Source: Candidatus Wirthbacteria bacterium (lineage in GTDB: Bacteria > Patescibacteriota > CG2-30-54-11). From it: a stretch of 64,000 nt of DNA. A model generated the notes under the pieces. That model saw only the letters and a program-made list of their open reading frames with translations, did no database searches and was not told where the DNA came from. Positions 1 to 64,000 of the stretch are shown in pieces; positions within the stretch are counted from its first letter, which is position 1, and every line of letters begins with the position of its first letter. The translations under genes were made by a program, and so were the position numbers. The stretch covers positions 128,148-192,147 of the forward strand of contig CAISZI010000040.1 of NCBI GenBank assembly GCA_903889905.1. The letters are read 5' to 3'.

Positions 1-218
1 AAATTGAGCATGACATGATAAGTGCGTGCCCCCAAAATGCCCAGCACCACAACCAGCAGGAAAAGGTTTTCGAGGTGATGTTTGGGAATACTATAGAGCG
101 TGGAGCGGCGCAGTACGAGCAGGTAACCAACAAACATCCCCACAAAAATCAGCACTCCGTACCAGAAAATAGAAATCGGGCCAAGGGCGAAACTTGGGGC
201 TGGGACAAAATTGAACAT
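1..218 (-). CDS. lgt: Prolipoprotein diacylglyceryl transferase Lgt, N-terminal part (gene runs off the left edge)
   Basis: The reverse-complement of 1-218 translates to MFNFVPAPSFALGPISIFWYGVLIFVGMFVGYLLVLRRS...LENLFLLVVVLGILGARTYHVM. This matches the Lgt N-terminal signature (GPxxxHWYGLMYLxGF ... GGRIGYVLF). The listed plus-strand ORF 15..239 is its shadow. Confidence 0.75.
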   Translation of the reverse strand, partial: MFNFVPAPSFALGPISIFWYGVLIFVGMFVGYLLVLRRSTLYSIPKHHLENLFLLVVVLGILGARTYHVMLN

Positions 219-273
219 AGTGCTACAGACCTAAATTAATGAAGACGGGGTCATCATAACAAATCTGGGATAA

Positions 274-3060
274 TTGGCAATTCCTGTGGTACAATTACCT
301 GATGAGTTTATTTTCATTCACAGGTTACTCATGTCAACCAAAACAAAATCCCGTACGCCCAAAAAAGTTCTCCCCAAGCCTGTTTTAGTACCTGTGTCCA
401 AATCCATAAATCAACAAAGACCTCATTTTGCCATCGGGCTCGCGATCATGATGCTGTCACTACTGGTCGTGGGGACAATTGTGGTGCAGCGTTATATCCG
501 TGATCATGGGCTGACGCACGCAGCCACGAATGCTGCCGCGCCGGTCATCAATAAAGTCAGCCTGTCGTCAGCTAAGAGTAATCTGGTAATAGGTGACACC
601 GTCACCCTCACGATCGAGACGCATGGGGCCGGTTATTTGCCCGAAAGTGTTTTGGTCAATGGCAAGACAGTGACGGGATTTCGCAGGAATCAGGCAAAGG
701 GTCTGGCAGTGACAAATGGAAATTCAGGGTACGTTGCCATCCTCCCTGGCAATGGCGATGGCACCTTTGCCACCAATACGTATTACAATACGGGCACGAC
801 ACCTTCCTCCGTGGCGTTCGGTGATCTGAATAATGATGGCCTTGCGGACCTGGCGGTGACCAATGCGTCGTCAAGTACGGTCTCCATCCTGATCAATCAA
901 GGCGATGATACCTTTCTCACCTCTAACCTGCCATCCTACATTACGGGCAAGTCACCCTACTCCGTGGCGATTGGTGATCTGAACAACGATGGCCATCCGG
1001 ATCTGGCGGTGGCTAATTATTTGGACAATACTGTCTCCGTTCTGATCAATCAAGGCGATGGCACCTTTGCAGCTAAAAATGATTACATGACAGGCACGAT
1101 TCCCTATTCTGTGGCGATTGGTGATCTGAATAAAGATGGCCGTCCGGATCTCGCGGTGGCTAACTATGGTTCCAATACCGTTTCCGTCCTGTTTAATCAA
1201 GGCGATGGCAAATTTCTCAATACAAATCCCACTACCTACGCGACAGGTACTCATCCAGCCTCCGTGGCGATCGGAGACCTGAATAACGATGGCCTTTTGG
1301 ATCTGGCGGTGGCTAATAATGGTTCCAATACCGTTTCCGTCCTGTTCAATCAAGGCAAGGGTATATTTCTCAATACGAATCCGACATCCTATGGGACAGG
1401 CACTGCTCCGAAGTCTGTGGCGATCGGAGACCTGAATAACGATGGCCTTTTGGATCTGGCGATGGCTAACTATGGTTCTAATACCGTTTCCGTCCTGCTC
1501 AATCAAGGCGAGGGCAAATTTGCTCTCCAGAATACTTACAATGCATACTATTCCCCCAACTCCGTGGCAATCGGAGATCTTAACAACGATGGTCTCTCAG
1601 ATCTGGCGGTGGCTGATTATTACAATACGGGTACATCTGTAAGTACTGTCTCCGTCCTGCTCAATCATGGCAAGGGTAGCTTTGTTCTTCAAAACATCTA
1701 CACAGGTATGGGGCCTAACTCCGTCGCCATTGGTGATGTGGGGACTCTCAACTATACGGCGACCTATACGGTAACCGCAGGGGATACCGATCGGGCTGCG
1801 GGAAAGATTCCTGTGAGTGTCACGCTTCGCGATGCCGCTGGCAATCTGAGCAATACGATCACGTTAGCAGATACGAACGTTTTAGCCCTGGCTACTCACC
1901 AGCCTACCAATGTCAGCGCACTCAAGGCCGTGCCTCCTGCCAGCACCTGGACAAATGACAACACGGTGCAGGTCAGTTGGGGAAGCCCCGGGAGCGACAG
2001 TTTGGGAGTGGCAGGGTATAACTATACGTTTGACCATGACGCGACAGGAAGCAATCCCAGTGCATACACCCCAATAGCAGCTTCGACCACAACCATGACA
2101 AATATTCCATTGGCAGACGGAACGTGGTATTTCCACATCGCGACCAGGAATAATGCGGGGACTTTTTCCACGATTTATGATCTGGGACCATTCAAGATTA
2201 TTACAGCGCCGCCTAAGGCAAGTGTAGTCTATTCACAACCTGGCACTGTCCTCACCGGCGGACCCGTCGTTGCAACGATTGTTCCTGTAGTGATTGCCCC
2301 TGATAATCCAGTCACCGTTACCAATAACAGTGGTAGTCCAACATATACATTTGCTCAAAATGGCAGCTTTGATTTCCACCTGATCGACGCTGCTGGAAAT
2401 ACCAGTGTGGTCACGGCAACCGTCAGCAATATTGGCAGTTCAGTCGAAGCGCGTGCCAGGAGCTTTGTCGAACGCATGTACACGCGCCTGCTGCAGCGTG
2501 TCGCCGACCAGGAGGGTGTCACGTATTGGTACAACCGCCTGATTGCAGGGCAATCCACTAAACTGCAGATCATTAACGCCTACCTCCGTACTGACGAGTA
2601 TTATCGGCATTATGTCGCCGGCATCTACCGCGAATTCATGAACCGTGATCCTGACCAAAGTGGTCTGGATTACTGGACGAACCGCATGCTAAATGGTCTG
2701 AGCAAAACGGACCTGATTGGCAGCTTTGCTTTTTCGACAGAATACTTAAGTCAAAGCAATAGCGCCCTGGTGGCCTCACTCTATCAGGACTTCATGAATC
2801 GTACGCCTGATCCAGATGGTGTTAGATACTGGGTTGCCCAGCTGAGCGGCGGTGCCAAAACCAAGCAAGTGGTGATTCGTGATTTCTTTAATTCCTATGA
2901 GTTCAACGCCAAATACGTGCAGGAACAATATCAGCAAATCCTGGAACGGGCAGTGGATGCCGGCGGCGAACAGGACTGGGTTGTCCAGCTGCAACAGGGT
3001 CTGGACCGGATGAAACTGACCATGAATCTGCTCGATAGTGATGAGTTCTGGAACAAATAA
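274..3060 (+). CDS. Large membrane-anchored surface protein with about 8 FG-GAP/integrin-alpha-like repeats (GDLNNDGxxDLAVAN..SNTVSVL) and three C-terminal DUF4214-like repeats
   Basis: ORF of 928 aa. There is an N-terminal TM segment (AIGLAIMMLSLLVVGTIVV). A roughly 40-aa unit is repeated in tandem, which is the FG-GAP consensus. The C-terminal region has 3 copies of D(P/Q)DxxGxxYW..L..G......i..F..S.Ey (DUF4214). An alternative start is the ATG at 331 (MSTKTKS). Confidence 0.7.
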   Translation: MAIPVVQLPDEFIFIHRLLMSTKTKSRTPKKVLPKPVLVPVSKSINQQRPHFAIGLAIMMLSLLVVGTIVVQRYIRDHGLTHAATNAAAPVINKVSLSSAKSNLVIGDTVTLTIETHGAGYLPESVLVNGKTVTGFRRNQAKGLAVTNGNSGYVAILPGNGDGTFATNTYYNTGTTPSSVAFGDLNNDGLADLAVTNASSSTVSILINQGDDTFLTSNLPSYITGKSPYSVAIGDLNNDGHPDLAVANYLDNTVSVLINQGDGTFAAKNDYMTGTIPYSVAIGDLNKDGRPDLAVANYGSNTVSVLFNQGDGKFLNTNPTTYATGTHPASVAIGDLNNDGLLDLAVANNGSNTVSVLFNQGKGIFLNTNPTSYGTGTAPKSVAIGDLNNDGLLDLAMANYGSNTVSVLLNQGEGKFALQNTYNAYYSPNSVAIGDLNNDGLSDLAVADYYNTGTSVSTVSVLLNHGKGSFVLQNIYTGMGPNSVAIGDVGTLNYTATYTVTAGDTDRAAGKIPVSVTLRDAAGNLSNTITLADTNVLALATHQPTNVSALKAVPPASTWTNDNTVQVSWGSPGSDSLGVAGYNYTFDHDATGSNPSAYTPIAASTTTMTNIPLADGTWYFHIATRNNAGTFSTIYDLGPFKIITAPPKASVVYSQPGTVLTGGPVVATIVPVVIAPDNPVTVTNNSGSPTYTFAQNGSFDFHLIDAAGNTSVVTATVSNIGSSVEARARSFVERMYTRLLQRVADQEGVTYWYNRLIAGQSTKLQIINAYLRTDEYYRHYVAGIYREFMNRDPDQSGLDYWTNRMLNGLSKTDLIGSFAFSTEYLSQSNSALVASLYQDFMNRTPDPDGVRYWVAQLSGGAKTKQVVIRDFFNSYEFNAKYVQEQYQQILERAVDAGGEQDWVVQLQQGLDRMKLTMNLLDSDEFWNK

Positions 3061-3131
3061 CAGGAATTGATATACATTCGTTAGCTCATTTAGCCGCGGA
3101 ATTATCCTGCTCGACATTAAAAGCCATGGAA

Positions 3132-3160
3132 TTGACACGTTTTGAGTGTGGGTTTATAAT
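3132..3160 (+). promoter_or_regulatory. Consensus sigma-70 promoter, TTGACA-17 bp-TATAAT
   Basis: TTGACA at 3132-3137, exact 17-bp spacer, TATAAT at 3155-3160. It lies about 85 bp upstream of the 3246 start. Confidence 0.7.
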
Positions 3161-3245
3161 TAAATACTACTCTAAAGAAATTCGATCGGATTCATGGGTT
3201 CCATTAAAATAGACTAAATTTGTCTTTTAAGTAAAGAAAAGAAAC

Positions 3246-3929
3246 ATGGCAGACGAAATCCAACAAAAAATCGAAGTGTTGTCGGCACTGATTCAGACAG
3301 CCGAAGATAACATTGCCCAGGTAAAAGCGATTCTCTCCCAGCTCATTGGCCAAAACCCAGATATTGCGCCCGCATCCTATGCTTTTAGTGGCAGCAACGG
3401 TAACGGCAATGGCAACGGTAAAAAACCACTCAATGGCCTCAGCGTTGCCTGTGACGGACGCGTCATCGAAGGCGTCTTTGATGGAGAGTCCATGATTGGT
3501 CCCGATAGCCGTCGTTATCCAGTTCCACCCAACTATGCGAGCAAATCCAAGCTGGTGAGTGGCGATATTCTGAAGTTGACCATTGCTGAAAACGGATCCT
3601 TTATTTACAAACAGATTGGCCCCGTGGAACGTGTACAGGTGGTGGGGGCGCTGCGCAAAATTGGCGCTGATTATCATGTGGATACACCCCAGGGCGACTT
3701 TCGCGTACTGACGGCCAGCGTCACATACTTCAAAGCCGTTGTTGGTGACCAGGTGACGGTGATTGTTCCGGCCGGCAGCAGCAGTGGGTGGGGCGCGATT
3801 GAAAATGTCATTCCCAAAATTGTTAAAATTGACAGCCTTGATTCGGTCATTGCCTCGAGCAAATCCAGATCCCAAAGTACAGAACCCGAGGATTTTGAAC
3901 TGCCCAAAATGTTGTTCAAACGCAATTAA
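3246..3929 (+). CDS. Hypothetical protein with a GNGNGNGNG linker
   Basis: ORF of 227 aa with a perfect promoter upstream. No recognisable domain. Confidence 0.55.
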   Translation: MADEIQQKIEVLSALIQTAEDNIAQVKAILSQLIGQNPDIAPASYAFSGSNGNGNGNGKKPLNGLSVACDGRVIEGVFDGESMIGPDSRRYPVPPNYASKSKLVSGDILKLTIAENGSFIYKQIGPVERVQVVGALRKIGADYHVDTPQGDFRVLTASVTYFKAVVGDQVTVIVPAGSSSGWGAIENVIPKIVKIDSLDSVIASSKSRSQSTEPEDFELPKMLFKRN

Positions 3930-4002
3930 TCATCTCGACAATGCCAGGAAACACTAAAAAACCTCACATCTTGTGAGGTTTTTGTGTTCAGGAGAGCGTT
4001 GT

Positions 4003-4350
4003 TTAGGACTGATAAAGACTCTGGATGGCGAGGATGACTTCGTCAAAAAGTTTATTCCATTCTTCGTCGGGAATGGCACGATCAGAGGGAACGGGTGACT
4101 TTTCGCTACCACTGAAAACGGTGATTTTGGTTTGCTTTTCGGAGTCTTTATCGACAACTTCAACGGATGCGATCGGCGCGCCATAAAACTTCAGATAAAA
4201 GCGGGGAGTGCCAGTCGCGGCATCTTTGGGATCCGTATAAATATCGTTCCAACCGCGTTCACCGCCATTTTTTAGCTGGCTGAAGAAACTCTCATCGGCG
4301 TAGGCGCTTTTGGTGCGACTGACTGCTTTTTTGGTCTTTGCTGTTGCCAT
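4003..4350 (-). CDS. Small hypothetical protein, paralog A of a tandem pair
   Basis: 115 aa. Shares the motif GWNDxY..D.D......PRF(Y/F)LKFY..P(I/M)ASVE with the neighbouring ORF. Confidence 0.55.
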   Translation of the reverse strand: MATAKTKKAVSRTKSAYADESFFSQLKNGGERGWNDIYTDPKDAATGTPRFYLKFYGAPIASVEVVDKDSEKQTKITVFSGSEKSPVPSDRAIPDEEWNKLFDEVILAIQSLYQS

Positions 4351-4376
4351 TTTGACTCCTTAGATGAAGACACCAA

Positions 4377-4760
4377 CTATTTGAATTGAATACGTAAGTC
4401 CTTGATTGCGGCGATTATCTGTGTTGCCCGTTCAGTCCATACTTCCTGGCTGACGATGGTTGCGACAGGTGCTTCTGAGGGTATACCAAAAACAGAAAGA
4501 CGTGTTTGCGCCTTGGCGCCTTCACCAATCAGTTCAACCGAGGCCATGGGAACGTCATAAAATTTAAGGAAAAATCTAGGTTTGGCACTGACGATGTCTT
4601 GATCCAGCCAGTATTGATCGTTCCAACCACTGATTCCACCAGCTTTGAGTTGATCATAAAATTGTGGTTCGGTCAGCGCTACCCTTGTTTGGTTTGAAAT
4701 CTGGGGGCGTCGGCTCATATCGAGCAGGACTTGTTCGCTGAGAGCTGCTAGGGTGGTCAT
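4377..4760 (-). CDS. Small hypothetical protein, paralog B of a tandem pair
   Basis: 127 aa. Same conserved core as 4003..4350 (GWNDQYWLDQDIVSAKPRFFLKFYDVPMASVE). Confidence 0.55.
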   Translation of the reverse strand: MTTLAALSEQVLLDMSRRPQISNQTRVALTEPQFYDQLKAGGISGWNDQYWLDQDIVSAKPRFFLKFYDVPMASVELIGEGAKAQTRLSVFGIPSEAPVATIVSQEVWTERATQIIAAIKDLRIQFK

Positions 4761-4912
4761 TGCGGACTTGCCAATCTTGGATAAACTGATATTTGTTTGG
4801 AGTAGAATACGCCAGTAACTTACTAAAACGCCACCCTAAAGTCAAGAATGATGTCTTTACTCTTCGCATATTTTTTGTGTTAGAATTCCGGGCGTAGAAA
4901 AAAGGAGATGCA

Positions 4913-5896
4913 ATGGCATTTTATGCAGGCAAAAAAGTTCTGATCATAGGTGGTTTGGGATTTATCGGGAGTAATCTGGCGCATGCACTTGTCCAGGCTG
5001 GAGCAACGCTAAGTATTGTCGATGCTCGCCTCGAAGACCACGGTGCCAATGATTTTAATTTGTCAGGGATTGCAGATCAGGTCAGCGTCACGATGGCTGA
5101 CGTGCGCGACAGGGCGGCGATGACCAAAGCGGTATCTGAGCAAGCAGTGATTTTCAATATTGCCGGGCAGACGAGTCACGTGGACAGCATGGTAGAACCT
5201 TGGTTGGACAATGACATTAATACGCGCGGGCAACTTGTCCTGCTGGAAGCCTGCCGTGCCGTAAATTCGGAGGTCAAGGTCGTGTACTGTGGTACAAGAG
5301 CTCAATATGGCGCGCCCCAATACACCCCTGTTGATGAGCATTGCCCAATGCTGCCGATCGATATTTATGGGGTGGACAAGCTGGCGGGTGAACTTTATCA
5401 TTTCCTGTACCAGAAAATTTGTGGGCTGCGTGCGGTCAGTTTGCGTGTCAACAATACCTATGGCCCGCGTCACCAGATGAAACATGCCAAATATGGAGTG
5501 CAGAATTATTTGCTTCGGCTGGCGCTGGAAGGCAAGGAAATTTCAGTTTTTGGCGATGGTAACCAGCAGCGCGATTTGAATTATGTGGATGATGTGGTAC
5601 AGGCTTTTTTACTGGCAGGGGAGAAAGAGGAAGCGGTTGGACAGGCGTTTAACCTGGGCGGCCAAGAACCTCTAACTTTTGTCGAGTTGGTGGCCAAATT
5701 GATTCAATACGCTGGGTCAGGCAGTTATAAACATGTGCCGTATCCGCCGGACCGGGCCAAAATTGAAACCGGAGACTTTGTCGCAGATATCCGCAAAGCG
5801 CAGAAAATATTGGGTTGGGAGCCGAAGGTGTCGCTGGATGATGGCTTGAAGAAAACAGTCGAATTCTACCGCCAGTTTAAACAACATTATTTTTAG
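4913..5896 (+). CDS. NAD-dependent sugar epimerase/dehydratase (extended SDR; UDP-sugar epimerase / UXS-like)
   Basis: Rossmann motif GGLGFIGSNL, catalytic YGVDKLAGE (YxxxK), and NTYGPR typical of this family. An AAGGAG RBS is upstream. Confidence 0.8.
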   Translation: MAFYAGKKVLIIGGLGFIGSNLAHALVQAGATLSIVDARLEDHGANDFNLSGIADQVSVTMADVRDRAAMTKAVSEQAVIFNIAGQTSHVDSMVEPWLDNDINTRGQLVLLEACRAVNSEVKVVYCGTRAQYGAPQYTPVDEHCPMLPIDIYGVDKLAGELYHFLYQKICGLRAVSLRVNNTYGPRHQMKHAKYGVQNYLLRLALEGKEISVFGDGNQQRDLNYVDDVVQAFLLAGEKEEAVGQAFNLGGQEPLTFVELVAKLIQYAGSGSYKHVPYPPDRAKIETGDFVADIRKAQKILGWEPKVSLDDGLKKTVEFYRQFKQHYF

Positions 5897-5901
5897 AGCA
5901 T

Positions 5902-6813
5902 ATGACCAGAATTGCAATCACCGGTGGCAATGGCGTCCTGGGGACCAAGTTGGTCGAGTTGTTACTTGCGGACCAAGGCAACCAGATATTGTCGCTCAGC
6001 AACGTTGCGCAGAAAACGGAAAGCAGGGCTGGGTTTGCCACGGTTTGGGCGGATATTCGCGATGGTCAGAATGTGATCGAAGTCATGCGGAAGTTTGAGC
6101 CGGAAATGATCATTCATACCGCAGCCTATACCAACGTGGACGGCGCTGAAACTGAGCGCGAACTTTGCCGGTCAGTTAACGTGGACGGTACTACCAATCT
6201 GGCCAGCGCGGCGGCACAAATTGGGGCAAAACTGGTTTACCTCTCGACCGATTATGTTTTTGATGGCATGGCTGGACCTTATGACGAGGAAGCGGAACCG
6301 CATCCGTTGGGATGGTATGGTGCGACCAAGTTAATGGGAGAAAGCGCGGTGCAGGCGACTTGTGATGATTTTCTCATTTGCCGCACGACGACGCTGTATG
6401 GCTGCGCGCGTGGCGTCCGTCAAACGTTTGTGCCATGGCTGCTTGCACAACTCCAAACAGGGAAACCGGTTAGTATCGTCGCTGATCAATGGAGTAACCC
6501 GACGCTGGCCGATGACCTGGCGATGATGATTCGGGCACTGCTTACGAAGTCCGCCACCGGATTGTTTAATACCATGGGCCAAGATTATGTCAGCCGCTAC
6601 GATTTTGCGCTGCAAGTCGCTGACTTTTTTGGATTGGACAAAAGCTTGATCAGTCGAGTTTCAACAGTGTCACTCCAACAGGCGGCAGTTCGTCCGCTGC
6701 TGGGTGGAGGCAAAATTGACAAATTGGTGGAAGTCACTGGTTATCATCCCATGACGGTGCGTGAGCAACTGATGGCTATCAAGCAGCAGCTTGAAAATGG
6801 CCAAGCCAACTAA
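5902..6813 (+). CDS. rfbD: dTDP-4-dehydrorhamnose reductase-like (RmlD family)
   Basis: ITGGNGVLG Rossmann motif and the RmlD signature YLSTDYVFDG. Confidence 0.7.
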   Translation: MTRIAITGGNGVLGTKLVELLLADQGNQILSLSNVAQKTESRAGFATVWADIRDGQNVIEVMRKFEPEMIIHTAAYTNVDGAETERELCRSVNVDGTTNLASAAAQIGAKLVYLSTDYVFDGMAGPYDEEAEPHPLGWYGATKLMGESAVQATCDDFLICRTTTLYGCARGVRQTFVPWLLAQLQTGKPVSIVADQWSNPTLADDLAMMIRALLTKSATGLFNTMGQDYVSRYDFALQVADFFGLDKSLISRVSTVSLQQAAVRPLLGGGKIDKLVEVTGYHPMTVREQLMAIKQQLENGQAN

Positions 6814-6825
6814 TAGGATTTAAGT

Positions 6826-7791
6826 GTGTCGAATTATGATTTGACGATCGTGATTGTGAACTGGAATACGCGCGACTTGCTGGAACAATGCCTGAGCCAA
6901 GTCTACCGGCATGCCGACACTTTGCAATTACAGGTGATTGTCATCGACAACCATTCCAGCGACGACTCGGTGGATTTGGTCCAAAAGCAATTTCCACAGG
7001 TTGAATTGATCAAAAACGCCGACAATCTGGGGTATGCCAAAGCCAACAACATGGGGCTCAGGCAGGCGCAGGCTGAATTTGTTCTGCTGCTCAATTCGGA
7101 TGTAATGATTGGGGAAATTGTTCTGAGCGCATGTCTTGGGGAAATGCAGACACGTCCAAAGGTTGGCATGCTTGGCGTGCAACTGGTTGGGCCAGATGGT
7201 AAGTCACAAAACACGGCATTTTACCGCCGGACGCCGTCGCTGCTGCAATTTTTATGCTTTTACCTCAGTTTTGACAGCGTGGCGCTACGCATGCCTGGAT
7301 TGGTGCGTCGCCTGTGGGCGTCGGAGACGAGGCAAAGTGGTGTGGTTGACCAGATTCCTGGCGCTTTTTTGCTGACACGTAAAACCGTGTTGGCACAAGT
7401 TGGACTACTTGATGAACGTTTTTTTATTTTTTTTGAAGACGTGGACTGGGGTGTACGCAATCGGCAGGCTGGTTATGTGAATTATTACGCTGCCGAGCAT
7501 ACGGTGACGCATGTTGGCAGTGCCAGTTTTGCCAAATGGGGCAGTGACAAAACCATGCGGCAGTTTTACCGCAGTTTGGTGATTTATGTGCACAAACACT
7601 GGGGCTTGCTGGCAGACGCGCTGGTCAGGGGATTGCTTTTGCTTGATTCTCTATGCCTCATCGCAGGCGGCTGGATCTGGTTTGCGTTTTCACGTGGCAA
7701 ACCCACTGACCCATTGCGGGCCAAAATCGTAAGTCGCTGGCAAATGATCCTACAGGTCGTATTTGGTACTCAAGACCGGTTACTGCAATGA
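6826..7791 (+). CDS. Glycosyltransferase family 2
   Basis: LTIVIVNWNTRDLLEQCL ... DNHSSDDS ... DVDW (GT2 DxD-type). GTG start, with an AGGAT RBS at 6814-6818. Confidence 0.75.
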   Translation: MSNYDLTIVIVNWNTRDLLEQCLSQVYRHADTLQLQVIVIDNHSSDDSVDLVQKQFPQVELIKNADNLGYAKANNMGLRQAQAEFVLLLNSDVMIGEIVLSACLGEMQTRPKVGMLGVQLVGPDGKSQNTAFYRRTPSLLQFLCFYLSFDSVALRMPGLVRRLWASETRQSGVVDQIPGAFLLTRKTVLAQVGLLDERFFIFFEDVDWGVRNRQAGYVNYYAAEHTVTHVGSASFAKWGSDKTMRQFYRSLVIYVHKHWGLLADALVRGLLLLDSLCLIAGGWIWFAFSRGKPTDPLRAKIVSRWQMILQVVFGTQDRLLQ

Positions 7792-8780
7792 AACCACTGG
7801 TGAGCATCATCATTGTCAACTGGCAAAGTGCGGCCCAACTCGAGCTGTTGTTTGCGTCATTGGTGGCGCAGACGTATAAAAACGTGGAAGTGATTGTCGT
7901 CAACAATTCTCCGCAGGAAGAGATAGACGTGGAAGTGTTGAGGCAGGCGAATTTTCTTGTTGAGATAAACACGCCGAGCAAGAACCTGGGGTTTTGTGGC
8001 GGAAACAATACCGGCATTGGGCGCGCCCAAGGTGAATTCATCCTGCTCCTCAATCCCGACACGAAAGTCAGTCTGAGTGCAATTGCCCTGCTTGTCGACG
8101 AATTGCTGCAACATCCCGAGAGCGATGTGGCGTTGCCAAAAATCCTGCAACTCGATCATCCCACGCTTCTCGATCGTGTCTGGGATGGTTATGCCCGCTC
8201 AGGTTGGGCGCAACCGGTTGGTTACCAGGAACAAGACAGCGGCCAGTACGACCAACGTCAGCCGGCTTTTGGTTTCCGCGGCGCGGCAGCGATGTTGCGA
8301 AAGTCATTCTTTGACGAGGTGGGGCTGTTTGACGAGGATTTGTTCGCTTTTTATGAAGACGTGGATTTGAGTTTGCGGGCACAGCTCATGGGCAAAACCA
8401 TGATCTTTGTTCCGCAGGCCATTGTCTGGCACAAAGGCAGTGGCTCGACGGGTAATCCTTACACGGCAACTACCATTTATCTCTCGGCGCGCAATAAATT
8501 GTGGGTATTTGTCAAAAACATGCCCACCGGACTGCTGCTTCGAAATAGCTGGCGACACGTGTTGATCCAGATCGCCATAGCCGGCAAACAAATCCTGCAA
8601 ACAGGTCAGATATGGGCACATGTCCGTGGCATCTGGGCTGGGCTTGTGGGTTTGCGGGGAGCGTGGAGTAAACGTACTCGGATTCAGGCATTGCGACAAA
8701 TTTCCGTGGCAAAACTCAACCAGAAGATGATTTTATGCGAGCAACAGGGTAAATTGTCCAGGTCACGCCGGGTTAGCTGA
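7788..8780 (+). CDS. Glycosyltransferase family 2
   Basis: SIIIVNWQSAAQL ... VVNNSPQ ... YEDVD. ATGA overlap with the upstream GT2. Confidence 0.75.
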   Translation: MKPLVSIIIVNWQSAAQLELLFASLVAQTYKNVEVIVVNNSPQEEIDVEVLRQANFLVEINTPSKNLGFCGGNNTGIGRAQGEFILLLNPDTKVSLSAIALLVDELLQHPESDVALPKILQLDHPTLLDRVWDGYARSGWAQPVGYQEQDSGQYDQRQPAFGFRGAAAMLRKSFFDEVGLFDEDLFAFYEDVDLSLRAQLMGKTMIFVPQAIVWHKGSGSTGNPYTATTIYLSARNKLWVFVKNMPTGLLLRNSWRHVLIQIAIAGKQILQTGQIWAHVRGIWAGLVGLRGAWSKRTRIQALRQISVAKLNQKMILCEQQGKLSRSRRVS

Positions 8781-8808
8781 GGCTGATTTCAAGCTTTAGA
8801 AGGAACAA

Positions 8809-10074
8809 GTGGAAACGATTTTGCTGGGACTGAGCTATTTATTCCTGCCCTTCATCATCCTGATGCCCAAAATCAGTTTGTTCAAAGTGGGCGGAACTGC
8901 CGTCGGTATACGGTTGGAAGATTTTGTGGTGTTGGCGATGCTGTTGGTTGGCTTAGTCGCGCTCTGGCGACGCAGACAAACACGCGTCATCGGCAAACAA
9001 CTTTGGCTCAAATGGTGGCTGCTGTTTATGCTGTGGGCATTGCTCACTTCAATCTTTGGTATCGTGGTACTGAAAACCGTCAGCCACCCAACTGTCGCCT
9101 TGCTTAACTGGGGTAGATACTGCGAGTTCGGTGTGGTCGCGTTTACGGCTTTGTTGGTCAACTGGACGCCACAACGGTTAAAACGGCTTTGCGTCATGGG
9201 ACTTGCGGCGACAGTCTTGGAGTTTGGCTATGCGCTGCTCCAGCTTGGCGACCTGGTGCCGTATTTTTCTACACTGCAAAGCCTGTGGCAAACCACTGAC
9301 GTGAAGTTCAGAAGCGTGGGCGTGGTCATGGGAACATTTGGCGGACATTATGATTTTGGTCTATTTGCGGTATTTGTGTGCTGCGCTGTGCTGCTTGGTT
9401 TGGGGCAATTACAGCAGATTGAACAGTGGCTTGACCTGAAACCCGCCATAAGTCGATTGCTGCTCGCTGGCATTGGCGTGATGGGAATGGTTTGTCTGCT
9501 GCTGACCAAATCCCGTTCTGCATACCTGGCGATGATTGTCGTGGTTGGCTTGCATGCCTGGCAAACACGGAACAAGAAGCTAATCCTGCTTGCCGCAGTG
9601 CTGGTAGCTGCCCTGACTGGAGTTTATCTGACAGGAAAAATCAGTAACCGGCCAGTGCAGACCACCGTCGGCAGTGTTGCCGTGGTGATTGATGAAAGTT
9701 CAGTGGCCAGAACCAACAAATGGCTGGCTATCCTGCGCAACGACAATCCTGTCCAATGGGTCACTGGCGGTGGACTTGCGGCCATGGGCGATGCGGTGGA
9801 CGGGTATTACCTGCGTTTGATCGGTGAAACTGGCTTGGTGGGTTTGGGATTATTCCTGGTCATGATCGTTGTTTTGCTGCAAACTTATTTTTATGCACCC
9901 AAACACCAGTCGGCTGCGGCCAAAACGCTGCATCAGCTGCTTCTGTTCTGGACTGTGGCATTGCTGGTACAAGCCGTCTTTATTGATATCTTTGTGTCAT
10001 CCAAAATCATGTTCATTTACTGGCTGATGCTTGGCATTGGCATCAGTCCCAGTTTAAACGAGGCTTTGTCATGA
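8809..10074 (+). CDS. Polytopic membrane protein, O-antigen ligase / Wzy-polymerase-like
   Basis: About 10 TM segments plus a Wzy_C-like periplasmic loop (WLAILRNDNPVQWVTGGGLAAMGDAVDGYYLRLIGETG). GTG start with an AAGGAA RBS. Confidence 0.6.
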   Translation: METILLGLSYLFLPFIILMPKISLFKVGGTAVGIRLEDFVVLAMLLVGLVALWRRRQTRVIGKQLWLKWWLLFMLWALLTSIFGIVVLKTVSHPTVALLNWGRYCEFGVVAFTALLVNWTPQRLKRLCVMGLAATVLEFGYALLQLGDLVPYFSTLQSLWQTTDVKFRSVGVVMGTFGGHYDFGLFAVFVCCAVLLGLGQLQQIEQWLDLKPAISRLLLAGIGVMGMVCLLLTKSRSAYLAMIVVVGLHAWQTRNKKLILLAAVLVAALTGVYLTGKISNRPVQTTVGSVAVVIDESSVARTNKWLAILRNDNPVQWVTGGGLAAMGDAVDGYYLRLIGETGLVGLGLFLVMIVVLLQTYFYAPKHQSAAAKTLHQLLLFWTVALLVQAVFIDIFVSSKIMFIYWLMLGIGISPSLNEALS

Positions 10075-11795
10075 CCCAATTTCGTGCACTGTGGCAAACT
10101 CGGGGTGGACACATTTTACTGTTGCTGTTGCTCTGGATTGGCGCCATCATGGTGATCAATCCGATTGGTAATTTCCCCCTCAATGACGATTGGGTGTATG
10201 CACGACTGGTCCATTACCTGGTTGATTACGGCAACATCGCCTATCATCAGGCGCCACGTTCGTATGCCTTGTTTATCGCTCAGGTTTTCTGGGGCGCGCT
10301 GTTTTGTCTTCCGGCTGGGTTTTCTTTTACGGCTTTGCGTTTTTCGACATTGGTGCTGGGCTTTGTGGGCGTGCTGGCAACTTACTTGCTGTGCGAGGAA
10401 CTGGGAATTGGCAAAAAAGTCAGCCTGCTAGTCTCGCTGCTTGTGCTTTGCAATCCCATTTACGTGGAACTGTCGAATACGTTCATGACCGATGTTCCTT
10501 TTTTCACCATGGTAATGCTGGCGATGCTGTGCTGGGTCAAAGCCCTCAAACGCCGTTCACGTTTGTGGCTGTTAGCTGGCAGTTTGAGTATCGTGGCGGC
10601 CACATTTATCCGGCAGATGGGTCTGTTGTTTGCGCTTGCTTTTGCGGTGGCGACGCTGATCGGAGAAGTTCGGGGCAGGACTTTAAGCCTGCGCAAAACG
10701 ACCTGGTCATTGGTTCCTCTTTTGGGCCTGGGCCTGGCGATTACGGCGTATGTCGGATATCTACAACCGCACTTTCATTTGCCCATTTTCTTGGACACGC
10801 CCAAACTGCTGACGTCACCTACGCTGTGGGGAAAATTGATGGCAGCGTCTAATTCGCTTTTTAAAGCTGCCTGGATGTCACTGCTCTATCTGGGACTTTT
10901 CCTCTCGCCACTCATGCTGCTGGTTTGGATGCGCCGCTATCTCACTTCCACTTTAAAAGTCAAAGCCATCATCCTGGCAATCCTGGCCCTTAGCCTTGGC
11001 ATTATTTTGCCTTATCTGGTTATCAGTCATCGGCTTTTGCCATTAGGTGGCAATATCTGGTTTGATTTTGGACTGGGTCCAGTCACACTCAAAGACGTCT
11101 ACATCTGGGGCTTGCCCGATTATCCGGATTTGCTGCCGTCACTTTGGATTGTGCTAACCGCCATTGGCGTTGCGGGTGGCGCGGTTATTGTGATTGAGGT
11201 AGTGGCAAGCTGTTGGAGTATGTTCAAACGCAACCTGCATGGCGGGATGGATGATCAAACGATCTGGCCGGTGACGCTTTGGCTCATTTTGGCCCAGCTG
11301 CTTTTCTTTGGTTCGATTGGACTGGGGCTTTGGTTTGACCGGTATTTACTGCTGTTTATACCGCTGCTCGGCGCGCTGATTGCGCTGCATAGTCCCAAGG
11401 TGGATTTTGCTGCTTTACGCAAAGTTAAAATTACTGGTGCGGTGCTGCTCACATTATTTGGCCTGTTTGCCGTGCTGGCCACACATGACTATCTGGCCTG
11501 GAATCGTGCCCGCTGGGAGGCTCTGGACAAGTTGGAAGTTGAGCAAAAAGTGAATGCCTATGTCGTCGACGGTGGCTACGAATACAATGGCTGGTATTTG
11601 TACGATCGCAATTACCGCCCACGGCTCGGAGTCAGTTGGTGGTTTGTCCAGGGTGATGATTATCTGGCCAGTTTGGAACCACTGCCTGGCTATGATCCGC
11701 TGTTTAGCGTCAGTTATCAACGGTATTTGCCCTGGGGGCAGGGCCAGGTCTATATTTTGAAAAGGCAGGCTGTCCTCACCTACCTCAATCTGTAG
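10071..11795 (+). CDS. Polytopic membrane protein, GT-C fold glycosyltransferase-like (ArnT/PMT-type)
   Basis: 574 aa with many TM helices and an N-terminal loop carrying a DD (PLNDDW) motif. ATGA overlap with the upstream gene. The functional call is tentative. Confidence 0.5.
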   Translation: MTQFRALWQTRGGHILLLLLLWIGAIMVINPIGNFPLNDDWVYARLVHYLVDYGNIAYHQAPRSYALFIAQVFWGALFCLPAGFSFTALRFSTLVLGFVGVLATYLLCEELGIGKKVSLLVSLLVLCNPIYVELSNTFMTDVPFFTMVMLAMLCWVKALKRRSRLWLLAGSLSIVAATFIRQMGLLFALAFAVATLIGEVRGRTLSLRKTTWSLVPLLGLGLAITAYVGYLQPHFHLPIFLDTPKLLTSPTLWGKLMAASNSLFKAAWMSLLYLGLFLSPLMLLVWMRRYLTSTLKVKAIILAILALSLGIILPYLVISHRLLPLGGNIWFDFGLGPVTLKDVYIWGLPDYPDLLPSLWIVLTAIGVAGGAVIVIEVVASCWSMFKRNLHGGMDDQTIWPVTLWLILAQLLFFGSIGLGLWFDRYLLLFIPLLGALIALHSPKVDFAALRKVKITGAVLLTLFGLFAVLATHDYLAWNRARWEALDKLEVEQKVNAYVVDGGYEYNGWYLYDRNYRPRLGVSWWFVQGDDYLASLEPLPGYDPLFSVSYQRYLPWGQGQVYILKRQAVLTYLNL

Positions 11796-11873
11796 CAGCC
11801 AAATCCACTTGGGTGGGAGAGGTTGGCGTGGTATAGTTTGAGCCATTCATGAATTGCCCAAAAAGGAGTGTTG

Positions 11874-14800
11874 ATGTTTAAAAAGCGCAGTGCCAAAGTT
11901 TCCTTTCCCGAAATCGAACACGAAGTCCTGGCTTTCTGGCAGCAGAACCGGATTTTTGCACAAAGTGTGGAAAATCGTAAGGACCGCGAATTGTTTAATT
12001 TCTACGACGGCCCGCCGTTTGCTACGGGTTTGCCGCATTATGGACACATCCTGGCCGGTGCGATCAAAGACGCCATTCCGCGGTATAAAACCATGAAAGG
12101 TTACTATGTGCCGCGCGTGCTGGGCTGGGACTGTCATGGCCTGCCGGTGGAATACGAAATCGAAAAAGAACGTAAAATTACCGGCAAGAAACAGATCGAA
12201 GAGTGGGGCGTTGGCAATTTCAATGATGCCTGCAAATCGATTGTTTTTCGCTACACCAAGGAATGGGAAAAAACCATCAATCGCATGGGGCGCTGGGTGG
12301 ATTTTGAGCACAGTTACGCCACCATGGACCGCCATTACATGGAATCGATCTGGTGGGTTTTTCGCCAGATCTGGGACAAGAATTTCATTTACGAAGACTA
12401 CCGCAGCACCTGGTATTGCCCGCGTTGTGGCACGCCCTTAAGCAACTTTGAAGTGAATCAAGGCTACAAAGACAATACCAAAGACCCGTCGATTTTTGTC
12501 AAAATGCAGTTGGTGGAGGACCCCAAGACTTACTTCCTGGTTTGGACGACCACCCCTTGGACCTTGCCTGGTAATGCCGCCATTGCCGCCAATCCCGAGT
12601 ACGAGTATGTCAAAATCAAGCTCAAAGACGCTGAGCCAGGCAGTGAAGTGCAACTCAATACCGAGCAAATCGAGTCTGTGGGCCAGTGCTTGATCCTCTC
12701 CAAGGCGCGGCTGGCGGTGATCAAACAGCCTTATGAAATCGTCAAAACGTTTAAAGCCAAGGATTTGGAAGGCAAACAGTACTTACCGCTCTATAATTTC
12801 ATTTCAACAGACAAAAATAAACATAGGTTGGTCTTGGCTGATTTTGTCACGCAGGATGACGGTACTGGTCTGGTTCACATTGCGCCGGCTTTTGGTGAGG
12901 AAGACTTCAATTTGGGGAAAAAACTGGATTTACCCATTTTCCGCACTGTTGACGAAGCGGGTTGCATGTCCAAGGAAGTGACGTTGTGGGCAGGTGTTTT
13001 TTTTAAGGACGCGGACAATCTGATTGCCGAAGAACTGCTCAAACGTGGTTTGCGTTATGGCTATGGCAGTATGGAACATACTTATCCGTTTTGCTGGCGC
13101 TGCGACAGTCCGCTCCTGAATTACGCCGTCAAAACCTGGTATATCCGGGTGACTGAGGTGCGTGACCGTTTGCTTGTCAACAATGATCAGATCAACTGGA
13201 TGCCCGAACATGTGAAAGACGGTCGTTTTGGCAAATGGCTGGAAAGTGTGCGCGACTGGAATGTGAGCCGCAATCGTTTCTGGGGCACACCGCTGCCAAT
13301 CTGGCGTTGCGACGGCTGTGGCAAAACCGAGTGCCTCGGTAGTATCGCCGAACTCAAAGAGCGCGCCACGCCGATTTTTAAACTCCGTATCGACGCTCTT
13401 GACCTGCACCGACCCTACATCGACGAGATTGAACTGGAATGCCAGGACTGCGGCAAACCCATGCACCGTATCGAAGAAGTGCTGGACTGCTGGTTTGAAA
13501 GCGGTTCCATGCCTTATGCCCAGAAGCATTACCCCTTTGAGCACAAGGACGAATTCGAACAAAATTTTCCAGCCCAGTTCATTGCCGAAGGCATGGACCA
13601 GACGCGCGGGTGGTTTTATACCCTGCACGTGATTGCCACAATCTTGTTTGACAAGCCTTCGTTCCAAAACTGCATCGTCAATGGTATTGGTTTGGATGAA
13701 CATGGTGTGAAGCTCAGTAAACGGCTGCGCAACTATGTTGAACCGGAGAAGCTGATGGACTCCGTGGGTGCCGATGCCATGCGTTATTTTCTCTTTGCCA
13801 ACACGCCGATGGGCGAGGATTGGCGTTTTAGCGACGACCTGGTTAAGGAAAAGGTCCGTAAAGTGTTGATGATCTGGTGGAATTCCTATGTTTTCTTCCT
13901 CACTTATGCCTGCATCGACAACTGGGAACCGCCGCAGTCAACCGGCGCCACAGCGAGCGTTAATCTACTCGACAAATGGGTGCTTTCGCGTCTCCATTCG
14001 CTCACTCGTGAAATGACCGACGCCTTTGACAACTACGACCTGACCCGTGCCTCGCGTCCAATCGAATCCTTTGTGGCCGAGCTCAGCACCTGGTACATCC
14101 GCCGCAGCCGCCGCCGTTTCTGGAAAAGTGAAAGTGACAGCGACAAAGCCGGGGCTTATCAAACGCTCTACACCGTGCTGGTCACTTTAGCCAAACTGGT
14201 CGCGCCGATCATGCCATTCGTGGCCGAAGAAATGTATCGCAATCTGGTGAGCGACCAGAACCTGGGCGAAGCGTCATCCGTGCATTTGAGCGATTACCCT
14301 GTCGCCAACCTCGATCTGATTGACACCAAACTCGAGGAACGCATGCGGCTTACCATGAACATTGTCGAAACCGCGCGGGCACTGCGGTCTGAAATGGGTG
14401 TCAAAGTGCGTCAACCATTGCAGGACCTGGTGCTGCTGGCCAAAGACAAACAGGATTTGAGTCACCTTGAGCCTGAACTGCTTGCCATCATCGAAGAAGA
14501 AATCAACGTCAAGGAAGTCAAAGTGGTCAAAGACATACCCGAAAAATTCCCCAAACGCGAAATGCCCCAGGCCTGGATCGGCGTCGATCCATTTGTCAGC
14601 GAAGAGCTGCGCCACGAAGGCTTGATCCGCGATTTGACCCGTGAAATCCAGGATGGCCGCAAAAAAGCCGGTTTCAGCATCGAAAATCGTATCGAAACTT
14701 TCTTGGATTTCTCCAGCACGGACATTCAGACAGCCATGCAAACCTGGGATGTATACATGAAGAAGGAAACCCTGTCGAACGCCATTACTGTCGCCCCGTT

Positions 14801-14879
14801 TGACGCATCTGTCGTGGAATTTGTCAAAGACGTGGAAATCGATTCGATCAAAATTAAGCTCGGTCTTAAACGAGCCTGA
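11874..14879 (+). CDS. ileS: Isoleucyl-tRNA synthetase, type 2 (eukaryote/archaeal-like)
   Basis: HIGH motif PHYGHILAG and KMSKS motif VKLSKRL. Long type-2 C-terminal region without a Zn-finger. AAAAGGAG RBS 5 nt before the ATG at 11874 (the track starts it 6 nt earlier, at the GTG). Confidence 0.9.
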   Translation: MFKKRSAKVSFPEIEHEVLAFWQQNRIFAQSVENRKDRELFNFYDGPPFATGLPHYGHILAGAIKDAIPRYKTMKGYYVPRVLGWDCHGLPVEYEIEKERKITGKKQIEEWGVGNFNDACKSIVFRYTKEWEKTINRMGRWVDFEHSYATMDRHYMESIWWVFRQIWDKNFIYEDYRSTWYCPRCGTPLSNFEVNQGYKDNTKDPSIFVKMQLVEDPKTYFLVWTTTPWTLPGNAAIAANPEYEYVKIKLKDAEPGSEVQLNTEQIESVGQCLILSKARLAVIKQPYEIVKTFKAKDLEGKQYLPLYNFISTDKNKHRLVLADFVTQDDGTGLVHIAPAFGEEDFNLGKKLDLPIFRTVDEAGCMSKEVTLWAGVFFKDADNLIAEELLKRGLRYGYGSMEHTYPFCWRCDSPLLNYAVKTWYIRVTEVRDRLLVNNDQINWMPEHVKDGRFGKWLESVRDWNVSRNRFWGTPLPIWRCDGCGKTECLGSIAELKERATPIFKLRIDALDLHRPYIDEIELECQDCGKPMHRIEEVLDCWFESGSMPYAQKHYPFEHKDEFEQNFPAQFIAEGMDQTRGWFYTLHVIATILFDKPSFQNCIVNGIGLDEHGVKLSKRLRNYVEPEKLMDSVGADAMRYFLFANTPMGEDWRFSDDLVKEKVRKVLMIWWNSYVFFLTYACIDNWEPPQSTGATASVNLLDKWVLSRLHSLTREMTDAFDNYDLTRASRPIESFVAELSTWYIRRSRRRFWKSESDSDKAGAYQTLYTVLVTLAKLVAPIMPFVAEEMYRNLVSDQNLGEASSVHLSDYPVANLDLIDTKLEERMRLTMNIVETARALRSEMGVKVRQPLQDLVLLAKDKQDLSHLEPELLAIIEEEINVKEVKVVKDIPEKFPKREMPQAWIGVDPFVSEELRHEGLIRDLTREIQDGRKKAGFSIENRIETFLDFSSTDIQTAMQTWDVYMKKETLSNAITVAPFDASVVEFVKDVEIDSIKIKLGLKRA

Positions 14880-14883
14880 ACTC

Positions 14884-15324
14884 ATGCCAATCCTCGTTGA
14901 TGGCAACAACCTGCTGGGTTTCAGCAACCTGACCGAAGAGCAGCTCACCAACGCCTTGTCGCGACTTAGCGATAGCAAAGGACTGCGGGTTTTGTTGTGT
15001 TTTGACGGCGCGCGCAGCCATGGCCGGTCACGCGAGTGGCTGGGCAAGTTTCAGGTTCTGTTTTCTGGTCACTATCAGACAGCGGATGATGTGATTTTGG
15101 CCGAAATTGCCAAACTCAAGGACAAACACGGCTGGGTTTTGTACAGCAATGACCGCAAATTGAGCACCGAAGCACGCTTCTATGGCATTAAAATTGAATC
15201 AGCCCAGAAATTACTTGCTCAACTCAAAGAGCAGCGTACGAGTGAGTCGATGGTGCCGGAAAAGCCTGGATATGAACGAAATTCGGATGATTTATTGCAG
15301 GCGATGCTCAAGGGGAAGAAGTAG
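14884..15324 (+). CDS. NYN/YacP-like PIN-fold ribonuclease
   Basis: MPILVDGNNLLG... matches the YacP/NYN N-terminal LxVDGYNxx motif. The track ORF begins at 14800 inside the ileS 3' end, but the in-frame ATG at 14884 directly after the ileS stop is more plausible. Confidence 0.55.
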   Translation: MPILVDGNNLLGFSNLTEEQLTNALSRLSDSKGLRVLLCFDGARSHGRSREWLGKFQVLFSGHYQTADDVILAEIAKLKDKHGWVLYSNDRKLSTEARFYGIKIESAQKLLAQLKEQRTSESMVPEKPGYERNSDDLLQAMLKGKK

Positions 15325-15487
15325 CCACTGCGCGCGGGTCGCCTTGAAAACACATTTTTCAGGCTCTTACAGGCTCGTGTGGAATTGCTCGTTGGTGGTG
15401 GCGCTTGGACATGTTGATTTTCGTGACTAGATTGCTCAACCGTGCCTTTGTAGGTGCCACTGGCGTAATTGAAACTCTGAAGTAGAG

Positions 15488-15519
15488 CCTGGGAAATTTG
15501 TTTTCCAGGCTTTTGTGGC
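15488..15519 (+). terminator. Rho-independent terminator
   Basis: GCCTGGGAAA-tttg-TTTTCCAGGC stem followed by TTTTGTGG. Confidence 0.5.
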
Positions 15520-15579
15520 GTAAGGACGCTAAATCTGGTAAAATAATACGATTATTCCATAGCCAAAAACAAAGTCAAA

Positions 15580-18500
15580 ATGCCACCAGAAGAGACATTG
15601 GAAAGAAATAGCGAAAACATGGAAGGCGAGTCGGCTGAGGCGCGCGTCAGCGCGGAGCGTAAAAAGACCGAGGACAAGCTCAAACAGGATGCCGAAGACG
15701 AACAAAAAGGCAAGGAAGCGGAACTCAAAAAAAAGATCGAAGCAGCGGGTGACAAAAAAGACCTCAAAACGCTCGGTGCGCTTTCGCGTGAGGCGCATGA
15801 CAATCGCCATGAAGAATTGGAAAAAAGGTCCAAGGAACTGAGTGATGAAATCGAAAAAGCCAATGCCAAAGAAGAAGATGAAAAAAAAATCAGGGAAAAG
15901 CAGGTTGAAAAAGAAGCTATTGATGATGAACTGAACAAAGACAAGAAAATAGAAGGGAATGACGAAGCCGAGCGTAAAATAAAAATCAACAATATTGTTG
16001 AAGACCGGACCAAGGAAGTGGATACGGAATTCGATAAGTATGACGCTCGCATGAAAAAAGCGCTGGAGGAGCGAGACCTGGAGCAGGATACCATTTCACG
16101 TAAGGTCATGGAATTTGAGCGGCTCCTCAATGAACGCGAAGAGCACAAATTCGAAGGCAAGCACGTTGAGCATGATGATTTTCGCATCTGGCACCAGGCC
16201 AAGGAAATCATGGACATTCAGGGGGATGTACAGAAAGATGTGCTTGGGTATTACAACGACATGCAGCAACGCGGGCGAGAATTGTATGCGGCAATTGCCG
16301 ATAATTTTGACATCAAAACGCTGTCAGACTACAACTACAAACAAATCCAATTTGAAGCCAATTTGCGCATCGAAGACCACGTCAAAAACCGTTATGACAA
16401 TTTTGCCGGAGGTGTCGGAAAACTCTGGCGCGACATGAAGGTCAATTGGTTTAGTCGCATTGAAGATCTGCGCGGCAAGTGGCCTGATGCTGAAGTTGAT
16501 GATTTTCAAAAGCAAGTCGTCGATAATCACAATGATGACGCCGAAATCAATGCCTGGCATCAGGCAAATTCTGATCAAACCAAAACCAATAAAACAACAG
16601 AACAGGTAATCGAAGGTGGCATTGCTGAAAATGTCTCTGAAATTGACCATTTGGTCGAAAAACTAGATGGCTCAGTCAAAGACAATGTCAGAGAAACGCC
16701 TTCCCGTAATGAAAAAATACTTATGGCAGAGCGTAATCTGGCGGCCATCACTTCCAAAGTTTCGCAGCTCGAAGTCATCGCCCAAAGCGCCGAAACTGCT
16801 GCAGATTTTGCCAGTGTGGAGCGTCGCGCGACCGAATTGAATCGTGAAATCGGTGGCACGTATCTGACGGGATTGACCCGTATTGAAAATCTTTTGGGCG
16901 AGGACAAAGAAAGTCTGCAACACGCACAGGATATGACGGGTGATTTGTCAGCCCGCGTCAAAGTGGTTGAAAACCAGATCGGCAAATTGATGGCCAATTT
17001 GCGTGAACCGGGTAATCCCGAAAAGATTGGAGTGCTGGTTGCCACCTTGAACTCCGCCAGACAAGCCCATGACAAAATTGAAGCCGCGCTCGCGTCATCG
17101 GGAATTTCTGAATCTGATTTGTGGCGCTACCAAGGCATTGAAATGAAAGCGCAGAACGAAGCCGGTTGGGAAGACATGTCTGTTTATGTGCAGGCACTGG
17201 ACGCTGGCAAAGTCGCATCCGCCTTGCAGGAAGAGCAAAGCCAGCTGCAGCAGGCGTCGCCAGAGCGTGCCGCGCAGATCGATGGCATTTTGCAGGATCT
17301 GGCTGGCATTGAGACGTTAAAAACGCAAATGGAACAGGGGAAAACTACCACCGAACATTCAACCAATGCGGTTCTTCTTGAAGACGATCAAGCAGACGCG
17401 GCTCAGGGGGGGGCGGAGTCCGTTACCATGGATCCTGAAACTGTTGATGCCAGTGCGGTTCTGGATGGCGAGATTGCTAAAGAGACGAAGGTGGAAGAGC
17501 CCATGGCCAAACAAGTTGAAGAGGTTATAGAAACTGAAGCTGAGATCGTTCCTGAAGTTCCGGCCGAGCTCATTCCTCCTGCGGTAGAAACAGTATCTGT
17601 TGTACAAGCGGATACGGTTGAAATTCCAGAAACAAAAACTGAGGACAAAATCAAAGAGTTGGACGAGCGGGAAGCGCAAATCGAAAAGTTTTTCCAGATG
17701 CGCGCCGAGCCAACCAGTGGTCAGAATAAAGTCGAGGAAGCCGTTGCAGGCGAGGCACCTCAAATCTTTGTAACGGAACAGGCAATGGCTGAAGTGACAG
17801 CTGAGGAAGTAAAACCCGAAACTGCTGTTGAGGCTGCAGAAGAGCAGGAAACAAAAAGCAAAGCAGCTGAAAGTGCTGCACCTGTCGAACCTGTTGAAGC
17901 AGTGACGGAACGTACACCAGAACAAATTCAGGCAGCTGAACTCGCAGAAGCGGAAGCAAACAATATTGAGACAGAAGCACTTGATGGAATCAAACCACAA
18001 GCAGTGGGCGTGGAAGAGCAAATGACTGACGTGGCAGCAGATAAAGTAGAGGCGACAAAATCAGAATTAACACCCGAAGCAACCCAAGCCGCCGAACTTG
18101 CTGCGGCAGCGGAAGCAATTAAAATTGATGAAGCAGTCAGTGAAGCTGAACTTGAGCCAGTCAAACCCGGAAATTTGGAAAAGGACAAACAGGCAGTCAA
18201 AAATGGTGAAACCGATAAAATCGACGACGTTGAAGAAGCTGAAACGAAACCAAACGACGGTCAAGATTTATCACCAGAACAGGCAGAACCGAAACCTGAA
18301 ATAATCGAAGCTAAGACAGTCCCAGTAGAAGACGAAACCGTTGACGCCCGAGAGGCGACAAAAGTGGCTGAAGATTTGGACAACAAAACTGCAGTTGAAA
18401 TGACGGCTCAAAATGAAAAAGTTGAGACAAGTGTAGTTATCCCTGACACGGAGACAGTCAAAGCCGATGCCGAAACTAATGCCAAAACCAATGCTGAACC

Positions 18501-20670
18501 CAATGCTGATGAAACGGCTACCGTGAAACAAACCGAACTAACGGTGGAACCCCAGGGGGAAGCATTGGAACCTGTCTTTGCCGAGAAGCCACCTGAGGAT
18601 GTTGCGGCTGAACTCAAACTGGAGCAAAAAGCTGAAACTCTGGCCGAAGTTGACGTCAAAACAATCCCTGACCAAAACGAAGTCATTGCCGAAGAAATCC
18701 CGGAAGCGCTCAAGGGTCAAATCGCTGGTCAGGACGGATTGGAACAATCCACAACCGAATTTGTACCGATTGCGGCTCAAGGCATTGTTGAAGGCGAACC
18801 AGTTCCTGCAACGCAGCTGCTAGAACAAACTCAAACTGCACACAACGACACTCCACTCGATCAACCCGTTGAAGGTGCGCTTGATGCGACGCAGATAACA
18901 ACGGCAGAGCAACCATTGACAGCCGACGGTGTTAAGCCAGAAAGCGAACCTGAACACAACTTAATTGATGAACAAACCGCGGCGAGTGAAGCCCCTCTAG
19001 CCGGAGCGTCACCCATATTAGATACCAGTCAAACACCTGCGACTGAGCTTGCGGCAGAAGTTCCAGTCGAAACCCCGGTGGAAGCCCAAGTGGAAATCCC
19101 AGTGGAAGCGCCAGTCGAAACCCCGGTGGAAGCCCAAGTGGAACCACAAGCAGAACCACAAGCAGAACCCATGATTGAGCCAGTACCGGAAGTGGTTGTA
19201 GAGGAAACGACCCAAATAACGGAGGAAGCAACCAGCAACGAAGTTGAAGCACAATCTGAAGCATCAAAAGCAGCTGAAGAAACCGAAGCATTGGCAGAAC
19301 CTCTCGCACCAGAAATCCAGCCCGAAGTTGTCGAACTTGAACCAGAAACACAAGCTGACCTGGTAGCTAGTGAATTCAACGAGCGTATCGACAAACTGCA
19401 AGCCGAATTGGAAACTCAAGAAAATAATGAAAAAGAAGAAAACGATAAAGAAGATGTTGAAAAAGTTGCCACCAATCTGAAGGAACTCGCTGAGCAGGAA
19501 AACAAAACCGAAGTGATGCTCGAAGAAGAGTTGCGTACCCAAAAAGCCATGGCTGGACTTGGCAAAGCGCTTGGTTTTGAACATATCGAAGGGCCACAAG
19601 CGGAGATTGAGCAGGTGGATGGCGAAGCCGTATTGGTCGAACCCAAAGATGAAATACCCACAGAGATTGTAGAACCAGAATCTGCTGAAACCGAGCCCGT
19701 TATGCCCGAACCCGTTGAAACCGAACCTGTTGAAACCGAACCCGTTGAAACCGAGCCTGTTGAAACCGAGCCTGTTGAAACCAAACATGATATTACCGAG
19801 GATGTGGTCATTGAAGACGAAGCATTGCATCAGCTGCAAAAAGAAACTGAACAACAGGTTGAGGAACAATTGGAAGAACAACGCGTTGCGGAAGAGTTGA
19901 TTGAGAAGGAGGAAGCCGAGGAAGTTGATGACGAGGCTGCCAAAGCCGAGCAGGAACGAGAGGAAGCCGATGAAAAAGCCGTGATTGCCAAGAAATCGCA
20001 TGACGCCGAAGAAGCTTTGCTGGCCGAATTGGAGCTGGAAGCAGAATTGCAACGGTTACAGGTTGCTGAAATACAAACTGCTGAGGAGATGAGTGACGAA
20101 GAAATAGAAGAAGCTAACCTCATGAATTCATTGCGTGAAATTCAGTTAGCAAAAACGGAGTTGACACATTATCGTCGTACCCAGGAGAACGACCTTGAAA
20201 TCGTCTTTGAGCCGGCGATTAAGGATTTGCCACGCAAAAAGGAATTGCTGGAGAAGGTCAAAGATGACCCACGCCTGATGGATTTGATCAAAACCTGCCC
20301 CAACCATTGTGAGCGTGGCTGCCAGGATTTCCCCTGCCGCTGGATCTTGGAAACCATGGACGACGAATATGTCCGCGATCGCATCTTTGGTTGGTATGAA
20401 AGCAAAAAAGCAGCCGAACAAACCCAGGAACAATTCATGGCTCAGTATGAAAAAAGTTTAAGCAAAATCGAAACTCTGATCCGCGATCCGGGCTCACGCG
20501 AAAAATTAATGAAATACCTGGTTGAAATGTTGCGTGCCCTTGGTTACAGCAACCCCGAAGCCCAGGCGCAGCAAATGCTCGAAAATGCCGGTCAGTTGCG
20601 CCGTTTCATGCAAGCCAAGTATCAGCAGATTCAACAGTTATATCCGAAATTGCCGCAGTTTTTGCAATAA
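15580..20670 (+). CDS. Giant hyper-acidic repetitive protein with a C-terminal Cys-cluster domain
   Basis: 1,696 aa. N-terminal K/E-rich predicted coiled coil. The central roughly 800 aa is E/A/P/V/T-rich with PVE/TEPVE repeats. The conserved C-terminal roughly 200 aa contains CPNHCERGCQDFPCRW. An alternative start is the ATG at 15619. Confidence 0.7.
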   Translation: MPPEETLERNSENMEGESAEARVSAERKKTEDKLKQDAEDEQKGKEAELKKKIEAAGDKKDLKTLGALSREAHDNRHEELEKRSKELSDEIEKANAKEEDEKKIREKQVEKEAIDDELNKDKKIEGNDEAERKIKINNIVEDRTKEVDTEFDKYDARMKKALEERDLEQDTISRKVMEFERLLNEREEHKFEGKHVEHDDFRIWHQAKEIMDIQGDVQKDVLGYYNDMQQRGRELYAAIADNFDIKTLSDYNYKQIQFEANLRIEDHVKNRYDNFAGGVGKLWRDMKVNWFSRIEDLRGKWPDAEVDDFQKQVVDNHNDDAEINAWHQANSDQTKTNKTTEQVIEGGIAENVSEIDHLVEKLDGSVKDNVRETPSRNEKILMAERNLAAITSKVSQLEVIAQSAETAADFASVERRATELNREIGGTYLTGLTRIENLLGEDKESLQHAQDMTGDLSARVKVVENQIGKLMANLREPGNPEKIGVLVATLNSARQAHDKIEAALASSGISESDLWRYQGIEMKAQNEAGWEDMSVYVQALDAGKVASALQEEQSQLQQASPERAAQIDGILQDLAGIETLKTQMEQGKTTTEHSTNAVLLEDDQADAAQGGAESVTMDPETVDASAVLDGEIAKETKVEEPMAKQVEEVIETEAEIVPEVPAELIPPAVETVSVVQADTVEIPETKTEDKIKELDEREAQIEKFFQMRAEPTSGQNKVEEAVAGEAPQIFVTEQAMAEVTAEEVKPETAVEAAEEQETKSKAAESAAPVEPVEAVTERTPEQIQAAELAEAEANNIETEALDGIKPQAVGVEEQMTDVAADKVEATKSELTPEATQAAELAAAAEAIKIDEAVSEAELEPVKPGNLEKDKQAVKNGETDKIDDVEEAETKPNDGQDLSPEQAEPKPEIIEAKTVPVEDETVDAREATKVAEDLDNKTAVEMTAQNEKVETSVVIPDTETVKADAETNAKTNAEPNADETATVKQTELTVEPQGEALEPVFAEKPPEDVAAELKLEQKAETLAEVDVKTIPDQNEVIAEEIPEALKGQIAGQDGLEQSTTEFVPIAAQGIVEGEPVPATQLLEQTQTAHNDTPLDQPVEGALDATQITTAEQPLTADGVKPESEPEHNLIDEQTAASEAPLAGASPILDTSQTPATELAAEVPVETPVEAQVEIPVEAPVETPVEAQVEPQAEPQAEPMIEPVPEVVVEETTQITEEATSNEVEAQSEASKAAEETEALAEPLAPEIQPEVVELEPETQADLVASEFNERIDKLQAELETQENNEKEENDKEDVEKVATNLKELAEQENKTEVMLEEELRTQKAMAGLGKALGFEHIEGPQAEIEQVDGEAVLVEPKDEIPTEIVEPESAETEPVMPEPVETEPVETEPVETEPVETEPVETKHDITEDVVIEDEALHQLQKETEQQVEEQLEEQRVAEELIEKEEAEEVDDEAAKAEQEREEADEKAVIAKKSHDAEEALLAELELEAELQRLQVAEIQTAEEMSDEEIEEANLMNSLREIQLAKTELTHYRRTQENDLEIVFEPAIKDLPRKKELLEKVKDDPRLMDLIKTCPNHCERGCQDFPCRWILETMDDEYVRDRIFGWYESKKAAEQTQEQFMAQYEKSLSKIETLIRDPGSREKLMKYLVEMLRALGYSNPEAQAQQMLENAGQLRRFMQAKYQQIQQLYPKLPQFLQ
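19686..19785 (+). repeat. In-frame 15-bp tandem repeat (about 6 copies) encoding (E/K)TEPV units
   Basis: gaaaccgaacctgtt repeated. A second, imperfect roughly 54-bp duplication at about 19056-19145 encodes PVETPVEAQVE(I/P). Confidence 0.8.
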
Positions 20671-20800
20671 AAGCAATCTGTCATTGCGAGCCTTGCGCGG
20701 CAATCTTTCCTTTTAAGGCATTTACTCAAAGACTGCCAAAACGCAAAACCTCCTCGTAATGATAGAATGGCCGCATTCGGAAAATGGATAACCAGTTAGC

Positions 20801-20829
20801 TTGTCACCGGGCCACTGCTCCGCTATGAT
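20801..20829 (+). promoter_or_regulatory. Sigma-70 promoter, TTGTCA-17 bp-TATGAT, for lepA
   Basis: TTGTCA at 20801-20806, 17-bp spacer, TATGAT at 20824-20829. It lies 30 bp upstream of the lepA ATG. Confidence 0.6.
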
Positions 20830-20858
20830 GTAACAGTCTATTTCTGACGAGTAACACA

Positions 20859-22661
20859 ATGGCTGATCTATCCCTGATCCGTAATTTTTGCATCATTGCC
20901 CATATTGACCATGGCAAGTCCACTTTGGCTGACCGGTTTTTGGAACTCACGCACACGGTGGACGACCGCCATATCCACAAACAGTATCTGGACACCATGG
21001 ATCTGGAACAGGAAAAGGGTATCACGATCAAGCTGACACCAGTTCGCATGTATTGGGACAAGGATGACAAACACTACATCCTCAACCTGATTGATACACC
21101 CGGGCATGTGGACTTTACCTATGAAGTTTCCCGTTCGCTCGCGGCCTGTGAAGGCGCCATTCTTGTTGTCGATGCCACTCAGGGGATCGAGGCGCAGACG
21201 CTGGCCAACGTTTACCTCGCCATGGAGCAAAACCTGACGATTATTCCGGTGGTCAACAAAATCGACCTGCCGAGTGCTCAGACGGAACGCTGTAAGCGCG
21301 AAATTGAACGTGTACTGGGGTTCAAGGCCGAAGAAATCATGGAAGTGTCCGCCAAAGCCGGGACCAATGTCACCGAGCTGATCAACCGAGTGGTTGACAT
21401 CATCCCGCCACCAGTAGGCAAAGTTGAAGGTCCCCCGCGGGCGCTGATTTTTGATTCTGTTTACGATGCCTACAAAGGCGCCGTAGCGTATTTGCGCATG
21501 ATTGACGGCACTTTTACCCGCAGTGACAAAATTTACATGATTGGTCAGCACAACAAAGCCGAAATCCTGGAAGTCGGGTATTTTCGCCCTGATATGCAAA
21601 TCGCGGGAGATTTGAAATGTGGGGAAGTGGGTTATGTGGCAACCGGTCTCAAAAACGTAGGTGGTTTACGTGTTGGTGACACTGTCACGCTGGCGAGTTC
21701 CATGGAAGTCAAGGCACTCCCGGGTTACAAACTGGTACATCCCAAGGTTTATGCCGGTATTTACCCGGTCGAAGGCGATGACTATCCGGATTTGCGTGAA
21801 GCCATGGAACGGCTAAGTCTCAATGACAGTGCCCTACAATTTGAACCCGAAACCTCGGCGGCATTGGGTTTTGGTTTTCGTTGCGGCTTTTTGGGGTTGC
21901 TGCACATGGACATTGTGCAGGAACGGCTGGAACGTGAATACGACATGAATTTGATTTTTACTTCGCCTAACGTGGAATATCTGGTGCGCGAAGACGGCCA
22001 GACCGACTTTTTGACGGTGCATAATCCGTCACAATTTCCGGACGATACCAAAATCGCCGAAGTCAAAGAACCCTGGGTCAAACTTTCGGTGATCACCCCG
22101 AGCAAATACATTGGTGGCATCATGGAGCTGTCGAGCCGGCACCGTGGCACGTTCATCCCGACCGAATATCTGGACGAAGAGCGCGTCAACATGCATTATG
22201 AAATTCCGCTCGCTGAAGTGATTGTCGATTTTTATGACGAACTCAAAAGCGTGACGCAGGGCTATGCTTCCATGGATTACGAACCGATTGGTTTTCGTGT
22301 CGGTAAATTGCAAAAACTGCGCGTCCTGGTGCACGAAGACGAAATTGACGCCTTTGCCCAAATTGTGCCAGCCGAAAAAGCACTGGAAGTAGGGAAGTAT
22401 ATTGTTGAAAAAATGCGCGAACTCCTGCCACGCCAGAGTTTCGAATTCAAAATGCAGGCCATGCTGGGGGGCAAAGTGATCGCCACGGAACGTATGTCTG
22501 CCCTGCGCAAAGACGTCATTGCCAAACTCTACGGTGGTGACCGCAGCCGCAAGGACAAACTGCTCAACAAACAGAAAAAAGGCAAAAAACGCATGAAGCA
22601 GTTTGGCAAAGTGGAACTGCCGCAGGAAGCCTTTTTGGTGATGCTGCAGAGAAATAAGTAA
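20859..22661 (+). CDS. lepA: Elongation factor 4 (LepA)
   Basis: IIAHIDHGKSTLADR (G1), LIDTPGHVDF (G3), NKIDL (G4), and the LepA-specific C-terminal domain. Confidence 0.95.
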   Translation: MADLSLIRNFCIIAHIDHGKSTLADRFLELTHTVDDRHIHKQYLDTMDLEQEKGITIKLTPVRMYWDKDDKHYILNLIDTPGHVDFTYEVSRSLAACEGAILVVDATQGIEAQTLANVYLAMEQNLTIIPVVNKIDLPSAQTERCKREIERVLGFKAEEIMEVSAKAGTNVTELINRVVDIIPPPVGKVEGPPRALIFDSVYDAYKGAVAYLRMIDGTFTRSDKIYMIGQHNKAEILEVGYFRPDMQIAGDLKCGEVGYVATGLKNVGGLRVGDTVTLASSMEVKALPGYKLVHPKVYAGIYPVEGDDYPDLREAMERLSLNDSALQFEPETSAALGFGFRCGFLGLLHMDIVQERLEREYDMNLIFTSPNVEYLVREDGQTDFLTVHNPSQFPDDTKIAEVKEPWVKLSVITPSKYIGGIMELSSRHRGTFIPTEYLDEERVNMHYEIPLAEVIVDFYDELKSVTQGYASMDYEPIGFRVGKLQKLRVLVHEDEIDAFAQIVPAEKALEVGKYIVEKMRELLPRQSFEFKMQAMLGGKVIATERMSALRKDVIAKLYGGDRSRKDKLLNKQKKGKKRMKQFGKVELPQEAFLVMLQRNK

Positions 22662-22814
22662 AACAATCATCGCGATGAGCAGAAAATGACTGAGGTAGTC
22701 ATTCTGAGTGGAGCCTTCTGAGGCGAAGTGAAGAATCCTCACCAAGCAGTGACAAGTCTCTAGGGTTACCCCCGTTATGGTTTCGTTCGCAGTTAGGATG
22801 CTTCGTACCTCAGC

Positions 22815-24227
22815 ATGACGGAAAACATGTCCACCACCACCGACTTTTTGCTCAGTATCCAATCCCAGACCTTCCGCGCCAAAGCGCTCGAACTGACGCG
22901 CATTAAAGCTTTATTAAAGCTTTTGGGTGATCCGCAGCATCAGCTCAAAGCGATTCATGTGGCAGGCACGAACGGCAAAGGGTCGGTTTGCGCCACATTG
23001 TTTAGTTGTTTGCGTGTCGCTGGTTACAAAGTTGGACTGTATACTTCACCGCACCTGATGAGCCATGCCGAGCGTTTCCAGATGGGGGACGAGAACAGTA
23101 GTTGGACAATGAAGGAATTCGAATTTTTGGCGTTGGCAGAAAAGGTGCGCGTAGTTTTGCTCGAAAATGCCGTTCTGGACGACAATTACCCGACCTGGTT
23201 TGAACTGCTTACGGTCATTGGATTTTTGCATTTTGTCAGTCAGCAAGTGGACTGGCTGGTGCTGGAAGTGGGGTTGGGTGGGCGTTTTGACGCCACCAAT
23301 GTCAAAGACTGGGAATACAAGGTTATTACGAATATCGCGCTGGAACATACCAAAGAACTGGGGAATACCATTGCTTTGATTGCTGCGGAAAAAGCGGCCA
23401 TTATCCATGCGAATAATCCCTGGCCGGGCAAGATCCGGGTGGTTACCGCAACCGAAGACGACGCTTGGCAAGTTGTCAGTAAGCGCTGTCAGGAGACGAA
23501 TACTGGTTGCTGGAAACGTAACCGGGATTATTCTCCTGAGTTTTTGTCGCTTGATCTGACTTCCACCCATTATTTGTACCGCAACCTCGTCGGCAGCATG
23601 GGCAGCAAATTCAGGACGGCATTGCTTGGGGAGCACCAGGTTGAGAATACGTCGTGCGCTGTCGCGGTTCTGGATTTGATGGTGCAGAACGGTGATATCA
23701 TGATCACGCCAGAACAGGAACAGCTTGGCATGGCGCAGACAATCTGGCCTGGTCGGATGGAGTTCGTCTCTGCCTGGCCCAAGGCAAATGGTCAGCTTAT
23801 CCTCGACGGTGGCCACAATCCGGCGGGCGTGGAAACGCTAACGCAAACGCTCAAATATTTTAAAACCAGGCAGCTCATTTCGCCTTCGGCCAAAATCAAC
23901 GTCGTCTTTGCCGCCAAACAGGACAAAAAAGTCGACCAGATGCTGGCTTTGCTTGAGCCAGTCACAGACCATTTTGTCTTTTGTCCCATTCATGCTTTGG
24001 TGCATTCCTATTCACCCGTCGATCTTGTTAAACTCGTTTCAAAGTCATCAACTAAGGCCATCAGTTGCGCCGAAGCCATTGAATACTTAAAAACCATTTC
24101 CGGCCCCGATGACCTGAATGTAATCTGCGGTTCGCTCTACTTTATCGGTGAAGCCAAGAAAGAAATGGATAAACCAGCTTTGTGGGCGTTTGATGAGATG
24201 CAGTATAATATGGACGCAAGAAGATAA
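22815..24227 (+). CDS. folC: Folylpolyglutamate synthase / dihydrofolate synthase (Mur ligase family)
   Basis: P-loop HVAGTNGKGSV and the C-terminal ILDGGHNPAG typical of FolC. Confidence 0.8.
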   Translation: MTENMSTTTDFLLSIQSQTFRAKALELTRIKALLKLLGDPQHQLKAIHVAGTNGKGSVCATLFSCLRVAGYKVGLYTSPHLMSHAERFQMGDENSSWTMKEFEFLALAEKVRVVLLENAVLDDNYPTWFELLTVIGFLHFVSQQVDWLVLEVGLGGRFDATNVKDWEYKVITNIALEHTKELGNTIALIAAEKAAIIHANNPWPGKIRVVTATEDDAWQVVSKRCQETNTGCWKRNRDYSPEFLSLDLTSTHYLYRNLVGSMGSKFRTALLGEHQVENTSCAVAVLDLMVQNGDIMITPEQEQLGMAQTIWPGRMEFVSAWPKANGQLILDGGHNPAGVETLTQTLKYFKTRQLISPSAKINVVFAAKQDKKVDQMLALLEPVTDHFVFCPIHALVHSYSPVDLVKLVSKSSTKAISCAEAIEYLKTISGPDDLNVICGSLYFIGEAKKEMDKPALWAFDEMQYNMDARR

Positions 24228-24248
24228 ATTAATACCGAGGAATGTCTG

Positions 24249-24479
24249 ATGGCAAAAGGTGACAAGAATTCAAAAAATATGAGCCCTGAGGACTTAGCAA
24301 AACATTTTTTGGATATTGAGGGTGGGAAGAAGGATGTTGCAAAAACAGTTATTGATTATAATAAAATCTTAGGAACAATATCATCCGAACAGGCTGCAGC
24401 AGCGAAAGAAATAATTGACGAGACGGAAAGTGATGGTAAACGTTATGATGATGATATAAAGAGAAATTTGGATGGTTGA
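24249..24479 (+). CDS. Small acidic hypothetical protein (76 aa) in an AT-rich islet
   Basis: GAGG RBS. The local GC is about 35% against about 50% elsewhere. It shares the NxILGxxS motif with the next ORF. Confidence 0.4.
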   Translation: MAKGDKNSKNMSPEDLAKHFLDIEGGKKDVAKTVIDYNKILGTISSEQAAAAKEIIDETESDGKRYDDDIKRNLDG

Positions 24480-24533
24480 ACTGGTTTCAACGCAAAGTTT
24501 GTTGACCAATAATAGCTAACATATTACTGAGGT

Positions 24534-24737
24534 TTGTCTATGAATAAGCCTAGAATGACTCGTGAAGAGGTTGAAAATCTTAAAAAGAAAATTCAAAAAG
24601 AAACTAATGCTAAGGTTGCCCGCGGAGAAACGCCTGATCAACAAAATGCAATTCTAGGGGATAGTCTTGGATTAGATAAAAATGACCCGTTGATTCCTAT
24701 TGCCGAAGAGTGGTTGCAAGATGGTGAGAACAATTAG
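24534..24737 (+). CDS. Small acidic hypothetical protein (67 aa) in an AT-rich islet
   Basis: GAGG RBS and the same AT-rich composition. It looks like a paralog of 24249..24479. Confidence 0.4.
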   Translation: MSMNKPRMTREEVENLKKKIQKETNAKVARGETPDQQNAILGDSLGLDKNDPLIPIAEEWLQDGENN

Positions 24738-25918
24738 ATTTTCTCGCGTGTCCTTGCAGAAAGCATAACCAGCACCGCCGGCACCGTTGCCAACACCCCA
24801 AACCCCGCACAGACATTAAAAGCGACAAGAATGTTGGTTGCTTTAGCCACGATCCCGATCATCAGTGGTGCCAATGTGCCGGCCGCGCTGATAACGAACA
24901 TATAGATGCCGTAGGCTTTTTCAAATGTCTGGTGTTGTTCCACCGCTTCGGTCAGCATGGTCTGGATCACGGGAACAGTCCCCATGGTCAGCCCACCCAG
25001 CACAAAGGCCACCAGCAAAATGATCACAAAGTTTGTACTGCTCGTTAGCAGCACGATAAACAGTGCCATGCAAAGTTCAGCAGCGACAAAGACTTTGGCT
25101 GCACGGTGCCGGGTCACGACGCGTCCCAGCGTCATTTTGCCAACAATGTAACCCAAACCAAACGCGGCAGTAAAAAGACCGAGCACTGACTTGCTGATGC
25201 CTTTTTGGATCAGGACAAAAGACAGGAACAAAAACAGCGACGCACTGGCAAACTGGTCCAGACCGCCCACGCATAGGGTCAAGACAAAACGCGTATTGGT
25301 CATCAGCTCGTGAAAACTAACCTTGGGGGCCACTTTCTTTGCAATCACGCCATGAGTGTTTTGGCGGCGCAGGACAGAAAGCAGCACAACAAAACAGATA
25401 CTGCCGGCCGCAACATAAGCCAAAGCACTCTGCCGCCAGCCAATCAGCACAGCCAGTGTTGGCATGAGTGTCGATAATCCTACCCGGCCAACGTCACCCA
25501 CCGCGCTGAAATCGCCGATTTTCTGGCCGCGTTCACTTTTTGGAGCCCATTTGCTCACCTGCGCAAAGGCAATGGGATGAAATAAACCAAAACCGGCGCC
25601 AGCCAGGAAAAAGCTGGGCATGAGGAAAATGAAACTGGGTGACAGTGCCGTCCCCAGGTAACCAAGCAGATAAAACATCATGGCCAGCATGATCGCCCGC
25701 AGTCCGCCCCAGCGTGCCGCCAGATAGCCCGACGGAATGGCCAAAACAATGCCCAAGGAACTGGTGGTGGTACCCAGAATTCCCACTTGAACGAGATTTA
25801 GGCCAAGGCCGACGGCGATAAACGGCATGAGCAGTTGTAGCGAGGTGTAGTAACCGTCGTTGAGCACGTGTAGCAGATAGAGCAGGACGTTTTTGGAACG
25901 GGAAGCGGTTTCAGTCAT
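24734..25918 (-). CDS. MFS transporter
   Basis: 394 aa with about 12 TM helices and an MFS-type loop motif (GRVVTRHRAAKVF) between TM2 and TM3. Confidence 0.75.
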   Translation of the reverse strand: MTETASRSKNVLLYLLHVLNDGYYTSLQLLMPFIAVGLGLNLVQVGILGTTTSSLGIVLAIPSGYLAARWGGLRAIMLAMMFYLLGYLGTALSPSFIFLMPSFFLAGAGFGLFHPIAFAQVSKWAPKSERGQKIGDFSAVGDVGRVGLSTLMPTLAVLIGWRQSALAYVAAGSICFVVLLSVLRRQNTHGVIAKKVAPKVSFHELMTNTRFVLTLCVGGLDQFASASLFLFLSFVLIQKGISKSVLGLFTAAFGLGYIVGKMTLGRVVTRHRAAKVFVAAELCMALFIVLLTSSTNFVIILLVAFVLGGLTMGTVPVIQTMLTEAVEQHQTFEKAYGIYMFVISAAGTLAPLMIGIVAKATNILVAFNVCAGFGVLATVPAVLVMLSARTREKI

Positions 25919-26001
25919 AGTAAAATCCTAACACAAACCTTTGCGTACGGCGACACGCTTTTGTTATACTGCGCTTGAATATCAACACGAAAGGATTTTG
26001 C

Positions 26002-26850
26002 ATGGCCATCAGACGACTCGGCAAAGGTTTGGACGCACTCATTCCGCAACGGGTAGTCGAGGCAGGCGAACGGGTCAGCGAAATCGACATCAGCAAAATC
26101 ACGCCCAATCCCGACCAGCCGCGTAAACACTTTGACCACGAAGCGCTGCAGGAATTGGCGCAGTCGATCAAGGAATATGGCGTGCTGCAGCCACTGGTTG
26201 TCACCAGGCAAGGCGACGGCTACCAGATTATTGCCGGTGAACGCCGCTATCAGGCGAGTAAGCTTGCCGGTCTGGCTAAACTACCTGTCATCGTCCGTGA
26301 TTACAACACTCAGGTTCAGCTTGAAATCGCCTTGGTCGAGAACATCCAGCGCGAAGATCTCTCACCACTCGAGGAAGCCCGTGGTTACAAACGCCTCAAA
26401 GACGAATTTGATTTGCAACTCAAAGACATTGCCGACAAAGTTGGTAAACAGTTTTCCACCATTTCCAACAAAATGCGCCTGCTCCTGCTTCCCAAAAGTG
26501 TCCAGGAAGGTCTGAGCGCCGGCAAAATCACTGAAGGCCACGCTCGCGCCCTGCTTGCTTTGCCGCAGCCGGAACTGATGGAACTGGCATATGCCCAGAT
26601 TTTGCGTGATAGTCTGTCTGTGCGCCAGGTGGAAGCGCTTGTCAACCAGAACAAACCCGCGCGCACATCCACCAGTCGCGCCGCCCGCCAAAGTACCGCC
26701 TTTATGGGTGAGACGCGCGTGCTGCAGGATAAATTTCAAACCAAAGTGAAAATTTCCGAACGTCAGGGCAAAGGTTCAATTGCGCTCGCGTTTTATTCGC
26801 ACGAAGAACTCACGCGTCTCCTGGATCTGCTTCAAACCATTGGAGAGTAA
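26002..26850 (+). CDS. parB: ParB/Spo0J chromosome partitioning protein
   Basis: MAIRRLGKGLDALI start, ParB box ITPNPDQPRKHFD..LQELAQSIKEYGVLQPLVV, GERRYQAS, and an HTH. AAAGGA RBS at 25990. No parA is adjacent. Confidence 0.85.
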   Translation: MAIRRLGKGLDALIPQRVVEAGERVSEIDISKITPNPDQPRKHFDHEALQELAQSIKEYGVLQPLVVTRQGDGYQIIAGERRYQASKLAGLAKLPVIVRDYNTQVQLEIALVENIQREDLSPLEEARGYKRLKDEFDLQLKDIADKVGKQFSTISNKMRLLLLPKSVQEGLSAGKITEGHARALLALPQPELMELAYAQILRDSLSVRQVEALVNQNKPARTSTSRAARQSTAFMGETRVLQDKFQTKVKISERQGKGSIALAFYSHEELTRLLDLLQTIGE

Positions 26851-26852
26851 GC

Positions 26853-28034
26853 ATGGATGATATCAAAGCCGTCGTATTGGCTGCCGGCCGTTCCACTCGC
26901 ACCTATCCGCTCACAGTGACCCGTCCCAAACCACTACTACCGCTGCTGGGCAGCACGATATTGGAACACAACCTGACGCAGCTCAAGGGGTTAGTTAACG
27001 GTATTGTCATTGTCATCGGGTACTACGGCGAACAGATTCGTCAGGCCATTGGCTACGAATTTGACGGAGTTCCGGTGAGCTACATCGAACAAACCGAACA
27101 AAAAGGCACTGGCCACGCGCTGCTCTGCGCCAAAGATCTGGTAGGGGAGCGCTTCATGGTACTTAATGGCGACGATGTCTATGCCCGTGCCGACATCGAA
27201 CGCTGCTTACAGCATGACTACTGCGTGCTGGCTTCCTGGCACGAAGATGTTAGCCGTTTTGGTTACCTTCAGACCAGCGGCAACCTCGTGGAGGACATTA
27301 TTGAAAAGCCGGAAAACATCCGCACCGGACTGGTGAATACCGGTTTTTATGTGTTCAAACGCGATATTTTTGATATTCAACTCGAATACTCCATGCGCGG
27401 CGAACTGGAACTGACGGATTTTGTGCGCGTGATCGAGGAATTCCACTTCGAAGAAGCCAAAGACAACTGGATCCCGATTACCTACCCATGGAACCTGCTC
27501 GAGGCCAACGTGGCGTTATTACACAAGATTGAACCCACCATCCTGGGCAAAGTAGAAAACGGCGTGCATATCGATGGTTCTGTCTTTGTCGGCCCTGGTA
27601 CCACGGTCAAAGCAGGCACCTATATCGAAGGTCCGGTTTACATTGGCGCCAACTGCACCATTGGGCCCAATGCCTATATACGGCCTGATTCGATCATTTT
27701 GGATGAATGTTTTGTCGGTCATGGTACGGAAATTGTCGATTCTGTCCTTTTTCCCAAAGTTTTCTGTAAACACCGCGCTTATATCGGCCACTCGGTTATC
27801 GGCCGTGGCGTCAATATCGGTGCCGGCTTGATCACGGCTGATTTTCGTCATGATGGCGCTAACATCATCACCCTGGTCAAAGACCAGAAAGTGAACAGCA
27901 ACCGGCAGAAACTAGGCGCGTTCATTGGCGATGATGTCCATTTAGGAATCCACACCTCCATTTATCCTGGCCGCAAAATCTGGCCCAATCTTTCAACATT
28001 GCCGGGTGAAATTATCACCCAAGATCGTTTTTAG
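26853..28034 (+). CDS. Sugar-1-phosphate nucleotidyltransferase with a C-terminal left-handed beta-helix (hexapeptide) domain (RmlA/GlmU-like)
   Basis: N-terminal VVLAAGRSTRTYPLTVTRPKPLLPL (NTP-transferase G-x-G-T-R motif). The C-terminal roughly 150 aa has hexapeptide repeats (IGANCTIGPNAYI...). Confidence 0.75.
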   Translation: MDDIKAVVLAAGRSTRTYPLTVTRPKPLLPLLGSTILEHNLTQLKGLVNGIVIVIGYYGEQIRQAIGYEFDGVPVSYIEQTEQKGTGHALLCAKDLVGERFMVLNGDDVYARADIERCLQHDYCVLASWHEDVSRFGYLQTSGNLVEDIIEKPENIRTGLVNTGFYVFKRDIFDIQLEYSMRGELELTDFVRVIEEFHFEEAKDNWIPITYPWNLLEANVALLHKIEPTILGKVENGVHIDGSVFVGPGTTVKAGTYIEGPVYIGANCTIGPNAYIRPDSIILDECFVGHGTEIVDSVLFPKVFCKHRAYIGHSVIGRGVNIGAGLITADFRHDGANIITLVKDQKVNSNRQKLGAFIGDDVHLGIHTSIYPGRKIWPNLSTLPGEIITQDRF

Positions 28035-28124
28035 GCGTTAATCAAATTGATGATCATGTTACTTTTGAAGCATTGGCGTGTTGATCTAAGTGAAAAGATT
28101 AATTCTTAGCCGAGGTAACTGTTT

Positions 28125-28739
28125 GTGGCTACGCCAGGTGCATCACTTTCTTATCAGCGTGTGTCGCTGCAGGACGAAAAACTGTTGGTAGATGCCGCCA
28201 AGCAGGATTTGGCGCAATTTCAAACGCTCTATGCCCTCTATTTTTCGCAAATCTATCACTATTGCTATTTTCACACGTTTGATCCAATCGTTGCGGAAGA
28301 TTTGTGCAGCGACATTTTTTTGAAAGCACTTGAAGCCTTTCCCAAATTCACCTGGAAAAATGTACCGTTTGGCGCCTGGCTGCAACGTATTGCCAGCAAC
28401 CGCCTCAAAAATCACTACCGTGACCACAAAGCACTGATCGATCTGGAGGAAGTCGAGAATTTTGATTTCGGCGAGGGCGACGGCATGCTGGACAAACTGG
28501 CCGCAGCCGAACGCAAACTGGTGGTTAAGGAAGTGCTTAAAACATTGGGTTTCAGTTGTCAGGAAGTACTGATCTACCGTTTCTTTCACGATTTTTCCTA
28601 TGATCAGATCGCATCTCAGGTCGAGAAGTCGGTTGCAGCCTGCAAAATGCAAGTCAAACGTTGCCTGGCCAAGATGAAAGTTACGATTCAGGCGCGCTCG
28701 CCGGAGATCATTGCTGCGCATCCAGCCTTCACCAAATAA
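28125..28739 (+). CDS. ECF-type sigma-70 family RNA polymerase sigma factor
   Basis: Region 2 (LYALYFSQIYHYCYFHTFDPIVAEDLCSDIFLKALEAF) and region 4 HTH (QEVLIYRFFHDFSYDQIASQVEKSVAACKMQVKRCL). The start is uncertain (GTG at 28125). Confidence 0.75.
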   Translation: MATPGASLSYQRVSLQDEKLLVDAAKQDLAQFQTLYALYFSQIYHYCYFHTFDPIVAEDLCSDIFLKALEAFPKFTWKNVPFGAWLQRIASNRLKNHYRDHKALIDLEEVENFDFGEGDGMLDKLAAAERKLVVKEVLKTLGFSCQEVLIYRFFHDFSYDQIASQVEKSVAACKMQVKRCLAKMKVTIQARSPEIIAAHPAFTK

Positions 28740-28759
28740 TTCACCCAAGGATAATTCCC

Positions 28760-31700
28760 ATGGCCAAATCTAACGACGTCCAGCCCAACCCCGAACAAGA
28801 CCCAAACCTTGAACACCTTGCCGATGAATTGAAATCGATTTACCAGCAGGAAATACCATTGCGGCCCGATTTCAAAAGTGAACTGGGCAGTAAACTTGCC
28901 GCTGATGCTCGTGTCAAATCTGGTAAGTCCAGTCCGAGCCCAAAACATCAGGGACAACATTTCCTGGAATCATTCAAATCTTTTTTTCGTTTCCCCTGGC
29001 CAAAATGGGCTTATGCCGGGGCTAGTCTGGTGGTCGTGGTGGGACTGGTGGGGTCAGTTTATGGTTGGAGCAAATTGAGCCAAAAGCAGATTACATCCCC
29101 TGCTGCGGTTGCCGTGACCCACAAGACCGTCGTTTATGCCGACACAGAACTTACCCTTGCTAAATTACTGGATTCAGAGCTGGGTGTTTTGCCCAAAGGC
29201 TCCTTTGCAATTTCGAGTAAAGAATCCTTAAATCGTGTCGCCTTTGTGGCGGCATTGAAGGTAGAACCAGCGATTGCAGGAGATTTCACCTGGTCGGATG
29301 ACAGCAAAAAAGTGACCTTTGTGCCCAAAACAACATTGGCCACCGGGACGACCTACCACATTACCGTGGCCAGCACCGCCTTGAATGACAAAGGTGAGCC
29401 GCTGGCAAGTCCAGCCGAGTGGAGCATTCAGACGATACCGACTTTTGCGATTACTTCGACCACTCCCGCCGATCAAGGTGAAGGCGTTGATCGCACGAGC
29501 AGCATTGAAGTTCAATTCAACTACCGTAATGTCGCTTTGGCCGATTTTCAGAAGAATTTCAGCATAGATCCCTCCACTCCAGGTAAATTTGAACAACACG
29601 ACAGCGCGTTCGTTTTTTTGAGCGACCAACCACTTGCTGCCGAAAAATTGTATACCGTCACAGTCAAAAAGGAACTCATCAACCAGGACGGGTACCAACT
29701 CACGGCGGATAAAGTCTTCCAATTCCGCACCACGCGACAGGGAACAGCACAGTTTGCGGCCGAGCCCTGGTTAGATTTTGATTTGCGAACGGGCGCAATC
29801 GTGAGCTGGACGTCGGGCCACACCGAGAATTTTGTGGGTGCCAGCTCGAGCAACATGACCGATGCTGATGTGGTTAAATTTGAGCTTTATCCGGTTGACC
29901 AGAAAACGTTGTTGGCCAGCCGCCAGTATCAGTATGACCGCATGTTTGACAGCATTTTGCCCGATTTGGGAAGCCAGAAACCGACCGTTTCATGGCAGGC
30001 GAAAATCAGTGAACTGCGCGTTCAGGGCGATAATTATTCAACCAAGGACTTTAATCTGAATATTGGTTTGCCAAATTTGACTGCTGGTTATTATCTGGTC
30101 AAGGCTACAAATGACAAATTGGTTAGCCCGCGTTTTATTTATATCGTGGTGCAACCGCAACAGATCTCGCAGCAGGTGGATAATAATCACAAGCAAGTCG
30201 TGTGGGTGGTTGATTTTTCCACAGGCCAAACGGTGCCCAATCAGGCCGTCGATTTTTATACGCTGCGCAATCAGGTCAAAGTAATTGGTACCGAGTTCAC
30301 CGACGGGAATGGCCTGGTGGTCACTGACAAATACCAGGACGCCGATGCGATCGTTTCCAAAAATGGCTTACTCATCCTCAATTCCGGTATGTATTACACT
30401 GGTTACGCGGGGCCAACTACACCCATTCAAAATTATAAGGCTGTGATGGCCACGGACAGGCCCATCTATCGTCAGGGTGACACTGTCAAGTTCAAAGCCA
30501 TCATCCGTATGGACAATGACGGCAGTTTCAGCCCGCCACCCAAAGGTTCTGTCGTTTTGGTTTCATTAGGGGGTAATCGGTCGGTCCAGGGTAGTGAGTC
30601 AGTCCAGACCAAACTGGTGCTGGATAACACCAATGGCAGCATTGCGGGGGAAATCAAGATCCCGGAGACAACCTCCAGTGGAGATATCAGTTTGACCTTG
30701 TTTCTGCAAAATAACGCAACGTCAGATTATATCGACAGTTACTCATTTCCTGTTGACCAATACCGTAAACCGGATTATGAAATTTCAGTCAGCGCCGACA
30801 AACAGGAAGTTTTGTCAGGCGACACTGTCACCGCCACGATCAAGGCGAACTACTTTTTTGGCCAGCCAGTCAGCAACAAACAAGTCAAATACACCGTCTA
30901 TCGCACCTCAACCAGCGAACCGTTGCCGGGCGTGACGAAGACGACACCCGATCAGAATTACTGGTATGGTGGCGACCAGGTGGAACAGAAGACGGTTACA
31001 CTGGATACCCAGGGAACAGCTGTGGTTAAAATCAAATCTGATATTGCCGGGAAGTTAACCTCGCAGCAGTATAGTTTAGTGGTGGAATATACCGATGAAT
31101 CTGAGATTACCACTTCCGCCGGTGTCGGCTGGATGGTGCATCAGGGAGATTTTGCTGCCTTTGCTTTCTCGGCCAAGGCAGCCGTGAGGGTGAGCGATAA
31201 AACTGCCGTGACCGTTGACCTGTACGGCGCCATGAGTCGCAACAAGTGGCAACAAGCAGTTCCTTTAAGTATGACGCTGACCCGTTCCTGGACTGATGTC
31301 AAAATCAGTGAACAAACGGTTTACAATCCCGCCACCAAAAAACAGGATGTCAAACAAACGCGCACCTATAACCGCCAGTCCGAAGCCGCCGGCAACCTGC
31401 AGGCAGTCACCGATGCCAAGGGACAAGCTGTTTTTCAGGTTAGCCTGAGCAAACCCGGATCGTATACACTCGATATCGTGGGTCAGGATCAAGCTGGGCG
31501 TGCCATCAATACGTCACTTGTCATCATGGTCAGCGATGGAACCGCAGCCAGCTGGTGGCAGATTGCCAATCAGCAATTCAGCCTGAGCAGCGACCATGAG
31601 AGCTACAAAGTAGGGGACAAGGCAACGCTTTCGCTGCTGACGGACAAAACCAGCACGATGGCATTAGCCATTTTGCACAAAAATAACATTCTGGACTATC

Positions 31701-34594
31701 AACTCATCAAGCTGGATGGCGGCCAGGCCGACTGGACCTACACAATCAGTGAGCAACTACGCCCCAATGGCACTGTCGCCGTCATCATTCCCGGTCAGGA
31801 CGGGACGTTCATGGGCAGTTCACAGTCGATCGTGGTTAACAATGACGACAAGAAATTACTTCCTGCCTTGAACTTTACCGACAAAACGTATTTGCCCGGA
31901 GATCAGGTCAATTTGCAGCTTATGGTCAATGGTGCCGATGGCAAACTTGTGGCCAATGAGGCAACAGTCTATCTGGTGGACAAATCTGCTCTGGCCCTGA
32001 ACCCGTCTGCTCTTCAGGATTGGCAGACGCAATTGTATGCGCCACGCAATTACGACCTGCATACCCACAATTCGCAGGATGATTTATATGGTACGGGTGG
32101 GGGAGGCGCAGAAGGTGGCGGGGGCTGTTTTCCTGCCGGCACAACGGTGCAAACACCGAGTGGGCCAGCAGCCATCGAGACGATCCGCGCTGGCGATTCA
32201 GTCTGGTCCTATGATCTTGCCACCAGCAAAGTAGTGCCCAACACGGTAACGCAACTTCTCGTTCATTCGGAGTATACCCAGGATCCCTTGCTTGAGTTAG
32301 GCCTAAGCGATGGAACGACACTAGATATAACCGCAAATCACCGCGTTTACGATCCCAAAATCGGAGACTTCAAAGTCATCGGAGACTTCGCCATCGGCGA
32401 CAAGCTTCTCAACGGATCGGACAATAATTTGGTAACGATTGTCAGCAAAAAAGAACTTGGTGGTGGCCAGACAGTCTACAATCTTGCCCTGCAAAAAACT
32501 CCCCACACCTACCTGGTAGGCAGCGGCATCGTGGTGCACAACGACAAAAATGGCGAATCCTCGGTGCGTAAGGATTTCCGTGATAGTGCGCTCTTTGACG
32601 CCCAGGTGCAAAACAACGGCAATACCCAGATTCAAGCCAAATTACCTGACAACTTGACCACCTGGGTGGCGATTGCGCAAGTCTTTGGCCCTAATAACTC
32701 TGTTGGCCAGACGACCAGGGAACTGGTGGTTACCAAAAAGTTAATCTTGCGTCCCAGTCTGCCTGGTTTTTTGGTTACTGGCGACAAACTTGGAATCACA
32801 ACCATGGTTAATAATTATACCGGTAACAAACAAACGGTGAGTGTTGACCTAACCGGTTCCGGTTTTGACGTTGTCGGCAGTGGCAGCCAGAAAATCACAG
32901 TCAACAATGGTGACACACAGACGGTGATTTTCAACGTGCAATCCAAAGTTCCCGGCCAGATGACCGTTCACCTCAAAGCCCAGACGGCCGACGCCAAAGC
33001 GGTGGATGAAATTGAACAAAAATTACCGGTGATGGATAATACTATTGCCACACACCAGCAGTCCTTTGCCGCCCTGGGTAAAGACCAAACCCTGACCATT
33101 GGCCATCCTGGAGAGGTGAACCCCAAAGACAGTCTGGCCGTCACAGTTTATCCTTCCATACTTTCGTTGGGTAACCGTTTGTACTCCTATGTCGAAGGTC
33201 AGGATGTGCAGAATGTGCCGGCGATCAGCGCCAAATTGATCAATGACCTGCTGGTTTATCAGCTTGCACCCAGTTGGCTGGACAAAGCGCAGATGACCAA
33301 CACGATCAACAATGAAATCAATTTTATCCGCAATAACCGGACCAATAAAGGCTGGGGTTATAGTACTTATGACAGTGTTGATATCCTGACAACGATGCAA
33401 GCGATGCAGGCGCTTGGCATGGCCAAAAACATGCAGTGGGCTGGCATTGACGCCGATATGGTATCGGCCGGATTAGCCACTTTGAACGATTACCTGAATG
33501 CGGCCAATGTCAGCATGGATGACAAGGCTTTCATCCTGTATGTCGAAGCCCTGTTCGACCAGGGTAATCTGGTCAAAACGCAACAACTTGCCGACCACGT
33601 CACTGAGCTTTTACCACCGTCGCAGGCCTTTTTGAGCCTTGCACTGACGCGTTTGCACGATTCCACCCGTGCTTACCAAATCATGAGTAATCTGCTCGCG
33701 ACTGCCAAGCAGGAAAGCGGTATGAGTTATTTCCAGGGTACAGCCAAATCTTTCCAGCGCACTTTAAGTGCTCAGTTCCAGACAGGGATTGTTCTCTTTG
33801 CTGCCACCGAACTCAAACTCCCGCAGGCCGATCTGGTCAAAATGGCACAGTGGATCATGATCTCCCGCAACAGTTCAGCCTGGAAAAACCTCTATGATGC
33901 CGACGCCATGCTGACCGGTTTGGTGAGCTATGCCAGTGAGTTAGAAAAAAACAGCGCCAATTTCACTTACGAAGTCTTCCTCAACGATCAATCCATCGGT
34001 AAAGGCAAAGTCGAAAATGGTCAGCTCAGTGGTGATTCTCCGGCCATTATTGTCCCCAACACTGGTTTGCAAAAAGGTGACAATACGCTTAGGGTCCAGT
34101 CCAGTCTTGATGGCTTTACTTTATACGTAGCCACTGACAACCAAATCTGGAACGCGACACCACCGGCGAGCTCCAGGATCACTCTGGACCGCATCTATTC
34201 GACCAACGGTAACGCGTCAACTATGTTTAACCTGGGGGATACAATCACGGTCGAATACCATGTCAACGCCGCCGCTTTGCAGGGTTCATCGCTGTTGAAT
34301 TATACCAATCTGGCACTACGCGAATACTTTCCGGCTGGAATCGAATTTGGCGGCGAGGTCTATTGTCAATATGACGAGCAAGATAAATGTCTGAACCTGT
34401 GGCCAGACCAGAAGGCGCAGTTTATCAATTACTCCTCCTGGCTTTCGATGGCCAAGCTTGCTCAGGTAAAAACAGGAAAGGTTACCTACAAGGCTTCATT
34501 TCGCGGCACCTTCAATGCGCTCCCAACGTCACTTACCACAGCATTAAATGACGCCTACGCCTATACTTCTCCCACAACGATCACGATCAAGTAG
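28760..34594 (+). CDS. Giant membrane-anchored alpha-2-macroglobulin-like protein with an anti-sigma-like N-terminus and an embedded Hint/BIL domain
   Basis: AAGGA RBS before the ATG at 28760. N-terminal roughly 85-aa cytoplasmic segment plus one TM (ASLVVVVGLVGSVYGW). MG/bait-like modules (DRPIYRQGDTVKFKAI, DQYRKPDYEISV). A Hint domain (CFPAGT....VVHN). A TED-like helical region in which YVEGQD replaces the GCGEQN thioester site. Confidence 0.7.
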   Translation: MAKSNDVQPNPEQDPNLEHLADELKSIYQQEIPLRPDFKSELGSKLAADARVKSGKSSPSPKHQGQHFLESFKSFFRFPWPKWAYAGASLVVVVGLVGSVYGWSKLSQKQITSPAAVAVTHKTVVYADTELTLAKLLDSELGVLPKGSFAISSKESLNRVAFVAALKVEPAIAGDFTWSDDSKKVTFVPKTTLATGTTYHITVASTALNDKGEPLASPAEWSIQTIPTFAITSTTPADQGEGVDRTSSIEVQFNYRNVALADFQKNFSIDPSTPGKFEQHDSAFVFLSDQPLAAEKLYTVTVKKELINQDGYQLTADKVFQFRTTRQGTAQFAAEPWLDFDLRTGAIVSWTSGHTENFVGASSSNMTDADVVKFELYPVDQKTLLASRQYQYDRMFDSILPDLGSQKPTVSWQAKISELRVQGDNYSTKDFNLNIGLPNLTAGYYLVKATNDKLVSPRFIYIVVQPQQISQQVDNNHKQVVWVVDFSTGQTVPNQAVDFYTLRNQVKVIGTEFTDGNGLVVTDKYQDADAIVSKNGLLILNSGMYYTGYAGPTTPIQNYKAVMATDRPIYRQGDTVKFKAIIRMDNDGSFSPPPKGSVVLVSLGGNRSVQGSESVQTKLVLDNTNGSIAGEIKIPETTSSGDISLTLFLQNNATSDYIDSYSFPVDQYRKPDYEISVSADKQEVLSGDTVTATIKANYFFGQPVSNKQVKYTVYRTSTSEPLPGVTKTTPDQNYWYGGDQVEQKTVTLDTQGTAVVKIKSDIAGKLTSQQYSLVVEYTDESEITTSAGVGWMVHQGDFAAFAFSAKAAVRVSDKTAVTVDLYGAMSRNKWQQAVPLSMTLTRSWTDVKISEQTVYNPATKKQDVKQTRTYNRQSEAAGNLQAVTDAKGQAVFQVSLSKPGSYTLDIVGQDQAGRAINTSLVIMVSDGTAASWWQIANQQFSLSSDHESYKVGDKATLSLLTDKTSTMALAILHKNNILDYQLIKLDGGQADWTYTISEQLRPNGTVAVIIPGQDGTFMGSSQSIVVNNDDKKLLPALNFTDKTYLPGDQVNLQLMVNGADGKLVANEATVYLVDKSALALNPSALQDWQTQLYAPRNYDLHTHNSQDDLYGTGGGGAEGGGGCFPAGTTVQTPSGPAAIETIRAGDSVWSYDLATSKVVPNTVTQLLVHSEYTQDPLLELGLSDGTTLDITANHRVYDPKIGDFKVIGDFAIGDKLLNGSDNNLVTIVSKKELGGGQTVYNLALQKTPHTYLVGSGIVVHNDKNGESSVRKDFRDSALFDAQVQNNGNTQIQAKLPDNLTTWVAIAQVFGPNNSVGQTTRELVVTKKLILRPSLPGFLVTGDKLGITTMVNNYTGNKQTVSVDLTGSGFDVVGSGSQKITVNNGDTQTVIFNVQSKVPGQMTVHLKAQTADAKAVDEIEQKLPVMDNTIATHQQSFAALGKDQTLTIGHPGEVNPKDSLAVTVYPSILSLGNRLYSYVEGQDVQNVPAISAKLINDLLVYQLAPSWLDKAQMTNTINNEINFIRNNRTNKGWGYSTYDSVDILTTMQAMQALGMAKNMQWAGIDADMVSAGLATLNDYLNAANVSMDDKAFILYVEALFDQGNLVKTQQLADHVTELLPPSQAFLSLALTRLHDSTRAYQIMSNLLATAKQESGMSYFQGTAKSFQRTLSAQFQTGIVLFAATELKLPQADLVKMAQWIMISRNSSAWKNLYDADAMLTGLVSYASELEKNSANFTYEVFLNDQSIGKGKVENGQLSGDSPAIIVPNTGLQKGDNTLRVQSSLDGFTLYVATDNQIWNATPPASSRITLDRIYSTNGNASTMFNLGDTITVEYHVNAAALQGSSLLNYTNLALREYFPAGIEFGGEVYCQYDEQDKCLNLWPDQKAQFINYSSWLSMAKLAQVKTGKVTYKASFRGTFNALPTSLTTALNDAYAYTSPTTITIK
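32126..32542 (+). other. Hint / bacterial intein-like (BIL) domain inside the A2M-like ORF
   Basis: 139 aa, from Cys1 (CFPAGTTVQTP) to the terminal VVHN. It is followed by Asp, so there is no +1 Cys/Ser/Thr. There is no homing-endonuclease insert, and a Gly-rich linker (GTGGGGAEGGGG) lies immediately upstream. Confidence 0.7.
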
Positions 34595-35494
34595 ATGCAG
34601 ACAATCAGCTGGCAGCGACAAAAGTGGGTCATGTCTGGTTTGGTAGTCGCGGTGGCGGCAGCTTGCTTCCTGACAATGATTGTTGCCATAAACAAACCGC
34701 AGGCCAAAGTTCAGAAAGGCTTGCCGGTCATGACACTTGCGGCCAGTCAGTTGTTTTATCCCGATATCTTCAACGCCAGTCGTCAACCGCTCCATGCACT
34801 TACGGGACAATCTTTGGCGGGTGGCATTACTTCGCACCACCTGCCAGTGGCTGCCAGGCTGATCAATGAATTTTATGCGGCGCTGGGAGAACAACATCCG
34901 TCCACAGTGGTTGTGCTGGTAACCAATCATTTTCATTTTGACGATGCCAAAGTACGGACGGCGGCAGTGCAGTTTGTGACGCCACTAGGTCAGATCAATA
35001 CAACTGCCGCCGTCATTCGCCAGCTGGCGGCGGAAAGTCTGGTGGTTGAGGACGGAGCGATGCTGACCGGGGAACACGGCATCTGGACACAGATTCCGTT
35101 TATTCAACGATATCTGGGTAACCAGACGCTGGTACTGCCATTGATTGTGGGACCGGAAAGTTCGGAAGAGACCTTGCAGCAACTCGAACAAACCATCCGC
35201 AAATTGCTGCCCGCGGATACGGTTTGGGTATTGTCGTCGGACTTGTGCCATTATTTGTCGCAGCAGGCCTGTCACCAGCAGGATGAGCAAACCATCCCCG
35301 ATCTTGCTTCTCAACAAAACAACTTGCTGCAACCCCACGCTGACGATGCTTACCGGGCAGGGGATCTCTTTTTCCTGCATTTGCAAGCCATGCAAGCCCA
35401 AAATGGGATTGAACTCGACCGCGGCAATAGTGCCGACTTTGGCTCTGACCCGGTTAGTACCACGGGTTATGTCAGCATGGTTTTCCCCAGGTAA
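34595..35494 (+). CDS. Membrane-anchored MEMO1-family-like protein (class III extradiol-dioxygenase-like fold)
   Basis: N-terminal TM, then GGITSHHLPVAARLINEFYAALGEQHPSTVVVLVTNHFHF, which resembles the MEMO pattern aGivPHAGYxySG...vvilGPsH. The call is weak. Confidence 0.4.
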   Translation: MQTISWQRQKWVMSGLVVAVAAACFLTMIVAINKPQAKVQKGLPVMTLAASQLFYPDIFNASRQPLHALTGQSLAGGITSHHLPVAARLINEFYAALGEQHPSTVVVLVTNHFHFDDAKVRTAAVQFVTPLGQINTTAAVIRQLAAESLVVEDGAMLTGEHGIWTQIPFIQRYLGNQTLVLPLIVGPESSEETLQQLEQTIRKLLPADTVWVLSSDLCHYLSQQACHQQDEQTIPDLASQQNNLLQPHADDAYRAGDLFFLHLQAMQAQNGIELDRGNSADFGSDPVSTTGYVSMVFPR

Positions 35495-35588
35495 ACCAAG
35501 GCAAAGCGTTGGTTTAGTTTGTGGTTCTATTATCTGCTATTCAGACTTGTTGATTTACTCCTTTATGCTCTCTTATCCGTTTGTCGGT

Positions 35589-36116
35589 TCATTTTGATTG
35601 TTGGCAAGCTATCAAATCTGCAGTCTTGAAAGCAATCGATTCATCAAGACGATTAATCTCACTATAATCTCCGGCTCTTTGAGCAGCCTTTAATGCATTC
35701 TTCTCCACATCAATCTTTATAATTTTGCCTAATATTTCATCAAAACGAGCGAGTTGATCTTTGAAAGCAACAATTGATTTTTCAAGCGATATTTTATCCT
35801 CGTCGCTCGTCTTTTTATCGTTACATTGCTTTTCAAGCTGGGCTATCGTGCTATCGGTTCGATCAATAGCAGCTCGTGTATCTTTTTCGCTCATGAGGAC
35901 AGGTTGGGGAATTTCATATATGAAATCTGTCCCTTGATTACCGTGTTTTGTCGTTTGCCCTCTTGCCGCGACGGCAGACAGGACCTGTCGTAACGCTCGT
36001 CGGCCAGCGGCTGCAATACGACTGAAACCAGTAGGTTCTCGAGCCTGTGATTCTGGGTTTTCCGCACTTTGCACACTTCCGTCTTCAAATAAAGCCATAC
36101 AACCTCCTAGTGACAA
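35589..36116 (-). CDS. Hypothetical protein (predicted coiled coil), immediately downstream of the giant PBP gene
   Basis: 175-aa ORF, with a 14-bp gap/overlap to the end of the giant gene. Confidence 0.45.
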   Translation of the reverse strand: MSLGGCMALFEDGSVQSAENPESQAREPTGFSRIAAAGRRALRQVLSAVAARGQTTKHGNQGTDFIYEIPQPVLMSEKDTRAAIDRTDSTIAQLEKQCNDKKTSDEDKISLEKSIVAFKDQLARFDEILGKIIKIDVEKNALKAAQRAGDYSEINRLDESIAFKTADLIACQQSK

Positions 36117-36129
36117 TTATATTCATTGA

Positions 36130-39100
36130 TTATTTAAGTTGAGCAAAATATTCTTCGACCATCCCTGTCGCGAGCTTAATCATGTCGAATCCACGGCCTT
36201 GACCGGCGGACAGCGTAACCGTGAACGCAATCTGGCGGCCATTTTTGTCTTCAGCAAAACCGGAAAAAATCTGGTTGTTGGAATTATTGCCTGTTTCGGC
36301 CGTACTCGTCTTGCCATAGAATTTGATCCCGGTTCTGGACTCCACACCAATAAAGGGAGCGCTAATCACCCCATCCGTGACATCAGTACGCAGCGCCTGC
36401 CTCATCCCTGCAACTTGCTCAGAGGACAAAGGTAATTGACCAGATTTTTCGGATGAAGCACCCTTGACGGTTGTTGGGACAACTTCCTGACCGTGATTGG
36501 CGACCGCCGCCATCAGGCGAGTGATTTCCATCGCCGAAAGCGAAATAGGTCCCTGGCCCATGCCCATAAATCCAGCGTCCGTGATCCCAAATTGCGTCTT
36601 GGCTTCACTGGCCCAGGCTGGATCGCCCACAGTACCATGTGACGATGGAATGCCATGCACCGCACTATCTACGCCAATACCGATAGAATGAGCAAAACGC
36701 GCGACAGCATCCAATCCCTGACTCTCAGCAATCCGTTCGCCCAGTTGATAAAAATAGACGTTGTGGGAAACGGCCAGCGCTTCGGCACCGGTGATCGGTT
36801 TGTTTACACCTTGGGACGTCGGTAGTATATGAAAGCCACCCATACCGTCGGGAATCTGCAGGATATTAGGCGTGTCTTGCGGTATATTGGTATCAATGCC
36901 ATAATGCGCGGCCGCAGCCAGAGTCAACACTTTCGCCACTGAACCCGGTGTCATGATGTCAGTGAACGCATGGCTGGTAGAATTTTCCTGGCCCTTTTCA
37001 TCCAGACTAAAAGCACTTAGCACTGCCCCGGTTTCCGGATTCATCATAATGGCGGTGAGGCCCTTACCGCCGTTGGCCGTGACAAAAGGTTTGGCCAGTT
37101 CGATATTGTGCTGATTCAATGTCGGGTCAATCGTCGTATTCTCGGCCAAAAACTGGGTGCGCTGTTCGGGAGTCAGGACTTCGGTGTTGTTGAAGAAGTT
37201 TTCTACCTGTGCGTCGCGACTGCTACTCTGATAATCATGAAATCCGGCAGGTAAATCAAATTGGCCATTCACCGCAGCCATGTAACGGCCGAATTTTCCG
37301 GCCATGGCGGTAAATTGCTCCCAGGTAACCATGACGTCGTGCGCTTTGCCGCCATCCGTGTGCGAAGGATCGGAATACACGACGAAGGTACGGCTCTCGC
37401 CATTCGTGCCCGGTTCACTGAAAATTGCCTCGACAGTGACCGTTACTTCGCTTTTCACCGCTCGTTCCAAGACCACATGGTCATGGGTGCCAACATTGCG
37501 GATCGTTGCATCTTCGCCACTGGCGGGATTGGAGAGCCACACCATCGGTTTGGCGCCATAGGTCAAACGTTCTTGCAAAACACTTAAGAAGTCAGCAATG
37601 TTGGAGGTTTCGATTGGCGTCACGTCCAAGCCAGCTTTGCTGGCAAGTGCTTCCAGGCCACGCGGGTATATGCCCACATCAGTTCTGGTCAGACCAGTTG
37701 AAGCTGAATCCAACGCCTTGGCCCAACCGAGGTTGGGGTCGATAATTGTGTAATCATCCCGTTGCGAAGCCAATTCGAAGGCCATTTGCGACATTTTGGT
37801 CGCCATCCCGTTATTCGTGAATTTCCCTTCCATGCGCAGGCTGTTCTGCCAGGCTGCCAATTGACTATCGGCCGCATCCTTTGCCTGCAACAATTCCACT
37901 GTGCTCGATCGTGGCAAAGGAACAATAGCCTCACGCTCTGTTCCTGCCTGCTGCATGACGCGTCCGAGATAGTTCCAACGCACGCCCTGTGCTTGGGAAG
38001 GATCCGGAATCAACTCATAAACATTCTGCTGTGAGTCAATCCACAAATCATCCCGGGAAATATTGTTATTATCATGACCCAAAATCTGGGTATTCAATTT
38101 GTCATACAATCGGACCGTGACACCACTATCGTCGATAATCATTTGTTCCACCGGCTTCAAATGCCCGGCAGTATCCAGTTCCTTGAGACCACCTTTGGGG
38201 GAGTAAACCAGCTGACCGCCGTTACGAGTTTGAACAACAACAGAATTGCCGTCTTTGTCCGTTGTACGAACGACATCGTACTGATCGGTGATCTGAGCAA
38301 ACGGAATAGCCCTGTCCACGGCAATTTCACCTGCCGTAGCGGTTTTGTTTGCATCGACTGTTAATATGCGGGGGGCGGTTGCCGTCGTCGACTGCTCTGC
38401 ATCAACGATATGACTGCGCCAAAGTTGCTGGTCATAATAAGCTTGCATCAAATCGGTGCTATGAGGACCAAACACCTGCTCGCGTTGAAGCGCCTCGATA
38501 AAATTTTCACCCGGGCGGCTAACAATCAGAGCAGGATCCTTGACGGGTACCGGCAGGCTACCGCTTGCAACCATGGATTCGATCAACGGCAGTGTTTCCT
38601 CACGTCCGGGAAGCAACATGCGGTTGATCTCCACCCTAGCCCGCGCGATCTCGGCATCTGAGACCATCTGGTTGTTGTTCATCAAATCCAGGCCATCATT
38701 GGCACGGCGCAACAACGCATTCACATTGTCCAGACTGGCGGCATTGTAGCGGCTTGGCATCTGAACCATGCCGGCGAGTAACACTGATTCGGCCAGATTC
38801 AAACTACCAGGATCTTTGCCAAACCATTTATTTGCAGCGGCACCAATACCTTCCACACCGCCGAAATTGCCCAAATTTTCATAGGCTGTCAAAATTTCCC
38901 GAGGACTCAGATTCATCGACAGGAATTGTGCGCGCACAAGATCTCCAATTTTGCGTTCCAGGGTTTTGCTGGCGTCAATGCTGAGCAGTTCGCGGGAAGT
39001 CTGTGTCGTGATGTTGCTGCCACCAGTCATGACTTTGCCGGTATCGGCCAGGTCACGCACAGCACGCATCGGACCCAAAGTGTCAACACCACCACCAAGT

Positions 39101-42100
39101 GCAGCAAAGCGTTTATCTTCAAAGGCCATGGTGGCCATTTGCAGATAGGGAGAAATATTTTCCAGCGGCACGGCGTTGGTCAACACGGTGTCAAATTGGT
39201 GAGTAGAACCACCGCTTGGAATTTGCAGGTTATCAATGGCTTTTTCCACTATGGAACCCATAAGTTTGAACAGCATTCCTTCATAACCCACCAATGATTC
39301 ACTTTGATGTCCTGCATTGGCCACAACGTTGGGTTTGCTGCTGGCGGACGATTCACTGGCGATTAGCTGTTCGCCCTGGTTTTTGAATTCTATCGCTGTC
39401 GCGCGGATGTCCTGCAGTTGCAAAACAAGGTCACGCAACACGGGATCCAAAATGCTGTTTAATATGTCTGCCACATTTTCCACATTGGGCAAATCGGCCT
39501 TGACTTGACGCAGCATGCCTTGCCAGAATTTCTCGTTGAGTAAGTCGGTAATATTAAAATCCATGCCCGGTTTCTCCAGTGTCCTGCCGCCAACATCCAC
39601 CCCAATCAGACCGTATTTGGCCAGCATTTCCTTTTGTCCCAGTTCCACGACACCATTGGACCTCAGCACGAAAACCCGACCATCGTCATCGGTATAAATT
39701 GGCATGCGATCAAACCAGTCAACACTGATCTTGCCATCGGCCTTGACCAGGTGCAGCCCGCGCTCTTGCATAAATTGAGCACGTGTTTCCACAGCTGCCG
39801 TACCCAAGGGCTGAATGGTTTTACCATCCAGAAAGTATGACAACCTGTCTTGACCGACAAATACCAGTTTGCCGCCATTTTTGGTCACCATGGGTTCGTT
39901 ACCGGTATGTGAAAGTGAATACGGGTTACCATCACTATCACGAAAACCTGCTTCGTCGCCAGCCCCATCAAGTCTTGAACCATCAACAACCCTGGCCAGT
40001 TGGTCCGCGACTTTTTCCAGTGAAGTTATTTTTTCATAGGCCCGATATTGGTCCACATTCAACTGATGCAAGAAACCTTTATCGGCAAACAGACGATGAC
40101 TCCCGTCAAAATCCACCCGCGTCGCCGGATCTGAGCGCAGGCTTTTGGCCATCTGCTCGTCCCAGGTCCGGGCCGTAAATCCCGAAGCTGTCAGTGTCAT
40201 TATTTCAGCAATGCGGCTGCCATCGGTGTGCACATATACAGGCAGCCCTCGGCCATCCGTGTAGGGTACCTCGTTGGCATCGACAGCAACAGCCCAGCCA
40301 CTGGCGGTAACGTAATCAGTATCCGACATCAGTTGGCTGCTTACGGGGACGAATTTTCCGTGCTCCACTACATAAGTCCCACCGTACGCTTGTTCGTATA
40401 CAATATGGCCTTTGGCATCTACCATCGGCCGGCCACCTTCCTGATGAACAGTATAGGCTTGCTGATTTGCGTCCAGCACAAAATTTCGATCGCTGGATAA
40501 TGTCAGTCCTTGATTGCCGGCGACCAAATCCGCCATCAGGTCATTTTCAATAATACCGAGGCTGTCCTGCTGTCCGACTACCGCCCGTTCCGCTACGGAA
40601 GCGATATAACCCTGCACTTCCAGCAATTGTTTCCCGTCTTTGGAGAGCACAAAAGCGTGTTTGGAAACCGGATCGATATAGGCATGTCCGCTTTCCGTAC
40701 CATTGGCCGTAGCCACTGGGAGTAGTCCTGATTGACGCATTTGCCAGGAATATTGCAAAGTACCAATATCAAACAACTTGTCAGGTCCAAGCGCACGCTC
40801 AACGGAAGTATCAAGTTGGACAACCGTGGCGACCTGGTTTAAATCCGGTTTGTCGGAATTTAATAGATATTTTCCGTTTTCATCACGATAGAGAACCCCG
40901 CCATTGGACTGCGGATCAATCCCTTTGGGAAGCAGGGTGTCGAGCGTAAGACTGGAACCTGAGTCGAGGAGAGCTTGATTGACCGCAATTCTAACCTCAG
41001 GGGATTGCAACGAGGTGAGATCCAACCCGATACCACGCACTCCCGGAACCATTTCCCGGGAACGTAGATAAGGAGCCAACGCCTTGAATCCATTTTGAGT
41101 GGCGACAGCATTCAGGTCAATTTCGTTGCCGGAACTGACAATGGCAAAATCAAAATAAACAATACCGTCCCGTGTCAGTTGCTGCGGCGAAACTCCCAGG
41201 GTTTGAAACAGTTCAAACAAACTGACATCTTTTTCCAGCGCACCGCTATCTTGATTACCTGACTGCATTAATTGCACCAGACGTTCCGCAGCCTGCGGCC
41301 GGGTATTGAGATGGCTGGCATCCACACCCAGATATTCCGCCACTTTTGTCAACCGGTTCCAGGTCGTATTCAAGGCACCTCGCGCGACACCGCCGGAATT
41401 GCTCGAATCGAGCAACACCTGTGCATTGATCTCGCCATTCGCATCCGGATCAATCCGCACATGGTTGATCCAGGCTCCTTGGTTCAAAACTACGTCATCC
41501 AGTTTGGATACCACGGAACTTAAGCGACTTTCAGTTTGTTTAATCAAATCAGCCGGCAGTTGATTCCCTTCGACCAGGATTTTATTGATCTGGATTCCTT
41601 CCTGGTTTTCTGTCCCCCGCAAAGCCTTGCCGAGTCTGTCCAGGGCGTCGCTTTGTGCGGGCAAAAAATTGTCAGCGGCTGCCTTGGCACGGACCATTTC
41701 CACCACGATTTCGTTGCGGCTGCCGCGTTCCCCAGACCAGTGGGTGTCAAGTGGTCGTGCCGTGGCAATTGTACCGTCCGGATAAATATAGAAATTGGCC
41801 AGTTCCTCGTCCTGTCGCCCAGCCTGGGCAAGGACAAAATTCTGCTTGCCCTCGGCAGACCCGAGATCGGCTTTGGTTGCTGTGGCGGTACGGACCGTCA
41901 ACTCGTGCGGCAATTGCAACATATCGTGCGTAACGGTATGGTCAATTCCCGGTAAGCGTGCAACCGCTGCCTGCGTGGCGTCTGTCATATCGATAAACTT
42001 ACCCAGATTGTGTTCACCCAGCATCAGTAAAGTAGCCTGCTCTGCAGTCCCGTAGTATTTGATGGCGCTGCCTGCGACACCATCACGCAGTGTTACGGCC

Positions 42101-45100
42101 ACTGTTCCGTCCTGGTAAACCCCGTCAAAAGTCGAAGCGCTGAAGTCACTGATTCGGGCATCGCTGCGCACCAAGCCGGAATTGATTAATTGCTGGTTCA
42201 AGCCGTCGCCTTGGGTATGCGGCGATACCAACAGTCGTTGCAGATAAGTCTGCTGGTTAGCGGCGTCGGCAAAACGATCGACGAGATCCGTACGACGGAT
42301 GGTTTGAACCCGTGTGGCAATATCGGTCGTTTCCTGCAACCGCAGAACGTCTTTACTGTCCAGCAAAAATATTTTTTGTCCCGTCTGCACTATGTCCCAT
42401 ACCGGATTGCCTTTTTGGTCGACAATCAGCGGATTGCCGTTCTGGCGCTCAGTATCCAGGCGGTTGACAAAATCATTGTAGGATCTCGCTACATCCGGAT
42501 GTGACTGGTAGAAATCCGTGAGCAGCGCCGAAAGGCTGGCCTTGTCGGTAGAGATTTCCCCAAGCCCTACGGCATTTTTGGGCAAAACTGACGTTTCAAC
42601 CGTTGGTTGATCCACGGTTTTGGTGTCGTTGGATTTGGTGTCAACGGGAGCAATGGTGTCGTTTGCCTGGGACAACAGGTGCGGAATTCCGTCGATTTGT
42701 GCTGTTTTGTGGATGATATAGAGCCATTGATCCGGCCGGATCAATGCATAACGCTCAGGCGAAATGACCTTATCGTTTTCGTCACGTATTTCGATTGAAT
42801 CGTCCACGCCGATTCCAAATGTTTTCTGAACAATGCCACTCACCGTGTCGCCGCTCTCTACACCAACCCTGACTTCCCCAATCCGATCCCCATGGTTGAT
42901 AAAATTCATAGATTCTGTCAGATTAAAATCACCCTCCACCTGTCCCTGGTCGATGCCATTTTTGACAAGCACTTTCTGCAACCGATCCAGGCTTGCAGGA
43001 TCATCAAAATTGATTCCCAGTTCATCCTTCATAAATTTCACCAGCTGACTTTCTTCCACCTTGTCCGTGATTTCACTGATCTGCCCATCGGCCAGCGCAT
43101 GCAGTCGTTCGAGCTTGGTGGCCACGGATTCCTGATGGCCGTCGGCGTCTTTGGCCAGGGTGAAACGGATGTGAAGCGTTTTTCCATCCTGAATACTGCC
43201 GGTATCCACGTTTGTGTTGGGCGGCACTTCATTCGCAGGTTCGACTTGAGGATGTACTTCTTTCGCAGTGGAGTTGGTCACGACAGGCTTAGCCGACTCC
43301 GTTGTGGACAAACGGTTTAATTCTCCTGCTGAGAGCCATTGATTGTCGGTGTAATAAAACATGTTGGCGCCGACACTGCGTACGAGTTGGCCATTCACTT
43401 CATAATACAGGTATTTGTCACCAGTTTTTTCATCTTTCAATTCCACACTGAGTGGTGCTTCCTTGTGCCCTCGGCCCAACGCAGTCAGGACGTCATTTTC
43501 CACCTGGTCAACGGCGTGTAATGGGTCCGTGTCGCGGTTAAAGGCGCCCCGATTAAACAATTCCACCACGTCATCGACAGTTTTGGCTCTACCGAGCTCT
43601 CCGATCACAAATTTTTGCATCACTTTGCTGCCCACGGATTTCGCGCCATCCGCAGCAAAGGCCAGCGTGATACCGGATTCAATTGCGGTTAGAAATTTCC
43701 ACAAACCGGAAGTTTTGACCTCCGTGCCCTGCGTCAGTTCCTTAAGCATGCCCATTAGTCGCATCAGGGTGAGATCCCCGACCAGCACGGTATTGATAGG
43801 CCCGAGATTGAAACCCATTTTTTCCAGCAACAAAAACGTGGGCGCAGCCACCGCGGCCGTCATAACCATGCCGGCTTTTTCAAGACCATGCTTGGTATCT
43901 TTGAGTTCATGCATAAATTCCTGCACTGAACCCACGGATCCACCGATCATTTTGGTGGTACGGAATATGGACCAGATTTCGCTCGGATTCAGTTCCAGCA
44001 CATTGATCGGTAAGCCCGCAAGCAGATTGGGCAATAGTAACATATTGCTGAACATGGCGGCGAAATCAGTAACCATGAGTCGTGCGGTTTCGTCGGTAAT
44101 CTTGTCACTAACTTTGACGCTTTCACCCGTGAGCTGGTCTTTCATCAATTTCCCCACTGCCTTGTCCAGCAATTCCCGTCCGCCATGTTCCCAGACATGT
44201 CCCGTGATCTTGTTGGCGCCCGTGACATGCAGCAGTTCAAAGGCTGCAGTGCCCAGAATTGCCTTGTATGCGGTTTCCAATACACTTACGCCTTCACCGC
44301 CATAGAACAGTGCTTTTTCCACCGCATCGCGCAGCGATCTACTCGCCCGTAAGTTTTCATCGCTATCACCATCCTTCGCCTGCTTGCGACCGCGCTCAGC
44401 CGCCCGTTGCTCGACGCGCTGGAGGCGCTGCGCCCGACGTTCCAGATTGCGATCCAGCACAGCGTTCACAGTTTTACCCATCGAAGTTTCGTGCAGGAAA
44501 TAGTCAACCGTACCGAGATTTTTCTGTTTCTGCCCACTCTTGAAAGAGGATAAATCTCGACGCAACTTGGCCAGAGAATTGACATAGTACACATAACCAT
44601 CAACCACAAAATTCTTTTCCTGATCTTTCGTAAACCGAATGGGTTTCAATTTAAAACTGTGTTCATCCGTCTCGTCCACTTCCACAACCTCAAAATTGTC
44701 TTCCCCCAGTCCCAATTCTTGCATCTCGCGGAAAAAGCCAGTTTCTTTTAACAAATGCCTGATTTCCTTGTGCAGATGCTTGTTTTCTTTGGCCTGTTCT
44801 GCCACACGTTTGGCGTAGGATTTACCCAACACCTCAACCGAATTCTTCAATACCAAGCTGCCATCCTGGCGATTCACCTGAAAGTGAATTTCCGTTTTTC
44901 CCTTGGGTGTAGTGACCTGATTTAGCTTGACGGTTTCCGTTCCCGGATCAAAATGACCTAATTTAGCCAATTGTTTTTCCACTTCCGCCTGCAATCTCGA
45001 ATTTGACGTGGGAACCACTTCATTTTCGGACGCGGTGGCCTGCGGATCAGACAGACGTGGCACTGCTGACGCTACCGACGACTTAATCGGACTGGAACTT

Positions 45101-45492
45101 ACTTTCGGGTCTTCGCCGATTAGACGTGCTGCTGGTAAACCATTGTTGCCGTCTGTCGCTCTTTGACCGGTGCGCTGGGTCCGCTTTTGTCTGCGGCTGT
45201 CTTGCTCATCCGCTTGGACTTTTTCCAAAGCGGTACCCTTGATCATGTCGGCAAAGTAATCAAGTGAATGAGAATCAACAACCGTTTTGCCACGACTATT
45301 GCAAATTATAAAGCTGGCTCCATCACTCGGCTGCGCGTCAGTCCCCCAGTCTTGAAACACGACAGAACTACCCTTGGGACAACGACCGCCTTTTTGATAA
45401 ACCGCCAGAATCCGGGCAGCCAGTATTTGCTGGTAATCACCCAGCACCTCTTGCTCAGCAGGCAAAACAGAATCTCTGGATATCTCAGACAT
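36130..45492 (-). CDS. Giant (about 3,120 aa) class-A penicillin-binding-protein-like protein: N-terminal region of about 2,100 aa of unknown function, then a GT51 transglycosylase, a roughly 500-aa insert and a transpeptidase
   Basis: Single uninterrupted ORF. GT51 motifs at about 38650-39180 (MAFEDKRFAALGGGVD, GGSNITTQ, RKIGDLVRAQ). Transpeptidase at about 36133-37250 (TPGSVAK = SxxK; SHN = SxN; GKTSTA = K(T/S)G-like). Hydrophobic TM-like segments at about residues 540-680. GGAG lies 7 nt before the ATG at 45492; the longer alternative starts at 45525. Confidence 0.75.
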   Translation of the reverse strand: MSEISRDSVLPAEQEVLGDYQQILAARILAVYQKGGRCPKGSSVVFQDWGTDAQPSDGASFIICNSRGKTVVDSHSLDYFADMIKGTALEKVQADEQDSRRQKRTQRTGQRATDGNNGLPAARLIGEDPKVSSSPIKSSVASAVPRLSDPQATASENEVVPTSNSRLQAEVEKQLAKLGHFDPGTETVKLNQVTTPKGKTEIHFQVNRQDGSLVLKNSVEVLGKSYAKRVAEQAKENKHLHKEIRHLLKETGFFREMQELGLGEDNFEVVEVDETDEHSFKLKPIRFTKDQEKNFVVDGYVYYVNSLAKLRRDLSSFKSGQKQKNLGTVDYFLHETSMGKTVNAVLDRNLERRAQRLQRVEQRAAERGRKQAKDGDSDENLRASRSLRDAVEKALFYGGEGVSVLETAYKAILGTAAFELLHVTGANKITGHVWEHGGRELLDKAVGKLMKDQLTGESVKVSDKITDETARLMVTDFAAMFSNMLLLPNLLAGLPINVLELNPSEIWSIFRTTKMIGGSVGSVQEFMHELKDTKHGLEKAGMVMTAAVAAPTFLLLEKMGFNLGPINTVLVGDLTLMRLMGMLKELTQGTEVKTSGLWKFLTAIESGITLAFAADGAKSVGSKVMQKFVIGELGRAKTVDDVVELFNRGAFNRDTDPLHAVDQVENDVLTALGRGHKEAPLSVELKDEKTGDKYLYYEVNGQLVRSVGANMFYYTDNQWLSAGELNRLSTTESAKPVVTNSTAKEVHPQVEPANEVPPNTNVDTGSIQDGKTLHIRFTLAKDADGHQESVATKLERLHALADGQISEITDKVEESQLVKFMKDELGINFDDPASLDRLQKVLVKNGIDQGQVEGDFNLTESMNFINHGDRIGEVRVGVESGDTVSGIVQKTFGIGVDDSIEIRDENDKVISPERYALIRPDQWLYIIHKTAQIDGIPHLLSQANDTIAPVDTKSNDTKTVDQPTVETSVLPKNAVGLGEISTDKASLSALLTDFYQSHPDVARSYNDFVNRLDTERQNGNPLIVDQKGNPVWDIVQTGQKIFLLDSKDVLRLQETTDIATRVQTIRRTDLVDRFADAANQQTYLQRLLVSPHTQGDGLNQQLINSGLVRSDARISDFSASTFDGVYQDGTVAVTLRDGVAGSAIKYYGTAEQATLLMLGEHNLGKFIDMTDATQAAVARLPGIDHTVTHDMLQLPHELTVRTATATKADLGSAEGKQNFVLAQAGRQDEELANFYIYPDGTIATARPLDTHWSGERGSRNEIVVEMVRAKAAADNFLPAQSDALDRLGKALRGTENQEGIQINKILVEGNQLPADLIKQTESRLSSVVSKLDDVVLNQGAWINHVRIDPDANGEINAQVLLDSSNSGGVARGALNTTWNRLTKVAEYLGVDASHLNTRPQAAERLVQLMQSGNQDSGALEKDVSLFELFQTLGVSPQQLTRDGIVYFDFAIVSSGNEIDLNAVATQNGFKALAPYLRSREMVPGVRGIGLDLTSLQSPEVRIAVNQALLDSGSSLTLDTLLPKGIDPQSNGGVLYRDENGKYLLNSDKPDLNQVATVVQLDTSVERALGPDKLFDIGTLQYSWQMRQSGLLPVATANGTESGHAYIDPVSKHAFVLSKDGKQLLEVQGYIASVAERAVVGQQDSLGIIENDLMADLVAGNQGLTLSSDRNFVLDANQQAYTVHQEGGRPMVDAKGHIVYEQAYGGTYVVEHGKFVPVSSQLMSDTDYVTASGWAVAVDANEVPYTDGRGLPVYVHTDGSRIAEIMTLTASGFTARTWDEQMAKSLRSDPATRVDFDGSHRLFADKGFLHQLNVDQYRAYEKITSLEKVADQLARVVDGSRLDGAGDEAGFRDSDGNPYSLSHTGNEPMVTKNGGKLVFVGQDRLSYFLDGKTIQPLGTAAVETRAQFMQERGLHLVKADGKISVDWFDRMPIYTDDDGRVFVLRSNGVVELGQKEMLAKYGLIGVDVGGRTLEKPGMDFNITDLLNEKFWQGMLRQVKADLPNVENVADILNSILDPVLRDLVLQLQDIRATAIEFKNQGEQLIASESSASSKPNVVANAGHQSESLVGYEGMLFKLMGSIVEKAIDNLQIPSGGSTHQFDTVLTNAVPLENISPYLQMATMAFEDKRFAALGGGVDTLGPMRAVRDLADTGKVMTGGSNITTQTSRELLSIDASKTLERKIGDLVRAQFLSMNLSPREILTAYENLGNFGGVEGIGAAANKWFGKDPGSLNLAESVLLAGMVQMPSRYNAASLDNVNALLRRANDGLDLMNNNQMVSDAEIARARVEINRMLLPGREETLPLIESMVASGSLPVPVKDPALIVSRPGENFIEALQREQVFGPHSTDLMQAYYDQQLWRSHIVDAEQSTTATAPRILTVDANKTATAGEIAVDRAIPFAQITDQYDVVRTTDKDGNSVVVQTRNGGQLVYSPKGGLKELDTAGHLKPVEQMIIDDSGVTVRLYDKLNTQILGHDNNNISRDDLWIDSQQNVYELIPDPSQAQGVRWNYLGRVMQQAGTEREAIVPLPRSSTVELLQAKDAADSQLAAWQNSLRMEGKFTNNGMATKMSQMAFELASQRDDYTIIDPNLGWAKALDSASTGLTRTDVGIYPRGLEALASKAGLDVTPIETSNIADFLSVLQERLTYGAKPMVWLSNPASGEDATIRNVGTHDHVVLERAVKSEVTVTVEAIFSEPGTNGESRTFVVYSDPSHTDGGKAHDVMVTWEQFTAMAGKFGRYMAAVNGQFDLPAGFHDYQSSSRDAQVENFFNNTEVLTPEQRTQFLAENTTIDPTLNQHNIELAKPFVTANGGKGLTAIMMNPETGAVLSAFSLDEKGQENSTSHAFTDIMTPGSVAKVLTLAAAAHYGIDTNIPQDTPNILQIPDGMGGFHILPTSQGVNKPITGAEALAVSHNVYFYQLGERIAESQGLDAVARFAHSIGIGVDSAVHGIPSSHGTVGDPAWASEAKTQFGITDAGFMGMGQGPISLSAMEITRLMAAVANHGQEVVPTTVKGASSEKSGQLPLSSEQVAGMRQALRTDVTDGVISAPFIGVESRTGIKFYGKTSTAETGNNSNNQIFSGFAEDKNGRQIAFTVTLSAGQGRGFDMIKLATGMVEEYFAQLK

Positions 45493-45961
45493 GTTGCATC
45501 TCCGCCATTTGGGTGAAAGCTGCATGCACTCCCTGAACGTTGCCGGCCTTCAAATCATCGGCCAGTTGCGTACCAATACCAAGTTTTTCAATTTTCTGCA
45601 TATCCATAACCGTATTCAGAATGGTTTGTGAATATTCTTCAGCAATACGCGAACTCAAGGTCCTCAATGTTTTCTGCATGTCTTTTCCCGTTCTATCTTC
45701 AATCTCTCGGATCATTTGTGGTAATTCATGCTCAGCATCGCTCTCCATTCTAATCGCCCAGCGTTGTTGTTCAGGTGCACTGAATACCGGTTCAAATACC
45801 TCTTTCCAGAACGCCAGCAAAAGCAGCCAACGCATCGCTGGTTCCGCGGCCTTGGCAATTGCCTCAGCATGCAACGTTTCTGTCGCAGGAAATATATGGT
45901 TTGGCTTGTGTATACTTTTGTCCATCGCTATTTCTGATAAAAAACAAATATATCTGATCAT
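45485..45961 (-). CDS. Hypothetical protein upstream of, and overlapping, the giant PBP gene
   Basis: 158-aa ORF with an 8-bp overlap onto the giant gene start. An alternative start is at 45925 (MDKSIHK). Confidence 0.45.
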   Translation of the reverse strand: MIRYICFLSEIAMDKSIHKPNHIFPATETLHAEAIAKAAEPAMRWLLLLAFWKEVFEPVFSAPEQQRWAIRMESDAEHELPQMIREIEDRTGKDMQKTLRTLSSRIAEEYSQTILNTVMDMQKIEKLGIGTQLADDLKAGNVQGVHAAFTQMAEMQHV

Positions 45962-46212
45962 TTTACCACAAAAAAAACATGTTCGTCTTGTTTATTGCTC
46001 TTACTCACAAGTGGAACATTTTCTTTTTTTGTATTATTGATAAGTATTATAGATAATTAATCAAATTAAGTCAATTATCATTATTAAAGCAACTTTAAGT
46101 CATAGTCATTTTCCTGTTTGCTGCCGTGGCCAGTCATAAAAGGATAACGTTGTCAAAAGCCGGCTTCTAGGCTATAATACAAGGATTTATTTACTCCAAA
46201 ACAAAAAATAAA

Positions 46213-47703
46213 ATGCAATTTGCTGCAAATAAGTCACGTTTGGCCAAATGGCTGATTTTGGTTACTGCCGTCGCTGCAGTGCTGACCGCTATGATGTTTC
46301 TTCCTGGCAAGACTTTTGCCGATGATTTAAGTACCGCCGCCATCGTTCAGCTCAATAATCAAGCCCGAGCCCAAGCTGGTTTGGCTCCACTTTCGGTAAA
46401 TGCCAAACTAACAACGGCTGCCACCCGCAAAGCCAATGACATGATCGCTAACCAATATTTTGCCCACACCTCGCCAAGTAGTGTGACACCGTGGGCATGG
46501 ATTACGGGCGCTGGCTACAACTATCTGCACGCTGGCGAAAATCTTGCGGTCGACTTCTTTGATTCGCAGTCGGTGCAGGACGCATGGATGGCGAGTCCGG
46601 GCCACAAACACAATATTCTCAGTGCCGATTTCTCGGAAATGGGTGTTGGTATTGTTTCCGGTTGGTATGACAACCATACGACCAACATGATCGTTGTTAT
46701 GTTTGGCAGTCCCATGCCTGCCAAAGTCAGCACGCCCAGCGTCATTGCACCCACCAATCAAGCCGTCAGTAAACCGACTGCGGCATCGACAACGAATGCA
46801 AAGCAACCTGTGACAGTCGCGCCACAGGTTCAAATTGCGCCGGTGATTCTCAAAGACACAACCCCGCCTGCCGTTCCAGTCATAAGTGCTCCGGCCGACC
46901 AAACCTGGTTCGCCACCAAAATGATCCATATCAAAGGCGCCACGGAAGTAAATGCTTTGGTCAAGATCAGTGATGCCGGTACTCAAATCGGACAGGGGAA
47001 TGCGGATAACAACGGGAATTTCGATCTATTGGTGAAATTGGACGAAGGTCATCATGCGATTTCAGCCAATGCCCAGGATGGAGCTGGGAATGCCAGTGCA
47101 GAAAGCAAAGGCGTGACTTTTTCGATCGACATCACGCCACCCAAACTGGCGGACAACAAACCGATTTTGTATCAGCGAGAGGTGCTGACAGACCATGATT
47201 TTGTTGTCAAAATCTACCTTGTTGAATCGGTTTTAGGCACCCAGGCTTCATTGGTATGGCTGGATCAGACGATTGCGATGCAACCCATTCCAACCGAAAA
47301 TGCCTTCGCGGCCACCGTCCATTCACCCCAGACAGGTGGCGCTTCAGCCATGCATATCAACGTCATTGATTCCGCGGGTAACACGGCCACAGCGGAACAT
47401 ATCCCAATCAAAGTCGTGGCGGCCTATATCGACGGTCAAGGCAGTGACGTGTCACCGACAACGTTCAAACTGATGGGAGCAGTGGTGGTGGTGGATTTGT
47501 TTAATTCGTCACTGTTTAGCATCATGATCGTGCTTTCCAGCATTGGTATGTTTTTGCGTTTTCACTTTATGCGGCGCAAATTTCACCTGCAACATCCGCG
47601 GTCTTTATTGCAACTGGCCAACTGGGCCTGGATGTTAGTTCTCTGCGCGCCGATCCTGTATTGGCTGCTGAGTAACGCGCCGGCGCAAATCTTTGCCAGA
47701 TAA
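46213..47703 (+). CDS. Secreted/membrane CAP (SCP/PR-1-like) domain protein with Ig-like repeats and a C-terminal TM anchor
   Basis: Signal/TM segment (WLILVTAVAAVLTAMMFL). CAP motifs (LNNQARAQAGLAPL...HTSPS...GENLA...GHKHNIL). C-terminal TM segment. Confidence 0.7.
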   Translation: MQFAANKSRLAKWLILVTAVAAVLTAMMFLPGKTFADDLSTAAIVQLNNQARAQAGLAPLSVNAKLTTAATRKANDMIANQYFAHTSPSSVTPWAWITGAGYNYLHAGENLAVDFFDSQSVQDAWMASPGHKHNILSADFSEMGVGIVSGWYDNHTTNMIVVMFGSPMPAKVSTPSVIAPTNQAVSKPTAASTTNAKQPVTVAPQVQIAPVILKDTTPPAVPVISAPADQTWFATKMIHIKGATEVNALVKISDAGTQIGQGNADNNGNFDLLVKLDEGHHAISANAQDGAGNASAESKGVTFSIDITPPKLADNKPILYQREVLTDHDFVVKIYLVESVLGTQASLVWLDQTIAMQPIPTENAFAATVHSPQTGGASAMHINVIDSAGNTATAEHIPIKVVAAYIDGQGSDVSPTTFKLMGAVVVVDLFNSSLFSIMIVLSSIGMFLRFHFMRRKFHLQHPRSLLQLANWAWMLVLCAPILYWLLSNAPAQIFAR

Positions 47704-47743
47704 TGTTAACAGTCGTTGACAAACAGTCATCCAACCTTTAAAC

Positions 47744-47975
47744 TCAGCGCGAAGAAGAAAAAGGTTGTTTGTGGCGTTCCAGCGAGCCGTGCTTCGTGCA
47801 AGTCGGCACCCAGAACAAACCTTGCGACACTGCTTCAACCTCCGGGAGACCGGAGCGGCCTCCAGACCCGTTATCGCGTCTGCTAAAAGTAGTTTTTAAG
47901 GTGGTACCGCAGGCGTTCCGCTTGCCCTTAGCCGTTGACATGTTCGTGGCTTTGGGTTGGCGGTTTTTTTGTATT
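47744..47975 (+). ncRNA. Candidate structured RNA or 5' leader upstream of the PEP carboxylase (GC-rich, several hairpins including CTCCGG-GAGA-CCGGAG, ending in a T7 run)
   Basis: The 295-bp intergenic region is much more GC-rich and hairpin-dense than other intergenic regions here. It has a perfect 6-bp stem with a GNRA (GAGA) tetraloop at 47840-47855, a CAGAC..GTCTG hairpin at 47863-47882, and ends in GGTTGGCGGTTTTTTT. No known family could be assigned. Confidence 0.25.
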
Positions 47976-47997
47976 TATTTACCCACATGAGGATGAC

Positions 47998-49503
47998 ATG
48001 GATCGCAAAATTCCGATTTTGATGGCTTCGCAACATCCCGACAATATCTCTTCGCCATACTGGAAAAAAGACCCTTTTGTGACCACCTACGAAGAAACCG
48101 AAGAATGCTATCGTTGCTACCACGATTTGGGCTGTGATGAATATATGTGGGACTGGGAAGGCAAGCTTGTGGATGAAGCCGTGATCGACCGTTTGTTGCG
48201 CAAATACAATGAGTATTTCAGCAAACACCAAATTGGCCGTGACTTGTTTCTGACCATGCGCATTCCCAATCAAGCCTACGAATCTGGCTACCGCAATGCA
48301 CGCGCCTTTATGGGCATGTTGTCGGCTGAGGAATTCGTGCGCGACCTGAAACTCAACACACCGCCACTGTTTGAACTGATTTTGCCCATGACCACCAATG
48401 CCGAAGAACTGATGCAGATTGAAACCACTTTTCAGCGCACCGCGCAACTCAAATCCGAAGTGTTTGAGCAAAAACTGGGCATGGACCGGGTGGATGTGAT
48501 CCCGCTGTTCGAAGGCGTGGACAACCTGGTCAATTCGCACGCGATCATCCAAAAGTATTTTGCCTTGTACCGTAAACATTTTGGCCACAATCCTGAATAC
48601 CTGCGGCCGTTTGTGGCGCGTTCAGATCCTGCTCTCAACAGCGGTATCGTTGCCACCACACTGGGTATCAAAATTGCCTTGTCACAGTTTGCACAACTGG
48701 CCGAATCCACCGGCATCCCCATGTATCCGATTATCGGTCCAGGTGGGCTGCCTTTCCGCGGCCATTTGCATCCCCAGAATGTTAAACACTTTGTACGCGA
48801 ATATGCCGGGGTTTATACTGCTGTGATCCAGTCCTCGTTTCGTTATGACTGGCCCATGGACGAAGTCAAAGCTGCGCTCAAGTACCTCAAACGTGAGCTC
48901 CCCAAACGCCAGGCCGTAACGATCCCGCCCCAGGATCGGCAAGGTTTGCTCAAGATCATTGCCATTTTTGAAAACCACTACCGCAAAACCGTCGAAAAGC
49001 TGGCTGACCAGATCAATGACATCGCCGCTTATGTCCCGTCACGTCGTGAACGCATGTTGCACATTGGCCTGTTTGGTTACAGCCGCAAAGTTGGCAAAAA
49101 AGCTCTGCCACGCGCCATCAAGTTCACTTCAGCGTTGTATTCGATTGGCATCCCTCCCGAACTGATTGGGGTTGGCCGGGGACTGGCGGATATCAAGCAA
49201 GCAGGCCTGATGGACTTGCTGTTTAAATACTACGTCAATCTCGAACACGACATCAAAAACGCCGGTTACTATCTTAATCGTGAAAACCTGCAGTTTCTGG
49301 TCAATGACAGTGCGACCTGGAAAGAAGTCCAAAAAGACGTGACGCTGATCGAAGAAATTCTCGGACTGGAACTTGGCCCACGCGCGCTCGAGCACTATAT
49401 CCATCGCAATTCCACCTCCAATGTTTATTTTCTCAAGCAGGATGGCCGGGACTTTGTCAAAGAAATCGAGTGGGCCGCCAAATGGCGCAAAAGTCTTGGT
49501 TAA
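47998..49503 (+). CDS. ppcA: Archaeal-type phosphoenolpyruvate carboxylase (PpcA/atPEPC)
   Basis: MDRKIPILMASQHPDN is the hallmark N-terminus of archaeal-type PEPC. Protein of about 500 aa. GAGGA RBS 4 nt before the ATG at 47998. Confidence 0.8.
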   Translation: MDRKIPILMASQHPDNISSPYWKKDPFVTTYEETEECYRCYHDLGCDEYMWDWEGKLVDEAVIDRLLRKYNEYFSKHQIGRDLFLTMRIPNQAYESGYRNARAFMGMLSAEEFVRDLKLNTPPLFELILPMTTNAEELMQIETTFQRTAQLKSEVFEQKLGMDRVDVIPLFEGVDNLVNSHAIIQKYFALYRKHFGHNPEYLRPFVARSDPALNSGIVATTLGIKIALSQFAQLAESTGIPMYPIIGPGGLPFRGHLHPQNVKHFVREYAGVYTAVIQSSFRYDWPMDEVKAALKYLKRELPKRQAVTIPPQDRQGLLKIIAIFENHYRKTVEKLADQINDIAAYVPSRRERMLHIGLFGYSRKVGKKALPRAIKFTSALYSIGIPPELIGVGRGLADIKQAGLMDLLFKYYVNLEHDIKNAGYYLNRENLQFLVNDSATWKEVQKDVTLIEEILGLELGPRALEHYIHRNSTSNVYFLKQDGRDFVKEIEWAAKWRKSLG

Positions 49504-49532
49504 CCTTCCCAACGTATTCCAAGGAGTTTCGC

Positions 49533-51434
49533 ATGCAACGTATCTGGGTAACGCAAACAGCTCAAAAGACAGAGCAACAGGTATTGCTCAAAGGCTGGGT
49601 GCACAATCATCGCGACCATGGCAAGGTTTTGTTTGTGGATTTGCGCGACCGGTCTGGCCTGGTTCAGCTCGTCTTTCAGCACGACCAGCATGAAGCCTTG
49701 TATCAGCAGGCACGTAAACTGGGCAATGAAGATGTGATTGAAGTGCTGGGCAAAGTTGTGGGTCGTGATGCCAAGCTGGTTAACGCCAAACTCGCGACCG
49801 GTGCCATCGAAGTGGTAGTCGAATCAGTAAAAATCCTCAGCCAGTGCGCTAAACTTCCGATTGAGATCAATCAGGAAAATCTGCAATTTGCCGAAGAACT
49901 GCGTCTCAAATACCGCTATCTCGACCTGCGCCGCCCGCACATGCAGCGCAAAATGATGCTGCGCAGCCAAATGGTCAACCTTTGCCGCGAATATCTGCTC
50001 CAAAACGAATTTATCGACATTGAAACTCCGATGTTGACCAAATCCACACCCGAGGGATCGCGCGACTTTGTCGTCCCCAGCCGTTTTTACAAAGGTAAAT
50101 TTTACGCTTTGCCCCAAAGTCCGCAGCAGTACAAACAGCTGTTGATGGTGGCTGGTTACGAGCGTTACTTTCAAGTCGCCCGCTGTATCCGGGATGAAGA
50201 CCTGCGCGCCGACCGCGGCTTTGAATTCAGCCAGCTCGATCTTGAAATGTCGTTTGTGGAACAGGCCGATGTGATGAGCTTGATCGAGGCCATGGTGATC
50301 AAGGTGGTGGACACGATCGGTGGCAAAACAATTCGCCAGCGCCCTTTTCCCGTGGTGGACTACCAGGATGCTCTCAAGCAGTACGGCGCTGACAAATTCG
50401 ACATGCGCGAAGATCCCAAGCATCCAGACGAACTGGCGTTTGCTTGGGTTGTCAACTTTCCCACCTTTGTCCGTGACGAAGAAACCAAAGGCTGGACCTA
50501 TTCGCATAACCCCTTTACCGGCCCCCAACCAGAGCTGCTGGAAACCCTGCGTAGCATCGATGTACAAAACCTCAAAGACCCGGCCGAGATCGCCAAAATC
50601 CAGAATCTGACCTCCACCCAGTACGACCTGGTGTGCAACGGATTTGAAATCGGTGGTGGCGGTATTCGCATCCACGATCCCGAACTATTGTCCAAGGTAT
50701 TTGAAATTATTGGCCACTCGCCCGCCAAAATTCGCGAGCAGTTTGGCCACATGCTGGATGCGTTCCAATATGGCGTGCCGCCACACGGTGGGATTGCTCT
50801 TGGGCTGGACCGTTTTGCCATGCTGCTCACAGGCGACACGAGTTTGAAGGAAGTAATTCCATTCCCCATGACTTCCAGCGGTCACACCGCGGTCATGGAC
50901 GCACCGGCTGATGTCACTGAAGCGCAATTGGTGGAATTGGGTTTGTCGATTCGGAGCAGTGCGAAACGCTCGGTGTTCAAAGACATTTGTACCATGCTCG
51001 ATGATCGCCATATCGTTTACAAAAAGTTTGAACACGAGGCCGTACTCACTTCCGAAGACGCGGCCAGGGTACGTGGCACGCAGCTTGCCAGTGGTGCCAA
51101 AGCATTGCTCGTGAAGGCCGGCAATGACTTCCATATGGTGGTGCTTTCGGCCCAGGAAAAGCTGGATTCCAAAAAGTTACGTGACACACTGGGAGTTGCC
51201 AAAACCCGCTTTGCCACACCCGAAGAAGTACTCCAGACGACTGGCTGCGAGCTGGGCGCGGTCCCACCCTTTGGCGACATCTTCAATGTCAAACTGTGGG
51301 TGGACAAAAGTTTGTCGCGTCAAACGACGGTCGATTTCAACGCAGGGGAGCGGACACGTTCGATTGAAATGTCGTATAGTGATTATGAAAAACTGGTCAA
51401 AGCACCTATTGTCGAGGTCACCGTTACGGCATGA
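49533..51434 (+). CDS. aspS: Aspartyl-tRNA synthetase (bacterial-type core lacking the GAD insertion) fused to a C-terminal YbaK/ProX-like aminoacyl-tRNA deacylase domain
   Basis: AAGGAG RBS at 49521. N-terminal OB anticodon-binding domain (GWVHNHRDHGKVLFVDLRDRSGLVQ). Class II motif 2 ARCIRDEDLRADRGFEFSQLDLEMSF. Motif 3 GGGIRIHD..GLDRFAML. The last roughly 165 aa align with YbaK (KALLV, LDSKKLRDTLGVAKTRFATP, TGCELGAVPPFG). Confidence 0.85.
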   Translation: MQRIWVTQTAQKTEQQVLLKGWVHNHRDHGKVLFVDLRDRSGLVQLVFQHDQHEALYQQARKLGNEDVIEVLGKVVGRDAKLVNAKLATGAIEVVVESVKILSQCAKLPIEINQENLQFAEELRLKYRYLDLRRPHMQRKMMLRSQMVNLCREYLLQNEFIDIETPMLTKSTPEGSRDFVVPSRFYKGKFYALPQSPQQYKQLLMVAGYERYFQVARCIRDEDLRADRGFEFSQLDLEMSFVEQADVMSLIEAMVIKVVDTIGGKTIRQRPFPVVDYQDALKQYGADKFDMREDPKHPDELAFAWVVNFPTFVRDEETKGWTYSHNPFTGPQPELLETLRSIDVQNLKDPAEIAKIQNLTSTQYDLVCNGFEIGGGGIRIHDPELLSKVFEIIGHSPAKIREQFGHMLDAFQYGVPPHGGIALGLDRFAMLLTGDTSLKEVIPFPMTSSGHTAVMDAPADVTEAQLVELGLSIRSSAKRSVFKDICTMLDDRHIVYKKFEHEAVLTSEDAARVRGTQLASGAKALLVKAGNDFHMVVLSAQEKLDSKKLRDTLGVAKTRFATPEEVLQTTGCELGAVPPFGDIFNVKLWVDKSLSRQTTVDFNAGERTRSIEMSYSDYEKLVKAPIVEVTVTA

Positions 51435-52102
51435 GACGTATCCTGAAATTCTTTGCGTCGTTCTGGGCATTGTTTTTGCTGGTGCCCTTTTTGGCTGTGG
51501 TGATTAGTTGCGCAGTGTTTTATGCGCTCGTGCAGCTCAATCAGCTGCCGATCTATCCCAAGGCTATCTCTGTCCCCGGCACCTACTCGGTCGCCCTGGT
51601 GTTTGGCGCTGGCCTGAGCAGCAATGGCCAGCCCAGCGCTGTGCTTAGCGATCGGGTTGCCGCGGCAGTGGATTTGTACAAGGCACAAAAAGTCAAGAAA
51701 TTACTAATGAGCGGTGATAATCGTTTTGTCACCTACAACGAACCCGGGGCGATGAAGAAACTGGCCATGCAAATGGGCGTTCCCGACGCCGATATTGTCC
51801 TGGACTATGGTGGCCGGCGCAGTTATGACACATGTTATCGTGCCAAACATATATTTGGGGTTGAGGACGCAATTGTGGTCACTAGCGGGTTTCATCTGCG
51901 GCGAGCTTTGTATACGTGTGCTGGCATTGGTTTACGGGTGATTGGCCTCAAGGCAGATACGCAGGAGTATACCAATGAAATCAACTGGCGACTGAGGGAA
52001 GTCCCGGCCAGCATCGAAGCCTGGTGGGAAGTTAACATTACCAAATCCGAAGCACAGGTCATGGGCAAAGCGGAAACGATCGTGTTTGCAACCACCAACT
52101 AA
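51431..52102 (+). CDS. SanA/YdcF-like DUF218 membrane protein
   Basis: N-terminal TM followed by a DUF218 core (ALVFGAGLSSNGQPSAVLSDRVAAAVDLY...LLMSGDN...VVTSGFHLRRA). ATGA overlap with aspS. Confidence 0.6.
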   Translation: MRRILKFFASFWALFLLVPFLAVVISCAVFYALVQLNQLPIYPKAISVPGTYSVALVFGAGLSSNGQPSAVLSDRVAAAVDLYKAQKVKKLLMSGDNRFVTYNEPGAMKKLAMQMGVPDADIVLDYGGRRSYDTCYRAKHIFGVEDAIVVTSGFHLRRALYTCAGIGLRVIGLKADTQEYTNEINWRLREVPASIEAWWEVNITKSEAQVMGKAETIVFATTN

Positions 52103-52117
52103 ATCCAAGGAGTAACA

Positions 52118-52837
52118 ATGACATTTAACGTGACCGTTGATGAATTCAGTGGCACATTGGAAGCTTTGGTCGAGCTCGTGCGAAATCACAGTCTGGATGT
52201 CCTGACGCTGGATCTGATCAGTATTGCCGAGCAGATGGAAGCTGCAGTCGTCGCTGGCACTCTGCCGCAGCTGGATCTTGCTGAACAAATGGTACTGCTT
52301 TCCGATTTGTTACGTCGCAAGTCCAAAGCCTTGCTCCCCATGGACAAAGACGAAGAAGCCAAAACCGGGGATACTGTCTCGGTCGAAAACATGCAGGAGG
52401 ATTTTGCCAAATTCCGCGAGCTCAGCGCCTACCTGGAAAACCTCGAAGACAAGGAAGAACAAAGTTTTACCCGTCACGTCACCGCCCGCATCGAAGAAGA
52501 CATCGAAATCAAGGATTTCCTGGAAGCCGTTAAGCTCGAAGACCTGTCGATTGCTTTGCACGACGTCCTGAAACGCTTCAAGGATCAGCAGGAACCGATG
52601 CAGTTCAGCGAGGAAGTCGAAAAGGAATCGTTCAACATTCAGACCAAAATTGACGCCATCAAAACCATGCTTACCCAGCACCACAAAAAAATGGAATTTG
52701 TCCAACTTTTCAGTGGCGCCCACTCCAAACTCGAGATTATTGTCACCTTCCTGGCCATGCTGGAGCTGATCAAGCAAAAAGACGTCAAAGTAGAACAGGA
52801 ACGTCAGTTTGGCCCGATTTTTTTGCTTCGCGTCTAA
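52118..52837 (+). CDS. scpA: Segregation and condensation protein A (ScpA kleisin)
   Basis: N-terminal FSGTLEALVELVRNHSLDVLTLDLISIAEQ resembles the ScpA (F/L)xGPLDLLLhLI motif. Acidic middle region and a C-terminal winged helix. Confidence 0.65.
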   Translation: MTFNVTVDEFSGTLEALVELVRNHSLDVLTLDLISIAEQMEAAVVAGTLPQLDLAEQMVLLSDLLRRKSKALLPMDKDEEAKTGDTVSVENMQEDFAKFRELSAYLENLEDKEEQSFTRHVTARIEEDIEIKDFLEAVKLEDLSIALHDVLKRFKDQQEPMQFSEEVEKESFNIQTKIDAIKTMLTQHHKKMEFVQLFSGAHSKLEIIVTFLAMLELIKQKDVKVEQERQFGPIFLLRV

Positions 52838-52894
52838 AAAGGCTTGCACCAACTGGCCCGGATAGGGTATCTTAGACCAGTTGAAATGCCGCAG

Positions 52895-52969
52895 GCCCCC
52901 TTCGTCTATCGGTTAGGACGTCACGCTTTCAATGTGAAAAGAGGAGTTCGACTCTCCTAGGGGGCGCCA
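52895..52969 (+). tRNA. tRNA-Glu (anticodon UUC)
   Basis: Hand-folded cloverleaf. Acceptor GCCCCCT/AGGGGGC, D-stem GTCT/GGAC, anticodon stem TCACG/TGTGA with loop CTTTCAA (anticodon TTC), 4-nt variable loop, T-arm AGGAG-TTCGACT-CTCCT, discriminator G, and an encoded CCA. Confidence 0.9.
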
Positions 52970-53003
52970 TTCTTCGCTAAAGCTACGAATGGCAGGCCAT
53001 ATA

Positions 53004-53033
53004 AAACCGCATCACTACCGATGTGGTTTTTTG
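53004..53033. terminator. Bidirectional rho-independent terminator between the tRNA-Glu and the convergent lipoprotein gene
   Basis: AAAA-CCGCATC-actacc-GATGTGG-TTTTTT. Confidence 0.6.
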
Positions 53034-53049
53034 TTGTCTAAAAACCGAT

Positions 53050-53715
53050 TTAGCTATTCGTCGTCCGGTTAAATAACCAGTGCCAGAAACTTTTGTTGTT
53101 CTGATCCAGCATTTTTTGCAAGTGGATTACCCAGGTATTCTGGGGGTTGCCTTCGGTGCTGAGAGTCAACACAACCGTGACTGCATCCACGCCGGTAAAT
53201 GTTTTGGTCAGTACCGGATCGTGATATTCAATATTTTCCTTGAGGTCTGTGATCGTGTAGGACGACACATTGGCCAGGTAATTCTTGAACGTCTGGTTGA
53301 CCTGGGCAAACTGGTCGGCAGTATAGCTGCCGGCATAATCCGGGTGCAAATAGGTATAAATTTTGGCAAAATCGCCATTTTTTAAGCCATCCACAATGCG
53401 GCGGGCCATTTCCTGGGGAGTCGGAATGAGAAAGATATTTCTCGACTTTTCTTTGGTCAAGATGGTAGTGAATGGTTCAAAACCATCAGCTGAATAGGTG
53501 ACGTCCTGGGCAATATCGTCTTTTTTGATACTGTATTTGCCGTCTTTTTTGGTGGTAAATATGCGCGGATTGGTACCGCTGAGTTTGACCGACACCTTGA
53601 CGCTGTCTATTACACTTCCGGTGGAATTGTCGGTGATCACGCCGCGCAATGTGTAACTGCACGCGGAGAGTACAAAGGCCGAGACTACCAGCAGCAGGAC
53701 GATTTTACGGTTCAT
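53050..53715 (-). CDS. Hypothetical lipoprotein
   Basis: Signal peptide with a lipobox (LLLVVSAFVLSAC). Confidence 0.6.
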   Translation of the reverse strand: MNRKIVLLLVVSAFVLSACSYTLRGVITDNSTGSVIDSVKVSVKLSGTNPRIFTTKKDGKYSIKKDDIAQDVTYSADGFEPFTTILTKEKSRNIFLIPTPQEMARRIVDGLKNGDFAKIYTYLHPDYAGSYTADQFAQVNQTFKNYLANVSSYTITDLKENIEYHDPVLTKTFTGVDAVTVVLTLSTEGNPQNTWVIHLQKMLDQNNKSFWHWLFNRTTNS

Positions 53716-53741
53716 GGCAAACCTTGAGTTGGAAGATAAAT

Positions 53742-54359
53742 TTACACAGACTGTTTGAGCAGCTGCTGAAAATAGGGTTCTTTGAGAACATCCCGGCTAT
53801 TAAATTCAAGTAATTTGGTCAAATCGTTCAATTTTTCAACGACACGTGGCGTTTCGTCCTTTTCCAGGAAGCAGTGGATTTCCATAAAGGAACCGTTGAT
53901 TTTTTCCACGGTATCGATGGTGACGGTAAACGGTTGTCCCAGCTGCGGCAAATTGTATTCTTCCCGCTTCTTGGTCACTTCAATGACCTTTTCCATGCCC
54001 ATCAGTTCCAGCAACCGGAGAATATCTTTGGTACGGTTATCATGGGAGGAAAAAATAGCTTTGATTTGCTCATCCATGGTGTAGTGGGCGCCCAGCTGAT
54101 AGGCAAACAGGCTGAGCGATTGGCTGACAGTGCCACTACTGAGGTTGTTGTCTTCGCGCAGGCGCAAAAACAGGCCCTTGGTCCTTGGCGTGAGCGCAAA
54201 TCGTTCGATAAACGGTCCATTGTAGGCGCGCGAGTCGGGGGTAAAAATGTAGTCACGCATCAAGAGGCTGCGGCTAAAAACGCCTCCCAGCTTTTTGATC
54301 GTGAGAGTCAGTTTGTTTTCGAGCTGCGGGGGAATGAGGAATTTTTGTTGAATGTGCAT
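53742..54359 (-). CDS. CYTH-like domain protein (triphosphate tunnel fold), possibly with altered catalytic residues
   Basis: MHIQQKFLI at the position of the CYTH ExExK strand, LRLRED and MEIHCFLEKDE later. AAAGG RBS 8 nt upstream of the ATG at 54359. The track's longer version (to 54593) adds a basic, low-complexity extension with no RBS. Confidence 0.4.
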   Translation of the reverse strand: MHIQQKFLIPPQLENKLTLTIKKLGGVFSRSLLMRDYIFTPDSRAYNGPFIERFALTPRTKGLFLRLREDNNLSSGTVSQSLSLFAYQLGAHYTMDEQIKAIFSSHDNRTKDILRLLELMGMEKVIEVTKKREEYNLPQLGQPFTVTIDTVEKINGSFMEIHCFLEKDETPRVVEKLNDLTKLLEFNSRDVLKEPYFQQLLKQSV

Positions 54360-54458
54360 CAAATTTACCTTTCTGCTCGTATTATAAACAAACTTGGGCT
54401 TTTGTGGAAAGGCTTTTGCTTTGCGCAGCAGTTTGTTAAACTGGCGCAGGAGGAAATT

Positions 54459-54992
54459 ATGGTTCTCTGGGTTGTGGTTGTGTTGATTTTTGTCAGTGCA
54501 CTGTTCTTTTTGTTCACCTGGTTTTCGGGTGGGCCTTACACACCTGTTTCGTCGGCGTTCCTTCGACAGATGACCAAGGAACTGCTGTTGCAAAGCAACC
54601 AGCGTTTTTATGACCTTGGTTCAGGCGACGGCCGGGTGCTGGTGGCCATGGCCAAAGCGTTCCAGGTACATGGCGTCGGCTATGAAATCAACCCGGTTGC
54701 TTTTGTCCTTAGTTTGCTTTGGTCGCGATGGCGCGGGACCTCCGGGTTTGTCCAGTTTCGTTTTGCCGATTTGTTTCATGCCGACGTGGAAAAGGCAAAT
54801 GTCGTTTTTTTGCATTTACTGCCTCATGCGGTGCGTCATTATGTCCAAAGTCAAAAGCAACGCCTGCGGCCCGGAACGCGGATTCTGTCCTATGGTGTAC
54901 CCATCGCTGGATTGACCGAAATCCAGGTCATACGGATGACAGTGCGGGGCTTTAGTCTGGCGCCCAATATTTTGTACGTATATCAGGTTTAA
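54459..54992 (+). CDS. Membrane-anchored class I SAM-dependent methyltransferase
   Basis: GGAGG RBS at 54448. N-terminal TM (VLWVVVVLIFVSALFFLF). SAM motif I YDLGSGDGRVLVAMA. The track ORF 53874..54992 extends antisense through the CYTH-like gene and is rejected. Confidence 0.65.
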   Translation: MVLWVVVVLIFVSALFFLFTWFSGGPYTPVSSAFLRQMTKELLLQSNQRFYDLGSGDGRVLVAMAKAFQVHGVGYEINPVAFVLSLLWSRWRGTSGFVQFRFADLFHADVEKANVVFLHLLPHAVRHYVQSQKQRLRPGTRILSYGVPIAGLTEIQVIRMTVRGFSLAPNILYVYQV

Positions 54993-54994
54993 CC

Positions 54995-55411
54995 ATGTTT
55001 TTCTTGCTCAAACCCATTCTCGGTTTTATCAAAAAAGTAATCTTTTTCATTTTTATGATTTCCATCCTAGTGATTCTGTTTGGCAGCAAATGCGGGTTGA
55101 CCAAGTATTTGCAAAACTTTCAGGCGAGTTTGACGCCAGGAGTCACCACAACCAGCCCCACCGTTTCGGCCTCAGATCCCGTGATCAGCCAGCTGATTGG
55201 TGTGCTGAGCAGTGAGTACAATACAGCGGCGGACAAAATTACCGTCAAAAAAATTGAGCCGGTGATCTGGACCAACAGCTGCATGGATATTCAAAGTGGC
55301 AGCACGCGCTGCGATAATGTCATCACGCCCGGATTCAAGGTGGGCCTCGACATTGCCGGGACAGCAGTTGTCTACCACGTCAGTAAAGCTGGGAATTTCA
55401 TTAGAGAATAA
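54995..55411 (+). CDS. Small membrane-anchored hypothetical protein
   Basis: 138 aa with an N-terminal TM helix. Confidence 0.5.
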   Translation: MFFLLKPILGFIKKVIFFIFMISILVILFGSKCGLTKYLQNFQASLTPGVTTTSPTVSASDPVISQLIGVLSSEYNTAADKITVKKIEPVIWTNSCMDIQSGSTRCDNVITPGFKVGLDIAGTAVVYHVSKAGNFIRE

Positions 55412-55494
55412 AAAATCCCATCTTGATTAATTCAAAATGGGATTACGGTTTTCAATTTTTGGAAGAGAGGTCGTCTCCTACTTATTTGCCTATC

Positions 55495-55600
55495 TGTTGG
55501 CTTTTTTGATCATTTTATTGATCTTTTTTCTAATTTTTTGGGATTAGATTTTTTGTTTTTTGTAGTTTTTTGGACTACTTTTTTGTTTTTATTTTATTCC
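55495..55600. repeat. Helically phased T-tract array (T4-7 tracts every roughly 10-11 bp)
   Basis: T-runs begin near 55502, 55513, 55524, 55534, 55549, 55556, 55566, 55579 and 55587. This is a classic intrinsic-curvature pattern, lying within the 650-bp intergenic region upstream of dnaX. Confidence 0.55.
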
Positions 55601-56064
55601 TCTGGTTGCACAGATGGCAGGGTCAAAAGGTATGGGGATGCCCTTTGATCCTACCATCTGCGTCAGTTAGAGGTTTTGGTAAGTCGATTTTTTAGGTTGG
55701 CTTGCCAAACCAGTGATTGGCGCAGTCTGTAGGTAAGGGGGATTTAGACCTCTCTTCCATTGCTCCCTGATGCTACATTTACTTTTCAAGCTAAGGTTAA
55801 GTTGTTATACTTATTCAGCTTAAAAAAAAGTGGTTGATAGCGGGGAGAGTACTGCCAATGAGGGGTCCAGCCCCGGGAATGTAAAAATCTGATTTAGGTC
55901 AGATAATCCCGAACTTCCGCCTCACTAGCAGTAATCTCCCGGCTATCCAAATCATGCAGCGCAGGGAGGGGTTAAGCGATTTTGTGAAGGTGCGTTTGAA
56001 GTAAATCATGTTACTATAACAGTCTTTGATTTCTTTGTCAACAATATAAACCAAGAAGACCTTT

Positions 56065-57813
56065 ATGGCGCTATACCAAAAGTACAGACCGCAGAACTTT
56101 GCCGATGTGGTGGGGCAGGAACATGTTGTAAACACGCTCCAGAATTCGCTCAAACTGGGCAAAATCAGCCACGCGTACCTTTTTTCCGGTCCACGCGGCA
56201 CGGGCAAAACATCGCTGGCCAGGATTTTGGCCAAGGCGATCAACTGCACCAGCGTCGCCGGTGGATTCGCCTCCGAACCCTGCGGTGTATGTCTGGCCTG
56301 CAAAAGCATCCAGTCCGGCAGCGCATTGGATGTGATTGAAATCGACGCAGCCTCCAATACCAGCGTGGACAATATTCGCGATCTGAGGGAAAAGGCGAAT
56401 TTTCAGCCTTCGTTACTCAAATTCAAAGTGTATATCATTGACGAAGTGCATATGCTGAGCAAAAGCGCTTTTAATGCTCTGCTCAAAACGCTTGAGGAGC
56501 CGCCGCAGCACGTCATCTTTATCCTGGCCACCACGGAAGCTTATGACGTACCTGTGACTGTGCTTTCACGCTGCCAGCGATATGATTTTCGTTTACTGAC
56601 GTTGCCACAGATCAAAGCACAGCTTGTCAAAGTGACGCTCGCCGAACAGGTCAAAATCGATGAATTGTCGCTGGAATTGATTGCGCGACTTTCTAATGGT
56701 GCTCTACGCGACAGCTTGTCGATTGTGGAACAGGTGCTGGCAAGCGGTCAGGGCGAATATTCGTATGACGCGGTAGTAAAACTGCTCGGCATTCTTGGCC
56801 GCGAACAGGTCACGAAGCTGTGGACGGAGTTGATTGGTGGCAATACAGCCAAAGGGCTTGATCTGGTCAGCGTTTGGCATGAGAACGGCACGGATTTGCA
56901 TGCGATTGTCAGCGAAACGATTGAATATCTGCGCCAGCTGATGATCATCAAAGTCCGTGGCCAGGCAGCGACAGCCAGTTGGAGTCTGACCACGGGTGAG
57001 GCTGCCGAATTATTGGCACTCGCGGGCAAGGTGGAACTTGGTCAATTGTCATTGTGGATGGAAGAATTGCTGCGTGCCCAATACCAGATGCGGCGGCTGG
57101 ATCGCCCGATGATTGCCTTTGAACTTGCTTTGGTCAAACGATCCATACCCACCCAGTTGCCGGTCGCGGCCCTGGCCCAGCCAGCTGCTGTACCGGTCTA
57201 TACTCAATCTGAGCGCCATTCGACCTCGGTACGGGCCGAAGATCTGGAAACGTTTGCTTTTCCCCAAACTTCGATCAACGCCCATCCACCAAACCGCCCG
57301 GCGCGTAATCCACCCCCGCTGGTTCGTCCAGTCACCCGAGTGGCTGCACCCGAGCCGCCACGTTCCAATGAACCACTTCCTCCCTTGAATATTGCTGAGG
57401 TGCAGGGCAAATGGGCACAGGTGTTGCTTAATTGCAAACCCTTTAACCATTCGGTCGAAGCGGTACTGCGTGGCGGCAGTCCCAAAAGTGTGGACAGTCG
57501 TGGCTATCTGGTGCTGGAATTCAAATATTCGTTTCACAAAGAAAAAATAGAAGAAATCACCAATCGCACGATAGTTGAAAAAGCATTGGAAAAAACGTTG
57601 GGCAAAATTGTACGCATCCAGTGTGTGATGGTTGATGGTGCGGCTCATGCTGCCAGTAAAGCACGGAATATTGCCGAAGCGTTACAGCACCAAAATAATG
57701 ATGCACCGGAATCTGTGTCGATTAGTGCTCCATCCGCGCCACCCATTTCCACCAACAACGACATTGTCATGGACGCGCTCAGGATATTTCCTGGAGCCAG
57801 CCTCAAAAAGTAA
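56065..57813 (+). CDS. dnaX: DNA polymerase III subunit gamma/tau
   Basis: Walker A YLFSGPRGTGKTS, Zn module CGVCLACKS, DExx IIDEVHML and an SRC motif. Confidence 0.95.
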   Translation: MALYQKYRPQNFADVVGQEHVVNTLQNSLKLGKISHAYLFSGPRGTGKTSLARILAKAINCTSVAGGFASEPCGVCLACKSIQSGSALDVIEIDAASNTSVDNIRDLREKANFQPSLLKFKVYIIDEVHMLSKSAFNALLKTLEEPPQHVIFILATTEAYDVPVTVLSRCQRYDFRLLTLPQIKAQLVKVTLAEQVKIDELSLELIARLSNGALRDSLSIVEQVLASGQGEYSYDAVVKLLGILGREQVTKLWTELIGGNTAKGLDLVSVWHENGTDLHAIVSETIEYLRQLMIIKVRGQAATASWSLTTGEAAELLALAGKVELGQLSLWMEELLRAQYQMRRLDRPMIAFELALVKRSIPTQLPVAALAQPAAVPVYTQSERHSTSVRAEDLETFAFPQTSINAHPPNRPARNPPPLVRPVTRVAAPEPPRSNEPLPPLNIAEVQGKWAQVLLNCKPFNHSVEAVLRGGSPKSVDSRGYLVLEFKYSFHKEKIEEITNRTIVEKALEKTLGKIVRIQCVMVDGAAHAASKARNIAEALQHQNNDAPESVSISAPSAPPISTNNDIVMDALRIFPGASLKK

Positions 57814-57836
57814 ATCTATTACCAAAGGATAGTGCT

Positions 57837-58142
57837 ATGCTCGACCAGGCCAAATTGATCAAACAAGCATGGGACATGAAGCGCCAGATGGACAAAATCC
57901 AGAAAGAAGCGGGCAAAAAGGAAATTGTCATCAACCGCGGTTTTGTCACCATTACCATCACTGGCATGCAACAGGTCAGAGATGTGAAACTCGCGCTTAC
58001 TGCCGACGACCTCGGCAATCTCAAAAAAGTGGAACAAACGGTCAAAGATGCGATCAACCAGGCGATCAGCGATTCGCAGGAAATGATGAAAAAAGACCTG
58101 GCCGCAGTCACCGGAGGCATGAATATTCCGGGACTGACATGA
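57837..58142 (+). CDS. ybaB: Nucleoid-associated protein YbaB/EbfC
   Basis: 101 aa in the conserved position between dnaX and recR. MLDQAKLIKQAWDMKRQMDKIQKE. Confidence 0.85.
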   Translation: MLDQAKLIKQAWDMKRQMDKIQKEAGKKEIVINRGFVTITITGMQQVRDVKLALTADDLGNLKKVEQTVKDAINQAISDSQEMMKKDLAAVTGGMNIPGLT

Positions 58143-58750
58143 TTTCCCAGTATCGTCTGCCACCCAGCATCCAAAATCTGATCGATGAACTCAGCAAACT
58201 GCCGGGAATTGGCCCCAAAACGGCGGCGCGGTTGACGTTTCATTTATTGCGTGCCCCTGAAATCCGGTCTAATCAACTGGCCAGTGCGCTTACCGATATT
58301 AAACTCAAAACCCGGTTTTGTCGCATTTGCTTTAATATTACAGAAGAAGATCCGTGTCCGCTTTGCAGTGCAAACGGACGCGATCATGGTTCGATCTGCG
58401 TCGTCAGTGACCCGCTGGACATTGTGGCGTTAGAGCGAACCGGTGATTTCAAGGGCCTGTATCATGTGCTGCATGGCGAAATTTCACCGATTAACGGTGT
58501 CGGGCCAGAACACCTCAAAATTGAAGCTTTGCATGCCCGCGTCCAGGCCACGCCACCGCACGAGGTTATCCTCGCCACCAACCCAACCATGGAAGGGGAA
58601 ACCACAGCACTTTACCTCGCCAAATTGCTGCAACCCTGTGGTGCCCGGATTACCCGTATCGCGCGTGGATTACCCGTAGGTGGCGACCTCGAGTATGCCG
58701 ATGAAGTGACTTTGTCCAGCGCGCTTAGCAACCGACGTGATTTTTCCTAA
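58139..58750 (+). CDS. recR: Recombination protein RecR
   Basis: MISQYRLPPSIQNLIDELSKLPGIGPKTAARLTFHLL (HhH), C4 zinc finger CRICFNITEEDPCPLC, and a Toprim domain. ATGA overlap with ybaB. Confidence 0.9.
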   Translation: MISQYRLPPSIQNLIDELSKLPGIGPKTAARLTFHLLRAPEIRSNQLASALTDIKLKTRFCRICFNITEEDPCPLCSANGRDHGSICVVSDPLDIVALERTGDFKGLYHVLHGEISPINGVGPEHLKIEALHARVQATPPHEVILATNPTMEGETTALYLAKLLQPCGARITRIARGLPVGGDLEYADEVTLSSALSNRRDFS

Positions 58751-58761
58751 GTTTTGGAGGA

Positions 58762-60222
58762 ATGATTATGGCTCTTTCCTTGGTCAATACGCTCACCAGG
58801 CGTAAAGAATTATTTAAGCCCCTGCGCAGTTCACAGGTTACGGTTTATAACTGTGGGCCAACTGTTTATGATTTTCCCACGGTGGGAAACTGGCGTGCTT
58901 TTGTCTTTGACGATATCCTCAAACGAACCTTGCAATATTCCGGATACCAGGTGAAGCAGGTCATGAATTTGACGGATGTCGGGCACATGACCATGACCGA
59001 AGAACAGAAACTGCAGACGGGACCATCCGATATCACCGACAATGAGCTGGGAGAAGATCGTCTGGAAAAAACGGCTCGCAAAACGGGTAAAACCGTTTGG
59101 GAAGTGGCGCAGTTCTATATTGATGATTTTGTCGCAGGATTGGTTGTCCTCAATTGTGAGCTGCCTGACGTGATGCCGCGCGCCACGGATCATATCGCAC
59201 AGCAAATTGCCATGATCCAGCAACTGGAAACCAAAGGTTATACCTACATCACCAAACAGGCAGTCTATTTTGATACCGCCAAATTCGCCAGGTATGGCGA
59301 GCTTTCGGGGCAAAAACTGGAAGACAAACTGGTTGGAGCGCGCGAAGATGTCCATGTTGATCCGGACAAGCATCATCCCGCGGATTTTCGCTTGTGGCAG
59401 ATCAATCAACCCAATCACGCCATGGAATGGGAGTCCCCCTGGGGCAAGGGTTTTCCTGGCTGGCACATCGAGTGTTCGGCCATGAGTACGGCGTACCTTG
59501 GCGCACCATTTGATATTCATACCGGTGGTGTTGATCACATCGCCGTTCACCATGAAAATGAAATTGCACAAACCGAAGCCGCTTTGGGTGTGCCTATGTG
59601 TCGTGTCTGGTTGCATAATGAATTTCTGCAAATTGATGGCGGACGCATGGGCAAAAGCCTTGGCAATGCGTATACACTCCAGGATATTATCCAAAAAGGT
59701 TTTAATCCACTTGCCTTGCGTTATTTTTATCTCAATGCCCATTACCGTTCCAAACAGAATTTCACCTGGGAAGCCCTCGGTGGTGCGGCGGTTGCGTTTA
59801 AAAAATTACGTAAAATTACTGCTGAATTGATGGCCTCAACCATGCCGGCGACTGTTTTGCCAGTTTACGCTGACCGTTTTGTCACTGCTATTGAGGATGA
59901 TCTCAATCTCCCGCAGGCGCTTTCGGTCGTCTGGGATTTGAGCAAAGATGGGCAAGTAGATGCTGGAGCCAAATTGGCGACATTGCTCGATTTTGATCGG
60001 GTGTTGGGTTTGCAACTGGACAAAGGCGAAATCCCAGATGCTCAAGTTACGTCTTCAACCGGTGAGCAAACAGCCATCGAAGCACTGGTGCAAGAACGTG
60101 TGGAAGCCCGCCGCAACAAGGATTTCAGACGATCGGACGAGCTCCGCGATCAACTATTCAAGGAATTTGGCGTTGTCGTCGAAGATACCGCTACCGGCCC
60201 CAAATGGGTCCGCAAATCCTGA
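58762..60222 (+). CDS. cysS: Cysteinyl-tRNA synthetase (HIGH motif diverged to TVGN)
   Basis: [17 protein letters not shown] (E. coli has CGITVYDLCHIGHGRTF). WHIECSAM Zn site. KMSKS as [12 protein letters not shown]-type anticodon domain. Confidence 0.85.
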
Positions 60223-60245
60223 AGCATATTGGCCTGACCTTGTCA

Positions 60246-60274
60246 TTGCAACGATTTGGCATTAATGCTATTAT
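60246..60274 (+). promoter_or_regulatory. Sigma-70 promoter, TTGCAA-17 bp-TATTAT, for the bS22 gene
   Basis: -35 at 60246-60251, 17-bp spacer, -10 at 60269-60274. Confidence 0.5.
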
Positions 60275-60310
60275 CTACGTGCTTTAGAACATTTTGGAGG
60301 AATCAAAACT

Positions 60311-60409
60311 GTGGGTAGCGTGAAAAAATGGAGAAGAAAAAAAATGCGTAAGCATAAACTCAAGAAACTTTACAAAGCCACTCGCACGCAGCGTAAGCAA
60401 AAGGGTTAG
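60311..60409 (+). CDS. Ribosomal protein bS22 (eL41-like, 32 aa), GTG start
   Basis: Translates to VGSVKKWRRKKMRKHKLKKLYKATRTQRKQKG. This closely matches mycobacterial bS22 ([31 protein letters not shown]). GGAGG RBS at 60295-60299. The terminator follows. It is absent from the ORF track because it is under 60 aa. Confidence 0.75.
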   Translation: MGSVKKWRRKKMRKHKLKKLYKATRTQRKQKG

Positions 60410-60431
60410 TAAACTAAATACGATAATTGGG

Positions 60432-60466
60432 AAAATAGCCGCAGGCCGATGCTGTGCGGCTATTTT
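60432..60466 (+). terminator. Rho-independent terminator after the bS22 gene
   Basis: Perfect 12-bp stem AAAATAGCCGCA / TGCGGCTATTTT with an 11-nt loop. Confidence 0.7.
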
Positions 60467-60474
60467 AAGTCACT

Positions 60475-61212
60475 ATGATCAAAACAATTCGGCTCAATAA
60501 ATTTATAGCAAATTCCGGTTTTGCCTCACGCCGTCAGGCCGATGTGCTGATTGCGGCTGGCAAAGTCACCGTGAATGGCATTTTGGTCACAGAAATGGGG
60601 ACGCAGGTCAACGCGAGCAAAGACAAGATTGTGGTCAGTGGAACTGAGCTGTCCAACATCAAACCCGAACCCCGTTTTGTCATTTTCAACAAACCTGCCG
60701 GCATCCTTTCTTCACGTGTAAGCCAGGGCGGCGTGGAAACGGTTTATGACTATCTGGCCAAAAAGCAGGCGGGAGTCGAAGACCTGGACATTTGCGGCCG
60801 GCTGGACAAGGATAGCTGCGGGCTGATGCTGCTCACCAATGATGGCGAACTTTTGCATGATCTGACACATCCGTCGATCGGCATTGTCAAAACCTATGAA
60901 GTGCATATCAAAGGTGCGCTGACTTTTGCCCAGATCAAACAGATGAAAGAAGGCGTCGTTGAAGGCGAAGAATTGCTCGCTTGTGCCTGGATTAAAGCCA
61001 AGCGCATCAGCGGCAGTGAGTCGGTTGTTTCCTGCGGTCTGAGGGAAGGCAAAAAACGCCATTTACGACGCATGTTTAAAATGATGCGCCGCTTTGTCAT
61101 TGCCCTCAAACGCACCCAGATCGGCTATTTGCAGCTGGGGGATCTGCCCGATGGCGATTTTCGCACTTTGAACAAAAATGAAGTACAATCCCTCCGCCTG
61201 GTCGTGAGATAA
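60475..61212 (+). CDS. rluB: S4-domain pseudouridine synthase, RsuA/RluB family
   Basis: N-terminal S4 (IRLNKFIANSGFASRRQADVLIAAGKVTVNG). Catalytic Asp motif ICGRLDKDSCGLMLLTNDG. Confidence 0.85.
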   Translation: MIKTIRLNKFIANSGFASRRQADVLIAAGKVTVNGILVTEMGTQVNASKDKIVVSGTELSNIKPEPRFVIFNKPAGILSSRVSQGGVETVYDYLAKKQAGVEDLDICGRLDKDSCGLMLLTNDGELLHDLTHPSIGIVKTYEVHIKGALTFAQIKQMKEGVVEGEELLACAWIKAKRISGSESVVSCGLREGKKRHLRRMFKMMRRFVIALKRTQIGYLQLGDLPDGDFRTLNKNEVQSLRLVVR

Positions 61213-61233
61213 TTCGAGTTTAAACGGTACACT

Positions 61234-61800
61234 ATGATCAACGGTTGTTTTCTCGCCATTCCGCTCCCACCCAAACAGGTCAAGGAATTTTCCAAACTCC
61301 AGGACAGCCTGAAAACGTTAAAACCTTCGGTTAAATTCCAGAAGGCTGACGCACCCCATGTGACGCTGATGTATTTTGGTAATTTCCGTGATGAAAAACT
61401 GCCCAAAATCTGGGAAAAAGTAAAGATTTTCGCCTCAACCTGTGCTCCATTTGAACTGACCATCGGCGGCATTCGCTATTTTGGCACAGAACGATACCCA
61501 CGTGTGGCATGGCTGGATATGGCATCCAGGCCCGAACTTGAACAACTGGGTATTTTTGTCCATGATGAATTGCGGTTTTATCAGGAAAAAGCCGAACACA
61601 AGCCTTTTACGCCACATCTTACCCTGGCACGCATTGGCGCCCGCAAATCATTTCTGGCGGAAAAGTCAGAATTTGACCGCATTGCCGACAATTTTAAAAC
61701 GGTTTGCCGCGTGGACCGGCTGGCAATCTATGCTGCCGATGCCGCAACGGGTGAACGTCAGGTCAAATTGCAGGAAGTTGCATTCGGAGAACATCTTTAA
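61234..61800 (+). CDS. thpR: RNA 2',3'-cyclic phosphodiesterase / 2'-5' RNA ligase (LigT/ThpR, 2H family)
   Basis: Two HxT/S motifs: HVTLMYFG and HLTLARIG. Confidence 0.8.
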   Translation: MINGCFLAIPLPPKQVKEFSKLQDSLKTLKPSVKFQKADAPHVTLMYFGNFRDEKLPKIWEKVKIFASTCAPFELTIGGIRYFGTERYPRVAWLDMASRPELEQLGIFVHDELRFYQEKAEHKPFTPHLTLARIGARKSFLAEKSEFDRIADNFKTVCRVDRLAIYAADAATGERQVKLQEVAFGEHL

Positions 61801-61852
61801 AGCTGCCTGGCAGTTTGTTATACTGCCTCAAGACCCATTATAGGAATAAAAC

Positions 61853-62665
61853 ATGCCAACCAACTGGAAAACGCTGCTGATTGTTCTCGCGGCGACGTGC
61901 ACTGTGGTTTTCGTAGGCGGAATTGGCATTTTCTGGGCTGCCAACCATCCTGCTCCCGCTAAGTCCACGCCACCAGCGTCAACCGCCGACAGCCACATTG
62001 ACATGACACCTTACCAAAAAGCTACCGCGCGCATCAGCACCACCAAAGGTGATATTGTCATCGCGCTGTACCCAGCGAGTGCACCGAATACAGTAGAAAA
62101 TTTCGTCCGGTTAACGACGAATAAATTTTATGACGGCCTCAAATTTCACCGCGTTGTCGATAAATTTGTGATCCAGGGGGGCGATCCCAAAGGGGATGGC
62201 ACAGGCGGTAACAGTATCTGGAACAAACCATTTGCAGATGAAATCAACGCGGTATCGCTTGGCTTGGACAAGCAACTTGTCAAAGACAACGCTACCTGGC
62301 TCAAACAGATGAATCCCAATGTCTACACCGATGCCGTCATGACTCAATATGCCAATCAGTCGCTGATGGCTTTGTATGAAAACGTGGACAAATATGCTTA
62401 TCTTACGACTGTACAGTCGCGCAAACTCACCGTCGGTTCCGTCGCCATGGCCAACAGCGGCCCGAATACAAACACCAGCCAGTTCTTTATTGTGACCACC
62501 TCGGACCAGCCCAGTCTGGACGGCAAATATACTGTATTTGGTCAAGTAACCAGTGGCATGGATGTGATCCAAAAAATTATCGTTAATGATGTCATGAACA
62601 CGGTCAAAATTGAAAATGTTGCGACCACGCCGGCCTCTAATACCATCGTCGTTCCAACCCAATAA
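61853..62665 (+). CDS. Membrane-anchored cyclophilin-type peptidyl-prolyl cis-trans isomerase
   Basis: N-terminal TM. FHRVVDKFVIQGGDPKGDGTGG ... MANSGPNTNTSQFFI. Confidence 0.85.
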   Translation: MPTNWKTLLIVLAATCTVVFVGGIGIFWAANHPAPAKSTPPASTADSHIDMTPYQKATARISTTKGDIVIALYPASAPNTVENFVRLTTNKFYDGLKFHRVVDKFVIQGGDPKGDGTGGNSIWNKPFADEINAVSLGLDKQLVKDNATWLKQMNPNVYTDAVMTQYANQSLMALYENVDKYAYLTTVQSRKLTVGSVAMANSGPNTNTSQFFIVTTSDQPSLDGKYTVFGQVTSGMDVIQKIIVNDVMNTVKIENVATTPASNTIVVPTQ

Positions 62666-63246
62666 TGCACAACCGCATGGACAATAACGCCAAACCGCAA
62701 CGTGAAGTTGATAGCGCGCATGCCCCCAACCAGCGCGCCATCATGGTCGTCGACACCAAACAAAAACTGCCTTCGATCAAACTCAAAAAAGACAACGAAG
62801 GCTATTTGGTTACCTCCGAAAGTTTCGGCATTGAAGCGGTGATCGAAGGCCGCGTCGGCATGTTCAGCCCGATTTTGCCCCAGGGCTCACGCGTGCCGCT
62901 TAGTTTTACCAAACGTTATTTTCCCATTGAAGACTTTCAGAAAATGATCAAGGTCGTGTGTTTCAAGGGCGAGCATCCGGTCGCCGCGCACAACACCAAG
63001 TTGGGTGAATTTGTTGTCTCCGGACTGCTGGTACGATCCAAGCTGGATAGCCGTGGTATTGAAATTACCTTTACCATCAATCGGGTGGGAGTCATCCTGG
63101 TGGACGCGCTTGAAGTTGAGAATCCGGATAACCACCTCAAGATCAAACTCGACTATGTGGACAAAAAAACTGGCCTGGTACGCGATGTGGCCAAAGGTGT
63201 GGTCAAAGAAGTCCTGGGGATATTTTTGCCGAGTGGTAAGAGCTAA
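62665..63246 (+). CDS. Hypothetical protein
   Basis: 193-aa ORF with TAATG overlap onto the upstream gene. No recognisable motif. Confidence 0.45.
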   Translation: MHNRMDNNAKPQREVDSAHAPNQRAIMVVDTKQKLPSIKLKKDNEGYLVTSESFGIEAVIEGRVGMFSPILPQGSRVPLSFTKRYFPIEDFQKMIKVVCFKGEHPVAAHNTKLGEFVVSGLLVRSKLDSRGIEITFTINRVGVILVDALEVENPDNHLKIKLDYVDKKTGLVRDVAKGVVKEVLGIFLPSGKS

Positions 63247-63269
63247 CTGACCAATGCGGGTAAACCAAA

Positions 63270-63809
63270 ATGAAGACAACCGACGATCAGCAGGAATTGT
63301 TCGTGGTGGTGGATGAGCAGGACAACATTCTTGCCTATAAAACGAGGGCAGAATGCCACGCCAGTCGTGAGCATTTGCACCGTTCCATTGGTGTGATTAT
63401 TCAAAACAGCCAAGGCGATATGCTTTTGCAGCAACGCAGTTCGACCAAAGATTTATTTCCAAATTACTGGGCCGTGGCCTGCGGTGGTCACGTTTCGCCC
63501 AATGAAGACTATATTGTTGCTGCACAACGGGAATTACAGGAAGAGCTTGGTATTAATCATCTTGCTTTGCACTTTGTCGCTAAACGCATTATGGATTTTG
63601 GCAATGAAAGAGAAATGGATACTTTTTTTAGGGCGATTGATAACGGTCCATTTTCTTTTAATACAACCGAAGTGCAGAACGTGAAGTTTTTTCGTCGGGA
63701 TGAACTCATGCGGCTGCATGACCAAAAAGCCTTGAACATAACGCCAGAGTGCGCCTTTGTGCTACAACTCTGGCGCGAAGGTAGCTTTGCGGACAAAGGC
63801 GGAGAATGA
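63270..63809 (+). CDS. NUDIX hydrolase
   Basis: Nudix box GGHVSPNEDYIVAAQRELQEELGI (Gx5Ex7REUxEExGU). Confidence 0.8.
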   Translation: MKTTDDQQELFVVVDEQDNILAYKTRAECHASREHLHRSIGVIIQNSQGDMLLQQRSSTKDLFPNYWAVACGGHVSPNEDYIVAAQRELQEELGINHLALHFVAKRIMDFGNEREMDTFFRAIDNGPFSFNTTEVQNVKFFRRDELMRLHDQKALNITPECAFVLQLWREGSFADKGGE

Positions 63810-64000
63810 TCTACGACCTGGACCTCAAAAAACTAAATCGTATTCATTTCATGGGCATCAAGGGCGTGGGTATGACCTCGCTCGCGGTGATAGCCAAACA
63901 AATGGGCAAAAAAGTCTCAGGTAGTGACAGCGAGGCGAAGTTCATCACCGACGATATTCTCCGGCGTTATCGCATCAAAGCTATGCCCAACTTCGATCCC
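63806..64000 (+). CDS. murC: UDP-N-acetylmuramate--L-alanine ligase (MurC), N-terminal fragment (runs off the right edge)
   Basis: HFMGIKGVGMTSLAVIAKQMGKKVSGSD matches the MurC N-terminal nucleotide-binding motif. ATGA overlap with the NUDIX gene. Confidence 0.65.
   Translation, partial: MIYDLDLKKLNRIHFMGIKGVGMTSLAVIAKQMGKKVSGSDSEAKFITDDILRRYRIKAMPNFDP

Follow-up and report, generated by a model that had tools for sequence, protein, structure and literature searches.

The bacterial alpha-2-macroglobulin (A2M) homologues ECAM (YfhM) of Escherichia coli and Sa-A2M of Salmonella (PDB 5a42, 4u48 and 4rtd) are anchored to the cytoplasmic membrane and share one fold, in which a ring of macroglobulin (MG) domains is followed by the bait-region domain (BRD), MG7, CUB, TED and a C-terminal MG domain (CTMG). 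Proteins of the YfaS or Pseudomonas MagD type have the A2M fold without the CxEQ thioester motif and are associated with the inner membrane; we know of no Hint domain in A2Ms of this type. In pro-C3 and pro-C4, furin cuts at the loop equivalent to the A2M bait, giving the two-chain complement proteins. Scission in this loop, between the MG6/BRD halves and MG7, is what activates A2M (PMC9352918, PMC4498604): the activation of ECAM is driven by untethering of the bait upon cleavage (PMC4498604), and in human A2M the change is triggered by retraction of the cleaved bait (PMC9352918). Among autoprocessing domains, the type-A bacterial intein-like (BIL) domains can splice, yet 'cleavage products dominate' (PMC4031507). 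ECF sigma factors, in turn, are paired with single-pass anti-sigma factors, the sigma gene being followed, often with overlap, by the gene for an N-in protein with a large ectodomain. RsgI, an autoproteolytic anti-sigma factor, is a precedent for a self-cleaving ectodomain.

Gene order and domain architecture

The window analysed here, a 64,000-nucleotide stretch of a Candidatus Wirthbacteria assembly, encodes an A2M homologue with a Hint domain directly behind an ECF sigma factor, and no paper was found that describes the combination. Translation of positions 28125-34594 confirms both the sigma factor gene and the large downstream gene of the first-pass annotation, although the giant product has 1,944 residues and not the 1,945 given there. 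The features are as follows.

28125..28739, + strand: ECF-type sigma factor gene, 204 aa, GTG start (Pfam Sigma70_r2 1.1e-14 and Sigma70_r4_2 7.7e-07; TIGR02937, sigma70-ECF, 79 bits, cutoff 42.9)
28760..34594, + strand: gene for the membrane-anchored, thioester-less, Hint-containing A2M homologue, 1,944 aa, ATG start
28760..29005, + strand: predicted cytoplasmic N-terminal tail, aa 1-82, hydrophilic and ahead of the sole transmembrane (TM) segment; candidate anti-sigma segment
29006..29065, + strand: single TM segment, aa ~83-102 (Kyte-Doolittle scan, the sole scanning window above 1.6)
29447..29731, + strand: Big_5 Ig-like domain of the N-terminal extension, the better of two stretches (Pfam PF13205, 1.3e-12)
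30440..31060, + strand: MG2 and MG3/bMG5-like macroglobulin domains, aa 561-767 (MG2 exceeds the Pfam cutoff, 7.6e-11)
31583..31999, + strand: A2M bait-region domain, aa 942-1080 (Pfam A2M_BRD 2.8e-14; pLDDT 80-95 in the models)
32060..32125, + strand: disordered Gly-rich N-side bait linker, aa 1101-1122, ...GTGGGGAEGGGG (pLDDT <50 in both models)
32126..32542, + strand: Hint domain, type-A BIL-like and predicted to be autoprocessing, aa 1123-1261 (exceeds the Pfam cutoffs of both PT-HINT, 8.3e-11, and Hint, 1.4e-07; PDB 2lwy)
32543..32587, + strand: C-side bait linker, aa 1262-1276, DKNGESSVRKDFRDS (pLDDT <50; conserved Lys+2 and Arg1270)
32588..32851, + strand: A2M (MG7) domain, aa 1277-1364, with LPDNLTTW (Pfam PF00207, 6.3e-19)
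33158..33946, + strand: TED-like alpha/alpha helical domain, aa ~1467-1729 (12 high-pLDDT helices in both AlphaFold models)
33182..33235, + strand: degenerate thioester site YSYVEGQDVQNVPAISAK (translation; alignments with 46 relatives and ECAM CLEQ1187)
33962..34591, + strand: C-terminal MG (CTMG/bMG10-like) beta domain, aa ~1735-1944 (modelled as beta strands; aligns to ECAM CTMG)
34595..35494, + strand: Memo-like protein gene, 299 aa, N-terminal signal/TM segment (Pfam Memo 1.8e-19; TIGR04336, 93 bits, cutoff 26)

The A2M homologue runs from its N-terminal anchor through MG domains, the bait-region domain, MG7, CUB and a helical TED to the C-terminal MG domain. Pfam matches above cutoff are Big_5, MG2 (561-664), A2M_BRD (942-1080), PT-HINT/Hint (1120-1262) and A2M (1277-1364), those to MG3 and bMG5 being weak and below cutoff. 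Foldseek with the AlphaFold model places ECAM (5a42, 4.7e-38) and Salmonella A2M (4u48) at the top and also retrieves A2ML1, CD109, TEP1 and C5. The layout of MG, bait and TED-like domains that had been proposed is thus upheld, with profile HMMs placing the macroglobulin domains (MG2, A2M_BRD and A2M), and outside the Hint the protein is, as modelled, a complete A2M fold. It is anchored to the cytoplasmic membrane like ECAM and Sa-A2M, but by a TM segment with a cytoplasmic tail in place of a lipoprotein signal; it also differs from them in lacking the CLEQ thioester, E-x-M-Y and RDDR, and in having a Big_5 N-terminal extension, a 139-aa Hint in the bait loop, and ECF sigma and Memo partners. 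The segment at aa ~83-102 is the only hydrophobic one, and no C-terminal TM was found in the Kyte-Doolittle scan.

The ATG of the Memo-like gene directly abuts the A2M stop codon (34594/34595), and a Memo homologue adjoins a Hint-A2M in 17 further loci; the secreted Memo-like gene is a conserved third partner of the locus. The three genes of the locus, for the ECF sigma factor, the A2M homologue (a type-II membrane-anchored protein) and the secreted Memo-like protein, probably form one operon. Sigma factor, Memo, ParB and nucleotidyl transferase genes are the neighbours of the A2M gene in the window, and the yfaP/Q/T/A (magABCEF) operon partners of the YfaS/MagD type are absent from it. The window also contains a gene for a giant class-A PBP, 1.5 kb away. 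Elsewhere, three Hint-A2Ms (L011, L018 and L019) adjoin a GT51 PBP gene, as in yfhM-pbpC.

The bait-loop Hint, its family and the lost thioester

The Pfam and 2lwy matches confirm the 139-aa Hint that had been annotated (CFPAGT...VVHN|D) with a Gly-rich linker, GGGGAEGGGG, just before it. Its nearest solved structure is the bacterial intein-like domain 2lwy (E = 1.4e-10), and it folds as an all-beta domain (pLDDT 80-93) in the model with family sequences in the alignment. The conserved residues of blocks A, B and G are present on alignment, and the catalytic set is complete: G|C1 (Cys1123), T1191-x-x-H1194 and H1260-N1261|D. With type-A BILs such as BIL4 of Clostridium thermocellum (2lwy) it shares Cys1, the block-B TxxH and the C-terminal His-Asn, as well as the absence of a +1 nucleophile, the mini size and a secreted or surface host protein (PMC4031507). 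Its host and its site, an A2M bait loop, are however new, and whereas type-A BILs are scattered in hypervariable adhesins and toxins, an entire clade of A2Ms has conserved this Hint type. The top-scoring Pfam Hint model is PT-HINT of polymorphic toxins (PF07591; 42.7 bits, cutoff 27.7), yet here the domain lies inside a protein of many folded domains and has no toxin domain downstream, so it is not placed as a module that releases a C-terminal toxin.

The Hint had been placed ahead of the TED-like region, and it does lie some 200 residues upstream of it; it does not adjoin the TED site, but sits in the bait loop between A2M_BRD (942-1080) and A2M/MG7 (1277-1364). MAFFT alignment sets it inside the ECAM bait, between ~G949/D950 and K955, although loop alignments with ECAM are uncertain. 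A Gly run occupies the N-side linker position in Hint-less relatives too. The C-side linker, whose Lys+2 and Arg1270 are kept in 130 and 133 of 133 family sequences, lines up with the final part of the bait region in human A2M ('...ARLVHVEEPHTETVRKYFPE') and with K955-R956-G957-G958 of ECAM. In ECAM the segment right after the Hint-equivalent site (R956, G958, N963) binds the CTMG domain after cleavage (PMC4498604). Details of ECAM activation may not transfer, because alignments show the RDDR motif of ECAM CTMG to be unconserved across the Hint family and E-x-M-Y to be missing from the CTMG of the window protein.

An exhaustive family search, with clusters at 50% identity as representatives, gave 490 representatives at E <= 1e-30. 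BRD, Hint and MG7 occur in a single stretch in 133 of the best 150, hence in at least 133 clusters, and the genome matches are mostly to Patescibacteria. Hint-in-bait A2Ms are apparently a large, undescribed surface-protein family of uncultured bacteria. Gly-1, Cys1, the block-B His, the penultimate His and the terminal Asn are invariant in the 133 Hint-A2M representatives (<=50% identity), and the block-B Thr is found in 132; the +1 residue is Q, D, E or G in 123 and Ser in three, and so almost never a nucleophile. The median Hint length is 129 aa, so these Hints hold no endonuclease, and judged by its residues the pattern is that of type-A BILs. In a neighbour-joining tree built with the Hint removed, almost all Hint-bearing proteins, the window's included, fall in one clade.

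The claimed absence of the thioester holds: C.EQ was not found anywhere in the 1,944-aa protein, whose only three cysteines are 1123, 1869 and 1877. In alignments with relatives and ECAM, 'EGQDVQNVPAISAK' stands opposite 'YPYGCLEQTASG', Asn1485 replacing Cys and Ala1488 replacing Gln at the degenerate site opposite CLEQ1187. The loss in this gene and its nearest relatives would be secondary, as in other thioester-less bacterial A2Ms, and the thioester-less, sigma-coupled form is best read as a rare sub-type of the Hint-A2M family.

The ECF sigma factor and the cytoplasmic tail

The sigma factor gene does directly precede the A2M gene, as had been noted, and the pairing is conserved. Such a gene lies directly upstream, often overlapping, in seven loci (the window, L002, L084, L005, L008, L017 and L026), and the orthologues beside the nearest A2M relatives, L002 and L084, are 55-56% identical. 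The A2Ms of all seven carry a tail of 50-90 aa ahead of the TM segment, and no sigma gene was found upstream of about 17 Hint-A2Ms with signal-peptide-type N-termini. A survey of co-occurrence, suggested in the first-pass annotation, yields these seven coupled loci, but most Hint-A2Ms have no sigma gene and two sigma-coupled A2Ms (L003 and L070) have no Hint, so that sigma coupling and the Hint are mutually independent. No paper was found on a link between ECF sigma factors and A2Ms.

Gene order and topology agree with the fused anti-sigma module that had been suggested, and with ECF sigma/anti-sigma pairs in general; unlike in those, however, the tail has no recognisable anti-sigma domain (no match in Pfam or PDB) and the ectodomain is a 1,840-aa A2M. 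The tail contains a conserved R-P/S-x-F-K-x-x-L motif and aligns with those of seven other sigma-adjacent A2Ms. We infer that the ECF sigma factor, co-transcribed with the A2M gene, is most likely held by the 82-aa tail; the A2M homologue would then be an anti-sigma factor with its ectodomain as the sensor. A cleaved ectodomain of ~1,000 aa is far too large for a direct site-2 protease substrate, which counts against the sigma-signalling part.

Possible roles of the Hint domain

In the best reading, the bait-loop Hint makes the bait autoproteolytic (or self-splicing). Once the protein is exported and folded, Cys1123 would undergo an N-S acyl shift at Gly1122|Cys1123, Asn1261 would cyclise at Asn1261|Asp1262, and autocatalysis would cut the A2M chain at one Hint junction or at both, freeing the short C-side bait segment (DKNGESSVR...). 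We infer as the outcome either a two-chain mature form or a cleavage-type conformational change. The cut would fall where an attacking protease cuts canonical A2M and furin cuts pro-C3/C4, but an autoprocessing domain within the protein itself, not an external protease, would make it. Against a self-cleaving bait, conserved catalytic residues are expected for any self-removing Hint, with or without an extra function, and constitutive self-cleavage would seemingly discharge the thioester-bearing members early, unless it is conditional or serves maturation only.

Alternatively, the Hint may be a self-splicing passenger, a domesticated or selfish BIL, that is excised with ligation of its flanks when, after Asn cyclisation, the freed alpha-amine attacks the Gly-Cys thioester. 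The remaining A2M would be an ordinary one, a single chain whose bait is short and rich in Gly, and the Hint would be at most a timer of folding or maturation; that type-A BIL splicing would merely restore an ordinary Gly-rich bait also speaks against a self-cleaving one. The joined flanks, GGGGAEGGGG and DKNGESSVRKDFRD, resemble the intact bait of the Hint-less L075, P0004 and P0005, and L075 shows just such an 'empty site', GAEGGEGGG-DRKDFRD; catalytic residues are conserved at both junctions, and type-A BILs splice without a +1 nucleophile (PMC4031507). We nevertheless consider this reading unlikely, since characterised type-A BILs give mostly cleavage products (PMC4031507), the insertion occupies a surface-protein loop that is hypervariable, rather than a conserved site, and cutting the chain is known to have a functional consequence at that loop and nowhere else in the protein. 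The Hint is, in addition, kept in essentially a whole clade spanning many candidate phyla and not sporadically, a pattern which favours host benefit over parasitism.

Considerably more doubtful is the model of the first-pass annotation, in which the Gly1122-Cys1123 thioester made by the Hint is a covalent warhead replacing the lost TED thioester, and a nucleophile on a target, the cell wall or a lipid attacks it, so that the membrane-anchored N-terminal fragment becomes attached. Hint domains are able to hand their N-terminal fragment over to a nucleophile, as is established for Hedgehog with cholesterol; the junction resembles that of Hedgehog in its invariant Gly-1 and G|CF, aa 1120-1197 match the Hedgehog Hint model of Pfam, and CxEQ is absent from this protein. 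The proposal is not borne out, however: with the Hint in the bait loop, CxEQ is kept in 115 of the 128 Hint-A2M representatives long enough to cover the thioester site, so replacing the thioester is not what the Hint evolved for. Transfer does not require the C-terminal His-Asn, which is strictly conserved, no sterol- or adduct-recognition region lies downstream of the Hint, and poly-Hint proteins unrelated to A2M share the 'GG|CF ... HN|KG' junctions. Least probable of all, a catalytically silent Hint, acting as a folded exposed bait, spacer or binding module between linkers that are the real protease targets, would suit two flanks predicted to be disordered and still open to external proteases, but could hardly explain why the residues for both cleavage reactions are invariant in at least 133 diverged sequences.

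The full explanation that we favour, and would judge just about probable, combines a self-cleaving bait-loop Hint with a tail that holds the sigma factor. If it is true, bait scission needs no protease of matching specificity.

The locus and its macroglobulin

Among the open reading frames of the window, three closely packed genes on one strand encode a sigma factor, the alpha-2-macroglobulin (A2M) homologue with its Hint insert (the A2M-Hint protein) and a Memo-like protein.

Genes of the operon and its convergent neighbours
28125-28739, forward strand: ECF sigma factor gene; 204 aa; Pfam Sigma70_r2 and r4_2; TIGR02937 79 bits against a cutoff of 42.9
28760-34594, forward strand: A2M-Hint gene; 1,944 aa; ATG start after a 20-nt gap from the sigma gene
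34595-35494, forward strand: Memo-like gene; 299 aa; N-terminal signal or transmembrane (TM) segment; its ATG abuts the A2M stop codon
35589-36116, reverse strand: 175-aa ORF accompanying the giant PBP gene
36130-45525, reverse strand: giant class-A PBP gene; 3,131 aa; convergent to the sigma-A2M-Memo operon

The sigma product consists of sigma-70 regions 2 and 4 only, and both the ECF family HMM score and the 20-nt gap bear out the statement of the first-pass annotation that an ECF sigma gene directly precedes the A2M gene. The Memo-like protein matches PF01875 (70.4 bits, cutoff 27) and TIGR04336 (93.1 bits, cutoff 26). Around the operon lie ordinary chromosomal genes (ParB, nucleotidyl transferase, LepA, aminoacyl-tRNA synthetases and DnaX). 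LepA reaches only 59-61% identity to named proteins from Chloroflexota and Peregrinibacteria/Gracilibacteria, which narrows the host to a deep lineage close to Chloroflexota and Patescibacteria. The convergent PBP, which recalls the known A2M-PbpC pairing, has its Transgly (2115-2282) and Transpeptidase (2824-3109) domains in the C-terminal third, with no Pfam match in the first ~2,100 aa. Promoter and terminator scans of 27900-36300 gave counts no higher than chance. Alignment of the regions upstream of the sigma genes of three loci yielded only a weak common motif, GTGTTG-N5-6-AGTGAA, found at ~28090-28115 in the window and at ~250-275 in the related locus L084, with no clear copy in a third locus, L002; it is possibly a candidate autoregulated ECF promoter element.

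The window abounds in large extracytoplasmic proteins, and predicted surface proteins are encoded on the forward strand at 274-3060 (928 aa, FG-GAP/DUF4214 repeats) and 46213-47703 (a CAP, or cysteine-rich secretory protein family, domain with Ig-like domains). On the same strand, a 1,696-aa ORF at 15580-20670 has no Pfam match and lies where the AT skew is unusually strong (0.23-0.40 at 16-20 kb), and 49470-51434 encodes a class-II aminoacyl-tRNA synthetase (tRNA-synt_2, OB anticodon domain) with a C-terminal YbaK-type tRNA_edit fusion.

The A2M-Hint protein begins with an 82-aa hydrophilic stretch followed by a single hydrophobic segment (~83-102). Above their Pfam cutoffs are Big_5, MG2 (561-664; 42.7 bits, cutoff 32.8), A2M_BRD, the bait-region domain (942-1080; 54.1, cutoff 22.7), PT-HINT/Hint (1120-1262) and A2M (1277-1364; 68.1, cutoff 21); the Pfam TED (thioester domain) and bMG10 models gave no match, and NCBIfam holds no model for the 1,944-aa protein. 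AlphaFold models of residues 900-1944 (pLDDT 76-81) contain MG domains and a beta region resembling CUB; a domain of 12 helices occupies ~1467-1729, and the C-terminus is formed by a beta domain. In a Foldseek search of the PDB these models matched best the E. coli YfhM protein ECAM (5a42, 4.7e-38), with Salmonella A2M (4u48), A2ML1, CD109, TEP1 and C5 also found. The A2M-like layout first proposed from sequence thus holds, with CUB, TED and C-terminal MG domains recognizable in the models: as modelled, the protein has a complete A2M fold and belongs to the A2M superfamily. Both the matches to the Pfam A2M models and the fold search rule out a generic Ig-repeat adhesin.

The CxEQ thioester is kept by most members of the A2M superfamily and is missing in some, such as C5 and MagD. 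Its absence here, also claimed initially, was confirmed: the whole chain has no CxEQ and only three Cys residues, and when 46 relatives and ECAM are aligned, the thioester motif YPYG-C-LE-Q lies opposite EGQDVQ-N-VP-A (Asn1485 and Ala1488). P0058 and P0110, the closest relatives of full length, have lost the motif as well. With the thioester lost and the C-terminal E-x-M-Y motif degenerate, any consequence of a bait cut in the window protein must be non-covalent. The protein fits neither described class of bacterial A2M. Unlike the ECAM/YfhM type, which has a lipoprotein signal, a thioester and pbpC in its operon, it has an N-terminal tail and a TM segment, no lipobox and no thioester, and the class-A PBP gene, though nearby, is convergent. 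It is thioester-less like YfaS/MagD, yet that type sits in a yfaP-yfaQ-yfaS-yfaT-yfaA operon, whereas the neighbours here are the sigma factor, Memo, NTP transferase, ParB and an MFS transporter.

A Hint domain in the bait region

The Hint domain extends over 139 aa from Cys1123 to Asn1261, with GGGGAEGGGG before it and Asp1262 after it. It matches the Pfam PT-HINT profile above cutoff, and its best solved match is the bacterial intein-like (BIL) domain 2lwy (E = 1.4e-10). Blocks A, B and G are complete on alignment, as anticipated, with Cys1123 in block A, Thr1191 and His1194 in the T-x-x-H of block B, and His1260-Asn1261 in block G; by its sequence, the insert belongs to the type-A BIL kind within the Hint superfamily. 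It holds all residues for an N-terminal N-S acyl shift and for C-terminal Asn cyclization, and has no +1 nucleophile. With Hint-containing homologues aligned, AlphaFold predicts it with confidence (pLDDT 80-93) to be an all-beta domain, flanked at the bait position by linkers of pLDDT < 50 (1101-1122 and 1262-1276); with a mostly Hint-less alignment it was left unmodelled.

Three lines of evidence place the domain in the bait region. In the Pfam order it lies between A2M_BRD and the MG7 ('A2M') domain; in a HMMER alignment, ...VVHN followed by DKNGESSVRKDFRDSALF is set against human A2M ...ARLVHVEEPHTETVRKYFPETWIW, the C-terminal end of the human bait region; and in a MAFFT alignment with ECAM it falls within the bait, between ~G949/D950 and K955. 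The Hint domain is present as originally described, except that it does not lie near the TED. In cleaved ECAM, residues 923-942 are disordered, and R956, G958 and N963 bind the C-terminal MG domain after the bait cut (PMC4498604); the MAFFT site is past the former and immediately ahead of the latter. The Hint-less relatives P0004 and P0005 have a Gly run at this position. An 'empty site', GGSGAEGGEGGG-DRKDFRDTAFF, is found in a Hint-less A2M broken by frameshifts in a Bacillota MAG (L075, 7539-9866), which has a Memo gene downstream; its GAEGGEGGG-DRKDFRD matches the window flanks, GGGGAEGGGG before the Hint domain and DKNGESSVRKDFRDSALF after it.

A word-indexed search found only two further A2Ms of this kind, P0002 (35% identity) and P0003 (24%, with an intact GCMEQ), and a word-indexed search with a profile of Hint and its flanks gave fragments only. 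When 1.84 billion cluster representatives were then searched exhaustively with HMMER, using a profile of the BRD end, Hint and the MG7 start, 490 proteins matched at E <= 1e-30; among the 150 best of these, 133 contain the whole profile in one stretch. The proteins so found typically have 1,640-1,780 aa, with Hint at about residues 740-1070, and CxEQ is present in 115 of the 128 (out of 133) that reach past the thioester site. Median Hint length in the 133 representatives is 129 aa, and the residues at its active positions are nearly invariant.

Conservation of Hint and flanking residues in 133 representatives of at most 50% mutual identity
Before and at the N-terminus: Gly-1 133/133, Cys1 133/133, Phe2 131/133
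Block B: Thr 132/133, His 133/133
C-terminus: penultimate His 133/133, terminal Asn 133/133
+1 residue (of 133): Q 49, D 46, E 16, G 12, S 3
Further downstream: Lys+2 130/133, Gly+3 118/133, Arg nine residues past Hint 133/133

In a scan of species-representative genomes, Hint-A2M genes were mostly from Patescibacteria (Peri-, Moran-, Uhr-, Parcu-, Roizman-, Nomura- and Daviesbacteria, WWE3 and Microgenomates). A neighbour-joining tree built with Hint removed and without bootstrap groups nearly all Hint-A2Ms in one clade, with P0196 and P0201 elsewhere; the window protein forms a sister branch together with P0058 and P0110. Public records name these proteins only 'alpha-2-macroglobulin family protein', 'Ig-like domain-containing protein' or 'hypothetical'.

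The closest Hint relatives outside the A2Ms are poly-Hint proteins (P0059, P0080, P0138, P0139, P0185 and P0204), in which three to eight tandem Hint domains are separated only by K-G-G(-G) linkers (...VHN/KGG/CF...), an architecture that we do not recognize as known. In two metagenome contigs (L087 and L090) a related Hint domain ends the chain two or three residues past His-Asn, an arrangement that corresponds to a Hedgehog-like 'C-terminal autoprocessing domain' in bacteria.

Sub-types and their sigma and Memo partners

ORF and HMM analysis of the relatives' loci distinguished three sub-types. Sub-type 1 (L001, L006, L009, L012, L013, L015, L020, L022, L025, L027 and others) has a signal-peptide N-terminus and a C-terminal TM segment, usually keeps the thioester and comes without a sigma gene. 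Sub-type 2 (L011, L018 and L019) has a GT51 PBP gene directly upstream of a thioester-bearing Hint-A2M of 2,170-2,230 aa, which echoes the yfhM-pbpC pairing already known (PMC4498604). Sub-type 3, which comprises the window, L002 (encoding P0002), L084 (P0058), L005, L008, L017 and L026, has a 50-90-aa cytoplasmic tail followed by a TM segment, no C-terminal TM segment, and an ECF sigma gene that immediately precedes or overlaps the A2M gene. CxEQ is absent from five of the six complete sub-type 3 genes (Fisher p = 0.015 versus the other sub-types, uncorrected for phylogeny). An overlapping or adjacent upstream sigma gene accompanies the A2M in eight related loci (L002, L084, L005, L008, L017, L026, L003 and L070), and in two of them, L003 (P0004, thioester kept) and L070, the A2M has no Hint domain. 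Hint, thioester and sigma coupling therefore vary independently: a sigma-coupled sub-type of Hint-A2Ms exists, but the two features are separable. A metagenome scan for further long sigma-coupled members found only unrelated Hint hosts.

Since the A2M-Hint gene directly follows an ECF sigma gene and the cytoplasmic tail is conserved, the most plausible role of the sub-type 3 protein is that of membrane partner, likely anti-sigma factor, of the adjacent sigma factor. The fused anti-sigma module suggested at first is supported by gene order, N-in single-pass topology and conserved linkage only, and not by domain matches: Pfam gave no relevant anti-sigma match at E <= 10 in the eight tails of sigma-adjacent A2Ms (class I/ZAS, RskA, RsgI_N and other types), and a PDB search with the tail profile gave no anti-sigma chain at E <= 10.

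A Memo-like gene with a signal or TM segment adjoins the Hint-A2M in 17 loci besides the window (L004, L006-L010, L012-L015, L017, L022, L023, L026-L028 and L084), and the sigma-A2M-Memo order is exactly reproduced in L084. Beside Hint-less A2Ms it was seen in only 2 of ~55 loci (L064 and L075, both Bacillota). The Memo-like protein is thus a conserved, predicted extracytoplasmic partner of the Hint-A2M.

A proposed self-cleaving bait and its alternatives

In A2Ms the bait cut is the activating event, and in C3 and C4 furin cuts the equivalent loop during maturation. Since the Hint residues are complete and a bait cut activates A2Ms, the best-supported reading, and the best explanation overall, is that Hint makes the bait self-cleaving, a putative activity that we consider somewhat better than an even bet. 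The N-S acyl shift would take place at the N-terminus of Hint and Asn cyclization at its C-terminus, and this would yield a mature protein of two chains, or else an activation that needs no protease and is possibly conditional; we infer the cleavage, its product and any relay to the sigma factor. In ECAM, the untethered, disordered bait displaces the TED from the C-terminal MG domain (PMC4498604), and in human A2M the cleaved bait retracts from the central channel, triggering the conformational change (PMC9352918).

Clean splicing of Hint, which would regenerate an ordinary bait, is a possibility to which we assign about half the weight of the self-cleaving bait or less. The first-pass annotation had proposed that Hint could supply the covalent step, by transfer, in place of the lost thioester. 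This is very unlikely, and thioester replacement is rejected, because Hint and CxEQ normally co-occur (both in 115 of the 128 evaluable relatives); moreover, the His-Asn pair is conserved, and the same GG/CF...HN/KG junctions occur in unrelated poly-Hint proteins. A catalytically silent Hint, marginally less probable still, is hard to square with the invariant residues. Canonical inteins have Cys, Ser or Thr at +1, a conserved site in a housekeeping protein and a sporadic distribution; the +1 Asp, the absence of an endonuclease, the variable bait-loop site and the clade-wide retention reject a canonical intein or mobile element. A toxin-releasing PT-HINT is rejected too, as MG7-CUB-TED-MG follows Hint and there is no C-terminal toxin. 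Overall, the original observation is confirmed and its interpretation partly supported.

A further step can be envisaged, which we regard as rather improbable: the A2M ectodomain would be the sensing part of a novel type of anti-sigma factor and, in thioester-bearing relatives, Hint self-cleavage would arm the thioester. If the bait were cut, whether by Hint or at the flanking linkers by an attacking protease, an A2M-type conformational change would follow and be relayed through the single TM segment to release the ECF sigma factor, so that proteolytic attack at the surface would become transcription. In the thioester-bearing, C-terminally anchored relatives from Patescibacteria, a thioester armed without a protease would give a self-activating covalent surface protein, which might serve, for example, in the attachment of episymbionts to their hosts.

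Across a large family, two familiar modules are joined here at a site that is telling for the mechanism. The combination appears undescribed, as had been supposed: the full-text literature searched (most subscription journals lying outside it), including that on Patescibacteria and macroglobulins, contained no report of a Hint domain, BIL domain or intein in an A2M and none linking A2M to ECF sigma factors. To our knowledge, the switch for every known A2M, complement or TEP protein is a cut made by an external protease in the bait or activation loop. An autoprocessing domain in the bait loop of a whole family would mean protease-independent maturing or firing of an ancient trap, and would be a new, functional-looking niche for Hint/BIL domains, whose bacterial roles are poorly understood. 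With the sigma-coupled sub-type, A2M would join the known extracytoplasmic sensor domains, and the conserved, predicted secreted Memo-like partner would be a first genomic handle on bacterial Memo function. Large surface proteins of Patescibacteria are presumed to serve in host-cell contact, and it is in this group that the Hint-A2M family is abundant.

Follow-up and report, generated by a model that had tools for sequence, protein, structure and literature searches.

The minus strand of the window (the whole 64-kb stretch of DNA that was analysed) carries a real and intact gene for what is, as judged from its sequence, a 3,120-aa bifunctional peptidoglycan synthase that is four times as large as usual. 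Together with its relatives, which share a characteristic N-terminal module (the N-module), this giant penicillin-binding protein (PBP) apparently constitutes a rare, undescribed family of giant cell-wall enzymes; our literature search turned up no account of giant PBPs. Few bacterial enzymes have been studied as closely as class-A PBPs, which are important targets of antibiotics and are regarded as varying little in architecture: a transmembrane (TM) anchor, the GT51 glycosyltransferase domain, a short linker and the transpeptidase.

The giant gene and its catalytic domains

The open reading frame occupies positions 36130..45525 (minus strand) and comprises 3131 codons when counted from the first ATG. 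Translation most likely starts at M12 (position 45492), yielding 3120 aa, because this ATG overlaps the stop codon of the upstream ORF (ATGTCTGA), is preceded by GGAG 7 nt upstream, and gives the length of the public database entry for the same protein (P0001, 3120 aa). The first-pass annotation described a single giant ORF with GT51 and transpeptidase modules, which is borne out here, and allowed for a frameshift or an assembly chimera. An artefact of this type would be a chimeric assembly or a set of separate genes fused by a frameshift error. The contig is of metagenome type, the protein clusters with no other at 90% identity, and in one related locus (L006) an upstream ORF of its own encodes the N-terminal region, indicating that split forms or errors do occur. 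Nevertheless, seven independent assemblies yield full-length collinear proteins with five blocks in one order, further copies are found on two genome contigs (ended by the contig end or by the end of the fetched locus), the GC content is even along the gene (0.48-0.52), and no overlapping ORF exceeds 296 aa. An artefactual origin is thus extremely improbable, and the existence of collinear relatives of 3,100-4,100 aa argues that the ORF is intact. No internal repeats were detected by self-BLAST, a loose D-x-G hairpin motif alone being recurrent.

Both catalytic domains are recognised by profile: in a Pfam scan of the whole protein, the only significant matches were Transgly (PF00912; residues 2115-2282, positions 38680..39183, minus strand; E 2.9e-33, 115.2 bits against a cutoff of 27) and Transpeptidase (PF00905; residues 2824-3109, positions 36199..37056, minus strand; E 2e-29, 103 bits, the cutoff being 22). 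All of the motifs named in the earlier annotation (EDKRF, GGSNITTQ, RKIGD, SVAK, SHN and KTS) were located, namely FEDKRF (E2136), GGSNITTQ (2168) and RKIGD (2191-2195) in GT51, and SVAK (S2862, SxxK), SHN (S2920, SxN) and KTS (K3072) in the transpeptidase. Catalytic motifs are conserved across the family. The first catalytic Glu is kept in all relatives where the motif could be located (for P0002 and P0055 it was read directly from their sequences). The second GT51 catalytic position is occupied by Asp2195 (RKIGD) instead of the Glu of RKxxE, relatives carrying either D or E, and the third transpeptidase motif is KTS as opposed to KTG in 8/8 relatives; to judge by these two substitutions, either domain could be impaired.

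Like the class-A enzymes PBP1a and PBP1b (PF00912 plus PF00905), the giant PBP combines GT51 and, C-terminal to it, a serine transpeptidase in a single chain, with GT51 motifs 1, 2, 4 and 5 as well as SxxK and SxN. The giant PBP differs in being four times longer (3,120 versus about 700-900 aa), in its 540-aa insert, which contains a C39-fold domain where PBP1b and PBP1a have the short linker, UB2H or ODD domains, in having KTS rather than KTG, and in that GT51 is preceded not by a single TM helix but by approximately 2,100 aa, confirming the long N-terminal extension reported previously. Its transpeptidase also stands nearer to class-B PBP2 than to class-A enzymes, the closest being the class-B protein MrdA, while the solved structures closest to its GT51 domain are those of Acinetobacter baumannii and Pseudomonas aeruginosa PBP1a. 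The protein scores below the curated cutoffs of both NCBIfam PBP_1a_fam (TIGR02074; 136.4 versus 508.75) and the PBP1C model (TIGR02073/PbpC; 109.4 versus 494.2). No BiPBP_C domain was matched, and the chain ends about 20 aa beyond the transpeptidase.

The two catalytic domains are separated by an insert (residues 2283-2823, positions 37057..38679, minus strand) which is conserved across the family and consists of a helical linker, a beta-rich part and a C39-like domain. An insert of roughly 500 aa of unknown sequence had been claimed; the length holds (about 540 aa), but the sequence can no longer be called unknown, since it includes a C39/papain-fold domain devoid of the catalytic Cys (about residues 2617-2757, positions 37255..37677, minus strand). 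The domain has a papain-like fold; at the level of sequence, the insert region gave no C39 match. The giant PBP possesses no Cys anywhere beyond residue ~80, so the catalytic Cys that such peptidases use together with a His is missing, and a Pro (Y-P or N-P) is present in 9/9 family members just before the helix expected to hold the nucleophile, a position read from the family alignment and not from a structural one. C39-like domains without the catalytic Cys, such as the HlyB CLD (PDB 3zua) and a putative C39-like peptidase (3erv), form the comparison set; the HlyB CLD, however, sits N-terminally in an ABC exporter, whereas that of the giant PBP sits between two PBP catalytic domains. This pseudo-peptidase would probably bind, but not cleave, a peptide ligand, for instance a regulator or a stem peptide.

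The central region (residues 661-2114, positions 39184..43545, minus strand) is conserved with relatives over residues 1385-1978, while residues 731-1384 are unique to this copy. Within the latter lies a weak Amidase_2-like block (residues 1227-1303, positions 41617..41847, minus strand) which falls below the Pfam threshold (E 0.0013, 19.5 bits versus a cutoff of 26); the aligned block of the relatives gives no match. A beta-lactamase2-like domain, found in the central region of six relatives, is absent from the giant PBP, and the idea that a degenerate version persists was rejected, as the family profile yields E 0.3 here versus 1e-65 to 1e-109 on these six relatives.

The N-module, the partner gene and the locus

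The protein begins with a hydrophilic, highly charged region (residues 12-411, positions 44293..45492, minus strand) devoid of a signal peptide, which from residue 190 onward shows homology to the N-terminal ends of P0004, P0006 and P0014; no Pfam, NCBIfam or PDB match was found in the N-terminal region. It is followed by the family-defining N-module (residues 412-660, positions 43546..44292, minus strand), an all-helical stretch of about 250 aa with marginally hydrophobic helices, invariant charged residues (REL, EK, D) and 28 invariant positions across the family. The module is present in all giants and has no Pfam or PDB sequence match. Its profile recovers residues 413-659 of the giant PBP at 1.8e-97, a non-independent value as this protein is among the 8 profile members, and phmmer against each relative gives 1e-23 to 1e-33. 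We propose that the N-module serves as a membrane anchor or export module.

TM-like segments had been placed near residues 540-680. Hydrophobic stretches do exist, but at about residues 480-510, 553-573, 581-598 and 607-625, and they are weak and interspersed with charged residues: the family-mean 19-residue Kyte-Doolittle value of the N-module helices is at most 1.15, each contains 2-4 charged residues, and none reaches the hydrophobicity of an ordinary TM helix. In a simple Hessa sum, these helices score 4-7.5 versus 2.0 for the signal-peptide-like segment of P0002. The charge of the loops around helix Hb is asymmetric (+3 before, ~0 after). Residues 660-2115 contain no hydrophobic segment, so no TM helix lies directly ahead of GT51; to our knowledge, every characterised class-A PBP has one in this position. 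For the N-terminal part, AlphaFold-type modelling as advocated in the first-pass annotation did not help: the AF2 model of residues 190-760, built from an 8-sequence alignment, was poor (pLDDT 52) and could not be used for a fold search. Membrane anchoring by the N-module and the topology described below are therefore to be read as a model and not as a finding.

Immediately upstream lies a conserved partner gene (158 aa, positions 45485..45961, minus strand), the stop codon of which overlaps the likely start codon of the giant gene. Its product belongs to no Pfam or NCBIfam family and appears helical, as called by eye from its sequence and the family alignment rather than with a prediction tool. 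Using tblastn, the partner gene matches the gene upstream of P0004 (E 4.8e-6); the partner protein aligns with the products of upstream genes at five loci (L001, L002, L003, L006 and L007), and a profile built from this alignment matches the upstream genes of three more (L008, L009 and L010) at 1.5e-63 to 9e-31. A candidate sigma-70-like promoter (TTGACT, a 17 nt spacer and TATAAT; 11/12 consensus matches) is located upstream of the partner gene at positions 46046..46074 (minus strand). Of the two small flanking genes thought to form an operon with the giant gene, the upstream one thus fits this description, being translationally coupled and having homologues at eight other loci. The downstream one does not: this 175-aa ORF (positions 35589..36116, minus strand), which starts 13 nt past the stop of the giant gene and may be co-transcribed with it, has no counterpart at any related locus compared.

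A gene for a 1,977-aa alpha-2-macroglobulin (positions 28661..34594) is located 1.5 kb from the giant PBP gene, the two being convergent; its product lacks a CxEQ thioester. As a conserved neighbour it was rejected: tblastn against L001-L004 revealed no homologue, and the genes called at the remaining related loci include none. Neither the 64-kb window nor the related loci contain secretion-system genes, and an Rfam scan returned one tRNA only. In three loci the giant PBP cassette stands beside rplJ/rplA, suggesting vertical inheritance as a resident gene.

Relatives and their variable cargo

An exhaustive search recovered seven collinear giant relatives of 3,091-4,122 aa, and a scan of genome contigs with a 4-sequence N-module alignment as query identified three loci (the whole-protein query returned nothing), encoding two more giants, one of them ended by the contig end, and one variant with a different cargo. 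The collinear giants are P0003-P0006, P0008, P0014, P0055 and L003g. No relevant matches were found in metagenome contigs, viral contigs, or plasmids and phages (megablast, tblastn). LepA scores about equally against Thermus, Aquifex and E. coli, which places the source organism outside the Gammaproteobacteria, even though two short MAG contigs bearing relatives are labelled 'Gammaproteobacteria' and 'Pseudomonadales'. Identity within the family is 22-30%, and its rarity and high divergence are more in keeping with a rapidly evolving protein of accessory or conflict type than with a core synthase.

The N-terminal extension, which the first-pass annotation had viewed as a possible large scaffold or regulatory machine and for which it had asked whether it is lineage-specific, turns out to be a family-wide architecture. 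The giants have in common the helical, weakly hydrophobic N-module, the upstream partner gene and GT51, and their parts follow one order: hydrophilic N-terminus, N-module, long poorly conserved centre, GT51, linker with the Cys-less C39-fold domain, and PBP2-like transpeptidase. The partner gene precedes family members throughout, translational coupling being seen for the present copy. Relatives extend this scheme by the beta-lactamase-like domain and by hydrolases that differ from member to member (M23, M28, amidase, VanY, a CHAP-like block); a Fic domain occurs in one case. This case is the variant L004, which keeps the N-module but carries amidase, CHAP, VanY and Fic in place of the synthase, and adjoins a gene with a neurotoxin-receptor-binding-like domain. 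A shorter relative, P0002 (1,601 aa), matches residues ~2116-3130 of the giant PBP (phmmer) and has a clear signal-peptide-like start, which argues that the catalytic end acts outside the cytoplasm.

Proposed function and competing readings

We lean, with somewhat better than even confidence, towards the giant PBP being a membrane-tethered, extracytoplasmic peptidoglycan synthase built on a giant scaffold. The N-terminal ~550 residues would stay in the cytoplasm, the most hydrophobic N-module helix (residues ~553-571), with its net-positive N-terminal flank, would act as a signal-anchor, possibly aided by the partner protein, and the remaining ~2,560 residues would be located outside the membrane. 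There, GT51 would polymerise lipid II via E2136, with D2195 standing in for the usual second Glu, and the transpeptidase would cross-link stem peptides via S2862. The long central region would serve as a spacer or scaffold, which in relatives bears the beta-lactamase/LMW-PBP-like domain along with C-terminal hydrolases (M23, M28, amidase, VanY, CHAP-like). These additions make the family look like a wall-remodelling machine that unites 'synthase plus hydrolase' in a single polypeptide; the present copy, by its domain content, looks like its synthase-only form. Several observations count against the membrane-tethered synthase: the weak hydrophobicity of the N-module helices, the lack of a TM helix directly before GT51, the KTS and Asp2195 substitutions, the poor AF2 model of the N-terminal part, the rarity and divergence of the family, and L004, in which the N-module comes without a synthase.

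L004 counts in favour of another reading, in which the family comprises polymorphic giant effectors. The N-terminal region, module and partner would then make up machinery for delivery or export, and the variable enzymes would attack the wall of a competitor, of prey or of a cell that hosts an episymbiont, with the synthase modules remodelling or resealing this foreign wall. Cargo indeed varies on a constant N-module, including the C-terminal add-ons listed above, and the small conserved partner recalls the chaperones of secreted toxins; the extreme divergence and rarity of the family and the absence of a classical signal peptide or TM helix point in the same direction. Polymorphic toxins (LXG/T7SS, CdiA, Rhs, MARTX) share the constant N-terminus, variable enzymatic cargo and small conserved adjacent gene. 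However, the N-module matches no known trafficking domain, secretion genes are missing from the window and the related loci, and the partner is upstream while no immunity-like gene is conserved downstream. Moreover, GT51 and transpeptidase are biosynthetic and require lipid II, and the ribosomal-protein gene neighbours suggest a resident gene. We consider effectors of this kind unlikely. It is less likely still that the N-terminal region, module and partner represent a previously unknown export or delivery system for multi-kilodalton cell-wall enzymes, by which synthase, hydrolases and Fic are used on another cell's wall. Very improbable, finally, is a PBP1C-type repair synthase acting with the neighbouring alpha-2-macroglobulin after the E. 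coli yfhM-pbpC model, in which the macroglobulin traps proteases that invade and the PBP mends the wall. The yfhM-pbp1C association is documented (PMC4498604), here too a gene for a bifunctional PBP has a large bacterial alpha-2-macroglobulin gene as its neighbour, and the PBP_1c and PbpC models match the GT51 region; but the two genes are convergent and do not form one operon, the thioester and the BiPBP_C domain are lacking, the model cutoffs are far from reached, and the other loci do not show the association.

By description, the giant PBP recalls the 'giant genes' of Omnitrophota, to which a part in breaking down cell walls is ascribed (bioRxiv 10.1101/2023.11.21.568195) and which likewise encode very large proteins with wall-active domains in uncultured lineages; these are, however, larger by a factor of ten, and that study reports neither PBPs nor GT51 or transpeptidase domains among them.

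A family of 3,000-4,100-aa proteins departs from the class-A PBP pattern by its probably cytoplasmic head of ~550 aa, new module, partner gene and pseudo-protease between the catalytic sites, and, in relatives, by a beta-lactamase-like domain and hydrolases that form part of the chain. As a natural 'fused holoenzyme', it lends itself to studying how synthesis and hydrolysis are coupled, and raises the question of how an extracytoplasmic chain of 2,500 aa is exported without a classical signal. If the less likely delivery system were true, a junction could, for example, be opened and then rebuilt in episymbiosis or predation, with peptidoglycan synthesis taking place outside the producer's own sacculus. 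The module-plus-partner pair may turn out to carry giant wall-active proteins more generally.

The giant reading frame and its relatives

ORF listing and translation reveal a single unbroken frame (36130..45525, reverse strand) of 3131 codons when counted from its first ATG, which is residue 1 in our numbering, confirming the first-pass claim of one long ORF ending in GT51 and transpeptidase modules; every catalytic motif quoted there is found in the translated sequence. In a Pfam scan, the check suggested at that stage, Transgly (residues 2115-2282, 2.9e-33) and Transpeptidase (residues 2824-3109, 2e-29) are both significant, and no other domain is. The chain ends about 20 residues past the transpeptidase. 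Judging from the nucleotide context, the start is likely the ATG at 45492 (M12): it overlaps the stop codon of the upstream ORF (ATGTCTGA), and a GGAG lies 7 nt to its 5' side. P0001, the sole copy in the database, has 3120 aa. The NCBIfam models nearest to the GT51 part are PBP_1a and PBP_1c, and the one nearest to the transpeptidase is the class-B pbp2_mrdA, all with scores far under their curated cutoffs. Likewise, a sequence search of the PDB matched the GT51 part to class-A PBPs and the transpeptidase to class-B PBP2/MrdA entries only, while residues 1-2,110 found no match.

With residues 2060-3131 as query, phmmer was run exhaustively over 1.84 billion representatives and recovered thousands of usual PBPs, headed by seven giant database proteins: P0003 (3450 aa), P0004 (4122), P0005 (3704), P0006 (3915), P0008 (4096), P0014 (3980) and P0055 (3091). 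A shorter relative, P0002 (1,601 aa), came from the same search. In local phmmer comparisons the giants are collinear with the giant PBP in up to four blocks, namely the N-terminal region (residues ~190-730), a central block (~1385-1978) that several relatives show weakly or escape detection for, GT51, and the second half of the inter-domain insert together with the transpeptidase (~2466-3130). The N-terminal extension, for which a test of lineage specificity was proposed at first pass, has homologues in the giant relatives. Scanning GTDB genomes with the N-terminal block added three further loci, one of which (L003) repeats the beta-lactamase-like, GT51, transpeptidase and amidase architecture. 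No additional members emerged from two metagenome scans, one viral scan and plasmid and phage searches; the family is rare.

That a frameshift or mis-join created the long ORF, a possibility raised at the outset, is very unlikely because independent assemblies yield the identical order of parts; by comparison with these collinear relatives the giant PBP is not chimeric. On the contig carrying P0003 (L006), the hydrophilic N-terminal region is a separate 252-aa ORF (817..1575) overlapping the start of the giant gene, either a genuine split or an assembly frameshift. The members at L002 and L004 lie on short MAG contigs whose labels read Pseudomonadales and Gammaproteobacteria. LepA from the window, however, has similar scores against Thermus, Aquifex and E. 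coli and the organism is therefore not a gammaproteobacterium, so that mis-binning or horizontal spread is possible for these two contigs.

N-terminal module, partner gene and chromosomal setting

Residues 412-660 (the N-module) align with all giants, with 28 invariant positions among eight sequences, and have no sequence match in Pfam or the PDB. The structure modelling proposed for the N-terminal region gave an all-helical AF2 prediction of this module, but at low confidence (pLDDT 52). No other stretch of a family protein is as hydrophobic as the helices of this module, yet they are marginal: over 19-residue Kyte-Doolittle windows the family-mean peak is 0.8-1.15 and individual maxima reach 1.3-1.67, and each helix contains 2-4 charged residues, some invariant (EK, D, R). 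A simple Hessa sum gives 4-7.5 for these helices, against -2 to 5.6 for most helices of the window's MFS transporter and 2.0 for the signal-like segment of P0002. The helix at ~553-571, with an N-terminal flank of net +3 and a nearly neutral C-terminal flank, is the best candidate membrane span and would fit an N-in/C-out signal-anchor, a model in rough agreement with the earlier prediction of a cytoplasmic first ~530 aa. P0002, which spans giant PBP residues ~2116-3130 (phmmer), has a clear signal-peptide-like segment in place of the N-terminal region and N-module. Members are nearly Cys-free (0-3 per chain of over 3,000 residues; none past residue ~80 in the giant PBP). Cysteine scarcity and the P0002 start are evidence that the catalytic end probably works outside the cell, which would entail export of an enzymatic part of 2,500 residues.

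The partner gene (45485..45961, reverse strand; 158 aa) is translationally coupled to the giant PBP, and a near-consensus sigma-70-type promoter is predicted upstream of the partner at 46074..46046. A gene of 158-260 aa occupies the same position at eight related loci (L001, L002, L003 and L006 to L010), that of L001 matching the partner at a tblastn E of 4.8e-6. The partner proteins align lengthwise, sharing motifs such as S/T-x-x-E-Q-x-x-W and, C-terminally, G-D/N-V/I-x-G; a profile from six of them matches the remaining three at 1.5e-63 to 9e-31, and they belong to no Pfam or NCBIfam family. The proposed operon with small genes on both sides is consequently supported upstream only, by a coupled and conserved partner: on the downstream side, tblastn finds no counterpart in L001-L004 of the 175-aa ORF, the Memo-like gene or the CAP-domain gene, and none is evident among called genes at the other related loci. 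In L001, L007 and L009 the partner and giant cassette lies beside rplJ (ribosomal protein L10), with rplA (L1) also near in L001 and L007, interrupting the usual L11-L1-L10-L12 neighbourhood. At L008, a second giant gene (1..4701; 3,967 aa in the collection's gene call) ends just 5' of the cassette. The part of its product that is visible, the C-terminal 1,566 aa, shows neither a Pfam match nor similarity to the giant PBP family.

The window is bacterial chromosomal DNA encoding IleRS, LepA, a Mur ligase, ParB, an ECF-type sigma factor, an archaeal-type PEP carboxylase, AspRS, ScpA, DnaX, RecR, rhamnose/glycosyltransferase genes and one tRNA, and no plasmid or phage matches it closely at the DNA level. 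An alpha-2-macroglobulin gene (A2M; 28661..34594, forward strand; 1,977 aa) has MG2, bait-region and A2M domains and lacks the CxEQ thioester motif; a Hint/PT-HINT module (start GGGGC/FPAGT, end VVHN/D) that resembles a bacterial intein-like domain interrupts it at aa 1153-1295. Other forward-strand genes include a lysine-rich orphan of 1,696 aa with 18% glutamate and no Pfam match (15580..20670), an aspartyl-tRNA synthetase with a C-terminal YbaK-type aminoacyl-tRNA editing domain directly after the PEP carboxylase (49470..51434), and a 293-aa RecR whose recognised domains begin only at residue ~100, leaving an N-terminal extension (57869..58750).

Insert, catalytic residues and variable domains

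The separation of the catalytic modules noted at first pass is real (~540 aa) and conserved family-wide, but the insert is no longer wholly unknown sequence. Its AF2 model from nine sequences (mean pLDDT 61) contains an alpha/beta domain at ~2617-2757 with values of 65-91. Foldseek ranks only papain-like proteases at the top of its PDB matches to this domain (calpain, PeiR, SERA5, falcipain, staphopain; probability 0.97-1.0, E around 1e-3). The domain has no Cys in the giant PBP, and nine of nine members have a Pro (Y-P or N-P) just before the helix that, as the family alignment is read, would hold the nucleophile. Because of the fold matches, the missing Cys and this Pro, the domain is predicted to be a C39-fold pseudo-peptidase, most likely binding peptide instead of cleaving it. 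The C39-like domain of HlyB, also Cys-less, is comparable in principle.

The first GT51 glutamate (E2136) is kept in all members whose motif could be located, and the SxxK and SxN motifs of the transpeptidase are conserved family-wide. Both the second GT51 acidic residue and the third transpeptidase motif matter in PBP enzymology. The former is Asp in the giant PBP and several relatives, and Glu in others; the latter is K-T-S in the giant PBP only (residues 3072-3074, window 36304..36312), versus KTG in all eight relatives; the difference may genuinely inactivate or modulate the domain, or may stem from an error in sequencing. The Asp and Ser substitutions may or may not be tolerated, and catalytic activity is putative.

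Most relatives possess a Beta-lactamase2-type domain (SxxK) between the N-module and GT51, which the giant PBP lacks (family profile E 0.3, versus 1e-65 or better in relatives). An Amidase_2-like match at residues 1227-1303 is weak (E 0.0013, under threshold), and the block of relatives aligned to it does not share the match. A search of the giant PBP for internal repeats was negative. Relatives run on past the transpeptidase with differing domains: Peptidase_M23 (P0003), Peptidase_M28 (P0004, P0006, P0014), Amidase_2 with VanY (P0008), Amidase_2 (L003) and a CHAP/NlpC-like block read directly from sequence (P0005, P0008, P0055). The outlier at L004 (98..11650; 3,850 aa) has its N-module at 1078-1307, followed by Amidase_2, CHAP, VanY and Fic, with no GT51 or transpeptidase; its convergent neighbour (11670..13997) encodes three Laminin_G_3 domains and a clostridial-neurotoxin receptor-binding-like domain.

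A proposed synthase on a long scaffold

We lean towards a reading in which the giant PBP, tethered to the membrane and built on a very long scaffold, polymerises and cross-links peptidoglycan outside the cytoplasm; its partner, made together with it, may help it insert or may control it. In the main alternative, the constant N-terminal part and partner would be a carrier delivering polymorphic wall-active cargo against other cells, as could be suggested by the varying hydrolases, the Fic variant, a family that is both rare and divergent, and the absence of any classical export signal; we consider this doubtful, given that the cargo of the giant PBP is biosynthetic, that secretion and immunity genes are absent and that chromosomal position is conserved within one subclade. 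The repair pairing of PBP1C with alpha-2-macroglobulin (PMC4498604) is an unlikely explanation despite the neighbouring A2M gene, which is convergent to the giant PBP and without a thioester, macroglobulin being absent at the other related loci.

No Pfam or NCBIfam model describes the giant PBP architecture, and our literature search found no description of it. Ordinary catalytic domains are set here in an unusual architecture, marked by the N-terminal head, the new N-module, the obligate partner, the predicted C39 fold that separates GT51 from a PBP2-like transpeptidase, and hydrolases that are optional. Taken as a whole, the family brings together in a single chain domains of synthase, pseudo-protease, beta-lactamase-like and hydrolase type.

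What the first reader, a model, noticed from the sequence alone, without database searches (positions are those of the whole stretch)
49533..51434. AspRS without the GAD domain, fused to a C-terminal YbaK/ProX-like trans-editing (deacylase) domain
The synthetase core is a bacterial-type AspRS: an OB anticodon domain, then motif 2 (ARCIRDEDLRADRGFEFSQLDLE) and motif 3. Only about 145 aa separate motifs 2 and 3, so the GAD insertion is absent. The last roughly 165 aa (from VFKDICTMLDDRHIVYKKFEH to the end) align along their length with free-standing YbaK Cys-tRNA(Pro) deacylases (KTLLV/KALLV, LDLKKVAKALGAKKV/LDSKKLRDTLGVAKTR, TGYLVGGISPLG/TGCELGAVPPFG). YbaK-type domains are known as ProRS insertions or as stand-alone proteins. 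I do not recall one fused to an AspRS. It could proofread a mischarged tRNA-Asp/Asn if the enzyme is non-discriminating, or deacylate Cys/Ala-tRNAs in trans.
Basis: partly seen in the sequence, partly recalled or inferred. Interest (0 to 1): 0.65.

Follow-up and report, generated by a model that had tools for sequence, protein, structure and literature searches.

The report
Aspartyl-tRNA synthetase fused to deacylase
This gene encodes an aspartyl-tRNA synthetase that has lost its usual GAD insert and carries an intact YbaK-superfamily aminoacyl-tRNA deacylase on its C-terminus. The same deacylase is attached to four different kinds of AspRS in ultra-small bacteria, ultra-small archaea and protists, which points to an undescribed proofreading step tied to aspartate/asparagine decoding.

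Summary
One uninterrupted ORF (49533-51434, +) with a good RBS encodes a 633-aa protein: OB anticodon domain, bacterial-type AspRS core missing E. coli residues 292-420 (GAD), a roughly 30-residue low-confidence tether, and a 154-aa tRNA_edit domain (95.7 bits, cutoff 25.5).

The domain is not YbaK proper. It scores about equally against E. coli YeaK/ProXp-ST1 and the uncharacterised Legionella protein 3op6.

It is not a one-off:
- All 120 best homologues share the architecture.
- A GTDB scan found 66 fused genes: bacterial GAD-less AspRS (Microgenomates), bacterial AspRS with GAD (mostly DPANN archaea), and archaeal-type AspRS (Microgenomates).
- Protist transcripts carry the domain N-terminal to eukaryotic AspRS.
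- In two closely related Roizmanbacteria the AspRS modules are 35% identical, while the editing modules (77%) and flanking genes (75-87%) are conserved. That is a synthetase swap under a retained editing module.

The catalytic Lys and GxxxP loop are near-invariant. Some loci read aspS-edit-asnS or aspS-edit...gatC/gatA.

Best reading: an AspRS-dedicated aminoacyl-tRNA deacylase of unknown substrate. I found no description in the searchable literature. AspRS is not among the synthetases known to edit.

The parts
49521..49526 (+). Shine-Dalgarno sequence AAGGAG, 7 nt upstream of the ATG
   Evidence: Read directly from the sequence. The upstream PEP carboxylase gene ends at 49503, so there is no room for a leader RNA.
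49533..51434 (+). Complete CDS of the AspRS-deacylase fusion (633 aa plus stop)
   Evidence: Single ORF. An identical protein, P0001, is in NCBI/ENA on a 192-kb contig, and 120 co-linear homologues exist.
49581..49838 (+). OB-fold anticodon-binding domain (residues 17-102)
   Evidence: PF01336, 62.5 bits. AF2 pLDDT >90.
49893..50873 (+). Class IIb catalytic core (residues 121-447) with QSPQ (195-198), motif 2 (216-238) and motif 3 (419-432)
   Evidence: PF00152, 360 bits. NF001750, 625.8 bits vs cutoff 443. Foldseek top hits are bacterial AspRS structures, E about 4e-48. Motif positions.
50397..50447 (+). Junction where the GAD insertion domain is missing (residues 289-305, FDMREDPKHPDELAFAW)
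   Evidence: About 125-129 residues of E. coli/6wom/Thermus AspRS have no counterpart. No PF02938 hit.
50502..50519 (+). SHNPFT: the near-universal bacterial AspRS HHPFT motif with the second His replaced by Asn
   Evidence: Aligned to mHHPFTsP of 6wom and 6hhv. HNPF[ST] occurs in 118 of 120 homologues, but 13 GAD-containing fusions keep HH. It is a lineage trait, not coupled to the fusion.
50553..50615 (+). Short insertion of about 13 residues relative to solved bacterial AspRS, within residues 341-361
   Evidence: Gap in the PDB chains in the alignments. Modelled as helices with high pLDDT. Not studied further.
50880..50969 (+). AspRS C-terminal tail (ends ...LVELGLSIR, residue 474) plus the linker SSAKR (475-479); predicted flexible tether
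   Evidence: Aligns to the natural C-terminus of 6wom and 6hhv. pLDDT about 49-55 for residues 450-479, and whole-model pTM 0.70 although both domains exceed 90.
50970..51431 (+). INS/YbaK-superfamily aminoacyl-tRNA editing (deacylase) domain, residues 480-633
   Evidence: PF04073, 95.7 bits. 3op6 E 5.6e-20. E. coli YeaK 33% identity over 163 aa, E 3e-24. pLDDT 92-97.
51099..51101 (+). Codon of K523, the superfamily's catalytic lysine (in G-A-K-A-L)
   Evidence: Conserved in 119/119, 27/27, 22/27 (the other 5 are Arg), 12/12, 14/14 and 14/14 sequences of the six groups compared. The role of this Lys in YbaK (K46) is cited in PMC3532385.
51255..51269 (+). GXXXP loop (G575-A-V-P-P579) of the editing active site
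   Evidence: G575 and P579 are invariant in all groups. Lys plus GXXXP are named as the catalytic motifs of the superfamily in PMC11286415.
51431..52102 (+). Downstream DUF218 gene; its ATG overlaps the fusion's stop codon (ATGA)
   Evidence: The same order, CAP - PEPcase_2 - aspS-edit - DUF218 - ScpA, occurs on the contig of the closest relative P0002. No functional link is inferred.

Best explanation
The gene encodes an active bacterial-type aspartyl-tRNA synthetase that lost its GAD insertion and carries, on a flexible tether of about 30 residues, a catalytically competent aminoacyl-tRNA deacylase of the INS (YbaK/ProX) superfamily. The deacylase belongs to a branch related to YeaK/ProXp-ST1 and to the uncharacterised protein 3op6. 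The deacylase is a dedicated partner of AspRS. Inferred mechanism: it hydrolyses an unwanted aminoacyl-tRNA made by AspRS on tRNA-Asp and/or tRNA-Asn. It would capture the 3' end either before the tRNA leaves the synthetase or by re-binding just after release, as proposed for ProXp-ala fused to ProRS, with the AspRS body supplying tRNA affinity and specificity. Shown here: the architecture, the integrity and conservation of both active sites, the repeated and retained association with AspRS, and the history in which the fusion preceded a single GAD loss. Inferred: that the domain is hydrolytically active, that it acts on AspRS products, and which substrate it removes. Candidate substrates, in my order of preference: a small hydroxylated or otherwise non-cognate residue on tRNA-Asp (by analogy with ProXp-ST1); Asp-tRNA-Asn that escapes conversion; D-Asp-tRNA-Asp.
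For: Architecture and intact synthetase. Deacylase hallmarks (K523, G575xxxP579, H501, R514, F602-N603-x-G605) are essentially invariant across 215 sequences from six groups.

Specific coupling to AspRS:
- (i) The same domain is fused to bacterial GAD-less AspRS, bacterial AspRS with GAD (P0196, NF001750 814 bits), and archaeal-type AspRS (P0166 and P0218, NF003483 508 and 457 bits vs cutoff 353). It is also fused N-terminally to eukaryote-type AspRS (P0170, P0276 and others).
- (ii) Among the 150 best cluster representatives of the domain, AspRS is the only synthetase partner.
- (iii) Of 80 GTDB loci, 27 + 27 + 12 are fused. Two more are truncated fusions, and four have the domain as a separate ORF right after aspS (two with an intergenic gap, one ATGA overlap, one likely frameshifted fusion).
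- (iv) Module swap: in L025 vs L023 the AspRS modules are 35% identical, the editing modules 77%, and four flanking genes 75-87%. Both chassis types share the synteny recJ - aspS-edit - S11 peptidase - gltX.

Link to Asx decoding: aspS - edit - asnS in L007, and gatC (5 loci) and gatA-like (4 loci) downstream in DPANN.

History: in the AspRS-core tree the GAD-less clade is monophyletic and sister to CPR GAD+ fusions.

Tether: pLDDT about 50 for residues 450-479, pTM 0.70.

Precedent: full-length T. brucei ProRS deacylates about 5-fold faster than its free ProXp-ala domain (PMC11286415).
Against: No biochemical data exist. AspRS has no established misactivation problem that would call for editing, and it is not counted among the editing synthetases in the review read. 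The domain sits at a terminus on a flexible linker rather than beside the active site, so classical cis editing geometry is not supported. Solitary ~155-aa homologues are common (973 clusters at E<1e-10), including in the same lineages. The domain also occurs in tandem triplets and fused to ATP-grasp, glyoxalase and GmrSD_N domains, so it is not intrinsically AspRS-bound. The GTDB scan used one peptide pattern (FNAGx[HR][TD][RK]SI) and kept the best 80 loci, so the fused fraction is biased upward. Whether the window's enzyme is discriminating, and whether its genome has asnS, gatCAB or dtd, could not be determined. None of these is in the 64-kb window.
Confidence: 0.6

Rival explanations
1. 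Generalist trans-editing factor riding on AspRS. The domain is a broad Ser/Thr-tRNA deacylase like ProXp-ST1 that clears errors made by other synthetases (AlaRS, ThrRS, LysRS, ValRS, IleRS). On this view it is fused to AspRS only for co-expression, stability or generic tRNA affinity in genomes under reduction.
For: 33% identity, end to end, with E. coli YeaK. ProXp-ST1 and -ST2 have broad tRNA specificity (PMC11295145). The tether is flexible. Many solitary homologues and fusions to unrelated domains exist. The fused forms concentrate in reduced-genome CPR and DPANN lineages.
Against: A passenger should land on many different partners. Instead the only synthetase partner seen is AspRS, on four separate chassis, at either terminus, in three domains of life. 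The domain was also kept when the AspRS module was exchanged. Unfused copies still sit next to aspS. Membership of ProXp-ST1 itself is not established: YeaK and 3op6 match each other only weakly.
Confidence: 0.2
2. Guardian of the indirect asparagine pathway. The fused AspRS is non-discriminating, and the domain hydrolyses (or holds) Asp-tRNA-Asn that is not promptly converted by GatCAB, or that is made uselessly where AsnRS exists. In the GAD-less enzymes it might take over a product-trapping role proposed for GAD.
For: The archaeal-type chassis pass the curated 'aspartate--tRNA(Asn) ligase' models. gatC (89 bits vs cutoff 47) and gatA-like genes lie downstream in DPANN loci. In archaea GatCAB serves only Asn-tRNA-Asn formation (my own knowledge of the field, not checked here). 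L007 has an aspS - edit - asnS operon. GAD lies beside the active site and was suggested to trap Asp-tRNA-Asn (PMC3367201).
Against: Destroying an obligatory intermediate is futile where GatCAB is the only route. The domain is also fused to eukaryote-type cytosolic AspRS. Half of the prokaryotic fusions keep GAD, so the domain does not replace it. The invariant catalytic Lys argues against a purely holding role. The non-discriminating status of the window enzyme is unknown.
Confidence: 0.15
3. Chirality proofreading. The domain removes D-aspartate from tRNA-Asp in organisms that scavenge amino acids and cell-wall fragments from hosts.
For: From my own knowledge (Soutourina et al. 2000, not retrievable here), AspRS is one of the few synthetases reported to transfer a D-amino acid, and D-Asp-tRNA-Asp is a DTD substrate. 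That would explain why AspRS, and only AspRS, is the partner in all domains of life. In 36 of 39 Microgenomates loci a D-Ala-D-Ala carboxypeptidase-like gene lies immediately downstream, and one database protein even joins the two (P0230).
Against: No INS-superfamily enzyme is known to select for chirality. Presence or absence of dtd in these genomes was not testable. The peptidase neighbour is absent from the window's own lineage and may be simple synteny.
Confidence: 0.05

Closest known systems
ProRS with an INS-superfamily editing domain (the bacterial INS insertion, and ProXp-ala fused to the N-terminus of ProRS in trypanosomatids, apicomplexans and other protists)
   Same: A class II synthetase covalently joined to a domain of the same fold and catalytic motifs (Lys plus GXXXP). 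Terminal fusion through a linker. In T. brucei the fusion enhances deacylation, and editing is thought to occur largely after product release.
   Different: The partner here is AspRS, a class IIb enzyme with no recognised editing requirement. The domain comes from a different branch of the superfamily, matching ProXp-ala at E 2.5e-6 vs 3op6 at 5.6e-20. The substrate is unknown.
E. coli YeaK = ProXp-ST1 (free-standing Ser/Thr-tRNA deacylase)
   Same: Co-linear over the whole domain at 33% identity. Shares H, R-G-T, G-A-K-A-L, G-x-x-P-P-F and F-N-A-G.
   Different: YeaK is a solitary single-domain protein of Proteobacteria. The fused domains are only about 30% identical to it but 40-47% identical to other solitary proteins. 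YeaK is only weakly related to 3op6, which the window domain matches strongly. Orthology and shared specificity are therefore unproven.
PDB 3op6, uncharacterised Legionella pneumophila protein (152 aa)
   Same: Best solved-structure match, 75 bits over residues 18-161 of the domain query.
   Different: Stand-alone, and no function is assigned.
AspRS-GatC fusion (NCBIfam NF009460, bifunctional aspartyl-tRNA synthetase / amidotransferase subunit C)
   Same: A bacterial-type AspRS with a C-terminal appendage concerned with the fate of its aminoacyl-tRNA product.
   Different: The appendage there is GatC, not a deacylase. The window protein scores 418 bits against a cutoff of 1379, so it is not a member.
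Canonical bacterial AspRS with the GAD insertion (E. coli 1c0a, T. thermophilus 6hhv, P. aeruginosa 4wj3)
   Same: OB domain, catalytic core, motifs 1-3, QSPQ and the C-terminal tail. About 400 bits to these chains and Foldseek E about 1e-47.
   Different: GAD (E. coli residues 292-420) is deleted. HHPFT is HNPFT. A 154-aa deacylase is appended.

Membership tests
Bacterial-type aspartyl-tRNA synthetase (NF001750 / TIGR00459) | Whole-protein score above the curated equivalog cutoff | tested here: met
   625.8 bits vs 443, and 548.3 vs 373.85.
Bacterial-type aspartyl-tRNA synthetase (NF001750 / TIGR00459) | OB anticodon domain, class II motifs 2 and 3, QSPQ aspartate-binding motif | tested here: met
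   Pfam hits. Motif positions. Invariant R220, D221, E222, D223, R225, R228, Q195-Q199 and R427 in the 79-sequence alignment.
Bacterial-type aspartyl-tRNA synthetase (NF001750 / TIGR00459) | GAD insertion domain between motifs 2 and 3 | tested here: not met
   No PF02938 hit. E. coli residues 292-420 are absent. The enzyme is a GAD-less derivative nested next to GAD-containing fused relatives.
INS (YbaK/ProX) superfamily of aminoacyl-tRNA deacylases (Pfam PF04073) | Profile match above the gathering threshold across the full domain | tested here: met
   95.7 bits vs 25.5, profile positions 1-123 of 123.
INS (YbaK/ProX) superfamily of aminoacyl-tRNA deacylases (Pfam PF04073) | Strictly conserved catalytic lysine and GXXXP loop | tested here: met
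   K523 and G575-P579 are present and near-invariant in all fused groups. The motif definition comes from PMC11286415.
INS (YbaK/ProX) superfamily of aminoacyl-tRNA deacylases (Pfam PF04073) | Hydrolysis of a mischarged aminoacyl-tRNA | not testable with these tools
   Needs deacylation assays.
YbaK proper (Cys-tRNA(Pro) deacylase, TIGR00011 / NF007951) | Score above the equivalog cutoff | tested here: not met
   54.7 bits vs 153.25, and 31.6 vs 243. PDB YbaK chains match only at E about 1e-6.
ProXp-ST1 (YeaK) Ser/Thr-tRNA deacylases | Closest relationship to E. coli YeaK among the INS families | tested here: inconclusive
   33% identity and 79.7 bits to YeaK, but an equal score to 3op6 (75 bits), which YeaK itself matches at only 25 bits. 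Reference sequences for ProXp-ST2 and ProXp-7/8/9 were not available, and the defining papers are not held.
ProXp-ST1 (YeaK) Ser/Thr-tRNA deacylases | Single-domain, free-standing protein | tested here: not met
   The domain is covalently fused to AspRS.
Non-discriminating AspRS (Asp-tRNA(Asn)-forming) | Charges tRNA-Asn; genome lacks asnS and has gatCAB | not testable with these tools
Related fused genes have gatC/gatA or asnS neighbours.

The most novel reading that the evidence does not exclude
AspRS has, in large parts of the CPR bacteria, the DPANN archaea and some protists, its own dedicated post-transfer editing module. That would make it an additional synthetase family with proofreading, and it would imply a so-far unrecognised error made by AspRS: a non-cognate or D-amino acid on tRNA-Asp, or unconverted Asp-tRNA-Asn. 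The error would be serious enough that the module was captured at least three or four times and kept even when the synthetase itself was replaced.
Probability: 0.4. Interest if true: 0.85.

Novelty: new variant of a known kind. Interest (0 to 1): 0.72.

Why it matters
The review read here counts seven synthetase families with editing domains and does not discuss AspRS. A deacylase that tracks AspRS across three domains of life, and survives a swap of the synthetase underneath it, indicates a real fidelity problem at Asp/Asn codons that has not been described. It gives the field a concrete enzyme to test: one recombinant protein, one Lys-to-Ala control, and a small panel of aminoacyl-tRNAs. It also bears on how organisms with minimal genomes keep translation accurate, on the still unclear role of the GAD domain (lost here after the fusion arose), and on extensive cross-domain exchange of AspRS modules between CPR bacteria and DPANN archaea.

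Tried and rejected
- **Domain tree.** NJ trees of the 155-column editing domain were too poorly resolved to count fusion events. I rely on chassis type, fusion polarity, synteny and pairwise identities instead.
- **HHPFT to HNPFT.** I suspected this active-site change was coupled to the editing domain. Rejected: 13 GAD-containing fusions keep HH.
- **Regex motif counts.** A regex count of the Lys motif and a mis-numbered column table were wrong. Both were replaced by the alignment-column count.
- **Source contig.** An exact look-up of the window protein's contig found nothing. Cluster look-ups gave no organism names, so the source organism is inferred only as a CPR/Patescibacteria lineage from named homologues.
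- **Unavailable papers.** The primary ProXp-ST paper and the INS classification papers are not held, so assignment to ProXp-ST1, -ST2 or ProXp-7/8/9 stays open.
- **Unreliable record titles.** GTDB titles such as 'uncultured Gammaproteobacteria' or 'Methanosarcinales' on TPA_asm MAGs look like unreliable labels. Taxon statements use only the explicitly CPR- or DPANN-named records.
- **Structure search.** The Foldseek search of the whole model returned only AspRS structures and added nothing about domain packing.
- **Regulatory leader.** None considered: only 29 nt separate this gene from the upstream one.
Full report
**1. The observation**

The region holds one uninterrupted ORF on the + strand. 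The ATG at 49533 is the likely start. It lies 7 nt downstream of AAGGAG, and the closest homologues have the same 633-aa length.

Pfam finds three domains:
- an OB anticodon-binding domain, residues 17-102, 62.5 bits;
- the class II D/K/N catalytic core, residues 121-447, 360 bits;
- a full-length aminoacyl-tRNA editing domain, PF04073, residues 501-621, 95.7 bits against a cutoff of 25.5.

There is no GAD hit. NCBIfam calls the protein a bacterial aspartate-tRNA ligase (NF001750, 625.8 bits, cutoff 443), but in two stretches.

Residue-level alignments to solved AspRS structures show the break. The query moves from residue 293 to 298 while the 6wom chain jumps from 299 to 426 and the Thermus chain from 295 to 419. 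Against E. coli AspRS, residues 292-420 have no counterpart. The natural AspRS C-terminus (...LVELGLSIR, residue 474) is intact and is followed by five residues and then the editing domain.

Two small corrections apply: motifs 2 and 3 are 180 residues apart rather than about 145, and the appended domain is about 154 residues.

**2. What kind of editing domain it is**

It is not YbaK in the strict sense. The Cys-tRNA(Pro) deacylase equivalogs score 54.7 and 31.6 bits against cutoffs of 153 and 243.

Among solved structures the best match by far is 3op6, an uncharacterised 152-aa Legionella protein (E 5.6e-20). ProXp-x, YbaK and ProXp-ala follow at about 1e-6 to 1e-7.

The genuine E. coli YeaK sequence (b1787, annotated 'mischarged aminoacyl-tRNA deacylase' = ProXp-ST1) aligns end to end at 33% identity (E 3e-24). 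But YeaK itself matches 3op6 only weakly (25 bits). The window's domain therefore sits between the two, and I cannot assign it to ProXp-ST1, ProXp-ST2 or the uncharacterised ProXp-7/8/9 clusters. The defining papers were not available.

An exhaustive search of 1.84 billion cluster representatives finds 3601 related clusters (973 at E<1e-10). Most are solitary ~155-aa proteins, 40-47% identical to the window's domain.

**3. The fusion is widespread and occurs on four AspRS chassis**

All 120 best full-length homologues (49-68% identity) have the same three Pfam domains. The named ones are Gottesmanbacteria, Beckwithbacteria, 'Microgenomates group' and 'Patescibacteria group', and they are annotated simply as aspartate-tRNA ligase.

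The longer hits of the domain-only search reveal more:
- P0196 (744 aa) is a bacterial AspRS that still has GAD (PF02938, 92 bits; NF001750, 814 bits) plus the editing domain.
- P0166 and P0218 are archaeal-type 'aspartate-tRNA(Asn) ligases' (NF003483, 508 and 457 bits, cutoff 353) plus the editing domain.
- P0170 and at least six further environmental sequences have the editing domain at the N-terminus, then a Lys-rich linker, then a eukaryote-type cytosolic AspRS. The extension matches Entamoeba, human and yeast AspRS N-terminal regions, best E 3e-14. Their solitary relatives are named in a diatom, two ciliates and a haptophyte.

AspRS is the only synthetase partner among the 150 best representatives. 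The other partners are tandem copies of the domain itself, ATP-grasp, glyoxalase, GmrSD_N and an S11 peptidase.

**4. Distribution in species-representative genomes**

I scanned GTDB representatives with an alignment of fused editing domains. One peptide pattern was used, 123 hits were confirmed and the best 80 were kept. I then classified the ORF around each hit:
- 27 bacterial GAD-less + edit;
- 27 bacterial GAD + edit;
- 12 archaeal-type + edit;
- 14 without AspRS in the ORF.

Of those 14, two are truncated fusions. Four have the domain as a separate ORF directly downstream of aspS: two with a 30-70-nt intergenic gap, one with an ATGA overlap, and one probably a fused gene broken by a frameshift in an A-run. 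Eight are solitary within 3 kb.

By record title, the GAD-less and archaeal-type fusions are in Microgenomates lineages (Roizman-, Gottesman-, Woese-, Amesbacteria). The GAD-containing fusions are mostly in DPANN archaea (15 Woesearchaeota, 3 Nanoarchaeota), with a few in other CPR bacteria such as Peribacteraceae.

Because of the pattern and the ranking, these proportions are not prevalence estimates. The window's own genome is not among the representatives (best hit 61%).

**5. Evidence that the association is selected**

Catalytic residues. In an alignment-column count over 215 sequences, the catalytic lysine (K523 here) is present in every GAD-less, archaeal-type, adjacent/solitary and untruncated eukaryotic sequence, and in 22 of 27 GAD-containing ones (Arg in the other five). 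G575, P579, F602, N603 and G605 are invariant in all groups. H501 is present in every sequence that covers that position, and R514 in all but one.

Module swap. In Roizmanbacteria, L025 carries a bacterial GAD-less chassis and L023 an archaeal-type chassis. Their four flanking genes are 75-87% identical and their editing modules 77% identical, yet their AspRS modules are only 35% identical. Three further pairs behave the same way.

Shared synteny. Both chassis types in Microgenomates share the order recJ - aspS-edit - D-Ala-D-Ala carboxypeptidase-like gene - a conserved minus-strand gene - gltX.

The simplest reading is that the synthetase module was replaced in place while the editing module was retained.

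**6. GAD loss is a separate, later event**

An NJ tree of 449 shared AspRS-core columns, rooted on E. coli AspRS, puts the DPANN GAD-containing fusions on one side. On the other, the CPR GAD-containing fusions are sister to a single GAD-less clade that includes the window protein. This tree has one outgroup and no support values, so it is indicative only. It fits the fusion arising first, followed by one GAD deletion.

The HHPFT to HNPF[ST] change, which I first suspected to be linked to editing, is a lineage trait. It is present in 118 of 120 close homologues, but 13 GAD-containing fusions keep HH.

**7. Links to asparagine decoding**

- In Woesearchaeota locus L007 the order is archaeal-type aspS (534 bits) - editing gene (ATGA overlap) - asnS (484 bits, cutoff 414).
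- In DPANN loci with the GAD-containing fusion, gatC (89 bits, cutoff 47; five loci) and a gatA-like gene (454 bits, cutoff 481; four loci) lie just downstream.
- The archaeal-type chassis match the curated non-discriminating AspRS models.

These facts tie the module to tRNA-Asp/Asn biology but do not identify the substrate. They also cut both ways for the idea that the domain destroys Asp-tRNA-Asn.

**8. Structure**

AlphaFold2 with 79 homologues gives mean pLDDT 87.5. The OB domain, the core and residues 480-630 are above 90. Residues about 450-479 are at about 50, and pTM is 0.70. That is two confident domains with an unfixed mutual orientation.

Foldseek matches only AspRS structures (E about 4e-48, TM normalised to the query about 0.63). 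No solved structure contains both parts.

A flexible tether fits editing by re-capture of the 3' end, as proposed for ProXp-ala fused to ProRS. There the full-length enzyme deacylates about five-fold faster than the free domain (PMC11286415).

**9. The window's context**

The neighbours are an archaeal-type PEP carboxylase upstream and DUF218 and ScpA downstream, followed by tRNA-Glu. The closest relative's contig has the same order.

The 64-kb window also encodes IleRS and CysRS. It has no second AspRS-like gene, no AsnRS, no GatA and no second editing domain. The rest of the genome could not be reached.

**10. Literature**

Full-text searches combining AspRS or aspartyl-tRNA synthetase with YbaK, fusion, editing domain, CPR, DPANN or Patescibacteria found no description of this architecture.

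A 2024 review lists the INS superfamily families and states that, apart from ProRS-INS, members are single-domain. It notes ProXp-ala-ProRS and the plant C-terminal domain as the special cases. The library lacks most subscription-journal papers, so absence of evidence is not proof.

**11. Verdict**

The best explanation is an AspRS-dedicated aminoacyl-tRNA deacylase whose substrate is unknown (confidence about 0.6). The main rival is a generalist Ser/Thr-tRNA deacylase merely riding on AspRS (0.2). Two more specific substrate hypotheses follow: Asp-tRNA-Asn (0.15) and D-Asp-tRNA-Asp (0.05).

It is a new variant of a known kind (a synthetase with an appended INS-superfamily editing domain), on a synthetase not known to edit. 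It has unusually strong comparative evidence for functional coupling.

Noticed in passing
L025 vs L023 (and L025/L005, L017/L031, L021/L020); GTDB loci: In closely related Microgenomates genomes with conserved flanks, a bacterial-type GAD-less AspRS module and an archaeal-type AspRS module occupy the same locus in front of the same editing module (AspRS 32-35% identical, editing modules 55-77%; flanking genes, compared only for L025/L023, 75-87%). This looks like in-place replacement of a synthetase module.
   Followed up: partly
L053, L055, L063, L068, L075, L077 and other Woesearchaeota/Nanoarchaeota loci: DPANN archaea carry a bacterial-type, GAD-containing AspRS (with the editing domain), while CPR bacteria carry archaeal-type AspRS. 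This suggests cross-domain exchange of AspRS genes between the two groups of ultra-small organisms.
   Followed up: partly
L007:1700-4770: Woesearchaeota operon: aspS (archaeal non-discriminating type) - separate 161-aa editing gene (ATGA overlap) - asnS.
   Followed up: yes
P0121, P0123 (448 and 491 aa), P0145: Proteins made of two or three tandem copies of the same YeaK-like editing domain and nothing else.
   Followed up: no
P0167 (1012 aa), P0214, P0146, P0230: The same editing domain is fused to two ATP-grasp domains, to a glyoxalase-like domain, to a GmrSD_N nuclease domain, and to an S11 D-Ala-D-Ala carboxypeptidase. The last may reflect read-through into the conserved downstream neighbour.
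   Followed up: no
window 28661-34594 (+): A 1977-aa alpha-2-macroglobulin-like protein (MG2, bait region, A2M) with a Hint/PT-HINT module inserted at residues ~1153-1295, between the bait region and the A2M domain. It may be an intein-like insertion.
   Followed up: no
window 36130-45525 (-): A 3130-aa ORF whose last ~1000 residues are a class A penicillin-binding protein (transglycosylase 2114-2281, transpeptidase 2823-3108). It is preceded by ~2100 residues with no Pfam match.
   Followed up: no
window 15580-20670 (+): A 1696-aa ORF with no Pfam family at E<=1e-5.
   Followed up: no
window 47998-49503 (+): An archaeal-type PEP carboxylase (PF14010, 463 bits) lies immediately upstream of aspS in what appears to be a CPR bacterium. 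It is conserved in the same position on the closest relative's contig (L083).
   Followed up: partly
window 11874-14879 (+): IleRS with a C-terminal DUF5915 region (PF19302, 52.9 bits) in addition to the usual class I core and anticodon-binding domain.
   Followed up: no
L083:2262-4702: The contig of the closest relative (P0002) encodes two terpene-synthase-like proteins and GAF/His-kinase sensors near the aspS-edit gene. This seems unusual for a reduced CPR genome, so the lineage's placement deserves checking.
   Followed up: no
window 50502-50519: The bacterial AspRS active-site motif HHPFT reads HNPFT/S in this lineage (118 of 120 homologues). Any effect on amino-acid recognition is unknown.
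   Followed up: partly
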